DNA of 64,000 nucleotides. It comes from Schmidtea nova (Eukaryota). Numbering within the stretch: position 1 is the first letter of the stretch; the number at the start of each line of letters is the position of its first letter. This document shows, one piece after another, positions 1 through 64,000 of the stretch. The DNA lies in contig CM097883.1 of the NCBI GenBank assembly GCA_044892505.1, forward strand, positions 213,032,001 through 213,096,000. The letters run 5' to 3'. The notes below the pieces were generated by a model. It was not told the DNA's origin. It made no database searches and saw nothing but the letters and a program-made list of their open reading frames with translations. The translations under genes were made by a program, and so were the position numbers.

Positions 1-87
1 CAATCATAGTATTTTGATTGGTTGCATACACGATTGTTATTTTAGTATAAATATAAGCTTTAAGTGATTAAAGATTATTATTTTAAA

Positions 88-537
88 ATGTTAGGAACTA
101 AATTATTTAGCAATAATGGATCTAATACAATTGATTCAGACAAACCAGTTAAATCAAAGAAAGCTATTTTGAAGCCAGTTCAAATATATCATGGCCATAA
201 AATGTATTTTTTGGTTAGTGAAATAGATTTCAGTCTTTCAAATCCTGTTAAATTGAGTAAGACTCAATATTCAAATCTTTATGGAACTATATCGAAAGAA
301 GATGTATTATCTCTCAATAAAGTTTTGAATCAGATCAATAAGAAATTATGTTGCAATGAAAACATAGTCATTAATAATCGGCAAACCAAATTCTTCGATT
401 CATTTGAAGAGATTCAATTAATTGATAATGAAAGCTGGTATATTAACATTACAATTCAAGGGTATAAACTTGATTTGAATGATGTTATGACTCCAATTTG
501 GAGAGTCAACAATGCCAGAATATCTCACGTATTTTGA
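88..537 (+). CDS. Intact intronless 149-aa ORF, probable Polinton/Maverick accessory protein of unknown function
   Basis: ATG at 88, TGA at 535-537, reverse CCAAT (ATTGG 17-21), TATAAATA 46-53, AATAAA 542-547. It lies 1.7 kb inside a Polinton-type terminus (2266) and has a decayed homolog at 12190-12640 near a Polinton ATPase. Confidence 0.65.
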   Translation: MLGTKLFSNNGSNTIDSDKPVKSKKAILKPVQIYHGHKMYFLVSEIDFSLSNPVKLSKTQYSNLYGTISKEDVLSLNKVLNQINKKLCCNENIVINNRQTKFFDSFEEIQLIDNESWYINITIQGYKLDLNDVMTPIWRVNNARISHVF

Positions 538-602
538 TTTTAATAAATTTTGTTATTTGAAAATGTCTTTTTTTTTATTTTGTGTCAAGTTTTATTTGTG
601 TG

Positions 603-605
<3 letters not shown>

Positions 606-680
<75 letters not shown>
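606..680. repeat. (TTA)n microsatellite
   Basis: Perfect trinucleotide run. Confidence 0.98.
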
Positions 681-683
681 CTT

Positions 684-786
684 AAACAACAAGGGAAGAA
701 GAACGCGCGTTTCACGCGCGTTCAATGCGTACTGTGATTTGTCTTATACAACAAGGAAGAAGAACGCGCGTTTCACGCGCGTTCAA
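684..786. repeat. Tandem duplicated CpG-rich hairpin module (GAACGCGCG-TTTCA-CGCGCGTTC), possible end of a non-autonomous Helitron/Helentron-like element
   Basis: Two copies of ACAACAAGG(G)AAGAAGAACGCGCGTTTCACGCGCGTTCAA, with hairpins at 701-723 and 762-784, abutting an N-gap. Confidence 0.5.
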
Positions 787-995
787 NNNNNNNNNNNNNN
801 NNNNNNNNNNNNNNNNNNNNNNNNNNNNNNNNNNNNNNNNNNNNNNNNNNNNNNNNNNNNNNNNNNNNNNNNNNNNNNNNNNNNNNNNNNNNNNNNNNNN
901 NNNNNNNNNNNNNNNNNNNNNNNNNNNNNNNNNNNNNNNNNNNNNNNNNNNNNAGAAAAATCAAATATATGTTAAAATTTTGTTTATTAAAAATG

Positions 996-1480
996 TGGAA
1001 TGTAGCTTAGTTGGAAAGGCTATGGATTTCTAATTGTGAGACCCCAGTTTTAACTCTCAAGGTTGAATAATTTTTTCTTTGACGTTTTTTATGAAAATTT
1101 TGTTAAGGAATCGGATTTAGCGTATTGAATTTGATATAAGTAGAAATTTTGGTTAAAATCTGACAAGTATTAGTCGAGAAAATAATTTAAAATTTTTTTA
1201 TATGTGAGAGGCCCAGGTTCAACTCCCACTTTGGACTAATTTTTTTTTCTATTTTTTGTAACAAATTCGGATTCAGCGTATTGAATTTGATGTAAATAGA
1301 AATTTTGGTTCAAATCTGACAAGTATTAGTCGAGAAAATAATTTAAAATCATTTTTATATGTGAGAGGCCTAGGTTCAACTCCCACTTTGGGCTAATTTT
1401 TTTTTTCTATTTTTTGTAATAAATTCGGATTCAGTATATTGAATTTAATATGTATACAAGTTTTCATAAAAATCGGACCA
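996..1480 (+). repeat. tRNA-derived head followed by about three tandem 157-168 bp units each carrying a B-box-like motif
   Basis: A-box-like TAGCTTAGTTGG 1003-1014, anticodon-arm-like ATGGATTTCTAATT, and GGTTCAACTCCC in the units starting at 1204 and 1361 (degenerate in the unit at 1036). Confidence 0.55.
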
Positions 1481-1789
1481 TAATTGACTAATATAGAAAT
1501 AAAGATAAATTAATTAAAAAATAAATTTGATTAATTTAAATAAAATTATCAAATACTACTGATAAAGTAGTTAGTAAACAGATTGTATAAATTTGTATAT
1601 TTTTATATAAAGACCATTCCGGATTATTTTTTTACCATTAAGATAGTTGATTACATATTTTCTAAATAATGGCATGAATTAAGAATAAAAATATATGTTA
1701 TATCTTTAAACTTTTATGGACTTCATGAAAGCATTACGAATCTGAATCCTGATGAGAAATCTTGCATTTATATAACTTGAAAACTATAT

Positions 1790-2266
1790 AATTATAATAC
1801 TAATATAGATTTTCGATAATTTAATGGATCGCAGTTGAGCGCAGCGGAGCGCAGTGGGCGGTTGGCGGATGGCGGATGGCGGATGGCGGTTGGCGGTTGG
1901 CGGATGGCGGTTGGTGGTCGGCGGTCGGCGGTGGGCAGTTGGCGGTTGGTTGTTGGCGGGTAGTGATTACCTGATGGTGTGTTGGTCACTAAGTGTGCCA
2001 GTTACTACCCATAAGTGTGCTGGTCAATAAGCATGGCGGGCACGCGCGGATGATGCAATGGTCAATAAGCGTGCCAGGCACGTGCGGATGATACAAAAAA
2101 TTCTAAAAGTAGTAGTTGCCATAGGCAACACGTGCCATAAGTGTGTCTTTGCACAAGTGTGCTGGTCACGTACGAGTGATGTAATGGTCAAGTGTCCGGT
2201 GTTATGTAACTTAAAAAAATTTAAGGGGGGGGGGTACTGTATCTGACGGGGACACATCCTACTACT
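1790..2266 (-). mobile_element. Polinton/Maverick terminal inverted-repeat arm (right end at 2266)
   Basis: The minus strand from 2266 reads AGTAGTAGGATGTGTCCCCGT, identical over 21 bp to 13306+. Internal GC-rich 7-bp (GGCGGAT/GGCGGTT) and GGTCA-containing repeats. 5'-AG termini with short (AGT)n tips are typical of Polintons. Confidence 0.7.
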
Positions 2267-2590
2267 TACTTTCAAACATATACCAATATCGGCCTGTCCT
2301 TTACTTGTAAATAATTTCACATGGTAAAGAATTTAGAAAAGTCTTTAGCGGAAGGTCATAGAATATGTCCGTCTCAAAATTCCATCCGGATTATGTTTAA
2401 ACACTTTGTATAAAAAATTGTTTCATTTTTTTTGATTTCGATTAGTAGGCAATGAATTTCATTGTAAATTCTCCTTCAGGCATCAGAAACAACTAGCATG
2501 ACAATATAAATAAATACAAATAAATTCAAAATTTATTTTAATGTTTTTGTTATTTTAAAACAAAAGATAAAATGTAATAATTTCAATTTA

Positions 2591-2709
2591 AAAGCTGTGC
2601 CGAAATATTGTGTACCACTTAAAAAGAAATTTGATCTATAGTCTTACCATTATGGAAATTAGTGATATAAACAAAAAAAGATCAAAGGTGAAATAAAAAG
2701 ATAATTATG
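2591..2709 (+). repeat. 5'-truncated copy of the PLE hammerhead/pLTR-tail repeat
   Basis: GCTGTGCCGAAATATTGTG...TTTGATCTATAGTC...TCAAAGGTGAAATAAAAAGATAATTATG matches copies at 19.7, 21.9, 22.2, 23.2 and 55.5 kb. Confidence 0.8.
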
Positions 2710-2789
2710 TTAATAAAATTTGTGTATTATTTGTATTTACATTTTAATATAAATTTCTGTGATAAAATAAATTTATTTATTGATTATGC

Positions 2790-3960
2790 TTCCTAAAAGT
2801 GTGTTTCGATTGAAAGATTCTCATCAACCCCTTAGATGAAATCACTTTCAAGAGCAAAGGAAACATCAAAAAAACAGAAACCGGACTTGCTGATCAAAGA
2901 GTCAATCTACAACATCAAGGACAGATAAAGCATCAGAACAAAAGAGAGCCAATCTTGACGAATCAAGTGCCAGAGCTGCAACATCTAGGACTATTAACTT
3001 TCAAATAAACTTTAAATGTCTTTCGTTTGCTTACCGTGCAATTGTAAATTACAAGGATCACCCTTAAATCTAAATCCGTTTAATGGATGTTGTTTGTAAA
3101 CTTTGTAGGCTTTGTTAAGAAAAGGACAATGTCTACTTTCTCACAGATAACCACTAAAGGTTTTGGTATCAAGTGAAACATAAGAATCTCAGAATTTATT
3201 GAACAACATTGAAAAGTATAATTCATGATTTTAAATGACATCCTTTGGTTCATCCAAAGAAGTGAGAGAAATAGTATTCATGTGAACATTTAAAATTCAA
3301 GACCAGAAACATTGAAAAAATATCGTGGATTTACTTCATTGGTGATTCTGTAGATGAACCTAATCAAAGATGTTCAACAATTCAAAATAACATTGTTTTA
3401 AATTACAGCAGTTCTTTTATGCCAACAATGTTTATGTAAAACATTTTAAGAGTTCTTTGAAACGAATGGCAACTGATGATTACAAGATTGACATTAGGGT
3501 TGTCAAGACAACAAAAGGATAACTTCAGAGAAGGTTCAGTTCTCCCACATTTAATGAAGTAGCCATTATCATGCCTGGCTATGAATTTGGAAACGTGAAA
3601 TTGTGTTGTAAAGGAGGAACAATAGTTTGCACCTTGTTGTAGAGACTCACAGATCATATGATGCTTTTCAGTATCTACTTCTGTTTTGGCAAGGCAAAGA
3701 TGGCTACTACTTTGGTATTCCCCAAACTGATCCATTGAAAAGCAATTCTGTCGCCTATAAGAAAGGTAGTGTCATGGACCTTTATGACTACAGAAGTATG
3801 TTAAGAGTTGAAGAATAATATCATATTTAGAAATTTACTGAAAAGATATTCCAAGCTCATATAAATGTGGAATGGTGTTACAGTGATGAATCAATCAAGT
3901 ACATCTGTAAGTATATCAACAAAAGCCAGGCAGATTTTGAACTTTAAAAGACTACACCAG
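2790..3960 (+). pseudogene. Helitron RepHel N-terminal remnant with internal deletion
   Basis: Frames give NNIEKYNS*F*MTSFG, SPTFNEVAIIMPG, ETHRSYDAFQYLLLFWQGKDGY, MDLYDYRSMLR and [22 protein letters not shown], all Helitron Rep motifs; many stops. Confidence 0.85.
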
Positions 3961-4849
3961 TGGAAGACGAGGTGACAGCAAAAATATAAAGTGCAGAAGA
4001 TAAAATAAAAAAACATAGTCTATATAAATGCACTTCAGTAGAAAATCTTAAAGGTAATTTTTATTATATTACGGTCAACACTGGGTCGTACCAGCTAGTG
4101 TATGATGAAGATTTTAATTGAGAAAAAGAGTTGACATCATATACATGGTACGTTCAATAATTCAACAGTCTATAATGGAAACAGTAAAACTTATTTATTT
4201 TTAGCACTTGAAAACCTATATAGACAAAAACCTTTTCTATATTTGACTTTTGTCGTTCCAAGCATTTAAACAAGCGCATTAGGAATTCTAGAAATGTTTT
4301 TTATAGAAATTCAATGTGCATTTCTCGAAGCAATTTACGACTGTGACTTGTAAATTGTAAGTGTCTGTGAATGATTTTCCCCATTTCTGCATCGTTAAAT
4401 GTCAGAAGAAGATTGGTTAGATTGGTATTCTAACGAGGGCTAAAAGAGACAAACTCTATTTTGGCTAGGGTGAACAGACATATTATTAGACTTAAACAAC
4501 AGTGGTGTTCAAGCCTGTCTTCTTTTGTTCTTATTTCTGTTACTAGACGGTTGCTGTAGAAGTCGGCACTAATATAAACATGTTCACAACGCCCTTTGTG
4601 TCAAAATCATGAGCATTTGGCGGTGAGAATTATCTGATCTCATTTTGTTTGACGGTTTTTCATCAGATAAATTCCACTCAGCATAATCCAATTTAAATTC
4701 AAGGATATATTAGTTAATTGAGATGTCATATTGAACATGAATATATTGAACATGAACCTCTGTCTCCATAATGCTGTTGGGTTATTAGCGAATACTCGGT
4801 TGGTATCTGACCCTTTTGTTCTTTCCTTGACAATAATGAATTAAACCCA

Positions 4850-5140
4850 GCACAATAATTTCTGTTTTTAAATTGATCAAACACAATTTCTATCACAAAG
4901 TTACACAAATGTTCTCTGCAATCTCTTTGTGTTAGGGTAGTAACCCAATGAGAAATCTTCCTTTCTGGTACGCAGGAAAAATTGATAAATCGACACTCTG
5001 ATCTTCAGTTCTCGTTCAAGCTTCCGTTTCGTCGTTTCAGTTTATCACCTCAAATTATGAATGTATGTTTCGACGTGACTGTGGAGTACGGCAAATCTGG
5101 CTTGTCTTTTAAAGTGACTTGTCGCGCCTTAATTAAGCTG
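4850..5140 (-). repeat. Unclassified interspersed repeat, copy 1 (homolog at 12880-13170, + strand)
   Basis: Shared blocks AATTAAGGCG, ATAATTTGAGGTGATAA, GATTTATCAATTTT, CCTGCGTACC and GAGATTGCAGAGAACATTT..GTAACTTTGTG..GAAATTGTGTTTGATCAATTT. Confidence 0.75.
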
Positions 5141-5619
5141 TCAGCCAGTTACTTTAATTTGGATTTGCCGCTAAGTGGATTTCTAGTTTTTCCCTGGGGA
5201 ATCCTTCCATTATTAAATTTATTTTCCTAATTTTAAAAATTTGTTGAAGACCCGGGTTTCATACATCGCTCGGTCTTCCCACTAGCTCTGGTTTCCCATT
5301 AGGTAATTAATTATTTTCAATTAGCTTGTTTTTCTTAATATTTCCTTCTGGGGGCCCCTTTTTGATTTTATATAATCTTATTTGAATTCACCTCATCATT
5401 TGGCATCCTCCCGTACCAGTTTCCCACGTTAACCTTTATTTTTTAATTTTACAAATCTTTAATAAATGTTTGCACAATAATTATTATTTTCCCAATTTTG
5501 TATTTTTTATTGATTTGCACATAGATTTTGTGCTTTTTAATTTTATTTTCTGTTTATTTAACAACTCCAACACAGCTTATATGTGTTGATGTTGTTTTAA
5601 ATTTTATTTAATTTTGCGT

Positions 5620-5855
5620 ACTTGTTTATAACCAAAATATATTTTTTATAAATATATTATATGCACTTTTATAAAATTAATGAAAATTAAATATTTCTTG
5701 ATTTTATTTATGACAAATACCCTTATAAACAGATCATTTACAATGTAAATATACGGTAAATTCGATAAATAAAATCAAGAAATATTTAATTTTCATTAAT
5801 TTTATAAAAGTGCATATAATATATTTATAAAAATATATTTTGTTTATACACAAGT
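5620..5855. repeat. Inverted repeat with ~90-bp arms (5620-5711 / 5765-5855) and ~55-bp spacer
   Basis: The arms are near-identical reverse complements (e.g. ATATGCACTTTTATAAAATTAATGAAAATTAAATATTTCTTGATTTTATTTA). Confidence 0.85.
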
Positions 5856-6545
5856 CAGATAAATTAAATTAAATTTAACAGATAGATTTGTAAATGGTAA
5901 AGTTAATAATTTGCGTGGAAAAATTGAAAATTTTATTCTGAATGTTAAATTTTACAAATGAAAAATTACGTAATATTGCTACAATTATTGTCTCATTTCT
6001 CTAATTTTTAATTTAATTATTTAATTTAATTTTTTTATTAATTTAAGTAACAATTTTAATATTTATTAATTCATATTATATTTTACAGTGTCAAGAGACC
6101 AATATAATGTATTTAAATTGGCAAATTTTATTATAAATATTTCATTTAATAGTTATCTTTTTTATTTATTTATTAAACAGATAACATTAATTTTTTTTTT
6201 CTAAACCACTGATTTATTACAGTTGTCTTTTTAAACCTTTGAAAAAAAAAGATTTTGAAAATATGTGTTAAATATGGAAAATTGTTGATCAATATTTTAA
6301 AACAGAAAAAAAATAATTGAAAAAAAAATTAATAATTAAAAAATTTATTAACAGTTTTTAAAAAATTATATTGAAGATATAAAAATTTGCAGGCTACCAA
6401 TAATATTTTCTGAAGAGAAAATAAAACGAATTCTGATGATAGGATCGTTTTCTCCAATCACAATTCGAATAAAAACAATCTGAAAAATAAATCAAATATT
6501 AGAAAAGTCACGGTTAAAACAAAGTGCTCATCAATTCATATTAGC

Positions 6546-7892
6546 ATGGATCTTTGCTGGATCAGCAATCGCCAACAATCGGAAATGTATAAAAACTGGA
6601 TCAACCAAATTGATCAGCAAAATAAATCTAATATTATAGAATTGTTGATATTTTACAATTTGAACCCAAATTTGATATCGAATCCTGAAATTTGGTCTCA
6701 GGAAATTGAAAAAGTGAAATTAATCCTTCAAGAAAACGTCTACAACGCAAATCCATCAGAAGAGTTGTCATTGTGCGTCTTGCACAATTACGTATTGACA
6801 ATCATACCGGCAATCATTCTTTTTTTCGGAACAATCGGTAATGTGATGTCGTTTATTGTGCTGTGCAATTTTGCGGGGAAAACTGTGTCGACTTTCATTT
6901 ATTTGAGTCTATTAGCGATTGTCGATCAGTTCGTGTTGATTTTCGGTCTTTTAAGGCGTTGGGTTGATTATCTCATGAAACGAAAAATTGAAAATCGAAA
7001 TAAAACCCTTTGCATTCTTTCTCAATATTTCGGAACGTCTGCCAGTGTGCTTTCGGTTTGGTTGATCGTGGCCGTAACGCTCGAGCGAGCTATTGTGATT
7101 TCGTTTCCATTCAAAGCGCACAATTTGATCCAAAAATCGCGAGCAATTGCTATTTCCATTTCAATGGCCTCGGCGATTTTGATTCTAAATTGTCATTTTA
7201 CGTTTACATTAGATCTAACCAACAGTACTCAGTTGTTTGAAGCGACCGACAACGCGTTTGTTTGTGGATTTTCCGTGTCATATAGGAATTTTAAAACCAT
7301 ATGGCTTTTGATTGACGCTGTCATTTACAGTTTTCTTCCATTTATCTTTATATTCGTATTGAATGTTATAATACTTATTAAAGTTTGTCAGGCTCGCAAA
7401 ACGAGACAGTCAATGATGACACTAAACAGGGGACAAAAGAGCGTTTATAGATCGGAAAGTACGAGACAACTGACAATAATGCTTCTGATGATTAGTGGAA
7501 CGTTTTTAATAACGACAACCCCGATTTTTATTGTAAAAATGTTATTTGTTGCTCCTAAGGCGTTTTCGAAAACCATTCTCTCTCATACTCCAGGAATCAG
7601 AGAGGCCGTTGCGTCACAATTCGCCGACTCAATTGCGGAAATCTTAATGCACCTAAACCACGCCATGAACTTCTATCTGTATTGCGCCAGTGGAAATAAA
7701 TTTCGGGCATGCTTGAAGTCCTTGTTTAGTAATTGTAAATTGTTTCGTTGTCTTCATTACTCCTCTAATTCGGCTGCCCAAAACAGTTTGTTTGCTAATT
7801 CAATGAAAATGACCAGACATTTAAACAATGATTCAAAGTGGATAAATGACGACCATTCATGCCAACTTGTTCGACATCGAATCGCTGATTGA
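6546..7892 (+). CDS. Class A (rhodopsin-like) GPCR, peptide/FMRFamide-receptor-like, single coding exon
   Basis: 448-aa ORF with 7 hydrophobic segments: TM1 GN, TM2 LAIVD, TM3 Cys and ERA (DRY equivalent), TM5 LP, TM6 FLITTTP, TM7 NHAMNFYLYCASGNKFR. N-glycosylation sequons present; putative acceptor TTTGCAG ~6392 and AATAAA ~8034. Confidence 0.93.
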   Translation: MDLCWISNRQQSEMYKNWINQIDQQNKSNIIELLIFYNLNPNLISNPEIWSQEIEKVKLILQENVYNANPSEELSLCVLHNYVLTIIPAIILFFGTIGNVMSFIVLCNFAGKTVSTFIYLSLLAIVDQFVLIFGLLRRWVDYLMKRKIENRNKTLCILSQYFGTSASVLSVWLIVAVTLERAIVISFPFKAHNLIQKSRAIAISISMASAILILNCHFTFTLDLTNSTQLFEATDNAFVCGFSVSYRNFKTIWLLIDAVIYSFLPFIFIFVLNVIILIKVCQARKTRQSMMTLNRGQKSVYRSESTRQLTIMLLMISGTFLITTTPIFIVKMLFVAPKAFSKTILSHTPGIREAVASQFADSIAEILMHLNHAMNFYLYCASGNKFRACLKSLFSNCKLFRCLHYSSNSAAQNSLFANSMKMTRHLNNDSKWINDDHSCQLVRHRIAD

Positions 7893-10890
7893 GAGGAAAC
7901 TTTCTCTTTTATGTCATATTCAAAGGAAGTTTGGAAGCTAAATTTGTGAACATATTTTATCTCAATCGCTGGAGTTTTGAGTTTTCTTTTGACTGGGTAT
8001 ATTTATATCATTGGTAGCAGTATTATTTCAGTAAATAAAAAAAATCTGTATTGGCATTACTATTATTTTCCATTATTTTTCTTTCAAAAATAGACTTAAA
8101 ACAGTCTGTTGTTGAAGACTAGAAAAGTGGAAATTAAATTTCGGTACTCACTAATCTTCATTCTCTATAATAAAATGGGATTTAATTGGATTTGATTTTT
8201 AATGTTTTAATTAATGGGTAATGACTTCAGTTGTTTTGTCACATAATTAGTCTGATTGTTTCAATACACTTAAACATTAAATTAAAATTTGCAAATATCA
8301 GCGAACATGATATTTTATTTATTAAGGTTGCTTTTTAATGTGTCAATATTTTTATGATTTTTTTGGTGAAAAATAAAAATAATTAAAATTAACTATCAAT
8401 GTGTATTAGCAAATATATCAGTATTTTTATATAATAAACAAAATATGAATAATAAACAAACCCAAAAAAAATAGCAGGCCATCTAAATCTTTCTTCATTT
8501 ATCACCATTCGGCTTTTTATCTCTAAGCTCTTAATTGAAAACCAAAAGAGTGGGCGTAAATGCCCTTTTTATTTTAATTTTATTTGTTATAATATTTTTT
8601 TATTATTTTCTTTTAATTTATTTATCTAATTTTAATTCTTCATTTTATTTAATTCTTATTAAATAAATTTAATAATAAATTAAATTATTAATTAAATAAT
8701 TTATAATTAAAAAATTTAATTAAAAAATTATTTTTAAAAAAACTACTCAATATATTTTTAAAAAATAACAAAACAAGACAAATCCTTGGATGATTATTAA
8801 AAAGTACAGGTACGACTGATGTTTTACGATAGTACCTATAGCTTTTTTAGTTTCATTCTCACATCAAAAGATATATATTTCTAAGAAACAACAACTCCTT
8901 GTATTTAAGCCATTGAACATGCCAAAGACAAAGTCAAGGTTCATTGAATACATGTATGATATGTGTCATAATTAAATGTGTGAAGCAAGTTATCTCTTAT
9001 CAAAGTAGGTAAAATATCACTTAAATTAAAATTTGCAATTTCCAGAATGAAACAGTCAGTGTTTCCAGCAACGATATTAATACTAAAATTGAATTGTACG
9101 TCATATTTGTCTAATTTTACATATTAAAGTTTGGATAAGTCGACCACAGTTTGACCAATATAACTCGGTCTTTCCAAATTGAGGTTTTATCTAATAAGGT
9201 TAATCGTCAATTAAGTCATCGTCAATTTTAAAGTTTTTTCAAAAAGAAGCTTTCGATGCATATGTTATCATTTTTGTTGTTTATTGTTAGTAGAGGGATA
9301 TAAGATCGCCAGAACAATATGAGTTATTACGCATTACCAAGTATTGAAGCTCCCTACCCACTACAAAAGTTCGATACCAATAGCTGAAAAAAATTATTTA
9401 AATTTTTAATATTGATTTTATTTTGTTTTTACCTTTTTTCACTGTGCAAATAAAATTTTCAATTTTTTTCAACGTTAATTGGTTGAGCACATTTTCTGCA
9501 CATTTTTGCGTTGAATAAATTTGTGTATCACGGGCTGAAACGCAAGAAAACTCTAAAATTTAAATTTGTCTTCAATTTCCTTTTAATGTTCAAAGAAACT
9601 TTTAATTTTTCTCAATGTAGTTTGGTAGAGTACATTGCGTTGAATACTTTTTGTGTTGAATAAATTTCAATAGCATGAGCAAAAGCCCTTAAAAGTAAAA
9701 ACCGTGAAGAACTAAAAACAGCTAAAAAAGAAAACAGTATTGCGAACAAGTATTAAAGCCCCCCTTACCCTACTGCCCCTAAAAATATCTTTTATAAAAG
9801 GTTAAAACAGTAAATGAAATAATAAAAATATGAAAAACGTCCAAGACAAATGTTGTAGACATTGGCGAGACACATATTTTAATCTAATAATCTTTTTCTA
9901 TTTTTTCAACCCTTTATATACCAAAATAGTTCCAATGTTTAGTTTAAAGAAATATATGACTTCTAAGATAGATATGAGAAAAAATCCAAGACAAAAGTTG
10001 TAGACATTAACTAGACAGACATTTTATTTTCAAGGTATTGTTATTTTGTCAACCTAATGTTTCAAATTTTGTTCCAAATTTTCGTTCCAAGAATATGTAT
10101 TTCATAATAAATATGTAAAAAACATTCAAAACCAAAATTCTAGACAATGTTTTCCCGGTTCACATAAGGGTAACTTTTTGTTTGAAAAAATATGAAAAAT
10201 TTAATTTTTTTATGATTTTTCTTAAGAAAGAATTACCATAAAAATTTATTACGGAAATGGGTTCAGGAGTCGATTATTGAACTCCATTTAATTCAAAATT
10301 ATGAATAAACTACTTGACCAATTTCAAGGTGATGCATATCATCAGACTCTAAAACATGTGCTTCATATTTTGGTCAAAAAATATTTTGAAAATATCGATT
10401 ATCACTAGTTAGTTTTTCCCAGTAACAAAAACATTATATCAAAATAATTTTTATATCACTACAGTTATAATCAGATACACTTTAAGTTGATATAAAATCT
10501 TTGTAAAAAGGTATTGATTTATTAATTTTCAGACACTGCACTTTTACTTTTTTGTAAGTGCTCTAAACTATTTTCATCATTCGTCTCAAAATTAAATTCT
10601 TTACAAGAACATGTATATATTTTTATGTAAATATTGCTTTTTGAGTTTTGTACATTTTGCACTTTCACTTTTTTATAAGTGCCCTAAATAACTTTTAACA
10701 TATTTTTACGTCATTCAACTCATAATCGTGTGTACTACAAATTCATTTCATTTACTTTATGGAACTATTTATTTCCAATATTATCAATTTTCATTAACTA
10801 ATTTTATTTATTTCCAAATTATTTTTACATCAATGTATTCAACAAGTAAATTTAAATGGATAAATAAAGTTTTAGATTTATTATCTTGAA

Positions 10891-11517
10891 ATGGCGTTGC
10901 AAAATGATTCTGATTAAAAAATTGTTGGACCTAGTGGTAGTGGTAAAACGCATTTTGTAAGTAAACTGTTACAATCAAATTTATTTGTTGAAAAATTTAA
11001 TCAAATATATTGGTATCAAGGTTCTGAAACAGAAAATGTCTTGACACAAACAGAATTTTATAAAGTCAAAATGAAAATAATAAAAGATTTTGATAAAGAT
11101 TGGTCAAAGAGATTAAAAGAGAGAGGCATTATCATAATCAATGATTTGTTTCAGGAAGCCAACAAAGAAAAAGAACTTAATAATTTATTTGCAAAGACTT
11201 CTAGACATTTTGGAGTTACATTTATATTCATAACATAAAACCTTTTCCAACAAGGTAGAAATTATGGATCACATAATTTGAATGTACATTATCTGGTTAT
11301 TTTTAAAAACCCAACGGATGCAACGGTTATAGATTTTCTTGCAAGATAAGTATATTCAAACAATGAAAATGTCTGCTTGAAGCATTTCAAGGTGCTACTA
11401 AAGCTCGTCATGAATATTTATTTCTAAGCTTTACTCAAAAATTTCTAATGATTTACGATTAAGAACCAATATATTTAACAAGAACGGTGCGACTATATAT
11501 AAGCAAAGTTGAATAAA
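10891..11517 (+). pseudogene. Polinton/Maverick DNA-packaging ATPase (A32-like) pseudogene
   Basis: IVGPSGSGKT (Walker A, ~10921-10950), IIIINDL (Walker B-like), SRHFGVTFIFIT*NLFQQG, LNVHYLVIFKNPTD; frameshift and stops. Confidence 0.88.
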
Positions 11518-11534
11518 TAAAAAGAAATGTAAAA

Positions 11535-11720
11535 ATGTCTTTTCAAAAATTCATTATCAAACCTCCAAAGAAAACTAATTTAAAGAATTTAATTAGAAAA
11601 CGAAAGAAGAAGAAGAAGGTTTCAAACCGAGTTCCTACAAAAAACCAAGTTATACGCCTCCAAAATAGTTTGAATTACTTTGGAAACAAAGTATATTTTT
11701 CAGAAGATCTAGACTTATGA
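11535..11720 (+). CDS. Small Lys/Arg-rich ORF directly after the ATPase (possible Polinton basic protein remnant)
   Basis: KPPKKTNLKNLIRKRKKKKK; same strand, 18 bp after the ATPase end; the 3' end is probably cut by the BEL fragment. Confidence 0.3.
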   Translation: MSFQKFIIKPPKKTNLKNLIRKRKKKKKVSNRVPTKNQVIRLQNSLNYFGNKVYFSEDLDL

Positions 11721-11724
11721 AAAT

Positions 11725-12050
11725 TTCATGAAGCTTACCGTATTTTTCATCAATGCTGAAGGCACCGAAACAATGAGAAGCATCGAAAACTATTCTTACC
11801 TTTGTAGTTTCTTTTTTCACGCCGAACCACTTGAAAAAGTGACAATAACCACCCTGTTTTGCCCATCGTTTTATCCACTTTTCTAAAATAGCCAATCCAT
11901 CTTTTTGCATTCTCTTCTCCAGACTTAGAAGTCTTTTTTCAACAGCACTTCATTTGTTGTAAAATAAGATTGAATGATGTGAGTCTGTCTGTTGAATTTG
12001 ATTTATTTACAATAATAAACAATTTTGAGTTTGGCCTTGTGGATTTTATT
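11725..12050 (-). mobile_element. BEL/Pao LTR-retrotransposon pol fragment
   Basis: KRLLSLEKRMQKD and KKETTKVRIVFDAS match the BEL/Pao RT N-terminal motifs. Confidence 0.7.
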
Positions 12051-12189
12051 TTGTGAATATGTTTGAAACCACCATTTAAGCGGCAAAACCAAAGAGAAAA
12101 TACTTCAATTTGTCTTTAAGGTCACAATGACAGTAGTTGGAAACAGATCATTTACAAATCTAATTCTTCAAAAGCTAATTCGGTTGTAT

Positions 12190-12640
12190 ATGACACTTCC
12201 AAGCGTGGATTATATTAGCATGCATCAATGTTTTATTTTCTTGACCGATTTACAGATCTTTTGTATCTACTTTATAATAATTATATTAATGAACCAGTTT
12301 CCTTGTTTTTTGTATTTGATTGATTGAAACGCATCATGGAAACGAGGTTTTCTGTTGTTGATGTAAATCGTTTCTATGCAACTTAAAATTCTATTGATTT
12401 TCAATTCAACCTTTTTTAGTACAACATCATCTTTAGTTATATTTGCAGCTAAACTATCAAACAATGACTTTAATTTCACCTATACGGCAATCTAAACGGT
12501 ATTTCTTCTACCAAAAAATAAATTTTTTAGTCGTAGTACATTTGAACCAATTTGACTTCAGTCTTCATTTTCCTTTTACTTTCCTCTCTCTTGATGTCTT
12601 CACCCTTGATTTGGCTACTAAATATTTTATCATAAGTGAT
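12190..12640 (-). pseudogene. Decayed paralog of ORF 88-537
   Basis: KLVQMYYD*KIYFLVEEIPFRL vs KPVQIYHGHKMYFLVSEIDFSL; INNRKPRFHDAFQSIK...WFINI vs INNRQTKFFDSFEEIQ...WYINI; stops and frameshifts. Confidence 0.8.
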
Positions 12641-12879
12641 ATTATCCAACAGGTTTCGTTGTATTTAAAGTCACGAGTTTATTTCTATGTCCAATGAGAA
12701 TGACGCATAATATGTTATGCATGTATATGTCTTTGTTGCATGTGAGTAGGTAGATGTGTGGAGTCAAACACAAAGAAAAGAAAATTCAAACCAAGACCAT
12801 AAGTCACCGATATGTAATATTCAAAATAAAATGGTCTCATGTAACTAAATTATCATTAACTTTGTTTTTGACATATCGA

Positions 12880-13170
12880 ATTAAGGCGACAGGATGAAAG
12901 GAAAAGGGCACTATATAAACTGAATGCAATTTGCCGATATTGCCAGTCGAGGCAAATATTTATAATTTGAGGTGATAATCAGGAACGACAGAAAAGACGC
13001 TTAAACAGAAATTGAAGGTTAGAGTGCAGATTTATCAATTTTTCCTGCGTACCTTAAAAAGATATTTTCTATTAGGATACTTACCATAACGGAAAGAGAT
13101 TGCAGAGAACATTTCTGTAACTTTGTGTAATCGAAATTGTGTTTGATCAATTTTAAAATAAAAATTATTG
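12880..13170 (+). repeat. Unclassified interspersed repeat, copy 2
   Basis: Homologous to 4850-5140 (minus strand). Confidence 0.75.
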
Positions 13171-13240
13171 TAAAACATTTTTCGGATGACCTTTGTTTTT
13201 AACAAATAAAGCTTTGTGATACCCAGTGCAAATCCCCAAT

Positions 13241-13278
13241 AGCAGACTAGATTCGAGCTTTTGGCTCTCATCAGTGTT
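13241..13278 (-). ncRNA. Minimal type I hammerhead ribozyme motif, probably inactivated (A15.1>U)
   Basis: Minus strand AACA-CTGATGA-GAGC-CAAAA-GCTC-GAAT-CTAG-TC-TGCT: canonical CUGAUGA, 4-bp stem II, palindromic stem III, GUC triplet. Confidence 0.7.
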
Positions 13279-13305
13279 AGGCAAGAGACAAGAAAATTTC
13301 TCTTC

Positions 13306-15735
13306 AGTAGTAGGATGTGTCCCCGTAATATATAGGTCAAATCCCTATACCCCCCCCCGGGAAAATTTTTTTTATGTAGGTCAAATTTTATGTAGGTCAT
13401 TTTAAGGTGAATTTAAGGTCAGATTTTTAGTTTTAGGACACTTTGAGGACAAAGAAGTAGATCTAGGTCGATTTAAGGACACTTTAGGGTCATTTATAAG
13501 GCGAATTTAAGGTCAAATAAAGTAGCTCATATATTTAAAATTAAAATATTATAATTTAAGGACAATTTAAGGTCATATAAAGTAGATCAAATATTTAAAT
13601 ATTTAATTTAAAGTAAAATTAGGTACTTTTTATACGAAAATTAGATATTATTTAAATTAAATTAAGTAGGTCATATATGAAATTAAGTAGGTCATATATT
13701 TAAATATTGAATTTAAAGTAAAATTAGGTACTTTTGTATGAAAATTAGATACTATTTAAATTAAATTAAGTAGGTCATATATGAAATATTTTTTAATTAA
13801 GTAAGTCATATATTTAATTAAAAGTCAAATTAGGTACTTTTTATACGAAAAATAGATATTATTTAAATTAAATTAAGTTGGTCATATATGAAAATATTTT
13901 TAAATAAAGTAGGTCATATATGAAAGTCGTATTATTTAATTTAAAATAAGTAGGTCATATATGAGAAATTAAACATTTATTATCAAATAAAGTAGGTCAT
14001 ATATGAAATGTTTTTATTTAATTTAAATTAAGTAGGTCATATATGAAAATCGTATTGTTTAATTTAAAATAAGTAGGTCATATATGAAAATATTTTTATT
14101 TAATTTAAATTATGTAGGTCATATATGAAATCATTTTAATTTAAAGTCAGATTAGGTACATTTTATATGAAAATTAAATATTATTAAAGTCAAATTAAGT
14201 ATGTCATATATGAAAATATTTTTATTTAATTTAAATAAAGTAGGTCAAAAATGAAGACATTATTATTTAATTTAAAATTAAGTAGGTCATATATGAAATA
14301 TTTTTATTTTAGACAAAATAAAGTAGGTTATATATGAAAATCGTATTATTTAATTTAAAATAAGTAGGTCATATATGAAAAATTAAATATTTATTATCAA
14401 ATTAAGTAGGTCATATATGAAAATATTTTTATTTACGGCATAATTAAGTACTTAATATATGAAAATTATTTTTTATTTAAAGTCAAATTAGGTACTTTAT
14501 ATGAAAAATTATTTTTTAATTTAAGTAGGTCATATATAAGAGAAAGTAAATATTTATTATCAAATTAAGTAGGTCAAATATGAAAAATTAAAATATTATA
14601 TTTTAAGGACAATTTAAGGTCAAATAAAGTAGGTCATATATGAGAAATTAAATATTTTTTATCAAATTAAGTAGGTCATTAATGAAAAATGAAAATATTA
14701 TAATTTCAGGACAATTTAAGGTCAAATAAAGTAGGTCATATATTTAAATTAAGTAGGTCATATATGAAATTTTTTTATTAAAACAAAATTAAGTACCTAA
14801 TATATGAAAAATATTTTTATTTAAAGTCGAATTAGGTACTTTTTATAAGAAAATTAGATATTATTAAGTAAGTCATATATTTAATTTAAAGTAAAATTAG
14901 GTACTTTTTATACGAAAATTAGATATTATTAAAGTTAAATTAAGTAGGTCATATATGAAAATCGTATTATTTAATTTTAAAAAAATAGGTCATATATGAA
15001 AATATTTTTATTTAATTTAAATTATGTAGGTCATATATGAAATCATTTTAATTTAAAGTCAGATTAGGTACTTTTTATATGAAAATTAAATATTATTAAA
15101 GTCAAATTAAGTAGGTCATATATGAAGACATTATTATTTAATTTAAAATTAAATAGGTCATATATGAAAATATTTTTATTTAATACAAAATAAAGTAGGT
15201 TATATATGAAAATATTTTTATTTAATTTAATTTAAGTAAGTCATATATGAAAATTATAATTCAAGGACACTTTAAGGTCAAATAAAGTAGGTCAAATAAA
15301 TAATATTTTTATTTAAGTCATAATTAAGTACTAAATATATGAAAAATATTTTTATTTAAAGTCAAATTAAGTACTTTATATGAAAAATTAGATATTATTA
15401 AAGTCAAATTAAGTAGGTCATATATGAAAAATTAAATATTTATTATCATATTGAGTAGGTCATATATGAAAATATTTTTATTTAATTTAAAAGTAAGTAA
15501 CTCATATATGACAAATTATAATTTAAGGACAATTTAAGGTCAAATAAAGTAGGTCATATATGAGAAATTAAATATTTATTATCAAATAAAGTAGGTCATA
15601 TATGAGAAATTAAATATCTATTATCAAATTAAGTAGGTCATATATGAAATATTTTTATTTAATTTAAAATTAAGTAGGTCATATATGAAAATTTATAATT
15701 TAAGGACAATTTACGTTCAAATAAAGTAGGTCTTT
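13306..15735 (+). mobile_element. Polinton/Maverick left terminus (13306) followed by a ~2.4-kb subterminal AT-rich repeat array
   Basis: AGTAGTAGGATGTGTCCCCGT at 13306, then dozens of ~35-45 bp units built on AAGTAGGTCATATATGAAA. Confidence 0.7.
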
Positions 15736-15884
15736 TGGATGAATTGATTGTGATTGAGTATGAGATTTTTATAAGGTCTTTTGTAAGCCCATCAAGCTTA
15801 TCACCACAGTGCGTTTTCTTTATTATAAAGTTATTATTAATATCAATAATTCCCAATTTTGACTATAGAACTTTAAAGATGTAC

Positions 15885-15980
15885 TTGTTTAAAAAAGTTT
15901 TGATCTATAGTCTTACCATTATGGGAATTATTGATATTAATATTAATAAATATCAAAGGTGAAACAAAAAGATAATTATG
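15885..15980 (+). repeat. PLE pLTR-tail repeat lacking the ribozyme part
   Basis: TTTGATCTATAGTCTTACCATTATGG...TCAAAGGTGAAACAAAAAGATAATTATG. Confidence 0.7.
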
Positions 15981-16128
15981 ATAGTATAAAGTTATTAATG
16001 ATTTTTATTTTATGATTGAGATGTGGCAAATGATTGCAACGTTTGTTTTAAGTAAATAAGAGAATCATTCGAAAGGTTAATATTGTTAAAGAATATGTCA
16101 AATTTGAAATAATTTTAATATTAATATA

Positions 16129-16620
16129 CAGGTACGGACAAAAAATTAAGGACACCCGCATTTTTTTCCATTAATTATATTTAAAACATGTACAAAGCAT
16201 AGATAAGGTGTATTATAGTACATAAATAAATATTAACTGAGCATAAAAGTATGGAAACAATCAAGAATAACAAGTAATGAGTTAGAAAGCCTTGATACTG
16301 GAGCACAGCTCTTATTCTTCTAGGCATGAAATCAATTAGTTGTTGACAATATTCCAATGAAACTTCATGGATGATGGCATTACTCAAATCAATCACTATC
16401 TGAGGGTTCCTTTGCCTGACTTACATTTTTAAATGACTCCATAAATTCTTTTTTTGGTTACAATCTGCTGACTGCCCTGACCAGTCCATCTGCTTAATAC
16501 CATTCACCCTTTAAGATCTATTACATGGCGCCACATCATCTTGAAAAACCCCATTAGTAACTCTCTGAAAATGTTTTTTTCATTTTCCTTTTTACTTCAT
16601 TGTTAAGTACTGAATTAAGT
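16129..16620 (-). mobile_element. Tc1 (DD34E-type) transposon 3' remnant with one TIR
   Basis: TA|CAGGTACGGACAAAAAATTAAGGACA end; minus-strand VFQDDVAPC, WSGQSADCNQKKNLWSHLK and CQQLIDFMPRRIRAVLQYQGFLTHY. Confidence 0.8.
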
Positions 16621-19600
16621 ACTGTATTTAAATATTAAAAGTAACTGTCTGTAAACCTTTGGTAATATGCTAAAAAGTATTTTGTTCCCTGAAGTTATTA
16701 CATGATTGAGGAATTCGTTGATTTGTTTTATTAACAACAGATTTTGTAGTTTAATAAATTTATATCAGCAGGCTTAACAATTGTGATATCCTCGTTGCAT
16801 TTTGTAAAATAAATTAGTTGAACATTTTTAAATTGTTAAAAGTTTAAACAAGAATTGGAGTTGATGTCAGATTGGGTAGAATTATAAACAACTTCACGAG
16901 GCTAGATTATATTCATATATTAATTTTGGGCTTAATTATTTCAAAGATTTATGGTCATTAAATAGCAAAAGTTTTATAATTGTTCATTCTCAATGCTTTA
17001 AACAAAAAAATTAAAAATTAAAAAAAACAAAAATAATTTAATATTTTATTCCTGTTTATATGAAAGGTCAATAAATAATACAAGAGGATAAAAAGAATTT
17101 AAATTAAATATTTTCCCAAAAAAATTGCAAAACATTTGAGGACAATTTTATTGAGATTAGTCAAATTAAATGATTGGAAAGAAAATAAGGACTTCGTTGT
17201 TTCTTTCTCGAGGCTATACAAATAATTAATGAATTTCTATTTAAACAGTTTGATTTTTCTTTTGAAGTAATATCTAAGCCTCACCTACATCAGATGAATA
17301 AAACAAAAAAATGTTTTTCTCTGATTAGATTTCTTTGTATTTGAATAATCTGTCGGAAATTTTGATTTTTTTATTTTTTAAAAAGATTTTCATCTCTGAT
17401 TTTGTAAGTTTTATTAATTATTATTACTATTATTTACAATTGTTCGAATCAAATTCGGCTTACTTCAAATAATAGAAATAATCATCATTTAATGTCTTCA
17501 ATGATTGCAATGGCGGAATTTTATTTAGAAATAAATTCGGTTTTTATTGTTGAAAGAAATATTTGGTTGTAATAAAATTCTGAAATTAGGTGAATTTAAA
17601 TTAGAGAAATTTTTGTTTTCTTTCAAATTCTTTAGATTAAATTTGCATTTCCATCCTCCTTAACAATATTCACAGCAATTAAAATTTTTAATTTTAAATT
17701 TTTGTAAAAGTTAGTCTGCTTTAATTATATAATTGTAAATGAATTTTTGATTGTATTTACTTCTTATTTATAAACATTATAATTATTGTGCATGTGCTGT
17801 AAATAAATAAACTGTAAAATANNNNNNNNNNNNNNNNNNNNNNNNNNNNNNNNNNNNNNNNNNNNNNNNNNNNNNNNNNNNNNNNNNNNNNNNNNNNNNN
17901 NNNNNNNNNNNNNNNNNNNNNNNNNNNNNNNNNNNNNNNNNNNNNNNNNNNNNNNNNNNNNNNNNNNNNNNNNNNNNNNNNNNNNNNNNNNNNNNNNNNN
18001 NNNNNNNNNNNNNNNNNNNNNNNNNNNNNNNNNNNNNNNNTTAATAATAAATTATTAATTATTAATTAATTAATTAATTAATTAATAATAATTAATTAAT
18101 AATAATAATTAATTAATAATAATTAATAAATAATAATTAATATTTAAGAAAATTAATAAAAAGAAAATTAATAAACGAAATTAAATAAAATTAAGATTCT
18201 AAATAAAATTAATTAATTAAAGTTTGATTTATTTATTTTACAGTTTATTTATTTTACACCACATTATAATTATTGTGCATGAATGTTTCTTGAATGTCCC
18301 AGTCATATTATTATGTCAATGAATATTGTTTATCACACTTAATAAAATTTTTTCTAAATTTTTTCTAAATTGTTATTTAATTTTATTAAAGCTTTACCAC
18401 AAAATTTGTCTCATCAATAAGTTTTATAACTTGCGCATTTTGATAATTATATATTTTGAAGGATTCATTTAAAATAAGAATAAAAAAAATAATAATGATA
18501 ATAACACAATGATAAATAATACATTTTAAATAAGAATATAAAAATTAATAATAAATTATGTATGTAAGCAATAATTTTAAAAATACGATTAAAATTTTAT
18601 TGCTCAAAATACAAGAATTGATTTAAAAAGTATAAAAAAATATAAAAAAATATTTTTTTAAGTTTTGATAAAGCCCTTATAAACTAAATGACAAATTCAA
18701 TATAAAAATTTTAAAAAAATATTGGAATATTGTTTATAAAATGTAGTGAAAATCTTATTTAAGAATTTCAAAAGTATACAAAATTATAAGTAGTAAAATT
18801 TTAGTTTGTATGAAATTCTAATTTGAATTATTTAGGTCTCAAGAAACGTTGTTTAAGTAAGAACAATAAAAAGAGCATTATTATATTTTTACAAGATTTC
18901 ATTAATAAATAATTGAAATTTATAGTCTTATTTAGTTAATAAGGAGTCAGGGGAATTAAACACGATAACCATTAATTGTTTAAATTTAAACTTTAAAAAG
19001 ATATTTTTAATTTGTTATATTTCATTCAATTTTGAGTTTCTTAATAATAATATTAAGGGAATAAATATCATTTGGCATTTTTAGTGGTCTGAAACTAAAA
19101 ATATCAATTGACATTTTTTTAATCTTTTATTATTATCTCAGAATCAATTTTTACATAATTGTTACAGAATTAATATTTTCTTCTTTGTATTTCTTTGAAG
19201 TTTATTTTTGTCATTTTTAATTAAAAAACGATCTTGTTGACCAGACTCGAAGACATACATCAAAACGTATTTATGCGATTTTGGGACTTGAAAGGTGCAT
19301 CACTTTTATAAGCTCAACAATATAACAAAAGAAATTCTGAATATTCAAATACAAATCATTATGACCATTTTTTGTATTTTTTTATGAATAAATTTAATCA
19401 ATTTATATTTATAAACTATTTTCCTTTATAACTATAATTAAAATAATAAATTTTAAATTTAAATTTAACGAGTGACTATATAGTTTTAACTTTAACAACA
19501 ATGAAGATTGTTATTTTACACGGTAACAATATTTTTCAATCATCTAAAATATAAACAATTTAAAGTAAAAAACTAGATTTATTTAGTTTAAATTACCGTA

Positions 19601-19714
19601 AATAAATTTAAATTTCTTAAAAAAAATAGATAAAACAATATCAAAATTTCGTGTTAAAAATAGTGATCAATAGTTTGAAAAAAAATAATTAAAAATGAAT
19701 TATATACAAATATC

Positions 19715-19965
19715 ATAATTATCTTTTTTTTTCACCTCTGATCTCTTTTTATTTATATTAAATATTTCTATAATAGTATGACTATAGATCAAATGTTTTT
19801 TAAAAAGTACACAATATTTCGGCACAGCCTTTATCAAGTGTGTATACTAGAATGTACACACCTGATAAAAGCAATGCCGAAATATTGTGTATTTGTTAAA
19901 AATAACTTTGATCTATAGTGATATCATTATGGAAATTATTGAAATAAACATTATAAAAGAAAATA
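19715..19965. ncRNA. Head-to-head pair of hammerhead motifs (19809-19843 minus, intact; 19856-19890 plus, variant), each with its tail
   Basis: ACAC-TTGATAA-A-GGC-TGT-GCC-GAAA-TA-TT-GTGT on the minus strand; CTGATAA-AAGCAATGCC-GAAATATTGTGT on the plus strand. Confidence 0.7.
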
Positions 19966-20529
19966 ACCAACAAAAAAACAATATATATATATATATATAT
20001 ATGGGCGTGCAAATATTTTTTTCAATTTAAGTCCTTTTTACATGTTTTTGGAGGTGAAATTATAAAAGACTTTTTACAAATATTATTTTTTTCTTTAAGA
20101 ATATTTAGAAAACATTTTAAAACTAAACAATTTCTGAATCCCACTCCAACTAATTTTGGCAAACTAGTAAAATCCTAAATTGCATTTTGTAATCTGTCAC
20201 GTTTCCCAGGTAATGTACTAATCATGAGGCTTTTTCTACATCAAAAATGGAATTCTTACTAATTTTTAGAAATTATCGTATAAATTGTATTTGTTAATAA
20301 ATTGCAATTTTATGTATTTTCGTTAATTAAATTCTTTGTTAATTCTTTGTAACTTTTTGTTACAATTTATGTTATTTAGTTTTATAAAAATAAGGCCATA
20401 AAATGCCTCAGTTTGTATTTTTGTAAATTTTATTGTTTATTGAAATTAAATATTAAAATAAAATTGCCGACACTTTTAAGTGTTAAAATATTTTTTAAAA
20501 AAATATTTAAATAGGAAATTCTAACATAT

Positions 20530-21004
20530 TTAACATAGTGTCAAAGTCTTTAAAATCAGTAAATATGTTTAGTTATAAATTTCAAACCCCAATAGGTTTA
20601 GTTTCTGATCTAGTGTATAAGTTTTTTTGTAAAGGGTGCCATGCCACATACATTGGAGAGACTTCCCGTCATCTCCGCACACGGGTTCAGGAACATAGCC
20701 GATTGAAAGGTGTGAGTAATATTATTGAGCATAGAAAAATGTGTAAAGGAGAAACTGACTTAAAAAATTTTTAAATTATATTAAAAAACTTTAACAATAA
20801 ATGGGAAAGAATTTTATGTGAGGCGTTGGTGATTAAATTACAATCCCCTACAATTAATATTCAATCAGCAACGAATTTATTGAGATTATTTAATTACCTC
20901 ATTAAATCATAGCCATTACGTCATTACTGTTTTCGTATATAGTATTTGATTTAGATTATAATGACAGACTGATGGTGAGGACTATGTCCTTGAAATATAT
21001 TTCT
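20530..21004 (+). mobile_element. Penelope-like element 3' fragment (GIY-YIG endonuclease) with a degenerate hammerhead at 20966-21004
   Basis: LVYKFFCKGCHATYIGETSRHLRTRVQEH...WERILCEALVIKLQSPTINIQ; downstream CTGATGGTGA-GGAC-TAT-GTCC-TTGAAA-TATA-TT. Confidence 0.85.
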
Positions 21005-21654
21005 ATTATGTGGCAATTTCGTGTTTTTAAATAATGTATATTTTATTTTATTTCTAAAGCTTTATATTTAAACATTTACTTAAATTTTTTCCTTTTCAGT
21101 GTCACTAGTTTCTTTTGATCCCAAATTTTAGTAAATATTTTTAATGCAAACTGTCGATATAAACTATGTGACATCATATCAGTTTCAGAAATAAAATTAA
21201 ATAGCTTCACTATTGAAAATATATGTTTCAATGTATGAAAATAATAAAAATAACGAAGTGCTGGAATTTCAATATCTGGACAATAGATGGAATGGAATTA
21301 GAGATGAAATATGAGTACAAAATCTCAGATTTTTTTTAATCAACAACATCAAAATAGGGGAAAAATCAATTATGAATAAATTTATTTTATTCAAAAAAAT
21401 TTTGTTTTTATATTTATTTTCATTTGTTCAGACTATAGATCAATATTATTTTAATTTAACATAAGGTTTTGGCACTTTTTAATAAATTTGTGATTAATGT
21501 GTTTTTTTACTTTTCAAGTCTAATAACACTTACAAAATGTCAGGCCCAAACATTTGAGTTAAAATTAAATAAAAAACAGATGTAAAAACTTAACGAAAAC
21601 AAATGAAAGTGTAAACAAATAGTACTCAACTGATATATATATATATAGATTTTA

Positions 21655-22015
21655 CTAGAAAGTACATAAAACAACTCCATCTATAGAAGAAACAAAATGC
21701 CAGATTCTACAAGAGGGATTCAAAAATTCATTACAAAGATTAGCTTCCGAGACTTTACATAAAAAAACAAACCGTCCATCAACAATCAATTCGCACAAAA
21801 AAATTAAAATAAATTTTTTTCATCCAATAAATTCATTATAAAATATAAAAAAAATAATTATGGTAACTATTTAGGAATAATTTAATATAACGATTGAAAT
21901 ACACACTTGATAAAGGCTGTGCCGAAATATTGTGTTATTGTTTATAAAAAAAATTTTTTGATCTATAGTCAGCATTATGAGAATTATTGATAATAATAAT
22001 AAAAAAAGATCAAAG
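21655..22015 (+). mobile_element. PLE 3' end plus hammerhead (21901-21935); mirror copy of 22170-22530
   Basis: Essentially identical reverse complement across the 22016-22169 gap; may be an assembly duplication. Confidence 0.6.
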
Positions 22016-22169
22016 NNNNNNNNNNNNNNNNNNNNNNNNNNNNNNNNNNNNNNNNNNNNNNNNNNNNNNNNNNNNNNNNNNNNNNNNNNNNNNNNNNNNN
22101 NNNNNNNNNNNNNNNNNNNNNNNNNNNNNNNNNNNNNNNNNNNNNNNNNNNNNNNNNNNNNNNNNNNNN

Positions 22170-23217
22170 CTTTGATCTTTTTTTATTATTATTATCAATA
22201 ATTCTCATAATGCTGACTATAGATCAAAAAATTTTTTTTATAAACAATAACACAATATTTCGGCACAGCCTTTATCAAGTGTGTATTTCAATCGTTATAT
22301 TAAATTATTCCTAAATAGTTACCATAATTATTTTTTTTATATTTTATAATGAATTTATTGGATGAAAAAAATTTATTTTAATTTTTTTGTGCGAATTGAT
22401 TGTTGATGGACGGTTTGTTTTTTTATGTAAAGTCTCGGAAGCTAATCTTTGTAATGAATTTTTGAATCCCTCTTGTAGAATCTGGCATTTTGTTTCTTCT
22501 ATAGATGGAGTTGTTTTATGTACTTTCTCCCAGTGTTCGTAATAATTACTGGTTTTGTTTTTAGTGTGTTCATTAAGTCTGGTGCGAAAAGTTCTATGTG
22601 TTTCTCCAATGTAAGTAGCGTCACATTTTTGACAAGAAAGTTTATATACTATATTTTTGGAAAAGCAAAAGCATCGGGTTGTGGAACGGCAAATACATTT
22701 ATGTTTGGAGATGTTGGAAATTGGTGGCTTTCGAAGTTGTGATTTTAACGATGCGGAGGTTATGAACGTTGGACGGATGTGGATAGGCAAATCTGTTTGA
22801 TTAAAAATGTTGGTGATTTTGTTGGCTGTAGTGTCATTTAGGAAAGGTAATCTTAGATATGTTGTGTGATTGTTATTGTTATTGTGTTTCTGGCGTTTCC
22901 TATTGTTGCGTTTATTGTGGTATGGTTCGTTAAGGAAGTATTTCTTTACAAATTTTTCAGGGTATCCATTTTGGAGGAATCGTAAGATTAGCTTCCGAGA
23001 CTTTTTACATAAAAAAATATAACCGTCCATCAACATTCAATTCGCACAAAAAAATTAAAATAAATTTTTTTTATCCAATAAATTCATTATAAAATATAAA
23101 AAAATAATTAAGGTTACTATTTAGGATTAAGTTAATATAACGATTGAAATACACACTTGATAAAGGCTGTGCCGAAATATTGTGGTATTATTTATAAAAA
23201 AAAATTTTTGATCTATA
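22170..23217 (-). mobile_element. 5'-truncated Penelope-like element (RT thumb + GIY-YIG) with an inverted pLTR at its 5' end; hammerheads at 22250-22284 (-) and 23151-23184 (+)
   Basis: FLQNGYP, YLRLPF, IVYKLSCQKCDATYIGETHRTFRTRLNEH; 22983-23217 is the reverse complement of the element's own 3' end. Confidence 0.88.
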
Positions 23218-24176
23218 TTTTTAATTAAAAATATTCTTTCGTAACTGTAAGTGAAGTATTTTGTCCTTAAATTTTAATGTTGGAAACATTATTGAAATAA
23301 TAGAAATTTATTTGAAATTTGGTAGAAAAACAACAATGTTAATAATTGAAATTTGCCTTTATCAGGATATTTGAGAATAAAATACGAAAATACATTGACC
23401 GTTTGCTTTGAAATTTTAATAACAAATTGATAAATGGTTAAATTTTGAACACGAATTTATTCTGTGGAAAATTAATTTAAAAATTTCTAAATAATTTCTA
23501 AAATTAAAAATTAATTAAAAATTTTATTTAAAAATTAATAATATTATTTGGTGCTCTGATTAGTTTTTGATGGAATATAGAGTCTGTGAGTAAATCTTTT
23601 CTTCTAAGAATTCTCTAAATGTCTTCCTTCCTGTTTGATTTCTTTAAATTTCGTTTTTTATCAATAAATATAAAAACGTAATTTTTATAATTTTTTTATA
23701 TTTGGTTATAAACAGTAATTTTTTGTTGTTAACAATGTCCATTCTAGTTATCCATTCTAGCAATCATATCTTTAGAATTTAGGAAAGGTTTGTCGATTCA
23801 TAATCTGTCCTTTGTCGGTACAAATTGTATTTTTTAACGAAAACTGTAAATGTATTAATATTTTTGCGAATAAAATTTTTAAATCCTTTTATTTATAAAC
23901 TACATAAAATTTCTTTTTTCTAATCAAATATTTTGATTAATTTTATATTATTCAATTAACTGAAATGTGATTATAAAAATTGATGTTTTACTAATAGAAT
24001 AATTCGAATAACTTGGTTTTATTATACAGGTTTGATTCAATAATTTCATTGCAACAGAGTTTTACTACTATCAGAATCAAAGTATTTTATAATGCATCAC
24101 TTTTTTAATTTGTTTGAATAATCTAAATTCTAAGTAAAAGTCCCGGAAGAAAGGTTAGTAATTAGGACGTCTAAAT

Positions 24177-24600
24177 TCAATTATTATTATTGTTCGCGAT
24201 ATATTTCGTTCGCAAATGAGAAATCACTACAGTTCCATGATGCCATAAATGCAAATCAGCCATTGGACGTCGTTTAGAAGCACATGGGATAATACTAGAG
24301 TTGATTTCTCCGTGAGATAACTTGCCAGCATTATTTTCACTCAATCCATCATCATCCGTATAACCGATAACTCTATTTGTTTCAGCAGCATGATCAATGC
24401 TCCAAGTTATATACAAAAATAACTGCACTGTGATCCCGTGTTTTAGATTGCCCCAATTTAACTTATCAATGGCATAATCAAGTTCACGTTGAGTAATGCT
24501 TGAATTTATCCTTTTCTGTTTAATAAAAACATTGGAATCTTTCAGATTTCCAACTTGAACGATTAATAAGAAAGGCATAAATTCAGTATTTCGTTCTTTA
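24177..24600 (-). pseudogene. Possible deleted non-LTR retrotransposon RT fragment
   Basis: ITQRELDYAIDKLNWG resembles RT region 0 and VIGYTDD resembles the YADD motif; weak similarity. Confidence 0.35.
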
Positions 24601-25393
24601 ATTTCAGCAATTTTTATTCCTAAATCATTTTTAACTTTTTGAGATGTCTTTTCCGGATAGAATTTTAACTTCAGTCATGAAAGTAATTAATCAGCTACGG
24701 TTATTTCAAAATAAATTGAAAATTGAATTTTTAATGTTGAAAAATATTTTTTTATTAACTGACAAAATTAAAAAACCACAAGTTTTCAAATCACAGCTTC
24801 ACACTAAGCAAAATTTTGAATAAAAAATAAAAAATTTCAATCAAAAGTGACTAGATCAAACAACGAGATATCAAACCATTAATGCCAGAATTTAAAATCA
24901 ATTCTAGAATAATATTGCGCACACAGACGCGACCAAAATAACAAGAGCGCACACACGCTTCGATAGATAGTAACCTATCTATCTGAGCTANNNNNNNNNN
25001 NNNNNNNNNNNNNNNNNNNNNNNNNNNNNNNNNNNNNNNNNNNNNNNNNNNNNNNNNNNNNNNNNNNNNNNNNNNNNNNNNNNNNNNNNNNNNNNNNNNN
25101 NNNNNNNNNNNNNNNNNNNNNNNNNNNNNNNNNNNNNNNNNNNNNNNNNNNNNNNNNNNNNNNNNNNNNNNNNNNNNNNTTCCTTAGTACCAGCAATTAG
25201 TATTAAATTAACTAATATTTAACAAAATAAGCCTTTGCTGCAAAATACGTTTTATTAATAGAAAATTTTCATTTATAAAATAATCCTCATCCATCTTAAT
25301 TCGAAATATAACTGGTATCTTCATCCAATTTCTGCTGATTCTTTCTTGTAATTTATTATCTTTTTCATTGGATGTAAATCTGATTAATATAAA

Positions 25394-28300
25394 TTTTAAA
25401 ATCTTTTTTTTAAGTAAAAATGTTTTTTTAAATATAAAATAAACCTTCTAAAATTTAAAATTTTTCGAAATAAATAGAAATCTTCTACTTTTTTTAAAAA
25501 GGCCTTCGAGATTTCAAATAAAAAAACATTTGTTTTAAATTTTTATCCTTCGAAAATTTATATTTTTTCCCTTTTATTCTCTGTATTCTAAATGCTAATT
25601 TTCTAACCCTTTATATTTGAATTTTAAAATTAATTAATTTATATATCTCTATGAAATACCTATATATTTTCTGTACTGTCTCTTTTTTGCACCCCTTTTT
25701 CCCTTTGTCTCATTCTTCTTTGTAGGAAAACATGTTTTTAACAAGGTAGTAAGTGGGTGATTTCGCTAACTTCCTCTTTAGAGTTAAACCTTTTGTGTTT
25801 GTCTCTAATGAGAAAAGCTTCTTTCAGTCTGAGATTTTTTATACTCTTTAAACGCTTGAGCCAGGCTCAAACCTTGGATTTACGGAATCAAGCTGGAATC
25901 AATGAAAAGATGACAAAGTTATACAGCCAAATAGACTTCCTATGTCGTTGTAAAGAATCCAACGACTATTGACAACATTCATCTATCACTAATACTAAAT
26001 CAAAATAAAAACAACAAGCTTAACAAAATCATAAATCACCTCTAATCAGAAGCCTGTGCGCAGAGGTTCACCGAGAAACAAAACAGGAAACTGTCATAAA
26101 AGCATGTACACATAATCATCTAAGAGACTTAGTATACTAAGTACAAAGGCACATGTTCGTTACAGCGAAGACACATCATTTTCTGATACTAGAAAGTAGA
26201 TTCATCAACATCTTAAGAAACAATTAAATGAAAACAGGCCCCAATATGTACATACATAAATCAGACGAAAATATTTCTATTATTAATGATAAATGTGAAT
26301 TACTAACCAATTTTACAAATAGTCTAACCAACAATGACAAAATGTTGCTATCATTTGGTCAAAAATCAGTTTAAACAGCAAAATTACTGATGAAATAATA
26401 TTTGATTGCAAAGCTGCTTTAGGTCGTATGACAGACCAAATCAAATCGTATGATAACATATCTGAGATTGACAACCAGGATAAGTTCTCTGTCTACACAA
26501 ACACGGATAGACTGTACACTCCCTATCCTAATACGGAACTAGATTCAACTCAATAAAAAGTTTGCATCAAAATTGTATGTATTATAGAAAAACAGAAAAT
26601 GAAACCATACGACTCAAACTTGTTGACTTATGAGCAAGCTACTTTAAAATCCCTAAAACTAAAACAAAGCATCTACCTATCAAGCGAAAAAGGAGGCAAA
26701 TTTTGCGTAATCGAGAAAAATCGTTGTTGTGAAGCAGCCTACGGACATCTAAACTAAGTGCATGTTAGCAATCACCATTGAATGAAAGATTAACAAAGTA
26801 TTCAAAAGAATCGGCAAAAAACGAGGTATCAAAGAAAGAGGCTTCATAACAAAAGACTCATACTTTCCAAAATTTTACTGTTTAATTAAAACCCACAAAG
26901 AAGGTACCACGATTAAAATTAGACCGATTGTATCCAATACAAATAGTTCAGCAACCAAAGTAAGTTGGCTTCTCTCCAAAATTACAAAACCACTGATGTG
27001 CCAAGTACCGCACCATCTTCAAAGGAGTGACAGTCTTATGTCAAACTTAAATAAAACAGATAAAACCATTCATGCAAAATTCAATTATCTCTTTAGTCTG
27101 GATGTGGTATCCCTATACACCTCTATCCACCCTAAAGATGCTATAGAAAGTATACCAACAAGTAAGAGGCCTGCCAATGGGCTCTAGTGTATCAGCCATA
27201 CTAGCGATTATATTCATGGATTATCTCGAACAACAAACACTGATAACCATAAACACTATTGGTATATACGCAAGATATGTAGATAATATCTTTATCATGA
27301 CAAATAGCAAAAAGGAAGCGGAAGAAATATTTTGTATTTTCAATGCGGCATAAAATGACATAAAATTTGAGATTGAATACCCGAAAGAGGATTGACCCCT
27401 CGAACTATTAGATCTGAGAATAAAAATCAACTCAGACACACCAGCATATGGGTTCTACAGAAAGTCAGCCAGCACTTCCTCATCAGCAGAAGGTAAACGT
27501 CATTAGAAATGAGAGATAAAGGATAGCTAATCGATGCACAAAGGAAGAGGACAATTTAGCACAGCAAACATTATTTACTGATGTCCTGCATTTTGATGGA
27601 TACTAAAATAGTAACAATATTAACAAAATAAAATTCAACTCGATAAGGCAGAACAATCTACAAAATGAAAAAAATATTTCTACTTTCGAATTCCTTTCAT
27701 CAGTGACCGAATCAATTTTATGATCATCAAATACCTAATTCACACTGGTCTTCCGATTCGTTTGGCACATAGATCTCAGACATTGAGGCAAGCTCTAGCT
27801 AACAACACGAGAAAGGAAAATACATGTAAGATGGAAAACTGCCAAACACCAAAGAAAATATGTTTCCGCAAGAACATAGTTTATAGCATCATGTGTAATA
27901 AATTCGAAGAAATAGGAAGCACCCTTCAGACTTTGCATCAGAGAATTAAAAAAACATCTTGATCTTTGTGGAAATTCATCGGTATATAGACATCTTCAAC
28001 AATGTCTGACAGAAAATAAAATAAAATGGTATCAGTGAGAATATTGACAAGCGAAAACGACGAAAGAAATCTCAGACTGAAAGAAGATATTATCATCAGA
28101 GACAAACACACAAAATTTACCTCTAAAGAGAAAGTTTGCGAAATCACCCACTTATTATCTTGTTTAAAAAAATATGTTGTCCTACAAAGAAGAAAGGGAA
28201 AAAAGGAAAAGAAGGAATAAAAGAGAAAGTACAGAAAATATATGGGCATTTCAAAGAGACATATAATTAAATTAATTTTAAAATTCAAATATAAAGGGTT

Positions 28301-28520
28301 AGAAAATTTAAATACAAAATACAGACAATAAAAGGGAAAAATCGAAATTTTAGAAAGGATAAAATTTTCTTTAATTTAATTTTTGATTTGAAATCAAGAA
28401 GACCTTTTTAAAAAAAGTAGAAGACTTATATTTATTTTGAAAAAATTTAAATTTTACAGTGTTTACTTAATATTTAGAATTTTTAACAGAAAATTCTTTA
28501 ATTAAAAAAAGATTTTAAAA
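25394..28520 (+). mobile_element. Near full-length degenerate Penelope-like element bracketed by ~470-bp inverted repeats
   Basis: IDFLCRCK (N-terminus), FPKFYCLIKTHK..IRPIVS, FSLDVVSLYTSI, YARYVDNIF, FEIEYP..LDL, IVYSIMC..IGSTLQTLHQRI; 25394-25860 is the reverse complement of 28060-28520. Confidence 0.88.
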
Positions 28521-29339
28521 GGTATAATTCTTACAGATTTTAAATATTAATATTCTTAAGATTTATTTTATGAATTAAATTTTTCATTTTTCTAATTTAA
28601 AAATATGTCAATGAATTGTAACAATATGTTATGAAGGCAGCTTGATCCGTATCCTTTATATGTGCTGAGGTTTGTCATCTTCAGTATTTCTTAAATGGCT
28701 GGGTCGACTTGATCAAAAAAATATTTAATTTTTAGTTTGGAAATAAATGAAAATAAATAAAGTCCGAAAAAATATATATTTATTTTGAGAAAAAAATAAA
28801 TGATTTTACAGATTAAAACATCACAATAATTTTAAAACATTTCCTGATACAAAAATGCGACTTATAACTATTGACAACAGTGAAATAAATTTAAATTTAC
28901 GATTTTGTAAACCAAATTCCATTAAAAAAGTAAATATTTGTATTTTTAATACAGAAGTTTATCTTTCCAATATAAATGATAAAAAATTTATTTTCCAAAA
29001 TTAACTTTTACCATAGAGATGAAGTAAAAAAATCTCAATCTGACATTGTTTGTTGGAAGATGACTTTGAATAAATAAAATGTTTATTAATTAAATAATTG
29101 TTTGTAATTATTAACTATTTTGCTTATTAATTAATTAATTTATTATTGATTTAATATCTGCACAAATTATTATAGTATTTGAGATAAACAAATAAACATT
29201 GTCTAGTCAATACAGTTTTTTTTATAAATTTTCCAATATAAAAATATACGTGACAATATCAAAAGATTCCCATTTAGAAACAAGATAAGATTTTTAGAAA
29301 TTTATTTGACATGGCCTTACTAAGTAGGTCTTAAGATAA

Positions 29340-29520
29340 TATTACTCTTTGACGTATAATTGTCATTATCCTCGACCTACTTTAGCTGCGTATTTGCTTC
29401 CTTTCAATTCATTGGTGTCAGTCATAAACTTACCTTTTTGATGGTTTTTGAGATGGCCAAACAAGAGTTAGTCGCTTGGAACCAAATTCAAACTGTATGG
29501 CAGAAAAGGAGCTTTACAAA
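29340..29520 (-). pseudogene. Old mariner transposase C-terminal fragment
   Basis: PYSLNLVPSD*LLFGHLKNHQKGK matches the YSPDLAPSD motif region. Confidence 0.65.
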
Positions 29521-29899
29521 GTCACTTTCCTGAATTTTTTGCCATTGCTATAGCACATTTGTGAATGGAGACGTTTTTTATGCAAAAGAAACAATATTTG
29601 TCTACGGGGATTTCGTCTCTTCCATCTTGCTACTTCAAATGCCATCATTGCAATGCTTTCGTTCAGTTTCACACTTTCGTCAGCAAACTATTTTTGAATT
29701 ATACTGTGAGGAAAATTAAATATAAATAATTTTAATTTCGAGATTAAAGTGGATTTTAAAAACTATAATATAAATAGATAATAAATTATAAATTAACATA
29801 ATAAATTAAATATAAATATTGAAATTATTAATTGGCTTGACTGTAAATTTCAAATTTAAGATTGATTGAAAATTGAAAATATAAAATATTTATCGAAAG

Positions 29900-30135
29900 C
29901 TTGTGCATGAATATTCCATATTCGATTGTCAACTCATGCTTGCTAGAATATCCCTAAATGTAAAAAGAATTGTTACGGAATGTTTAAAAAATAAGCCATA
30001 TCATTTCAACAATCAAGAAATACAAATAAATGACAGACCAAAGTTCAAATGTCATAAAGAGGGTCATAAAGAGCTGAATGTGAAATGTTATCATTGTCTT
30101 AAGACAGTTCATTTCAAGCACTAGTGCTTTCAGTT
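29900..30135 (+). pseudogene. Possible piggyBac-like C-terminal cysteine-rich domain fragment
   Basis: RPKFKCHKEGHKELNVKCYHCLKTVHFKH*C spacing resembles the piggyBac CRD. Confidence 0.35.
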
Positions 30136-30325
30136 AGAAGACAATTTCAGAGAAAATGAACAAGAAAACGGTAATGGAAAAAAATAATACGAAATATAAA
30201 GTGTCTAAAGCCTATTTAAAAAGGGGGAAATTGGAATAATTAAATCAAAATGCATTTAATTTTTGGATAAAAATTAATTTAAAAACTATAACAAAATGAA
30301 ATAACAAAATTATAAACTAATATAA

Positions 30326-31335
30326 GGTTGAGGATACCTAAATAACAAATTCATGAATAAATAAATAAAACTACCTGGGGGAAAATGGTCATGACGAAGG
30401 AGATGATTAAAGGAACACGGAAAAGAAAACAGAAATTAAAAAATGAGAAAGAGGAATCAGACAAAAGAAATCAGACAAGAAAACAAAAAACAAAGTTCAG
30501 CACTAATTAATTAGTACAAAAGGAAAATGAATTTCAAAATAGTGAAAAACAGAAACAGAAACAATGTACTTATCTCAACAGCTTGTTAGAGATAACATAA
30601 ACAAAAAGAAAACAGGCCTCAGCGGCAAAAAGAAAAAGCAGAGAATATCTTGACCGCTGTCAGAGATAGCTCTGCTGCAGAAAAAGTCTGTAATTAAATG
30701 TGAAATGAGAGATAAACTTGAGTGTCACAAAGTGACGAGGTATAAAAGGAGATAGCGCAGCAGAAGCAAACAGAACATTCTGGACAGAACATTTTAAAGA
30801 CAGAATATTTGCGGGAGAATATTTGTGACAGTGGATTGCAGTCAGAAGAAAACAGAAGATAATACGACTATATATATATTTGGAGAAATCGAAGAAATTT
30901 GAAGCAAAAGAACTTAAAGAGAGAAATTTAAAAGAAGAGTTAAAAGGAGAATCTGAAAAGAGAATTCAGAAATAAAGGCGCAAGCACAAGGAGCTTATTA
31001 ATTAATAACCGAGTAAAGTTCGGCGCGTAAATTCAAGTCAAACACAGGAAAAAAACAGTTAAATTACCAATCGTTATATTCTTCAATGGTGAGTGATGTT
31101 TCAAACCAAGATTATACGCGATTGCTATTCTTCACCATAGTGTTGTACTAACACTGTTTAATCAGTTGTTGAATTGTTGAATTTCGGTCACTTCAGTGTA
31201 AATTGAAAATATTTGTGATATTCAATAAAGTTTCCAGTATTAATTGTTATTTGTGGGTCAATTAAAAGCACGCCTTGGAGTCAGATATTTGATTGGTAAC
31301 TTTTACCATTTTACCAACAACCCAATAACCCAACA
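30326..31335 (+). mobile_element. Solo LTR (Gypsy-type), 4-bp TSD ATAA
   Basis: (G)GTTG...CAACA ends with ATAA on both sides; homologous end-to-end with 52360-53381. Strand not established. Confidence 0.8.
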
Positions 31336-33589
31336 ATAATAAATTGAATTTAAATATTAAAGTTATTAATTGGTCTGATTTTAATTTTAATAAAAAAGCC
31401 ACAAAATCGAGGTTCAAGATAAAATGTCAAGAGGACAAATATTAACTTTAAGTGAAGAATGGCAAAAATAATATAAAAACTAAGCAGATCTTCTTAATTG
31501 GAAGGGGGAGTAAAATTTATTTATAAATATCTGAATGCTTGTAAAATGCTAATGATATTATTCAATTTATTATTTAGATCTTATTAAAGTTCTACAAAGA
31601 TATTAGGAAGAAATTAATTTGTTTGAATAACATAATTTAAATTATCTAAAACGTAATATTAAATTAAATCTTCAACCAAATGATAACAAAAAAATGACTA
31701 TATAATAAATATTTTATTTTTGTTTTAAGAAATAAAAGTTATTATAATTATTCATTATGTCATTATTCTTATTCTGATACAATAATTATAGTAGTATTAT
31801 TTTTCATAAAGTTAATTAATTAATTAATTTGATAAATAATGATATTTTAAATTTGATATAATTATTAAAAACAATTCTTAGAAATTCTCTGGTAGCTCTT
31901 AGTAAATTAATTTCAAATTGAATTATTTCATTAAAACAAAAGCAAAGCCTAAACATTATTTTCTAGTAATGGAAATTTTATATGAATAATGTATTTATTT
32001 TCTTTCAGAAATTGATTACATTCATTATTTACTTGGTTCTGTTTTACTATATAAATAATTTTCAATTTTTGTGTTTAGTTAAATTTCGAAATCGTAAATA
32101 AATTATTGGAAAACGATTTATTTTTATATTTGTTAATCTTGATGAATGAAAAACTAATTTTTCTATCCTTTTCTATTAATTGACAGATTTAAACTCATTA
32201 ATAAATTCTCTAATGTTTTTCTAACAGACTTTTTTTGCCTAAATTTAAGAAAAGAAATTTCCGAAAAATTCGTATAATCATAAATTAAGATGAATTATTT
32301 GTGATAAAGATTTTCAAAAAATAGTTGTTTAAAATTTATTTAAAATTTATTTAAAATTTAAAATTTCTAATGATTGTTTAAATGAATGATATTTTTAAAA
32401 ATATCATTTTTAATTACTCAGTTTGTTTTAAGTGAAAGCACTTTAAAATGAAATATAAAAAGCAAAACAATTCGAGTTATTATTTTATTTTTGAGTATTA
32501 CAACAGCATTGAGAGCTAGCATGTTGATCTTTCTTGTCTTTCATTACTTATGGCACTTTTGGCTTTAGGGGAAATAATTTTAAATATGGAAAATTGATTA
32601 AATATGAAAATGAAAACATTTTAAAAACAAATGTTTTAAAATCTTTTTCATAAATGGAGATTTATATTTATCATTCAGTTCTTTCAAATAGAAATTACTT
32701 AAAAATTGTAAAAAGGTTTTAATTTTATAATGTGGCAACCCATATTTAAAAAAAAACAATTTATGTTTCTTTTCATCTTCTATTTTAATTTGAATATTTC
32801 TTTTATAAAATTTTGAGAAAACTTTGATAAACTTTTTACATAATTTATGTTTTTATTCTGTTTTTCAAATATTAGATCAGAAATTTACTTTTCTTCGATT
32901 CAATAATTCTTTTGCATTGTCTTTAAAATAACACTTGAAAAGGTTACTCCAGAAAACCAATGACAAAAATGGTTGTAACGATTTGAGACAAATCCTATTT
33001 TTTACATTTGCTATATGAATCTCTAATCAGATAAATTGTTATACATTTATATACTACTATCTGTTCATAATGTAAATGTTTCGGTCAAACTTGCAGTCAG
33101 ATAGAAAATTAATTACTCTATCTGAATGCATGTGTGTCTTTACAATCTGGCTGCGTTTGTACATGTTCATTGTGACTTTTTGTGTGTCAATTTCTTTTGG
33201 ATTTACATTGNNNNNNNNNNNNNNNNNNNNNNNNNNNNNNNNNNNNNNNNNNNNNNNNNNNNNNNNNNNNNNNNNNNNNNNNNNNNNNNNNNNNNNNNNN
33301 NNNNNNNNNNNNNNNNNNNNNNNNNNNNNNNNNNNNNNNNNNNNNNNNNNNNNNNNNNNNNNNNNNNNNNNNNNAAGTCACTAACAAAAAACTCACCAAA
33401 TATTATAATTAAAAAGACCAATTTGCCATTTTTAAATATATTTATGGGAAATATATTTCGATGGTATAACCATCATCTTCAGTCTTAAAATTATCGATTA
33501 TTTAAACAAATTATGCGGTCAAATATAAGTAACTACTATACAAATTTAAAGAATGAAAAATAAAATATTTCTCTTCTTTCCCTCTCTTC

Positions 33590-33825
33590 TAATTAAACAC
33601 ACTCAATAGATTTGTTGTCTCACTTTGTAAATTAATCTTAGGATCCAAAGATTTGATATACATAGCTTCACAAACCACTCTTTCCCAGTAACTGGAAAAA
33701 TTTCTATTCATAATTTTAAAATCTTTAACATCGATAATTGTATTTTTACAGATTTTTTTAACATGCTCACAAATATTACTGACACCATTAGGTCTAGAAT
33801 GTTCACGAATGTGAGAACAGAGATG
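33590..33825 (-). mobile_element. PLE GIY-YIG C-terminal fragment
   Basis: HIREHSRPNGVSNICEH..DFKIMNRNFSSYWERVVCEAMYIKSLDPKINLQ; same family as the 20.5 kb fragment. Confidence 0.8.
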
Positions 33826-34515
33826 ANNNNNNNNNNNNNNNNNNNNNNNNNNNNNNNNNNNNNNNNNNNNNNNNNNNNNNNNNNNNNNNNNNNNNNNNNN
33901 NNNNNNNNNNNNNNNNNNNNNNNNNNNNNNNNNNNNNNNNNNNNNNNNNNNNNNNNNNNNNNNNNNNNNNNNNNNNNNNNNNNNNNNNNNNNNNNNNNNN
34001 NNNNNNNNNNNNNNNNNNNNNNNNNNNNNNNNNNNNNNNNNNNNNNNNNNNNNNNNNNNNNNNNNNNNNNNNNNNNNNNNNNNNNNNNNNNNNNNNNNNN
34101 NNNNNNNNNNNNNNNNNNNNNNNNNNNNNNNNNNNNNNNNNNNNNNNNNNNNNNNNNNNNNNNNNNNNNNNNNNNNNNNNNNNNNNNNNNNNNNNNNNNN
34201 NNNNNNNNNNNNNNNNNNNNNNNNNNNNNNNNNNNNNNNNNNNNNNNNNNNNNNNNNNNNNNNNNNNNNNNNNNNNNNNNNNNNNNNNNNNNNNNNNNNN
34301 NNNNNNNNNNNNNNNNNNNNNNNNNNNNNNNNNNNNNNNNNNNNNNNNNNNNNNNNNNNNNNNNNNNNNNNNNNNNNNNNNNNNNNNNNNNNNNNNNNNN
34401 NNNNNNNNNNNNNNNNNNNNNNNNNNNNNNNNNNNNNNNNNNNNNNNNNNNNNNNNNNNNNNNNNNNNNNNNNNNNNNNNNNNNNNNNNNNNNNNNNNNN
34501 NNNNNNNNNNNNNNA

Positions 34516-35124
34516 TATTAGTCAATCCTTTTGGTCGGCAATGCTCAAGAATTAGTGATATTAGTGATCAATTTAGGAAATGTGTCAGTAAAAAAATAGG
34601 TATCTCTGATTTTAAAATTATTTCAAAGGGTTTAAGTAATTATTGGGAACGAGTAACTTGTGAGGCATTGTTGATTAGATATTTTAATCCAAAAATAAAT
34701 AATCAAGTTGCCCGTTCCACTGATATTTTGAATGTGTTTAAGTAACCGAAGGTTGAATGTTGCGAATTATGTTTGTGGTATAATTATGTTTGTTTGTTTT
34801 TTTTGGTAAAAATTTTAATTTTTTTAAAATATTTAAATTTGTAAATTTTATGTTGATTGTTAAAATTTTATTAAATTAAATTTTATTTTATTTTTTAAAA
34901 AAATACGTATGTTGTTCTATGTAAAATGTTTGTTTTTAATTAAATTTTAAAAAATTTTTATGTAATAAAATAAAATAAATTAAATTTTTAAATTAAAATT
35001 TTGATATAGTATGGAGATGATTATTATTGATAAACTTGTTTAAATTTAGCATATTTTCTATTTTATTATTGATTGTCCTGATTGCTGTCTGACGAAGATT
35101 GTTATACAATCGAAATATATCACG
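34516..35124 (+). mobile_element. PLE 3' end with downstream hammerhead
   Basis: DFKIISKGLSNYWERVTCEALLIRYFNPKINNQ...VFK* ends at ~34745; ribozyme ~340 bp downstream on the same strand. Confidence 0.8.
35086..35124 (+). ncRNA. Minimal type I hammerhead ribozyme
   Basis: TGT-CTGACGA-A-GATTG-TTATA-CAATC-GAAA-TATA-TC-ACG: intact core, 5-bp stem II, palindromic stem III, AUC triplet. Confidence 0.8.
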
Positions 35125-35739
35125 TTTATGTTGAACTTACTGAGTTGGCGTTTTTCTATAATTAAATCATTGCNNNNNNNNNNNNNNNNNNNNNNNNNNN
35201 NNNNNNNNNNNNNNNNNNNNNNNNNNNNNNNNNNNNNNNNNNNNNNNNNNNNNNNNNNNNNNNNNNNNNNNNNNNNNNNNNNNNNNNNNNNNNNNNNNNN
35301 NNNNNNNNNACATTTGTTTTTATCTGAAATGGCAAATGAGTTATTGTATAATTCTTTAAATTTATTTTTATCCTTTAACATAAAACAAGTCATCCGTATC
35401 ACTCCTTCGTCTCATTAGTCGCCGTTGTACAACCCAAGTGTAAATCCGCGAGATCATTAATTGGTTATTTTTCATTAATTTAATTTTTAAAAATGGAAAA
35501 GCAAAACCTTTTGTGAAAACATTTAATAGAAATTTAATAAAAAAATATAATTAAGATAACACGTGGATCTTTTGCTTTGTTATGTAAAATGTTTATATGC
35601 CTCAATTTTTTGTTTGAATAATATATTTGAATATAAATAGAGAATATAATAGAATCTCTGAATAATCCAATTCAAAAATTTATTTAATTAAAACTTTTAT
35701 AGATATTTTTTGTTTTTTATGAATAAAAGAAATTTGCGA

Positions 35740-36000
35740 AACATCACTTATCTTTATGTACAGTGCTAACATTTCATAATGTAATTGTTTGGTGCAGTGG
35801 TTTGAATTTTATTGAACTATATGATCTTTAGTCTGACCTACATACACCAACATGAAAATCTTTGTCCTTTCCGCTTGGCAACATTGGTACTGTTGCCTGC
35901 AAAAGGTTACCTGCTAATGCCCAGACAATTCATTGGGTTTAGGTACAATCGATAGAAAATTATGGTACTTGTAATTCTGCTCTCTTTATTATGTCTTAAA
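35740..36000 (-). pseudogene. Possible additional GIY-YIG (PLE) remnant
   Basis: VYVGQTKDH motif with upstream cysteines; heavily degraded. Confidence 0.3.
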
Positions 36001-36280
36001 CTTAATCTTTATTATTAACAATCTTCAAAATTATTATCTTCAAAGAATATCTTTATCGTTTAATGTATTTCGAAACAGCTTTTTTAAACTCTATTTTCTT
36101 CATGACTTGTTAACACTTCGCCTATACTTGAATCCTTAATTATCTCTTCACTGTACAATTTTATCAGACGAAAACAAAAAGAAAACTTTTAAACATAACA
36201 AATAAAATATAGCTAGACTAGGATAATATATTTATTTCTACTATACATTCCATTATTTTTGCTTTATACGCATAATCCTA

Positions 36281-36922
36281 AGTAGGTAAAAGTGTAGAGA
36301 GGGGAACAAAGTCATATGACTCATTGGTGACTCATCGATGACTCATAACAAAGAACATGAATCATTCCCGATGACTCACATAATGATTAATCACTATGAC
36401 TCACTCAGTGACTCATCGTCATGACTCATCGATGCTGTCATCGATGACTCATCCCTAGGTCAAAATTTTTAATTTGAATTTCCAAAGGTCAAAAAAGGTC
36501 AAACCTTAAAATAAGGTATCATGCAATGGTCTTCAAGAGGTACATGCGATGATCATATCTTTGAAGGTCTAAGCGGAACTGTACCTTCAAGAGGTCGAAA
36601 ACCTTCAAATTTTTTAAACCTTACATAGTACATATCGTTTGAAAGGCCTTTAATAGGTGCTCGTGATGGTCATGCAATCGAAGGTTTATGGTATATCAAA
36701 AACTTCAAAGGTCTCTAAACTTAAATCTTTTTTAAACCTTACAAGTTATATATCATTCGAAAGGTCTTTGGGCGGTGAGTTCGAAGGTCATCGCTATAAC
36801 TCATCAGAATGACTCATCAATGACGTAAAGTTTTATATCAATGAGTCATAATATTAGTCATTTGGGATGAGTCATCGATGAGTCATATGTCTTTGAACCC
36901 GACTCCAACAGTTCTACCTACT
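36281..36922. mobile_element. MITE-like element with imperfect TIRs (AGTAGG...CCTACT) and 12 TGA(C/G)TCA motifs
   Basis: Left AAGTAGGTAAAAGTGTAGAGAGGGGAACAAAGTCATATGACTCAT vs right (rc) AAGTAGGTAGAACTGTTGGAGTCGGGTTCAAAGACATATGACTCAT; no TSD found. Confidence 0.65.
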
Positions 36923-39900
36923 TTCATGTTTGTATGACAAGAGGAGCCATCTTCTATAGCTGTTGTCTCATCCGTTCTACTTTATCGGAATTTGATTTTA
37001 GAGATGTATTTTTCTTAGCTGATTTTAGCATGGGTTCTTTTTGTTCACTTAGGAATAATTTATTCGGCTAAATTCAACGGCTTTGTTGCTTTTGTTAGGA
37101 CCTCGCAAATGTCCCTCTAGTTTTGGAAAATGAACACTCTCTATCGCACTTTTAAAACTCTAATCTCCATCATATTCTGGTTGACCTGATTCTTTAAGAC
37201 TTCAACCTGCTGCTGGGCTGTTTCATTTTTTCTGCACTAAATCACATGTTCTCTAATTTTCAGCAACTTTGTAATAGGTTTACTACACTTTTTTTGTCTC
37301 TAACCTCTGTTTGTTAGCTTCCTTTATTGCTATTTCCAGAATTTGGCTATCGTTTTCATCTATAACAAAAAATACTAATATAAGTCCATCAGGTCTCGTC
37401 AATTCTTAAATTTTCTTAAACTAAATAATATTTCGGTATGATCCAATATCCATAACACACAAAAAGATACAATTCAAAGAAAAGAAATATTTATTTCAAA
37501 TACATGTAAAAAGATTAACAATGTTACTTGATACTACTCCCAGATTGATTTTTCTCTATTATTTGCTGTCTCCGTAGTTGATAATCATATTCTTTCTGTC
37601 CTGATTTTATTGTTTTCTTAAACGTAAACGGTGACGAGCTTTCTTATTGGGCTTACTTTGCTGAGTCTTGGTTCTCCTTCTGTCATAGTCATCATTGAGT
37701 GTGTCAATTGTTGATTTTGTACCCAAGTTCCGTTCTTGGTTGCTAAGTTGGCATAATGCATTTGGAGCCTCTGGTTCTGTTGGCTCTTTTTTGATGATTA
37801 CTATCTTTGAAAGCTCACTCTTTCGGTACGTATACCCTTATTCTCCCTCTAGATTACCATGGAAACAATGTACGTCAATAAAAGACCAGCTACCAGTCGG
37901 GGCATTATTTACTGGAGCCTAAAGAAGGCTAAATACTAATTTAAATTCAAGAAGGTGAATGCTAAAAATAAAGTTTTAAATTTTTTTTGAGTTTTTTATG
38001 TCGGTAAGTATGTTAATTTTAATATGACCTTGACGTGATTCTATTAAAACAACTCTTATGAAATCATTTATTTTTTCGCTAATTTGTTATTGTTTTTCTT
38101 TTCTAAATCTAATTCCAGCAAAACATTCTGATAATATTACTAATAATTTTTAAATTTAATAATTTTTAAAATTTATTTAATATATTTCTTATAAAATTGC
38201 TAATTTTTATCTGAAATTTAAATTTTAACACTTACAATATAAATATTATTTCCGCATATTTTCTAAATTTAATTCTTCATTTTTCTAAAAGAAATTTTCT
38301 AGTTTTCTTGCTCTCTGTTTTGTTCTTAGTTGTCTATGGGTTTTCGTGTTGTTTTCTTTATAAATTCCATACTTAATCCGTGCAAAAATTATTTTTTTTT
38401 AATATAATGTTTTTTCATTTTAATTTTGTATTTATTTTAAGCTATTTTAGAGAATTTATTGAGCGCCTGTGTAAGATTTGAATGCTCTTCCTGCACTTTT
38501 TTTCCTGCCTTTTCAACAAATTACATTAAATTTTTGATTTTGCCCGACATGAGTATTATTTTTTCACTTTTATGTGCTTCGATAATCAATTTTGTACTTC
38601 CAAATTCTAAACTTTCATTTTCTATTGTCTCATCCAAATACAAAACGACCTTACTCACTTTCAAAGATTTTTCATTCATGATAATAATATTTCATATTAA
38701 TCCTTCTAGCCATAATTTATTAGCCAATCTGTTAAAATATTTTATAAAAGAATTTCTGGTAAGAGAAATGTCTTAAAAATTTACTTTTAAATAATTTTTC
38801 AACTGATTTCTTTTCATTGAAGTAATTTATGATAATTAATATTCATTTAAACAAGAATTACCTTTACAAAAACGATGGATATGAGACTGCCTGATTAATT
38901 TACCTATTTCATTCTAATGTTTTTTTTTGTTTTTAACAATAATGTTTTTTTCAACAAACTATTTTTATTAAAATACTTTCAATTTAAATTAATTTAGGAA
39001 TTTTATTTAATTTTGAATTCTGATTTATTATTGTGCTTTAAATTAAACAAATGATTGTGAGATAGTTGAAAGATGGAATCTCTCTACAGCATAAAGAATC
39101 TATTAAGGAAAGGAAAATTTCGATAAATCATTTTTTTTGATACTGTAAAAATTATTTAAAAAATAAATTAATTAAAAAAATTAAAAAAAATTAAAAAAAA
39201 ATTATTTTTGAAATTTATTAACAAAAAATTATCCAACGAGATTAGAATTTGTTAAAATTTAATTAAATAATTAAAATGAGTAATGCATATTGGATAAAAT
39301 TATGACAACTGAATGCTTTTAGTAAAGGTTTTATAATAAGTTAAAATTTCTTTTGCCTAGATATAATTAAAATTATACTTTTGGTTTTTTTTTAATTTGT
39401 AACTACAAACTATTGCTAAATAATTTAACATTTTTAGTGAACATGTTTGTTTTTTTTAATTTTTTTTATCCAGAAACAGAATTTATGACTTTGGTTCCGT
39501 ATATAGCTCAACTTTTTTAATCATGCTTAAAACATTTGACTTAAAAAACAAGGAAATAGGATGTTGCGAATTATTGGTAATTCAGTGGATGTCTTTTTTA
39601 TCAGGAATAATCACCGTAAACAATCATGTTACGTTTTTGCAGATTTCAGCAAAGTAAATTTGGATGTTCCAGTTATTTAAGGAGTGTCTCTATGGCTTTT
39701 ATCTTTATAGTTTGATAATCTTTCGTCGTGGTCAAATTTATAACAAATATTCTAGAACGATATCTTACCAAAATATTTTAAAATTGACTATATATGGAAA
39801 CTTTAATTATCAATTTTAATTCTACTTTAAAAATTTTAAGAAGATTTTTTTCCTAAAAAAATAATATTCTTATAAAAGCGAAATAGTGTTGTGATATTTC

Positions 39901-40599
39901 TTTTCAGCATAATTTTGGCAATCTCCAAAAACCTCTACTAAAATGAAATCTCTTAAAGTTTTATCAAATTTTTCAATACATTTATAAATTTAATTCAATT
40001 AGATTATTTTAGTAAATTTTTCTTAATATAATAAAATGATATTATTTAGTTCTAAAATAATTTCTTCCTTTCAAAACTCAACTAATCCAATTTCTGTTAT
40101 GTGAATGTAATAAATTTAAAATAAAAGTTAATGTGTTTTGTATTTACAAAAACCAATAAAATAATGTTTTAAATAAAAATACTTAAAATTTAATTATGTA
40201 AAGATTTTAATTGCCGGACCACCCTCGATTCAAACTCGTCTGGACAAATAGATAAATTTTTGTATCAGAATTGCATGTTCTATTTTTATTTTAATTAAAA
40301 AATTAAAATGTTTTGTATTTATATTAAGTCAATGTATAATTCTGGAAAAACAGAATTAAACGCTTGCAATAATAAAATAAATAAAAAAGGATCTTTTAAA
40401 AGCTTTTGACTTTTATTCTACTTTATGTAATTGCTTAAATACTATCATAGATTTTCTTTACAATATAATTTTTATATGAAAAATTGAATTTAAAATTCTT
40501 AAAAATATAAGTAAAATTAATTTTAAATAATATATGATAATAATAAAATTATTTATAAAGTCAATACATAACACAACAAACATGGCACTAAAGTGATTA

Positions 40600-41490
40600 A
40601 AAACAAACGCCAATCTAAATATAGATTCTGCATAAAATAATTCGAGAACTTAATTCTCTTCATCAAGTGCTCCTCACTCTTCTATTCAAATATAAATCAA
40701 ATAAAATGATTTATCAAACAAATTAATAATAATTTTAAAAATAAAATGTATTTTATAAATTTTATAAAATAGTCAAAAAATTTAAAAAGATTAAAAAATT
40801 TTTAATTTAAATAAATTAATCTTAAAAATATAATATTCTCTTTTTTATAAAAAAATATTTTTTTAATAATATTTATAAATATTTTCATATTTATAAACAA
40901 CAGAATGATTGAAAACAAAATCTATAATCCCAATTGAAAATCCTCTAATACTCGAGTACAGAAAAGACGGTCAGTCTTCTCCGAAGTATGTGGCATTTCG
41001 CCCATGACATTTGAAATATTAAACGAGTATAGAACACAAATCAAAAGAAACAAATAAACATCGTCAATAATCACATCAGTTAATTTACTCAAACCACACT
41101 CAAAACTCACACTCACATATTCACAAACATCGATATGACTGAGCATTTTCAATTTGGGATTATAGATTTTGTTTTCAATCATTCTGTTGTTTATAAATAT
41201 GAAAATATTTATAAATATTCTTAAAAAAAATAATTTTTTATAAAAAAGAGAATATTATATTTTAAAGATTAATTAATTTAAATTAAAAAAATTTTTAATC
41301 GTTTTAAATTTTTTGACTATTTTATAAAATTTATACAATACATTTTATTTTTAAAATTATTATTAATTTGTTTGATAAATCATTTTATTTGATTTATATT
41401 TGAATGGAAGATTGAGTAGCACCTGATGAAGAGAATTAAGTTCTCGAAATATATTGTGCAGAATATATATTTGGATTGGCGTTTGTTTTT
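40600..41490. mobile_element. Palindromic PLE-type remnant: ~340-bp inverted arms around a ~200-bp core, with an outward-facing hammerhead in each arm
   Basis: 40600-40945 is the reverse complement of 41140-41490; the core has weak GIY-YIG-like STEKT / FEIL..R..KP text. Confidence 0.7.
41419..41459 (+). ncRNA. Minimal type I hammerhead ribozyme, canonical core
   Basis: GCAC-CTGATGA-A-GAGAA-TTAAG-TTCTC-GAAA-TATA-TT-GTGC; a mutated mirror copy lies at ~40630-40670 (-). Confidence 0.85.
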
Positions 41491-41559
41491 ATTTATAAAG
41501 TGTTGACAGAATAATCAGAGTCGAGAAATCACACTGTTGTGTCTGGGTTAATATTAAAA

Positions 41560-41800
41560 TAAAAAAAAATTAATTAATTGAAAAATTAACTAAAAATTAA
41601 TATTCATCCTGGGAAATTGGTAAGGTTGAACACCAAATCAAAAGATGAATTCAATAATAATAAAATATTAATAAAGGATCCTCAGAAAAAGTTATATTGA
41701 AAAAATAAGAATTAACAAAAAATTAATTAATCGCTCAATGGGAAACCCAAGGCAATGAGAAACCCGAGCGCATAGAGACCCTAGAGATCAAAGGCGGGTA
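41560..41800 (+). repeat. Unclassified interspersed repeat homologous to ~5240-5460 (minus strand)
   Basis: Shared GGGAAA(C/T)TGGTA, ATGA..TGAATTCAA, AATGGGAAACC and CCGAGCG blocks. Confidence 0.55.
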
Positions 41801-42375
41801 ATTGCATAAAGTAATTAGGGATAACATCCACCCAGGAGATGAACAACTTAATTTGTGGTTGGGCCAATTAGGCAAGCGATTCTCAATTTTCATGTAGACC
41901 CAGAATTAGAAAATATAAAAAAATATAAAAAATATATTAAAACATATAAAAAGACAGTGGAATAGAAAAAGGCTGCCAGTGGTTCAAATTTAAAAATTGA
42001 AAAAAATAATTGCCAGGGGTCACAAAGAATAAAATAAAAAAAATAAAAAAGCGGAGTCCTGAAAAGATAATAAATGAAGTGAGAAAAGATTTTAGTAAAA
42101 TTTATTCAAATAGAGCCTATAAGAAAAGGCTCTTACCCCTTGGGTTATATGCCCTAATGTAACTCAAATCGGAAAAAAGAGGAAGTGTAAATTATTAAAA
42201 TTATAAATTGTATTGATTAAAATGAATTTATATCAAAGCCAATTGTATTTGTCATGACAATTAAATAATATATTCTGTGTTCGGTTCTATTAATTTTCGA
42301 TTAAAAAAAGGACAAGAATAGTGAGATATTTGAACCGATCTTAAACAAATAATATATATATGTGTGTGTGTGTTA

Positions 42376-42907
42376 CAGTTAAAGCACGTAAATTGCAGTG
42401 AGTGTAAACACTAACTAGTTGATGCATACTTACTTATTGTTTTAGTGAAAGTATACATTATTTCAAATGATACATACTGTATCTAGTCAATGCATTCATC
42501 AACTAGTGAGTGTATACACCCACTGATTCGCATAGAGAATAGTATTAGTTGAACGATTCTAGCCTCAAAATATTAAAGACTCGTGCTAGTTGAGTCTACT
42601 GGAAATAGAAATCTTGCGAAATTTACGAAAACAGATTATGAAAAAACACTAATTTATTAATAAATAATAAATAAATTTAATAAAAATTAATAAATAAATT
42701 GTAAAAATATTTATAATATATGACAGTAGATATTAAACAAACCATTGAAATACTTAATAACTAATCTACAGTAGAAGGTGTATACAGTGTATACTATACA
42801 CTAACTAGTGTTCTCAAATTTATTTGTGTATACTCCCTCTGATTAGTTTAGTTAAAGTATACTTTAGCTAGTGGGTGTATACATTGAATTAGTTGATGCT
42901 GTAACTG
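42376..42907. mobile_element. Tc1/mariner-type MITE (TA TSD, CAGTTA(A/C)AGCA TIRs)
   Basis: TA|CAGTTAAAGCA ... TGCTGTAACTG|TA; second copy from 50074 to the gap. Confidence 0.8.
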
Positions 42908-43200
42908 TAATATATATATATATATATTTCACTTCTTTTATAAATATGTTTTTTAATAATAATCTTTAAAATTTAATATTTTAAAAAAGGGCTAAAATGG
43001 ATAAATTTGTTTTAAATTATTAAAATTTGTTAATATTATAAAAATAATTTCAAATGTTCAAATGCTGTAAAGTATTACTGAATTCAATAAAATAACTTTT
43101 AAAATCTTCCCTGGTTGTCCCTAGGAGCCCCTCGCACAAGGTGGATAACTAAAGCTTATAAAATATATTTTTAAAACCCTTGAATATTTTACTAAAACTA

Positions 43201-44451
43201 CGTGGTGCGCCCAATAAGTCGTGAGACTAATATAGAAATAATAATAGTAAAAAGATTGATACAGACATATTTAAACTTCAACATATATAGGAAGAGAAAA
43301 TGTATTTTTGTTTTAATAATCCATTATTGTTTAAGTATATTTTTGCGAACATTCGAAAAATGCCTCTGGAAACTATTCGATACCGTAGCGTTATTCGCTT
43401 TCTCTTTCTGAAAGGAAAAAATAGAGAAGAGGTTCTTTCGTAACTGAAAGCTGTTTACCAACAAGAGTGCCCATCCACAGCAACATTTATCATTGGTTCA
43501 ATTACTTTCAGAGGGGTAGAACCTCCGTGGTGGACGAAGAAAGATCGGGAAGACCCTCAGAAATTGATGAAAAAATAGCGCAAAAGATTCAGACAATCGT
43601 GCAAAACGAGAGAAAAATAACGACGAGAGGGCTCACAACCCGTCTAAATGTGAGCAAAGGCACTGTGCATACTCTCGTCACTGAAAGTGGGATTCGAAAG
43701 CTATGTTCCCGTTTTGTGTCACGCTTCTTAACGGTGGAAATGCGACAACGATGCATGACCAATGTTGGAGACAATTTCATTGATAATATCATTACTGTGG
43801 ACGAAACACCGTTGTCCCTTTATGTCCCAGAATCTAAAAGAGAGTCTCAAGAATGGAAACTGCCAGGAGAAAGCAGCTCACTGAAAATGCGGTCCTCAAC
43901 TTGCCACCGAAAAGCTCTCATGCTGACGGTGTTTTGGGACGCCAATGTCATTATTCTGACTGACTTTGCTGAATCCGGCGTCAAGATCAATAGTTCTTAC
44001 AACTCCAACATCGTGCAGCAAGCAAGGAAGGCATGACGCAAGAGCAGAGTGTGTGATCTCTATTTTTTACACGATAATGCTCCCATACACACCAGCAGCG
44101 TTTCCATGGCCAAAATTGAGCGTTGCGGGCTCAATTTACTTCCCCATTCACCATACAGCCCCAATTTGGCTCCCTTCGATTTTTTCCTGTTTAACCATCT
44201 TAAGAAGCATCTGCGGGGCCAGGTGTTTGCCAACAAACATGATTTGAGAGCAGCCGTAGAGAGTTTTCTGGGAGAAAAGCCTCCAGAATTCTTCAAAAAC
44301 GCCTTCGAAAACCTGGGAAAATTGTGTCAGTGCAGAAGGAAATTATTTTGAGAAATGATTCCTATTTACCATGTTTGTTCTAAATACAAAGTTTTGTGTT
44401 GATATCTTAGGTCGTTCTATTTTAGTCTCACAACTTATTGGGCGCACCGCG
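43201..44451 (+). mobile_element. Full-length mariner element (D,D34D; irritans-like) with a disrupted transposase (43360-44351)
   Basis: 28-bp TIRs with 2 mismatches, TA TSDs at 43199 and 44452; RYRSVIRFLFLKGK, RSGRP, ITVDET, HDNAPIH-34aa-D, YSPNLAPFD; stops and frameshifts. Confidence 0.95.
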
Positions 44452-45732
44452 TATTTAACAAATTTCATCATAATTTAACTTAAATTTAAAGTTTACTCTA
44501 TTTTTACTTTGCAAATAATTACAAGTAATTCATTAATAAATTAAATAATATGAAGAAACTCCACAAATTTATTTTTACAATAAATAATTAACAATTTTTA
44601 TTGATTAAAATATCCAAAATTATCCAAAAACATTTTCCTTTCAACCGCTAATTTTATTTTCAAAATTCAAATATTTCTCCATAAAATTCCAAAATATCAA
44701 TTTAAAATCAATAGAAAATTTTCAGGAAATTTAAGTTATTAATTAGGGACTCGAGAAAAATTGTCTAAATGGGGGTAAATTAATTATTTGGAAGTCTGTC
44801 ACTTAACCTTTCTTTCACATATTGTCTGGCCTCACTCACTGACAATATAATGAAGATTTTCGGAAAGTAATAAAATTTCTTTAATGCTTTACAATTTCTT
44901 TTTCTTTATTCAGTTGTCAATTTGTAGAACTTTTTTGGAAGAAATTTACCGCCAAAAATAGAAATTAGCGCTAAATTTTGTTTGAATTAATCTGTTTTAA
45001 ATAAATGATTCAGAAAAAATTCATTTTTCACACAATAATAAAAATGTTGAGATTATAAATAAAACTGATAGAAAATAAATATAGAACTCAATGAAGTAAT
45101 TAATGGAACAATTTTGATTGAAAATTTAAAATTTTTCGAGAGAAAAATTAAATAATTAAAATAAAATAAAAATTTTTTATTAAAAACAATTTCTAATATG
45201 AGAAAGCTAATGAAAAAAAAGGTTAATGAAAAATAATTGTTAGGTAATCAAATAAAATCTCTATTATTTTGAAAAGGCGCCCAAATGAATTTATCCTAAA
45301 AAGATTATCAAAAGGGAGTTTGTTGGAGGTTGTTTTAACTGATACCCATTAATTGCAAGGATAATTACAAAATCAAAATTTCGGCTTTTATTCTCAGTTA
45401 GTGAAACAAAAATAAACGAATACTATCAAATGAAAAACTTTGAATAAATTAGAAAGCTAACCAAATAAAGGAACATTTTCGCAACGATTTGTGAATATTA
45501 AATAAACGGTAATTATTGTTGCAAACAATTTAAAACGTTTCTCAATATTTGTGCACATTTTGTGCACCGTTTGTAATAATGAGTGTTTATCAGTAAACAA
45601 TTGGATTGTTGCTTGTTATCGGATTTAAAGAACAATAGAAGTCAGTAACTAACCGCGTGACCACTAATTATAAACCTTCAAAACAGGTTTTTGTGGATGG
45701 TAGGGTAATGGGCAATCCAGAATTGCAGAGGG

Positions 45733-48700
45733 CAGGCCTTATTTTAACTTGCAGTGATAACCAATTTGTGCAGTGATAAAATGTAATGTTTTTGTTAGAA
45801 ATTTTGAATTAGCGTGAAGTGTAATGTAATTTCTTATCATCTTGATATTGCTCCCCTGTTAATTTCATGCGCTTGGTCCTTATTTCAATCACAGGATAGT
45901 GAGCCGCCTCATCCATAAGCAAAACAGACGTTTCATTTACTGGTCGCATTGAAAGCAACAAACCATGTTCTCCCTCATACTTTTATTTCACTCACACAAC
46001 TAAGGAACTTACTTCTCTCTTCTGGAGTACCCTTGGCATGTAATGTACTTGTGTGCAAACAACCTATCCAACTGTGACAGAGCCATCGCGCATGTGCCTC
46101 TCTGTCCATATAAATGTATGACCTTATAGAGAGAGTTGTTTGTCTTTCGCCTATCACAGACAGTCCTGTCAAAATATTTAATACAATGTATACACACGCT
46201 AGCGATTGATAACCTATACACACGTAATTCTGATACTTTTAGCTGGAAAGCCTGCAAACACGATGTGCATTAAAATTGTCCGGCAAACAGAAGGGACTAG
46301 CGAACTAGCCACAAAAGTTTGTCTGTGTGAAGGTGTGAATAGACTTTGCTGATTATGGAATTAGGTTTACATACAACGTTTTTATGAATAGATGGTGTAG
46401 TTTATAAAATTATCTAATACGGGAATGGAATCCATGCGTGTGAATAAAATGTGCTTGAATACAGTCTACTGTCTCCTCCCCCTCATTTAAGTGTTGAAGC
46501 ATACCCTCCTTTGGCCCTTTTTAAACAGTAGACTCGTCTACAACCAGTTTGTGAACCACGCACTAAGTATTTTTCCGCTGCCCGTGAATTCATTTTCCAG
46601 CATTCAGTTGTGATTGAATTAGCTCAGGTGTTCTTGTCTTGTCAATCTAAACGAACATCTTCGCTTTTTATTAACCATCTCCAAACATTCCTTCAGTCAG
46701 TGAATTGCACTCTATTGAATCTATTCCATCAACTAGTTCTTCATGTGTTGTAGCCGGGAACTCCGTTGATAATATTGAATCGTCTGACTCTTCGTCCATT
46801 GTGTCACAGAAGTGTATTGATCCTCATGTGTCTACTGATTCTAGATGTGATGTGTCTGAGAATACGGATTCCATTGAAACAACTGATTCTTCGTCTATTG
46901 CGCTGAAAAACTCTGTTGATCATAAATCACCAGCTGGCTTTTCGTGCGTCGAAAATGTGCCAAACCACAAAGGCCAGTGCAAACGTGAGCGATGCCGTAT
47001 TTGTAAAGAACAACAAGACACTGCTAAACGGTTCTGCTACCGCCAATATGCACTGAAAGTGGGACTGAACATCGAAGCGAGGTAATTAAAATACATTTGA
47101 ATAGTGACATCCATAAGGAGAGTTATAAAGCAGCTCATCTTGCATCCCTATCAATGTCTCAAAAACTTCAAGAAGTTCCTCTTATTAAATCAATCAACCA
47201 AATGAACACTACTCTTGCCGATAAAATCGGTGGACTGATGTACCATGTGTACAATGATGCCAGAAATCTAAAAATTTCAGCCTATTCTTTCCTATCTCGC
47301 GTAGTTGCTGCGGAAATGTCTAAATTATTCCACATTAATGAGCCTTTCACTCCTTTCTCATCATCCAACATAGACCTACAATATATTTCTCCTCTGTCAC
47401 AGCACGAGATGATGGAAGCAATCGTAGTGGCGGATATGCCACGCTTCAAGCGTGAGATCGAAACATGTCTTGATGCCTCCTTCCGGTTTGATTCTTCGAT
47501 GGATCGCACTAAAAAGGAGAACCAGTTCGAACTGATGAAAACGATAAACCTCAATGGCTATGGACGTTTACTATTCATTGGCATCGGGCAAGTCAGAGAA
47601 AGTGGAGTAACTGGACATTTAAAGGCAATCAAAGAAGAATCAGAAGAAACAGTTGGGTTTGATGCCTTGTTTAACATAATAACACACTTGTCAACGGATG
47701 GAGAACCGAAAAATGTCGGGAAACATGAAGGCCTCTGGCCTTTGCTTGATCGAGAACGAAAAGAGCGACAAAGCAGTTTGCCCTTACTTAAATCCGTCGG
47801 TGGTGTTCATAGTTCGGCTTTGGCTTTCAAGGATCTATGCAAAAATGTGACAGACATATCTCATTTACTCGAGAAGATTTCTGATATATCCACTTATTTT
47901 CCTATGAGCGCTAAGCGTTCAACCGAGCTCGAAACAGTTGCCAACGAAGGTGGACTGATAGTTCGACGTCTACCAAAATATTTTGAGGTTCCCTGGGCTC
48001 AATTCTCTCACTCACTCTTGGATGCTGTTCTCTCTTCCTGGCGAGCTCTAACATAGTATTTCAGCACATTGGAAGGTTCTCAAAACAAGAAATTTGGGAA
48101 AATTCTATCGAACAAAACAAATATCCAACTGATGGCGTTCATGGCTGATCTACTTTTTCTCCTAACTAATTTTCAAAAGCGGTTGCAGTCTGACTCAATC
48201 ACCATTGTCGACTTGCCGAAAGAAGTGTCCCATTTTCTCTAAAAGCTGGAAACTCTACAAGGAAAACCTCTGCTTGGAGGATGGGAAGAAGCTCTCTGTG
48301 TGAATCTTACGCCTAAGAATGTTTTACATGGTGTTCAACTTTGGGAAAAAGAACGTCAAATGATTGCGAGAAATATGTTTGTGTCAGAAGAAAGAGACTT
48401 TTCTGCTGTTCGGCAAGAAACAGTTCTAACAATGAAACATTTCATGGAATCTCGATTTGCTCTCAGTGACACATACACAAATGCCGCCACAAATTTTGTC
48501 ACTTTCAAGGTGAATGATGAGGATATACGGAGTGTTCATCACACATTTGCTCCTGACTACGATTAATGACCAATATACGGATGTTTTGCAAGGTCGCAAC
48601 GAGAACAAAAAACTTTTGGAGACACTCCAGCAAATGTGCAAGTCTGAGCAATATGATGAGCTAACTAAAGTGTTCAGCCGGATTTTGGTATGGAAGTCCC

Positions 48701-49701
48701 ATTCTGCTGACTGTGAAAGAATTATATCAGCATACAATCTACTCAAAACTTCTTCTCGCTCTTGTTTGAATAGGAAAACGATAAAAAACTATCTGCTCAT
48801 TTTTATGAACATGCCACCTCTCTCTGCCTTCGACCCACGGTCTGCGGTGATGAAATGGATGACTGCGAAAAACAGAAGATTCCGAGACTCTCCAAAGGCT
48901 CAAGACCAAGAATGGTTAAAAAACATTTTCATATCCTCCTGTCCCACAGAAGAAACGGAAACATTTGATATGAAATGAAAAAACAGGAAATTTTGATGCA
49001 TGTTATGTCTGTATGATTTCTCTGTGTTTATTCTCTCTCTCTCTTTCTCTCTCTCACACACACGTCCTGTGTTTGTATCAATTTCATTATTATTATCTGT
49101 TTAGTGTTGTTGTTTATATTAATTATCAAACAAATTGGAGGACATTTCAGATCATTTAACATTCATATTTGAATAATGAGTCATGGAAAACTTTTAAAGA
49201 CAAAAATCTTTTAATTGAAAACATTCTTGTTGCTCGATATAGGTATCGAAAGTGAAAATTAGCATCTTGCTCATTTTAAAATTTTACTCAGCATTTTGTG
49301 CAGGCATAAAGGTAAAACCATTTTTATCACATTGTCAATTTTAGAGGCAGTGTTTAATCAAGATGTGTTTCCTTCTACCCCCAAAAACACAAATCTCCCA
49401 AGTGGTCTTAAATATGTAGATGTTGCACCTCCAAAACTAACCAGTTTAGATCAAACACCGTTTAGAAGGGAATCCTCCTTAACAGGGTTTCCGCCAGAAA
49501 TTCCACCTGAGGGGATGGCTCACCCCCATTGGAGTGTGTGGGGTGTATAATGAATGCATTCATGTACCCAAATTTTCAAAATTTTGGAGGGGGCTGTTGT
49601 CATTACAATGGAGGGGTATATAACTCCCGGCTCCTCAATTAAGGTACGTCTGAATAAACTATTGTTTGTGCAGTGATAAAAATTACTTAAAATAAGGCCT
49701 G
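45733..49701 (+). mobile_element. Full-length hAT element (ZNF862/C17orf113-like transposase, disrupted; coding ~46700-48978)
   Basis: 15-bp perfect TIR CAGGCCTTATTTTAA, perfect 8-bp TSD GCAGAGGG (45725-32, 49702-09); FDSSMD, STDG, GVHSSALAFKD, HSADCERIISAYNLLKTSSRSCL. Confidence 0.93.
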
Positions 49702-50073
49702 GCAGAGGGACATTATTAAAAATAAATACATACCGAAAATATATTTTATCTTTTAATTTTTTACAAAGTTTTTGTCAATTATTATAAACATAATCTTCAA
49801 TTTTTATTAAAACATAAAACAGAACACTTTAGAAATAAATAAGCTAGAAATAATAAAATTTTAATCTTTTTAGTAATTTGAATAATTTGAATAATTTGAA
49901 ATAATTTGAAATAATTAATATAAATATAAATTTTTATATTCCATTCATAACTATAGTGATTTAAACAAAAAACAAATTTTGTTTATAAAAATGTTTATAA
50001 ACTGTACATGTATAAAAATATTTTTTTTCAAGTCTAGGACATCTTTCGGCCGAATATGCATGTTTGTGTGTTA

Positions 50074-50591
50074 CAGTTAAAGCACGTAAATTGCAGTGAG
50101 TGTATACACTAACTAGTTGATGCATACTTTAACTTATTGTTTTAGTGAAAGTATACATTATTTCATATGATACATACTGTATCTAGTCAATGCATTCATT
50201 AACTAGTGAGGGTATACACCCACTGATTTGCATAGATGATAGTATTAGTTGAATGATTCTAACCTCAAGATTTTAAAGACTCGTGCTAGTTGAGTCTACT
50301 GGAAATAGAAATCTTGCGAAATTTACAAAAAAAGATTATGAAAAACCACTAATTTATTAATAAATAATAAATATATTTAATAAAAATTAATAAATTGTAA
50401 AAATATTTATCATATATGACAGTAGATAATAAACAAACCATTGAAATATTTAATAACTAATTAAAATAACTAATCTACAGTAGAAGGTGTATACACTAAC
50501 TAGTGTTCTCATAAATTTATTTGTGTATACTTCATCTGATTAGTTTAGTTAAAGTATACTTTAGCTAGTGGGTGTACACATTGACTAAGTT
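50074..50591. mobile_element. Second copy of the 42.4-kb MITE, truncated by a gap
   Basis: Collinear with 42376-42890. Confidence 0.85.
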
Positions 50592-52359
50592 NNNNNNNNN
50601 NNNNNNNNNNNNNNNNNNNNNNNNNNNNNNNNNNNNNNNNNNNNNNNNNNNNNNNNNNNNNNNNNNNNNNNNNNNNNNNNNNNNNNNNNNNNNNNNNNNN
50701 NNNNNNNNNNNNNNNNNNNNNNNNNNNNNNNNNNNNNNNNNNNNNNNNNNNNNNNNNNNNNNTGTGTACAGACTGTTGGTTTTTATTCGTTCAAACCATT
50801 ATTAGTAAGGTTTTCTTAGTCTTATTTAGATCTCTACGAAGGTTGTCTAATAAAGAAAATAATTTCAGAATATAATTAAAATTTAATTTCTATTGTAAGG
50901 AACATAGTAAATTGTAATTATATTTTAACTTTATTTAATTATAATATTTAAATACTAAATCAAATAATTTTAAACAAATTCAAATAATTTTATATTATTA
51001 AAATTAAAATTATCTTTTGTAAATAATATTTATTGACTGCTAAATTAAATAATACTTGTATAAATTAGTATACTATTATTGCTTTAATTGACAAAATTAA
51101 TTTTAATTTTAATTGTATCAAAAATTTATTAAGTTCAAAAAATAGAATTTGTTGTTTTTATTGTTTCAAATAAAATTTTAAAAACATTTCATTTAAAATT
51201 TTTTCTTATTATTTAAGTTTTAATTTTTTTCAAAAAAAATTATTTAAAAGTACTGAAATGAGTAAAACAATTATTTGCCAATTAAGTTTAAGGAAGTTTA
51301 ATTTGAAAGGCTTTCAATATTGAAACTTTTTTGACAGGACAGGGAAAGAATAGTTCCGGCTTAAAGCGTGAGCCAATTTGGTAGTGATTCATGATGAAAA
51401 GGTTTGAGTGGTGACATAGATAATAAATAAGCAAATGTTGTTCAATATTCAAACAGTACTTAAAGGTATTTATATTTTTAATGCATTGATATTTTAATTA
51501 AATTAAGAAAATAAGTATATTGTTTTAATGTCATCTGAAATTAAGGAGGTCAAAAATAGCAGACTTGGCTCGGGGTGTCTTTCAGTCTTCAGTCGGTCAC
51601 GCCTCCATCTCAGCAGCAAATAAATTATCTTTTCAATTAAATATTTGTTTAAACTCATAAAGTATTAGCGCAATTAAATAAATAATCTCTAAAATAGAAT
51701 CTTGACTTATCTCTTAAAATTCATTAGTAATTTTTTTATTTATTTTCTACTGTCAAATAATATTAATATGAATAAAAGGAATAAGAATTTTAAGATCTGG
51801 ATTGATCAGTGGTGATGATAAAACCAATGAAATTGATAAATTAAAATTGATAACGTCCTCAAATAAAAAAATAAAGATTTAATTATTTTTGTTTTATTCA
51901 CAAATTCCATAATAGAGAAAAACAAATTTGTTTACGGTTGAATTTAATTATGATATTTGTGAAATTATTAATAAATAATCTTTATTTAATTTTATTTGAT
52001 TTATTAAATTTTTAAAGAAATATATATTTTTTAACGTCTGTTGAAAATCTTTTAATTAAGTAATGTAAAAAATATATTTTAACATTTATAAGTGATGAAT
52101 GAAACTTTAACTTTAATAATTAAAGAAAATATTTTGAATAAAAAAGTAGAACTGAAAAAAAATATTGTAAAATTTTAAGATTGAAATAGTAATTGAAAAT
52201 TAATATTTCTTTTTCTAAAAAGAGTAAACTGAGTAAGACGTTTTGGCAATTTTGATAAAAACTTAGAATGTTGACCTATGATTTTAGATTCCAAAGAATT
52301 AAGAACAAAACTATTTTTTGGGATTTGTTAATAATTCTTAAGGTTTTTTGACAAAATAT

Positions 52360-53381
52360 TGTTGAGGATACCTAAAACACAAAATAATATATAAATAAAA
52401 AAATTACCTGGGGGAAAATTGATTGGACAAATAATGTGATCTTTTGGAGGCCGAAAAGAAAAAGACACAGCCAAAAATTGGAAAATGAGAAGTTGGGAAC
52501 AGACAAAAGAGATGAAAAAAAATCAAAAACAAAGGACATTCCTAATTAATAAGTACAAAAACGAGAAAGGAATTTTCAAAACGAAAACAAAAACAAGTAG
52601 GAAAGTAAAATTCTGACAGCTTGTCGGATAACAGGAGTGCGGATAAAAGTCGGCTTAAAAAGGAAAAAGGGATATCTGAAAAAATCTGGACAGCTGTCAT
52701 AGATAAAACGGAATTGGGAGAAAATACGAAATGTCCGGGAATCAAAATGCAAATAACAAAATTATCTCTAGTGCCATACAATTTGATGAGTTATAAAATG
52801 GGAAGGATATACAAGTTTTAAACAGAAGTTGTGGGAGAAGATTTAGTAGAAAATTTGAAATTGATAAAGAAAAAGATTGAAACCTGAACAAAAGTGAAAC
52901 TTAAAACTTTTAGTGGAAAATACGAAACGAATTTGAAATACGAAAGGAGAAATTTGATATACGAAAAGAAATTAGTAGATTAAATCAGTTGCAGAAATAA
53001 AAAATTGTGTTGCAAAGACAAAGGAAGCTAAGCAGGTGACAATTCAAAAGACCAAAGAATATTAAGTGAAAATAAAATCAAAGCGCGAAACAATCGAAAT
53101 CATTTACCAATATTTAATCCAAATCAGCGGTTAGTAGTTGTTGTTTTCTAGACATTATACAATAGAGCTATTCTTCACAAAGTGTCATAATAAGCTCGTA
53201 TATTTGTTTAAAGAGGTATTGAATTGATCGTGATATTTTGAATCTTGTAATTCATTGTAATAATCAAAAAAAAGTTTTTGTCATTGAAATTGTGAATTGG
53301 GGGTCAATTAAAAGCACGCTTTGAAGTCAGGTATTTGATTGGTAACTTTTACCATTACAACATCAACCCAATAACCCAACA
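52360..53381 (+). mobile_element. Solo LTR (Gypsy-type), 4-bp TSD ATAT
   Basis: TGTTG...CAACA termini with ATAT on both sides; same family as 30326-31335. Confidence 0.85.
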
Positions 53382-55381
53382 ATATCAACAAAATGATGAG
53401 GTGAGAGTTCAATTCCAGCAGCTGTTAAGATAACGTTGATTTCGTCAGTTGTAAATCTACATTTAATGAAACACAAATCCATGAAGTAAAATACTAAATT
53501 TATAAATATAGCAATGCAGTCAAAATTTAATAAAAAGTTACTCTTTGATAAATTCACCCGTAAGAGATCAAATTTAAATTATTTATTAATTATTTATTTT
53601 CATTTATTTTATTTATTTTCATTTAAGGATCAACTGTTCAGATTATTGCGTGCCGAGAATGCTGATTACTTGTAACAGCTGATTTTTTAAGCAGCCATAT
53701 GAACAGAGTGATCTTAAAGTTCACAATAATTGTAAATTTTATAATAATAAACAGATTTATTATTTTCTATGGGAATTGGCATTTCTTCTGCTGCTAGTTA
53801 TACTTTTCTGCATTTAAATTTAATATCGTTTTCATGTTTAATTTTAAAATCTAAACAAACCGATTAATAATAATAATTAAAATAATTATAATAATTATTA
53901 ATAATTAATTATAATAAAATATATTTTTACATATTTAAGTTGAATGTAAATAAACTACTTAGATTAAAGTTAATTTAAATATAAGCAAAAAAAATTTTAA
54001 AATTGCTTAAAAAGGAGTCAACTTTAATTTCTAAATTAAAATAATTTTTACTGTAAAATAAAGTTTGCAAAAAAAAACATTATATTATTTATATTATTTT
54101 TTCTTTTTGTTTTTCTGATGAAATACTTTTCCGTAGTCTGATTACATGAAGTCATAAAGGCCTTTGATATTATCCGAAATAATCTAATTTATGAATTAGT
54201 GCAATTTATATTTTATAATATTAAATTTATAGATTATTTTTTCCAGTGCTAAATGCTATATAATCTATTTAATTCATATTTGTAATAATGTATAAATTCA
54301 AGTCGGGCAGATTTGTGCACGAAAAGCATTTATTGGCATTGCATATAACAGCATTATTTTCACTGAAAATCATTATATATAATTAAGTACACATCATTCA
54401 GAAATGTTAGTGGTAAATAATTTATTTACAGTTTCTCTAAAAACTATTTAAACATTAGGGAAAAGATAAATTGGAAAAGTATCAGTTTAAAATACACTAT
54501 CCTACATAATTTCCCAGTAATTCAAAAAAGTTCTCCCATTTTATAGTGTCATAATTGTTTTATCGAAACACCCAAAAGAATTCCTTTTGTCGAATTCACT
54601 AGTCACTTTAATTCAAAATTTCAATTAAATAATTTATTNNNNNNNNNNNNNNNNNNNNNNNNNNNNNNNNNNNNNNNNNNNNNNNNNNNNNNNNNNNNNN
54701 NNNNNNNNNNNNNNNNNNNNNNNNNNNNNNNNNNNNNNNNNNNNNNNNNNNNNNNNNNNNNNNNNNNNNNNNNNNNTTTAAAATTGTTAAACTTAATTAG
54801 AAAAAGTTGATAACTGCTTTAATATTTACATAATTTAAATATTGCAATAAATATTTAAAATATAGAATTGATCATAAACAAATAAAGAAGATTTAATGAC
54901 AATAAGATAAAATACAAACAAAAAATTAAAAGATAAGTATATTGAAATAAAATGATAATTACTTATAAAGGAATATATTTAAAAATAAAATATTAACTTT
55001 ATAAGATGAAACTTGTATATAATTTTTAAAATATTATTTTCAAATTAAAATTTCAAATGTGTTATGTTTACAAATTTAAAAATATTAATATTTCGTATGT
55101 TAATGTCAATGAAATAAGTAGCTAGTTATGTGGACTCCACAGCAAAAGAAATTGCGTAATCGATGAGTCATAGCCAATGAAAATAGATTCAAGCACTGGG
55201 CCCCTTTTTTGCGATACACGCACCATAATTTATTTTCGATACCCTCCATAAATCTTCCTTTTACACACACACGATGACCTCATAATAACATTTTTAAAAT
55301 TATTTTTAAAATTTGATTATGTATCTATATTACTATTATAATAGTACTATTTCCCTAGGTATTATTATTATTGATACTTTT

Positions 55382-55419
55382 ACTATTATTATTTTTATAT
55401 TTTTATTATTATTATTATG

Positions 55420-55460
<41 letters not shown>
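55382..55460. repeat. (ATT)n microsatellite
   Basis: Imperfect trinucleotide run. Confidence 0.9.
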
Positions 55461-55461
<1 letters not shown>

Positions 55462-55479
55462 ATTGTTGTTATTAAAATC

Positions 55480-55630
55480 AATAGTTTTCATAATAGTAAG
55501 ACTATAGATCAAAATTTCCTTAAATAAGTGCACAATATTTCGGCACAGCCTTTATCAAGTGTGTATTGATAAATGCTTTGCCGAAATATTGTGCAATTGT
55601 TTAAAGAAATTTTGATCTATAGTCTTATCA
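55480..55630. ncRNA. Second head-to-head hammerhead doublet (55530-55564 minus, intact; 55563-55594 plus, variant)
   Basis: CACAATATTTCGGCACAGCCTTTATCAAGTGTGT immediately followed by ATTGATAAATGCTTTGCCGAAATATTGTGC. Confidence 0.7.
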
Positions 55631-56024
55631 TTATTACCATTCATTATGTATCATTTGCTGTGATTTGTGTGTTTGACGAAATAAACATTATTTTTTTTGT
55701 TCAATGTGTTTGATCAAAGTGACTCGCACAGTCAGCCTATTGGATCCTACCTGTGGCATTTTAAGGATAAACCCAACACTTTTATGAATTCAACAAAGTT
55801 GATATAAATAATAATTGATTACAATTGTCTTGAAAAAAAGAAGTAAAATCATTTGTTTCTTTTTTTCTTTTCTTAATTCTCATTTAGTTTTTCGAATATT
55901 GATCAATATTTAGTTTGTTTTGTTTTTAGGTTGATTTGTGTTGAATCTAAGCTTTTATTATTTTCTATTTCTTTTATTTCTTTTGTTTATTAATTTTTGT
56001 CATTTAATTAGGCATAGATTTAAG

Positions 56025-56805
56025 TGATCGGTAAAAACGTTTAAATTGTCAGTAATCTAAACTATTAAAAGATCAATAAATTAATTTAATTATCAGTAAA
56101 TAAATTGCCCTATAAATATAAAAAATATATTATCAATTTAATAAAATAATTATAAGTAAATTGAATTATATATCAGTAAAATAATTAAATTAGTACGTTA
56201 ATATGTCCTATGGAACCAGTACATTCTTTCATTCAACATTACTTAAAACATTATTTAATTTAAAAAAACATATTACCAAAAATGGCGATGTCTCAAGTAG
56301 AGGAATATGTTAGTGATGAAGATGAAAGCTTAACAACAGTAACTAATACCATTCATAAGAAGAGAGGCTGTCAGAAGAACTGGATAAAAGTAGCAACACT
56401 GCAAAAGAAGCAGAAAATCATTGGAGAAGATATGGTCCAAATATTACACAAACAAAACTGATGAAGGACGAAGACTATACTTTCGATGCAATGAAGTCAA
56501 ACGTGGACCTCGATATAGTGCAAAGATGCAATTATATTATCATGCATATAATGATAAACTAATGGCACTGAAAACAGAAGAAGACCATGATCATGATCAA
56601 AATTATAGTACTCGTGGTAGACCAGCAAAGGCTAAACGTGCATTGCTAACTCAGTAACTGTACTGATAATAATTTTAAATTTACTGATCAAATAAAATCT
56701 TTGACTGATCAAATATGTAAAGATTACTGTTATTTTTATTTATTTATTTACTGACATATTTAACTTCTACTTACTGACCATGTTAAAACTTTTTTACTGA
56801 CCATT
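56025..56805 (+). mobile_element. Non-autonomous MULE-like element retaining a WRKY/FAR1-like DNA-binding fragment
   Basis: WSKYYTNKTDEGRRLYFRC..KRG..AKMQL..DHDH; inverted TCAGTAA-rich repeats at both ends. Confidence 0.5.
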
Positions 56806-57659
56806 AAATATTAAGATTTAAATATCTAAATATCGTTGAATACAAAAAGAATAATTAAAAAAATAATTTTTTACGGGGTTATGACCAATCTTTATCAAAA
56901 TAAATATCAATTTACTTTATAATAAAATTCCAATGGTATATTTTCATTTTACGCCTAATCTTTCCTAACCAGCTGCTTATTGTGCAGTAAATATTGGCAT
57001 ATGTTCATTTGCTAAACATCAAATGTATACGATGAATGTTTTAGGCAGGGAAAAATTGAAGATTCAAAACCCGTTAGTTAGTAAATTTTATCTGAAATAG
57101 AAATAAATTTAAATAGAATGAAAATAATTTTTCAAATAAATAAAACATTAATAACTGGAGATAATTTCTAAAGTAAATATTATGAAAAAGTTAAAACAAA
57201 AAAAAACAGAATTATTTATGAAGGAGTAAAGGAAAGGCTGAAAAATGAAAGAAACTATAAGCATTCACAAGGCTAAACCTTTAAACCCTAGTTAAGCTTC
57301 TAGTGAGTACAAATAAAATAAATTAATGGGTAATTTTTGAAGTTTATTTTTTGTGTTTACTTTGATCAATTGAAATTAAACATTTGATAGTACTCATTTG
57401 AACTACTATTACAATATATTTGACTTGGAAAAAGATTATATAGAAAACATGACAAGGTACCACATTTCTGGGGTTTTTTATAAACTGTAAAATATAATTA
57501 ATTACTACAAAATAAAGTATCAGTTATCCAAAAAAACTCAAATCAGTTTGTTCATAAAAACAAAAAAGTAAGGTTTAAAAATTTTAAAGTTTTCTAATAT
57601 AATTTTTAAAATGGTCAGGATATTTTTAAAATCATTAAATATGTTTTGGAATAAATCTC

Positions 57660-57960
57660 AAAAATTTAATAAGTTCAGTTTTAGTTCTAGTGTATAAGTT
57701 ACCATGTAATGGATGCAATGCCACAAAAATTGGAGAGATTTCGCGATATCTTCGCACACGGCTTCCGGAACATAACCGATTGAAGGGTGAGTAATATTAT
57801 TTATCATAGAAAAATGTGTAAGGGAACAACAGATATTAAAGATTATATACTTTTTTTATAAAAACTTTAATGATAAGTGCGAAAAAATTTAATTGATGAT
57901 TAAATCATAATATTTAAACTAAAATTCAATCATCAATGAATTTATGGAAATTATTTAATT
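57660..57960 (+). mobile_element. Degenerate PLE GIY-YIG 3' fragment (family of the 20.5 kb copy)
   Basis: Nucleotide collinearity with 20600-20890 (CTAGTGTATAAG...TTGGAGAG...CGCACACGG..GAACATA..CGATTGAA..GTGAGTAATATT). Confidence 0.8.
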
Positions 57961-59333
57961 AACTCATAAATCATAACTATTACATCATTATTGTTTCCGT
58001 ATATCTCACGTGATACAGATTGTGATGGAAAATTGATTATGATGATAATTTCTTTGAAATATAAATCATTTAATTGGCATTTACGTATTTTTATATAAAA
58101 ATAAATGATAATTTTTTTTCAATAATATATGTATATATATATGTGTGTGTGTACATTCCTAAGTCTGTATATTTCCTTTTGATTATTTATGTCTTATATA
58201 TTTTTCTTGATCTCGATAATAATTTATATATTTTATAAATTTTACAATACTTTAAATAATTTTTTATAAAACGGTGAAATATGAAAGTAAGAATGAGCAA
58301 AGCCTAAACCATATATAATGCGGCCTGTCTGGGTCTTTCTTACTAATATATTTTTGTATTAAACAAATCTTTGTTATATTGAACTGAAAATTAAAAAATT
58401 AAAATAGATAAAGGACGAAGAAGATAACAAAGAAGTAGAAAATGAAACTAATAAGTAAATAAAACAATTATGTAAAAAACAAATTTTAGGTTTTTCTTAG
58501 ATTGGCCTTCTTGAACTTACGCTTTTAAAGGAACTTTTTTCTTTACATGTTACGTTTCTTTTATTTTTAAAATTGTAATTAAAATTGCATATTTTTCTTA
58601 TTTGTAAATAATTTAAATGTTTGAAATTTTCAGAATTCCTTAATAAACATTTGAAAAATCTCTACAGTAATTCAATAATTGAAATAAAACAAATGTAAAT
58701 AATACAGATTAATATCTAGAATAAAAAATTTCTCATTTGAGAAAAGATTTAAATTAAAAATTTCAAATTAATTTAACATATTTCAATAAGATAAGATAAC
58801 TTTTTTCAGGTAGATTTTGGAGAGATAAAAAATAGTTTTTTTGTTTTAATTCATAAATCTCATTATACAAATAATATTTTTTAAATGAAAATTTTCATTC
58901 GTGTATTTATATTAATTATTTTAAATTATTTTAATTATTTTATTTCCGAAATATCTCTAACCAAATTATAGAGGGAAAATGTTTTATTGTTTGGTCAAAT
59001 TTATATCAGCTGAATTAAATGAATTGAATTTTTAACTTTATTTTGATTAAGTGGAGAGAATGATTTACTATTTTCATTTTCTTTATTTTCCAGACAAAAT
59101 AATCAAGATTTGAGTGGAATAGGTGGAAATTAGATTTTTTTTTAAAAATTGCCCAGAAACATAATTATGAAACATTGTCTTTATTATATTGGTCTTTTAA
59201 TTTATGTAGCTTTATGATCCTGATTTTTCGCAGTTGTTTGTAATTAAAATGTATTTATGATTTTTTATTTACTATTCAAATATTTTTTTCACAATTATCA
59301 TTTATTATCTAAAGCAATTATTTTTTTATAAAT

Positions 59334-59398
59334 GGAAATCAAACCCCATGACCTTTTTAATATACCAAAGAGTCTGAACACTCTACCCCAAGCCACAT
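59334..59398 (-). repeat. Degenerate tRNA-like / SINE-head sequence
   Basis: Minus strand GTGGCTTGGGGTAGAG (A-box-like) ... GGTTTGATTTCC (B-box-like). Confidence 0.35.
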
Positions 59399-60145
59399 CA
59401 AATATCGCAATTTTTGAACCGCTTTATTAAATCAAAACATGTGACATCTTAAATCAATGCTAATACAGGATGATAAGCTTGAAACCCCCATGTATTAGAA
59501 AATTTAAAACTTTTTTATTTGTGAATGATCCGAAAAATCAAATATGATTTTATACCGACATCGGATGCAATTACCGTAGTAACCCCCTCTTTCCAAGATT
59601 TACGATTGAATGAATTTAGTGTGTAAACTAGATATTAGATAGAAATTAGGTGTGTCTACATGAACGTTGGCGGAAATTAAATGTGTGCACATGAACTTTC
59701 TCGGGAATTTATCGTGTGTGTAAACGAACATTAGGTTGACTTTAAAGTGTGTATAGTCAAAATTTGACAAAGATTTAGTGTGATTAAACAAAGGGGTTTG
59801 TAAATATTTTGTTTAAATAAAAATTGGCAACGATTTCAAAATAACTTTTATTTTCAATTACTTGACGGGTATTTTGAAAAAAAGGTGTTGTAAAATTTTA
59901 AAATGTATATAAAAATTAAAATTTGACACATTGCTTTAAGTACTTATTGGTCTTATTATAACAATTGGTCAATAAAATATTTTGATTAAGTATTGCTAAA
60001 ACAGTCGTTTTTAAATCACTAATGAATAAACACATACAAAATAGTTATTAACAATAATCTTGAGTGTTTGGATTAATAAGCATTATATAAAACATTATAA
60101 ATGAGTAAGACATTTTGAGATAAGATATATTAAACAAAACAAATT

Positions 60146-60678
60146 TTAACATAATTTATCTTTGTAAATTCTTTCCATTTTTCTTTTATCACCATAGTAC
60201 CCATATGCATGGCTTTTATTCTATTTAATCCAATTCCTTTTGTCATCGGCATTTGTTAAAGCAACTTTTGACTGCTGTGTAACAATTCAGCATTGTGGTA
60301 CTATAAACCTTTTGTTGTTATTATAACAATCTAAATATGACTAATGTTTGGTGTGAGTACTATTCAATGTTATTCCTTTAGCCTTTGAGTTCTCCTTCCC
60401 CCTAACAAAGTGTAATATTTTTGTCTTAGAAAGATCCACTCTTCATATCCATCGCCTTAACTTTCATCCTTGATCTATCCGATAACTAAATCCAATTTTC
60501 TGGAAAAGAGTGGATGTTGTGAAGGATGATTATAAGTCTCCAAGAGATTGTCATTAACCATTGCCAGTAATAATGTATCCAATTTAACATTTTTACATTT
60601 TAAGAAAAAACTATCGGTATCTCCTGCAACAATATTTTTTTCGCAACCGAATTGTGATCGATATTTAGCTAACTGACT
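60146..60678 (-). pseudogene. Polinton protein-primed DNA polymerase B, C-terminal part
   Basis: VAGDTDSFF (motif C), HPLFSRK..IG*IKDE, EWIFLRQKYY, KAKGI, DDKR..AYGY. Confidence 0.88.
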
Positions 60679-62310
60679 TTGTAATATTCCAAAGTTTGAA
60701 GCTAAAAACCCTGCACTTTCTATTAATGTTCTTTCTTATGATGAGGATGCTTTGCTTGATACTTTGTCAAACCCTGAAGTTTTCAAACACCCTTGTGTTG
60801 ACATTATCCACAGGTCGAAAGTTATTGGAGGTACTCCTATTAGCTTGATTTTGTTGGAAAGTGGTGATGCATATAATTATATTACAGTTACCGAACTTGA
60901 TAGAATTTTGAATCTTGATGATCGTTCAATTTCCAATACTCGCATTCAAAGCATATGGTTTCATCGATGCTTGAATGGATTTCGAAAACAGAAAGTATTC
61001 GATTGTCATCAACAGTTGTGTACTAAAAATCAATTAGGCACAACCTTTTATACTTTGCCTAGAAATAAAAATTTGAAATTTAGTAATTAGCGTAAAACAA
61101 CTATTCCATCTTTTGTTGTTTACGCCTACCGATGATTAGTACTTTCAAAGACATGTCCCAATTTTTGCCGGTCTGTTTCTTGTAAATAACTTTACTGCAG
61201 AAAAGGTTTACAAGAGTTTCATAGGACTTGATTGTGTTTCTAAGTTTCTTTCTGAAATTATTGTTTATCCCTTTTATAAAACTAATTACAAGAAACCTCT
61301 TTTTATGACTTTGACTAATCAACAATCTTTTTCTTTTTCTTCAACAATCGTTATCTCTGTAAGAAATCTTTAGTCAAACCGTTTAGGGATCATGTTCACT
61401 ACACTGGAGAATTTTTGGGTGTAGCATGTAATTCTTGTAATCATTCCTGTCGGTTATATTTGTTTTTACCCGTTATTTTTCATAATTTCAAGTGATATGA
61501 CTTGCACTTGACTATAATATGGTTTGGCTAATTTTACAACTTGGAACATTTCTTGTATTCCAACAACTAGCGAAAGATTCTTAACTTTATCTGCAAGAGT
61601 CAGTGATTTAACCATTAAATTCATCGATTCTTGTCAGTTTAATAATCCTAGCTTAAATGACGCTGTTAAAACACTTACTTGTTTGCCTTTGACTAGATCA
61701 GAATTCACCGGGACTAGTGTTGATTGTAAGGGTATTTTTCCTTATAATTTTGAAACATCTTTAGAAATCCTTAAAAACACTTATGAGGTGCCACCAACCG
61801 GGGAAGGTGTTACTCAAGACGAATATGACAAGGCATTGGTGATTTGGAAGGAATCTAAGTGTCAAACACTGTGTGACTATATGATGGTCTACCTTAAACT
61901 GGATGTTTTTCTTCTCCCTGATTTCTTTTAATAATTTAGAGAAAATTCTATAGCTCACAATCGACTTGAGCTATTGATTTTTTGGGGATTCCAGATATGT
62001 CATGGGCCTCTGCGCTCTTTACCTTGGATGAACCTATTTATTTCTTCAAGATATGGAGATTTATAATTTTTTCGAAGGAGGAATCCGTGGTGGTTTGACA
62101 TTTGTCAACAAGCACCATGTAGTATCCTCCGAAATTACTGAACTTTTATATATTGATATAAATAATTTCTACAGGGGGCTTTAAGCCAAATATTACCTTA
62201 CGGGGAGTTTAATTGGATCACAGATCAAAATAAATTTAATTAATTAATTAAATTAATGGATGCTTATTTAGCTATTTTAACTTATGGCGTGACTTTTGAA
62301 GTGAATTAAT
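60679..62310 (+). pseudogene. Polinton protein-primed DNA polymerase B, N-terminal/exonuclease part through motif A
   Basis: IPKFEAKN..SINV, CLNGF, RDHVHYTGEFLG, PVIFHN, KFIDS, KGIFPY, YLKLDV, GGIRGG, YIDINN, LPYGEF; stops and frameshifts. Confidence 0.9.
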
Positions 62311-62795
62311 CGATGAAAATCACGAAAATACACTCATTAACGAAACTATGTAGATGGGCAGAATTGACGAAGTTTTTCGATGGCATGATTGACGAAACAT
62401 TGATTTCACAGAATCTTAAACTCAGAACTTTAATGTTTGATAAAGATATTGATGAAAGAAAAACTATTTCAGACTTAGACGAATTGTTGGAAAAATTTTA
62501 AATATCAATGTCTAATTATGAATTATTGAAATTAGTTTATTTTTTTCATTGTTAAAAAAATAAGAAATTAGTTTACATTTTATTGTTAAAAAAAGTACTT
62601 TTGGAAAAGTACCTTTAGTTATTTATTTATGGAAAATTTGTAAATTATGATTTATTTTTAATTTGGTTTGTGACAGGTTGTTTAAATATTCAAAAGGAAA
62701 TTTTGTAAATTAGTTTTTCAAAATAATAAAGATTTGTGAATTAACATTTAATTATTATTTATTTTAAATTATATTAATAAAATATTTTTAGACAA

Positions 62796-64000
62796 ATGGA
62801 TAAATCTTTGAGTGGGTACAAGAGAAAAGTCGATAATAATGAAGATAATGATGCAGGTACAAGTGGGAATAATAGCAAAAAAGAAGGAGGTAATGCAGAA
62901 GGAGGTAAAATTCAAGTAGACGAGGCAACTGATATAACTAAAGATGCCCATTTGATTGCATATGTTCGATATGTTGCGGAAAATGATATATTAGAAGATA
63001 TATTATTTTGCAAACCCATTCCTGGAAAGACCACCTCAATTGAAATTTTTAACATAATAGACGGTCTTTTTGAAGAAAACGACATATCGTGGAATAATTG
63101 CATTGGACTGTGTACTGACGGAGCTCACTCAATGTCTTGACACAAAGCAGGTCTTCAAGCATTGGTGAAAAAAAGCACCACATGCTATCTGGACGCACAG
63201 TATGCTTCACAGAGCAGCTCTAGTGTAAAAAAATATGAGCGAGGAACTGAACAACACTTTCACAAAAGTTATAAAAATATAAACTACATTAAGAACAGTC
63301 CCGTGAGAGCTAGGCTGTTTGCAAAACTGTGTGTTGATATAAAATCTAATTATATTTCCCTTCTGTATTATTGTGAAGTTCGCTGGCTATCTCGTGCAAA
63401 AGTCATTCAAAGGGTGTTTGAACTCAATGAAGAAATAGCAATCTTTCTCGAAGAAAACAATCATGAAGAGGCACATTTGTGGACGAACGATAACTTTATT
63501 GTAAAACTTGCCTATTTGGTTGAAATTTTTGGAAAATTGAGCGGTTTGAATAAATCAATGCAAGGATCACAAATGCATCCACTTGTTCAAAAAGACAAAG
63601 TTAAAGCTTTCATTAAAAAGCTGAAGTTATGGAAATCAAATTTTTAAAAGAATGAGTTAGATATGTTTTCACTTTCAAAAGATTTTTGAACCACGGCCAA
63701 TATAGAATCAAACAAAAATCTTTTTTTTTGAACACTTGGATGGTTTGGTGCTGCATTTTACAAATTATTTCAAAGACCTTGATTTCTCAAAGTTTTTGTG
63801 GGTACAGAATCTATTTATCGACAATGAAGAAGACAAATTTGAGCTGTCAACAATCGAAAGAGAAAATTGATAGAATTATCATGCGATAGTTTACTAAAAC
63901 AAAAGTTTGAAAATGAAACGATAATTCAATTTTGGATGAATCTTAGTGGAGAGTATGAATCTCTGTATTGCAAAGCAATGCAAGTGCTTCTACCATTTGT
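62796..64000 (+). pseudogene. Buster/Charlie-type hAT transposase (ZBED5/ZBED8/FAM200-like), internally deleted, runs off the window
   Basis: IQVDEATD, EDILFCKP, CIGLCTDGA, LLYYCEVRWLSR, KLAYLVEIF; N-terminal zinc-finger region absent; stops. Confidence 0.88.

What the first reader, a model, noticed from the sequence alone, without database searches (positions are those of the whole stretch)
21901..23184. High-copy hammerhead family with a U3-A8 compensatory core and a dimer-only stem III
Seen: ACAC-TTGATAA-A-GGC-TGT-GCC-GAAA-TA-TT-GTGT is intact at 19809(-), 21901(+), 22250(-), 23151(+) and 55530(-), with further partial copies. Established: C3-G8 is a tertiary Watson-Crick pair and U3-A8 swaps are tolerated; PLEs carry minimal type I hammerheads that cleave as dimers. 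Inference: both core positions changed together, which implies selection for catalysis. The loop-less AUAU stem III can only form between two copies. Four other hammerhead types in the window show independent stem II covariation.
Basis: partly seen in the sequence, partly recalled or inferred. Interest (0 to 1): 0.75.

Follow-up and report, generated by a model that had tools for sequence, protein, structure and literature searches.

The report
Penelope retrotransposon mini-hammerhead, U3-A8 variant
The repeated 33-base motif is the stripped-down hammerhead ribozyme motif that Penelope-like retrotransposons carry near their 3' end; its swapped core pair (U3-A8) was published in 2011 and 2014, so this is an ordinary, very abundant member of a known kind, and nothing here shows that it cuts RNA.

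Summary
The motif is real. It is exact at 19809(-), 21903(+) and 22250(-), and has one stem I mismatch at 23153(+) and 55530(-). The genome (1.25 Gb) holds about 57,000 copies.

It lies 62 nt after the stop of a GIY-YIG/RT (Penelope-like element, PLE) ORF and about 70-105 nt before the element's 3' end, in sense. This is where PLE minimal hammerheads are known to sit.

It has every published min-HHR hallmark except a long helix II:
- an unpaired base after A9;
- a G10.1-C11.1 pair;
- a palindromic AUAU with no loop 3;
- a 4-bp helix I.

Four canonical C3-G8 types of the same build lie in the window.

U3-A8 covariation in nature was published by Perreault 2011, and in PLE min-HHRs by Cervera & de la Peña 2014.

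The case for selection is thin:
- U3-A8 arose once here.
- Most copies are identical by recent descent.
- Fixed U3·G8 lineages also transposed.
- The two copies at 21903 and 22250 are mirror images in a perfect 359-bp palindrome around the assembly gap.

No RNA data exist, so cleavage is untested.

Earlier follow-ups of this scan reached the same verdict on other pieces of this genome.

The parts
21903..21935 (+). Min-HHR copy, exact. Layout: ACAC (helix I 5'), UUGAUAA (positions 3-9, U3 and A8), bulged A, GGC-UGU-GCC (helix II), GAA, AUAU (15.1-16.1), U17, GUGU (helix I 3'). Predicted cleavage between 21931 and 21932.
21657..22015 (+). Left arm of a perfect palindrome. It is the last 359 nt of a PLE copy (end of the ORF remnant, 3' UTR, HHR, tail) and runs into the gap.
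22016..22169 (.). Assembly gap at the exact centre of the palindrome. Continuity is unknown and the gap was not filled.
22170..22249 (-). 3' tail of the minus-strand PLE copy. It holds the conserved tail box (TTTGATCTATAG) and an optional extension.
22250..22282 (-). Min-HHR copy, exact, and the mirror image of 21903-21935. Predicted cleavage between 22254 and 22253.
22344..23036 (-). ORF holding the GIY-YIG endonuclease domain of the PLE. True element homology ends at 22984. The stop codon lies 62 nt upstream of the HHR on the same strand.
22984..23217 (+). 5'-truncated PLE copy joined head-to-head to the minus copy, 221/231 identical to it. It carries an HHR at 23153-23185 with one mismatch (GTGG).
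19780..19919 (-). Head-to-head pair of short copies that folds as a long hairpin (-73.5 kcal/mol for the 19780-19925 stretch folded). The sense HHR at 19809-19841 is exact. The opposite arm at 19856-19892(+) is a diverged copy that reads C3-A8.
55500..55624 (-). Head-to-head pair of short copies of the B subfamily, forming a hairpin (-70.5 kcal/mol for the 55500-55630 stretch folded). HHR at 55530-55562 with one mismatch (GTGC).
41417..41461 (+). Canonical C3-G8 min-HHR, type 1 (helix II GAGAAU/GUUCUC, stem III AUAUAU).
40628..40672 (-). Decayed type 1 copy (U3, damaged GAAA region), lying head-to-head with 41417.
35083..35127 (+). Canonical C3-G8 min-HHR, type 2 (helix II GAUUGU/ACAAUC).
33444..33488 (-). 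Canonical C3-G8 min-HHR, type 5 (helix II GAUGGU/ACCAUC).
20963..21007 (+). Further min-HHR type (helix II GAGGAC/GUCCUU, with A9>G and C11.1>U). It lies 190 nt after the stop of a second ORF, 20538-20774(+), whose GIY-YIG match is weak (below Pfam's cut-off).

Best explanation
The motif is the minimal type I hammerhead (min-HHR) of one very successful family of Penelope-like retrotransposons. A full unit is about 2.77 kb. In order it holds an RT + GIY-YIG ORF, 62 nt of 3' UTR, the 33-nt HHR, and a tail of about 70-105 nt that ends in (TAA)n or an optional extension.

The core pair 3-8 is U-A instead of C-G. All other core bases are standard.

Shown here: identity, position, copy number, and the relation to canonical types in the same genome.

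Inferred from the literature: in the PLE transcript the motif could cleave after AUU only when two copies pair through AUAU and swap helix I strands, and probably only with help from the element's protein.

The genomic copies are dead insertions. Most are about 130-nt forms holding the HHR plus tail, often laid down head-to-head. That layout fits the published finding that a PLE protein cuts and primes on both DNA strands and starts reverse transcription inside the RNA.
For: - Core and architecture read directly: U4 G5 A6, A9, G12 A13 A14, A15.1, U16.1 and H17=U are all present. So are one unpaired base after A9, G10.1-C11.1, a palindromic AUAU and a 4-bp helix I. These are the hallmarks listed in PMC4209133.
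- Context: Pfam GIY-YIG, 26.7 bits against a cut-off of 22.6. The full-length tandem unit L031 has RT motifs, including YIDD, plus GIY-YIG. Its nearest Atlas clusters carry RVT_1 and GIY-YIG.
- Same layout, ORF then HHR then tail, at a second PLE-like remnant in the window (20538-21007; its GIY-YIG match is below cut-off).
- Canonical C3-G8 types with the same build: 13,178 copies, with stem covariation.
- A model built only from those canonical types aligns the U3-A8 copies end to end in the expected register.
- Genome census with one descriptor: U3-A8 50,291, C3-G8 13,178, C3-A8 911, U3-G8 709. So 97.5% have a Watson-Crick 3-8 pair.
- Subfamilies A and B share an identical 33-mer while the spacer just downstream differs at about 7 of 19 positions.
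- Literature: U3-A8 in nature; in PLE min-HHRs; internal RT initiation, the tail, and cutting of both strands.
Against: - No cleavage evidence: no RNA run was found, and the four runs that hold the sequence are contigs of unknown kind.
- The model built from canonical types scores the motif only 8.8-12.9 bits (E about 0.8-9 over the window).
- Rfam gives no hammerhead hit. It also misses the canonical copy at 41417, so this weighs little.
- Helix II is 3 bp, against 6-8 bp in published PLE min-HHRs.
- The nearest-neighbour energy of the double hammerhead is -6.4 kcal/mol. Two monomers give -11.8 and a non-hammerhead duplex -17.7.
- In head-to-head pairs a read-through transcript would lock the motif in a hairpin of about -70 kcal/mol.
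- The whole 33-mer is conserved, loop and N7 included, not just the core. That fits a protein-binding or other sequence-specific role as well as catalysis.
Confidence: 0.8

Rival explanations
1. The motif descends from a hammerhead but no longer cuts. It is kept in the master element for another role, such as a binding or positioning site for the PLE protein near the internal start of reverse transcription, or part of the promoter or 5' end of the short transcript.
For: - All 33 bases are conserved between subfamilies, not only the core.
- Helix II is only 3 bp and the dimer fold is weak.
- Lineages with a fixed U3·G8 also spread.
- 22 of 30 copies end 0-10 nt upstream of the motif, so the motif marks a discrete 5' end.
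- Published: hammerhead mutants do not affect PLE insertion in vitro, and no RNA-seq reads end at the cut site.
Against: - The only two core changes are exactly the pair that restores a Watson-Crick 3-8 contact.
- Every other catalytic base, the NUH site and G10.1-C11.1 are intact.
- U3-A8 cores are reported active in vitro.
Confidence: 0.15
2. The motif is primarily the arm of a fold-back element. In this reading it is a miRNA- or siRNA-type hairpin, or the terminal inverted repeat of a DNA transposon, and the hammerhead likeness is incidental.
For: - Rfam's only hits are weak miRNA-like hairpins at 19807-19892 and 55518-55605, for example 44.3 bits against a gathering score of 84.
- The hairpins are very stable.
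- About a fifth of perfect copies sit in head-to-head pairs in which both arms are perfect.
Against: - Junctions differ from pair to pair, so each pair formed at its own insertion and not from a hairpin master.
- Single copies and full-length tandem units carry the motif once per unit, in sense, after the ORF.
- Dual motifs on opposite strands are already described for PLEs.
Confidence: 0.03
3. The likeness to a hammerhead is chance, in an AT-rich repeat.
For: The model score is marginal (E about 0.8 over 128 kb searched), and Rfam gives no hit.
Against: - The match lies on the right strand, within the roughly 150 nt where PLE hammerheads are expected. Scaling E to that space gives about 1e-3.
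- It shares the unusual bulge after A9 and the GAAAUAU continuation with all canonical types of this genome.
Confidence: 0.02

Closest known systems
Minimal hammerheads (min-HHR) in the terminal repeats of Penelope-like elements, including the U3-A8 variant of Schistosoma mansoni Cercyon (Cervera & de la Peña 2014, PMC4209133)
   Same: Type I; no helix III or loop 3, with palindromic 15.2-16.2; unpaired base between 9 and 10.1; G10.1-C11.1; helix I of 4-5 bp; located in the PLE repeat; U3-A8 instead of C3-G8; mostly solitary or opposite-strand pairs from truncated elements.
   Different: Helix II is 3 bp with a UGU loop here, against 6-8 bp. There are about 50,000-57,000 near-identical copies of one sequence here, against about 1,300 heterogeneous hits. 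Here the U3-A8 type outnumbers all canonical types about 4 to 1.
Natural U3-A8 hammerhead core variants (Perreault et al. 2011, PMC3088659)
   Same: The same compensatory change of the tertiary C3-G8 pair. That paper states such cores were already shown to be active in vitro.
   Different: Those are full three-stem hammerheads from other contexts, not loop-less PLE motifs.
Poseidon PLE of Anolis carolinensis, PAc (Frangieh et al. 2024, PMC11167929)
   Same: The hammerhead lies about 90-100 nt upstream of the internal start of reverse transcription that defines the 3' end and optional tail. Both DNA strands are cut and extended, which would give head-to-head copies. The targets are AT-rich.
   Different: The PAc hammerhead is C3-G8 and overlaps the ORF start. 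Its cleavage was shown and needs the protein. Nothing was assayed here.
Double-hammerhead of newt satellite and ASBVd RNAs (Forster et al. 1988, as cited in PMC4209133 and PMC6765202)
   Same: An unstable or absent stem III, so activity is expected only when two copies pair.
   Different: Those retain a short stem III with a loop and lie in close tandem repeats. Here, same-strand copies are usually 2.77 kb apart or in different transcripts.
Animal non-LTR retrozymes (PMC7229834; bioRxiv 10.64898/2026.07.22.740005)
   Same: Short non-coding hammerhead-bearing repeats thought to derive from PLE repeats.
   Different: Retrozymes are tandem units bounded by full hammerheads that give circular RNAs. 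The short form here is a dispersed 130-nt unit of HHR plus tail, often palindromic.

Membership tests
PLE minimal hammerhead (min-HHR, Cervera & de la Peña 2014) | Conserved catalytic boxes: (C/U)3 U4 G5 A6 N7 (G/A)8 A9, G12 A13 A14, A15.1, U16.1, H17 | tested here: met
   UUGAUAA ... GAAA ... U, then U17, read directly. Positions 3 and 8 are U and A, a published variant.
PLE minimal hammerhead (min-HHR, Cervera & de la Peña 2014) | One unpaired nucleotide between A9 and G10.1, and a G10.1-C11.1 pair | tested here: met
   A bulged A followed by GGC...GCC. The bulge position is shared by every type examined in this genome, and G10.1-C11.1 by all canonical ones.
PLE minimal hammerhead (min-HHR, Cervera & de la Peña 2014) | No helix III or loop 3; positions 15.1-16.1 form a short palindrome usable only between two copies | tested here: met
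   AUAU. A hairpin would need a 2-nt loop. The canonical types here have AUAUAU.
PLE minimal hammerhead (min-HHR, Cervera & de la Peña 2014) | Short helix I (4-5 bp) | tested here: met
   ACAC/GUGU, 4 bp. It drops to 3 bp in the copies at 23153 and 55530.
PLE minimal hammerhead (min-HHR, Cervera & de la Peña 2014) | Larger than usual helix II (6-8 bp) | tested here: not met
   3 bp with a 3-nt loop. The canonical types in this genome have 6 bp.
PLE minimal hammerhead (min-HHR, Cervera & de la Peña 2014) | Located in the terminal repeat of an element encoding RT plus GIY-YIG endonuclease | tested here: met
   GIY-YIG by Pfam. RT motifs and a tandem 2.77-kb unit in L031. The HHR lies 62 nt after the stop codon, in sense.
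PLE minimal hammerhead (min-HHR, Cervera & de la Peña 2014) | Recognised by a covariance model of canonical min-HHRs from the same genome | tested here: inconclusive
   8.8-12.9 bits, E 0.8-9 over the window, with a full-length alignment in the right register.
PLE minimal hammerhead (min-HHR, Cervera & de la Peña 2014) | Site-specific self-cleavage (as a dimer or with protein) | not testable with these tools
   No RNA runs were found. Only contigs of unknown library kind hold the sequence.
Rfam hammerhead families (type I/II/III and HH9/HH10 models) | Score at or near the family's gathering threshold | tested here: not met
   No hammerhead hit even at E<=10 on 81 nt. The control canonical copy at 41417 also gets none, so these models do not cover loop-less PLE motifs.

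The most novel reading that the evidence does not exclude
The roughly 130-nt form (HHR plus tail) may be a discrete retrotransposition unit and not a random 5' truncation. Transcripts would start 0-10 nt upstream of the hammerhead inside the PLE repeat. Reverse transcription would start at the first internal tail site, giving run-off cDNAs laid down on both target strands. On this reading the U3-A8, 3-bp-helix-II motif would serve mainly as the 5'-terminal structural or recognition module of a SINE-like PLE parasite, and this would explain why it outnumbers all canonical hammerheads about 4 to 1.
Probability: 0.25. Interest if true: 0.5.

Novelty: new member of a known kind. Interest (0 to 1): 0.2.

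Why it matters
It adds one more genome, and a very large family, to the published class of Penelope-element mini-hammerheads. It also shows that a U3-A8 core with a very short helix II is compatible with massive amplification. That bears modestly on the open question of what PLE hammerheads are for: a variant expected to be a poor ribozyme is here the most successful one. The sharp 5' ends just upstream of the motif give a testable handle on how short PLE copies arise. It does not reveal a new kind of ribozyme or element.

Tried and rejected
- Rfam, at gathering thresholds and at E<=10, on the whole window and on 81-86-nt cut-outs. No hammerhead hit, but the canonical control also fails, so this is uninformative. 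The weak miRNA-like hits reflect the head-to-head hairpins.
- RNA evidence: no RNA run was found. Laying the four runs of unknown kind gave only contigs. These show many head-to-head junction variants 0-7 nt upstream of the motif, but no molecule ends.
- Per-copy conservation as a test of selection: rejected. Copies are dead and young (about 3% mutated at a sampled site), so their identity reflects descent.
- Search for a numerous C3-A8 or U3-G8 intermediate of this family: only point mutants were found.
I replaced it with a gapped pattern.
- Lünse et al. 2017 (PMC5785218) is not held. It is cited only through the review PMC6765202.
- Complex prediction, structure prediction and the large protein searches were not used, because no claim here needs them.
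- The organism's name was not determined.

Full report
**Observation**

The 33-nt motif (window:21903-21935:+) occurs five times in the window, against 0 expected. It is exact at 19809(-), 21903(+) and 22250(-). It has one mismatch in the outermost helix I base at 23153(+) and at 55530(-).

The gap was tested first. 21657-22015 is the exact reverse complement of 22170-22528, with 359 of 359 bases matching right up to both gap edges. None of the other eight gaps shows this. The copies at 21903 and 22250 are therefore mirror images of one another, either a true palindrome or a fold-back assembly artefact, and count once. Nothing that matters here depends on continuity across the gap. I did not try to read or fill it.

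**Copy number**

The window's genome is 1.25 Gb. It holds 56,842 matches with up to 3 mismatches, against 0 for the reversed control. A 14-nt box in the downstream tail occurs 57,876 times.

**What surrounds the motif**

- ORF 22344-23036(-) has a GIY-YIG domain (Pfam 26.7 bits, cut-off 22.6). Its stop codon lies 62 nt upstream of the motif on the same strand.
- Perfect copies spaced 2,759-2,767 bp apart in the same orientation led to a full tandem unit, L031. It carries reverse-transcriptase motifs, including YIDD, followed by GIY-YIG, broken in that copy. Its nearest protein-atlas clusters carry RVT_1 and GIY-YIG. This is a Penelope-like element (PLE).
- Downstream of the motif, a tail of about 70-105 nt ends either in (TAA)n or in an optional extension. 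This matches the published PLE 'tail' created by internal initiation of reverse transcription.
- Within the finding's span, the minus copy runs from 22185 to 22984 and is 97% identical to L031. It is joined head-to-head at 22984 to a 234-nt plus copy.

**Is it a hammerhead?**

Read as a type I hammerhead, the motif has:
- helix I ACAC/GUGU;
- U3 U4 G5 A6 U7 A8 A9, then one unpaired A;
- helix II GGC-UGU-GCC, with G10.1-C11.1;
- G12 A13 A14;
- A15.1-U-A-U16.1, then U17.

Apart from the long helix II (see below), these are the hallmarks that Cervera & de la Peña list for PLE 'min-HHRs'. They describe no helix III or loop 3, palindromic 15.2-16.2, a nucleotide between 9 and 10.1, G10.1-C11.1, and a helix I of 4-5 bp.

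The same genome has 13,178 canonical C3-G8 motifs of identical build. They belong to several families whose helices covary: 91.7% of cells are paired against 67.1% in shuffles, helix II is 98.6% paired, and 8 of 10 pairs change on both sides.

A covariance model built only from those canonical families finds four such types in the window, at 41417, 35083, 33444 and 20963, plus a decayed copy at 40628. The model aligns the U3-A8 copies end to end in the right register, but at only 8.8-12.9 bits (E 0.8-9 over the window). Restricted to the roughly 150 nt between ORF and tail where a PLE hammerhead is expected, that is about E 1e-3. The figure rests on one sequence family.

Rfam finds no hammerhead. 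It also misses the canonical copy at 41417, so its silence means little.

The one hallmark not met is helix II: 3 bp here, against 6-8 bp published.

**Selection**

A single descriptor (Y3...R8, bulge, G10.1, 7-15 nt, C11.1, GAAAUAU) gives this census:

| Core pair 3-8 | Copies |
|---|---|
| U3-A8 | 50,291 |
| C3-G8 | 13,178 |
| C3-A8 | 911 |
| U3-G8 | 709 |

So 97.5% have a Watson-Crick pair. These are copies, not events.
- U3-A8 hits outside the main helix II are almost all point mutants of the one family, so the switch happened once.
- Mismatched combinations are about half to three-quarters single mutants of the canonical families and the rest single mutants of the main family, at rates expected for decaying dead copies.
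- Diverged lineages with a fixed U3·G8 wobble exist (L043-L045, L047-L049). A non-Watson-Crick 3-8 pair therefore did not stop transposition.

Some constraint on the master element is visible. Subfamilies A and B have the same 33-mer, while the adjacent spacer differs at about 7 of 19 positions and the 75-nt tail is about 83-86% identical over aligned bases, with gaps. The whole motif is conserved, loop and N7 included, and so is the tail box. This does not single out catalysis.

**Dimer claim**

AUAU cannot close a hairpin, so any helix III must be intermolecular. That part is geometry and is the published min-HHR idea.

Nearest-neighbour energies do not favour it. The double hammerhead is -6.4 kcal/mol, two monomers -11.8, and a non-hammerhead duplex -17.7. 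The canonical type 1 gives -15.4 against -16.6.

Published min-HHRs cleave poorly even as dimers. The Anolis PLE hammerhead needs the element's protein and is dispensable for insertion in vitro.

**Genomic forms**

Of 30 perfect copies, 8 continue far upstream and 22 end 0-10 nt upstream of the motif. None ends between 11 and 65 nt.

Many short copies lie head-to-head with junctions that differ from pair to pair. The same junction variety appears in contigs of four public runs. The pairs fold into hairpins of about -70 kcal/mol, which explains the weak miRNA-like Rfam hits.

Opposite-strand pairs are already noted for PLEs. The reported cutting and priming on both strands would produce them. 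That link is my inference.

**RNA evidence**

None. No RNA run was found, so cleavage after AUU is untested.

**Novelty**

Natural U3-A8 covariation was reported by Perreault et al. 2011. U3-A8 min-HHRs in PLE repeats, about 1,300 hits in S. mansoni, were reported by Cervera & de la Peña 2014. This is a new, very abundant member of that kind. It has an unusually short helix II and dominates the canonical types.

Earlier follow-ups of this scan on other pieces of the same genome reached the same conclusion.

Noticed in passing
window 21657-22528: A perfect 359-bp palindrome is centred exactly on the assembly gap 22016-22169. No other gap in the window has mirror-image flanks. It may be a fold-back assembly artefact or a real tail-to-tail PLE pair.
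   Followed up: partly
L001-L030 (G000:C1) and window 19809, 55530: The 5' ends of copies are bimodal. 22 of 30 end 0-10 nt upstream of the hammerhead, 8 are long, and none ends between 11 and 65 nt. This suggests a discrete RNA 5' end, perhaps a transcription start in the repeat, and not random truncation.
   Followed up: partly
window 19856-19892(+) against 19809-19841(-): The two arms of this hairpin differ. The sense arm is exact. The other arm has five changes (it reads C3-A8 with a weakened helix II) that appear as G·U wobbles and one mismatch when the minus strand is folded. 55530's partner arm is also more diverged than its sense arm.
   Followed up: no
L043, L044, L045, L047, L048, L049 (G000:C1): Diverged min-HHR lineages share a fixed U3·G8 wobble, several of them with G10.2·U11.2, next to C3-G8 relatives with the same tails. 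This could be the intermediate state between C-G and U-A.
   Followed up: partly
L042 and L046 (G000:C1:96069355-96069584, 98808863-98809092): Two hammerhead-like motifs lie in the same orientation only about 45 nt apart. That close tandem, unlike the main family, could pair in cis.
   Followed up: no
G000:C1:4728070-4741587: Six same-strand canonical type 3 hammerheads are spaced 2,697-2,698 bp apart, a tandem array of another PLE family.
   Followed up: no
G000:C1:2147308-2196887: Four identical B-subfamily hairpin copies are spaced about 16.5 kb apart, which points to a tandem segmental duplication.
   Followed up: no
L051 (G000:C1:12762243-12762472): A single copy of canonical type 1b carries both C3>U and G8>A. 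It is an isolated second instance of U3-A8 on a different helix II.
   Followed up: no
window 43467-44036, 47097-48978, 6546-7892: These ORFs look, by eye only, like a mariner-type transposase fragment, a hAT-type transposase fragment and a seven-helix receptor. None was tested.
   Followed up: no
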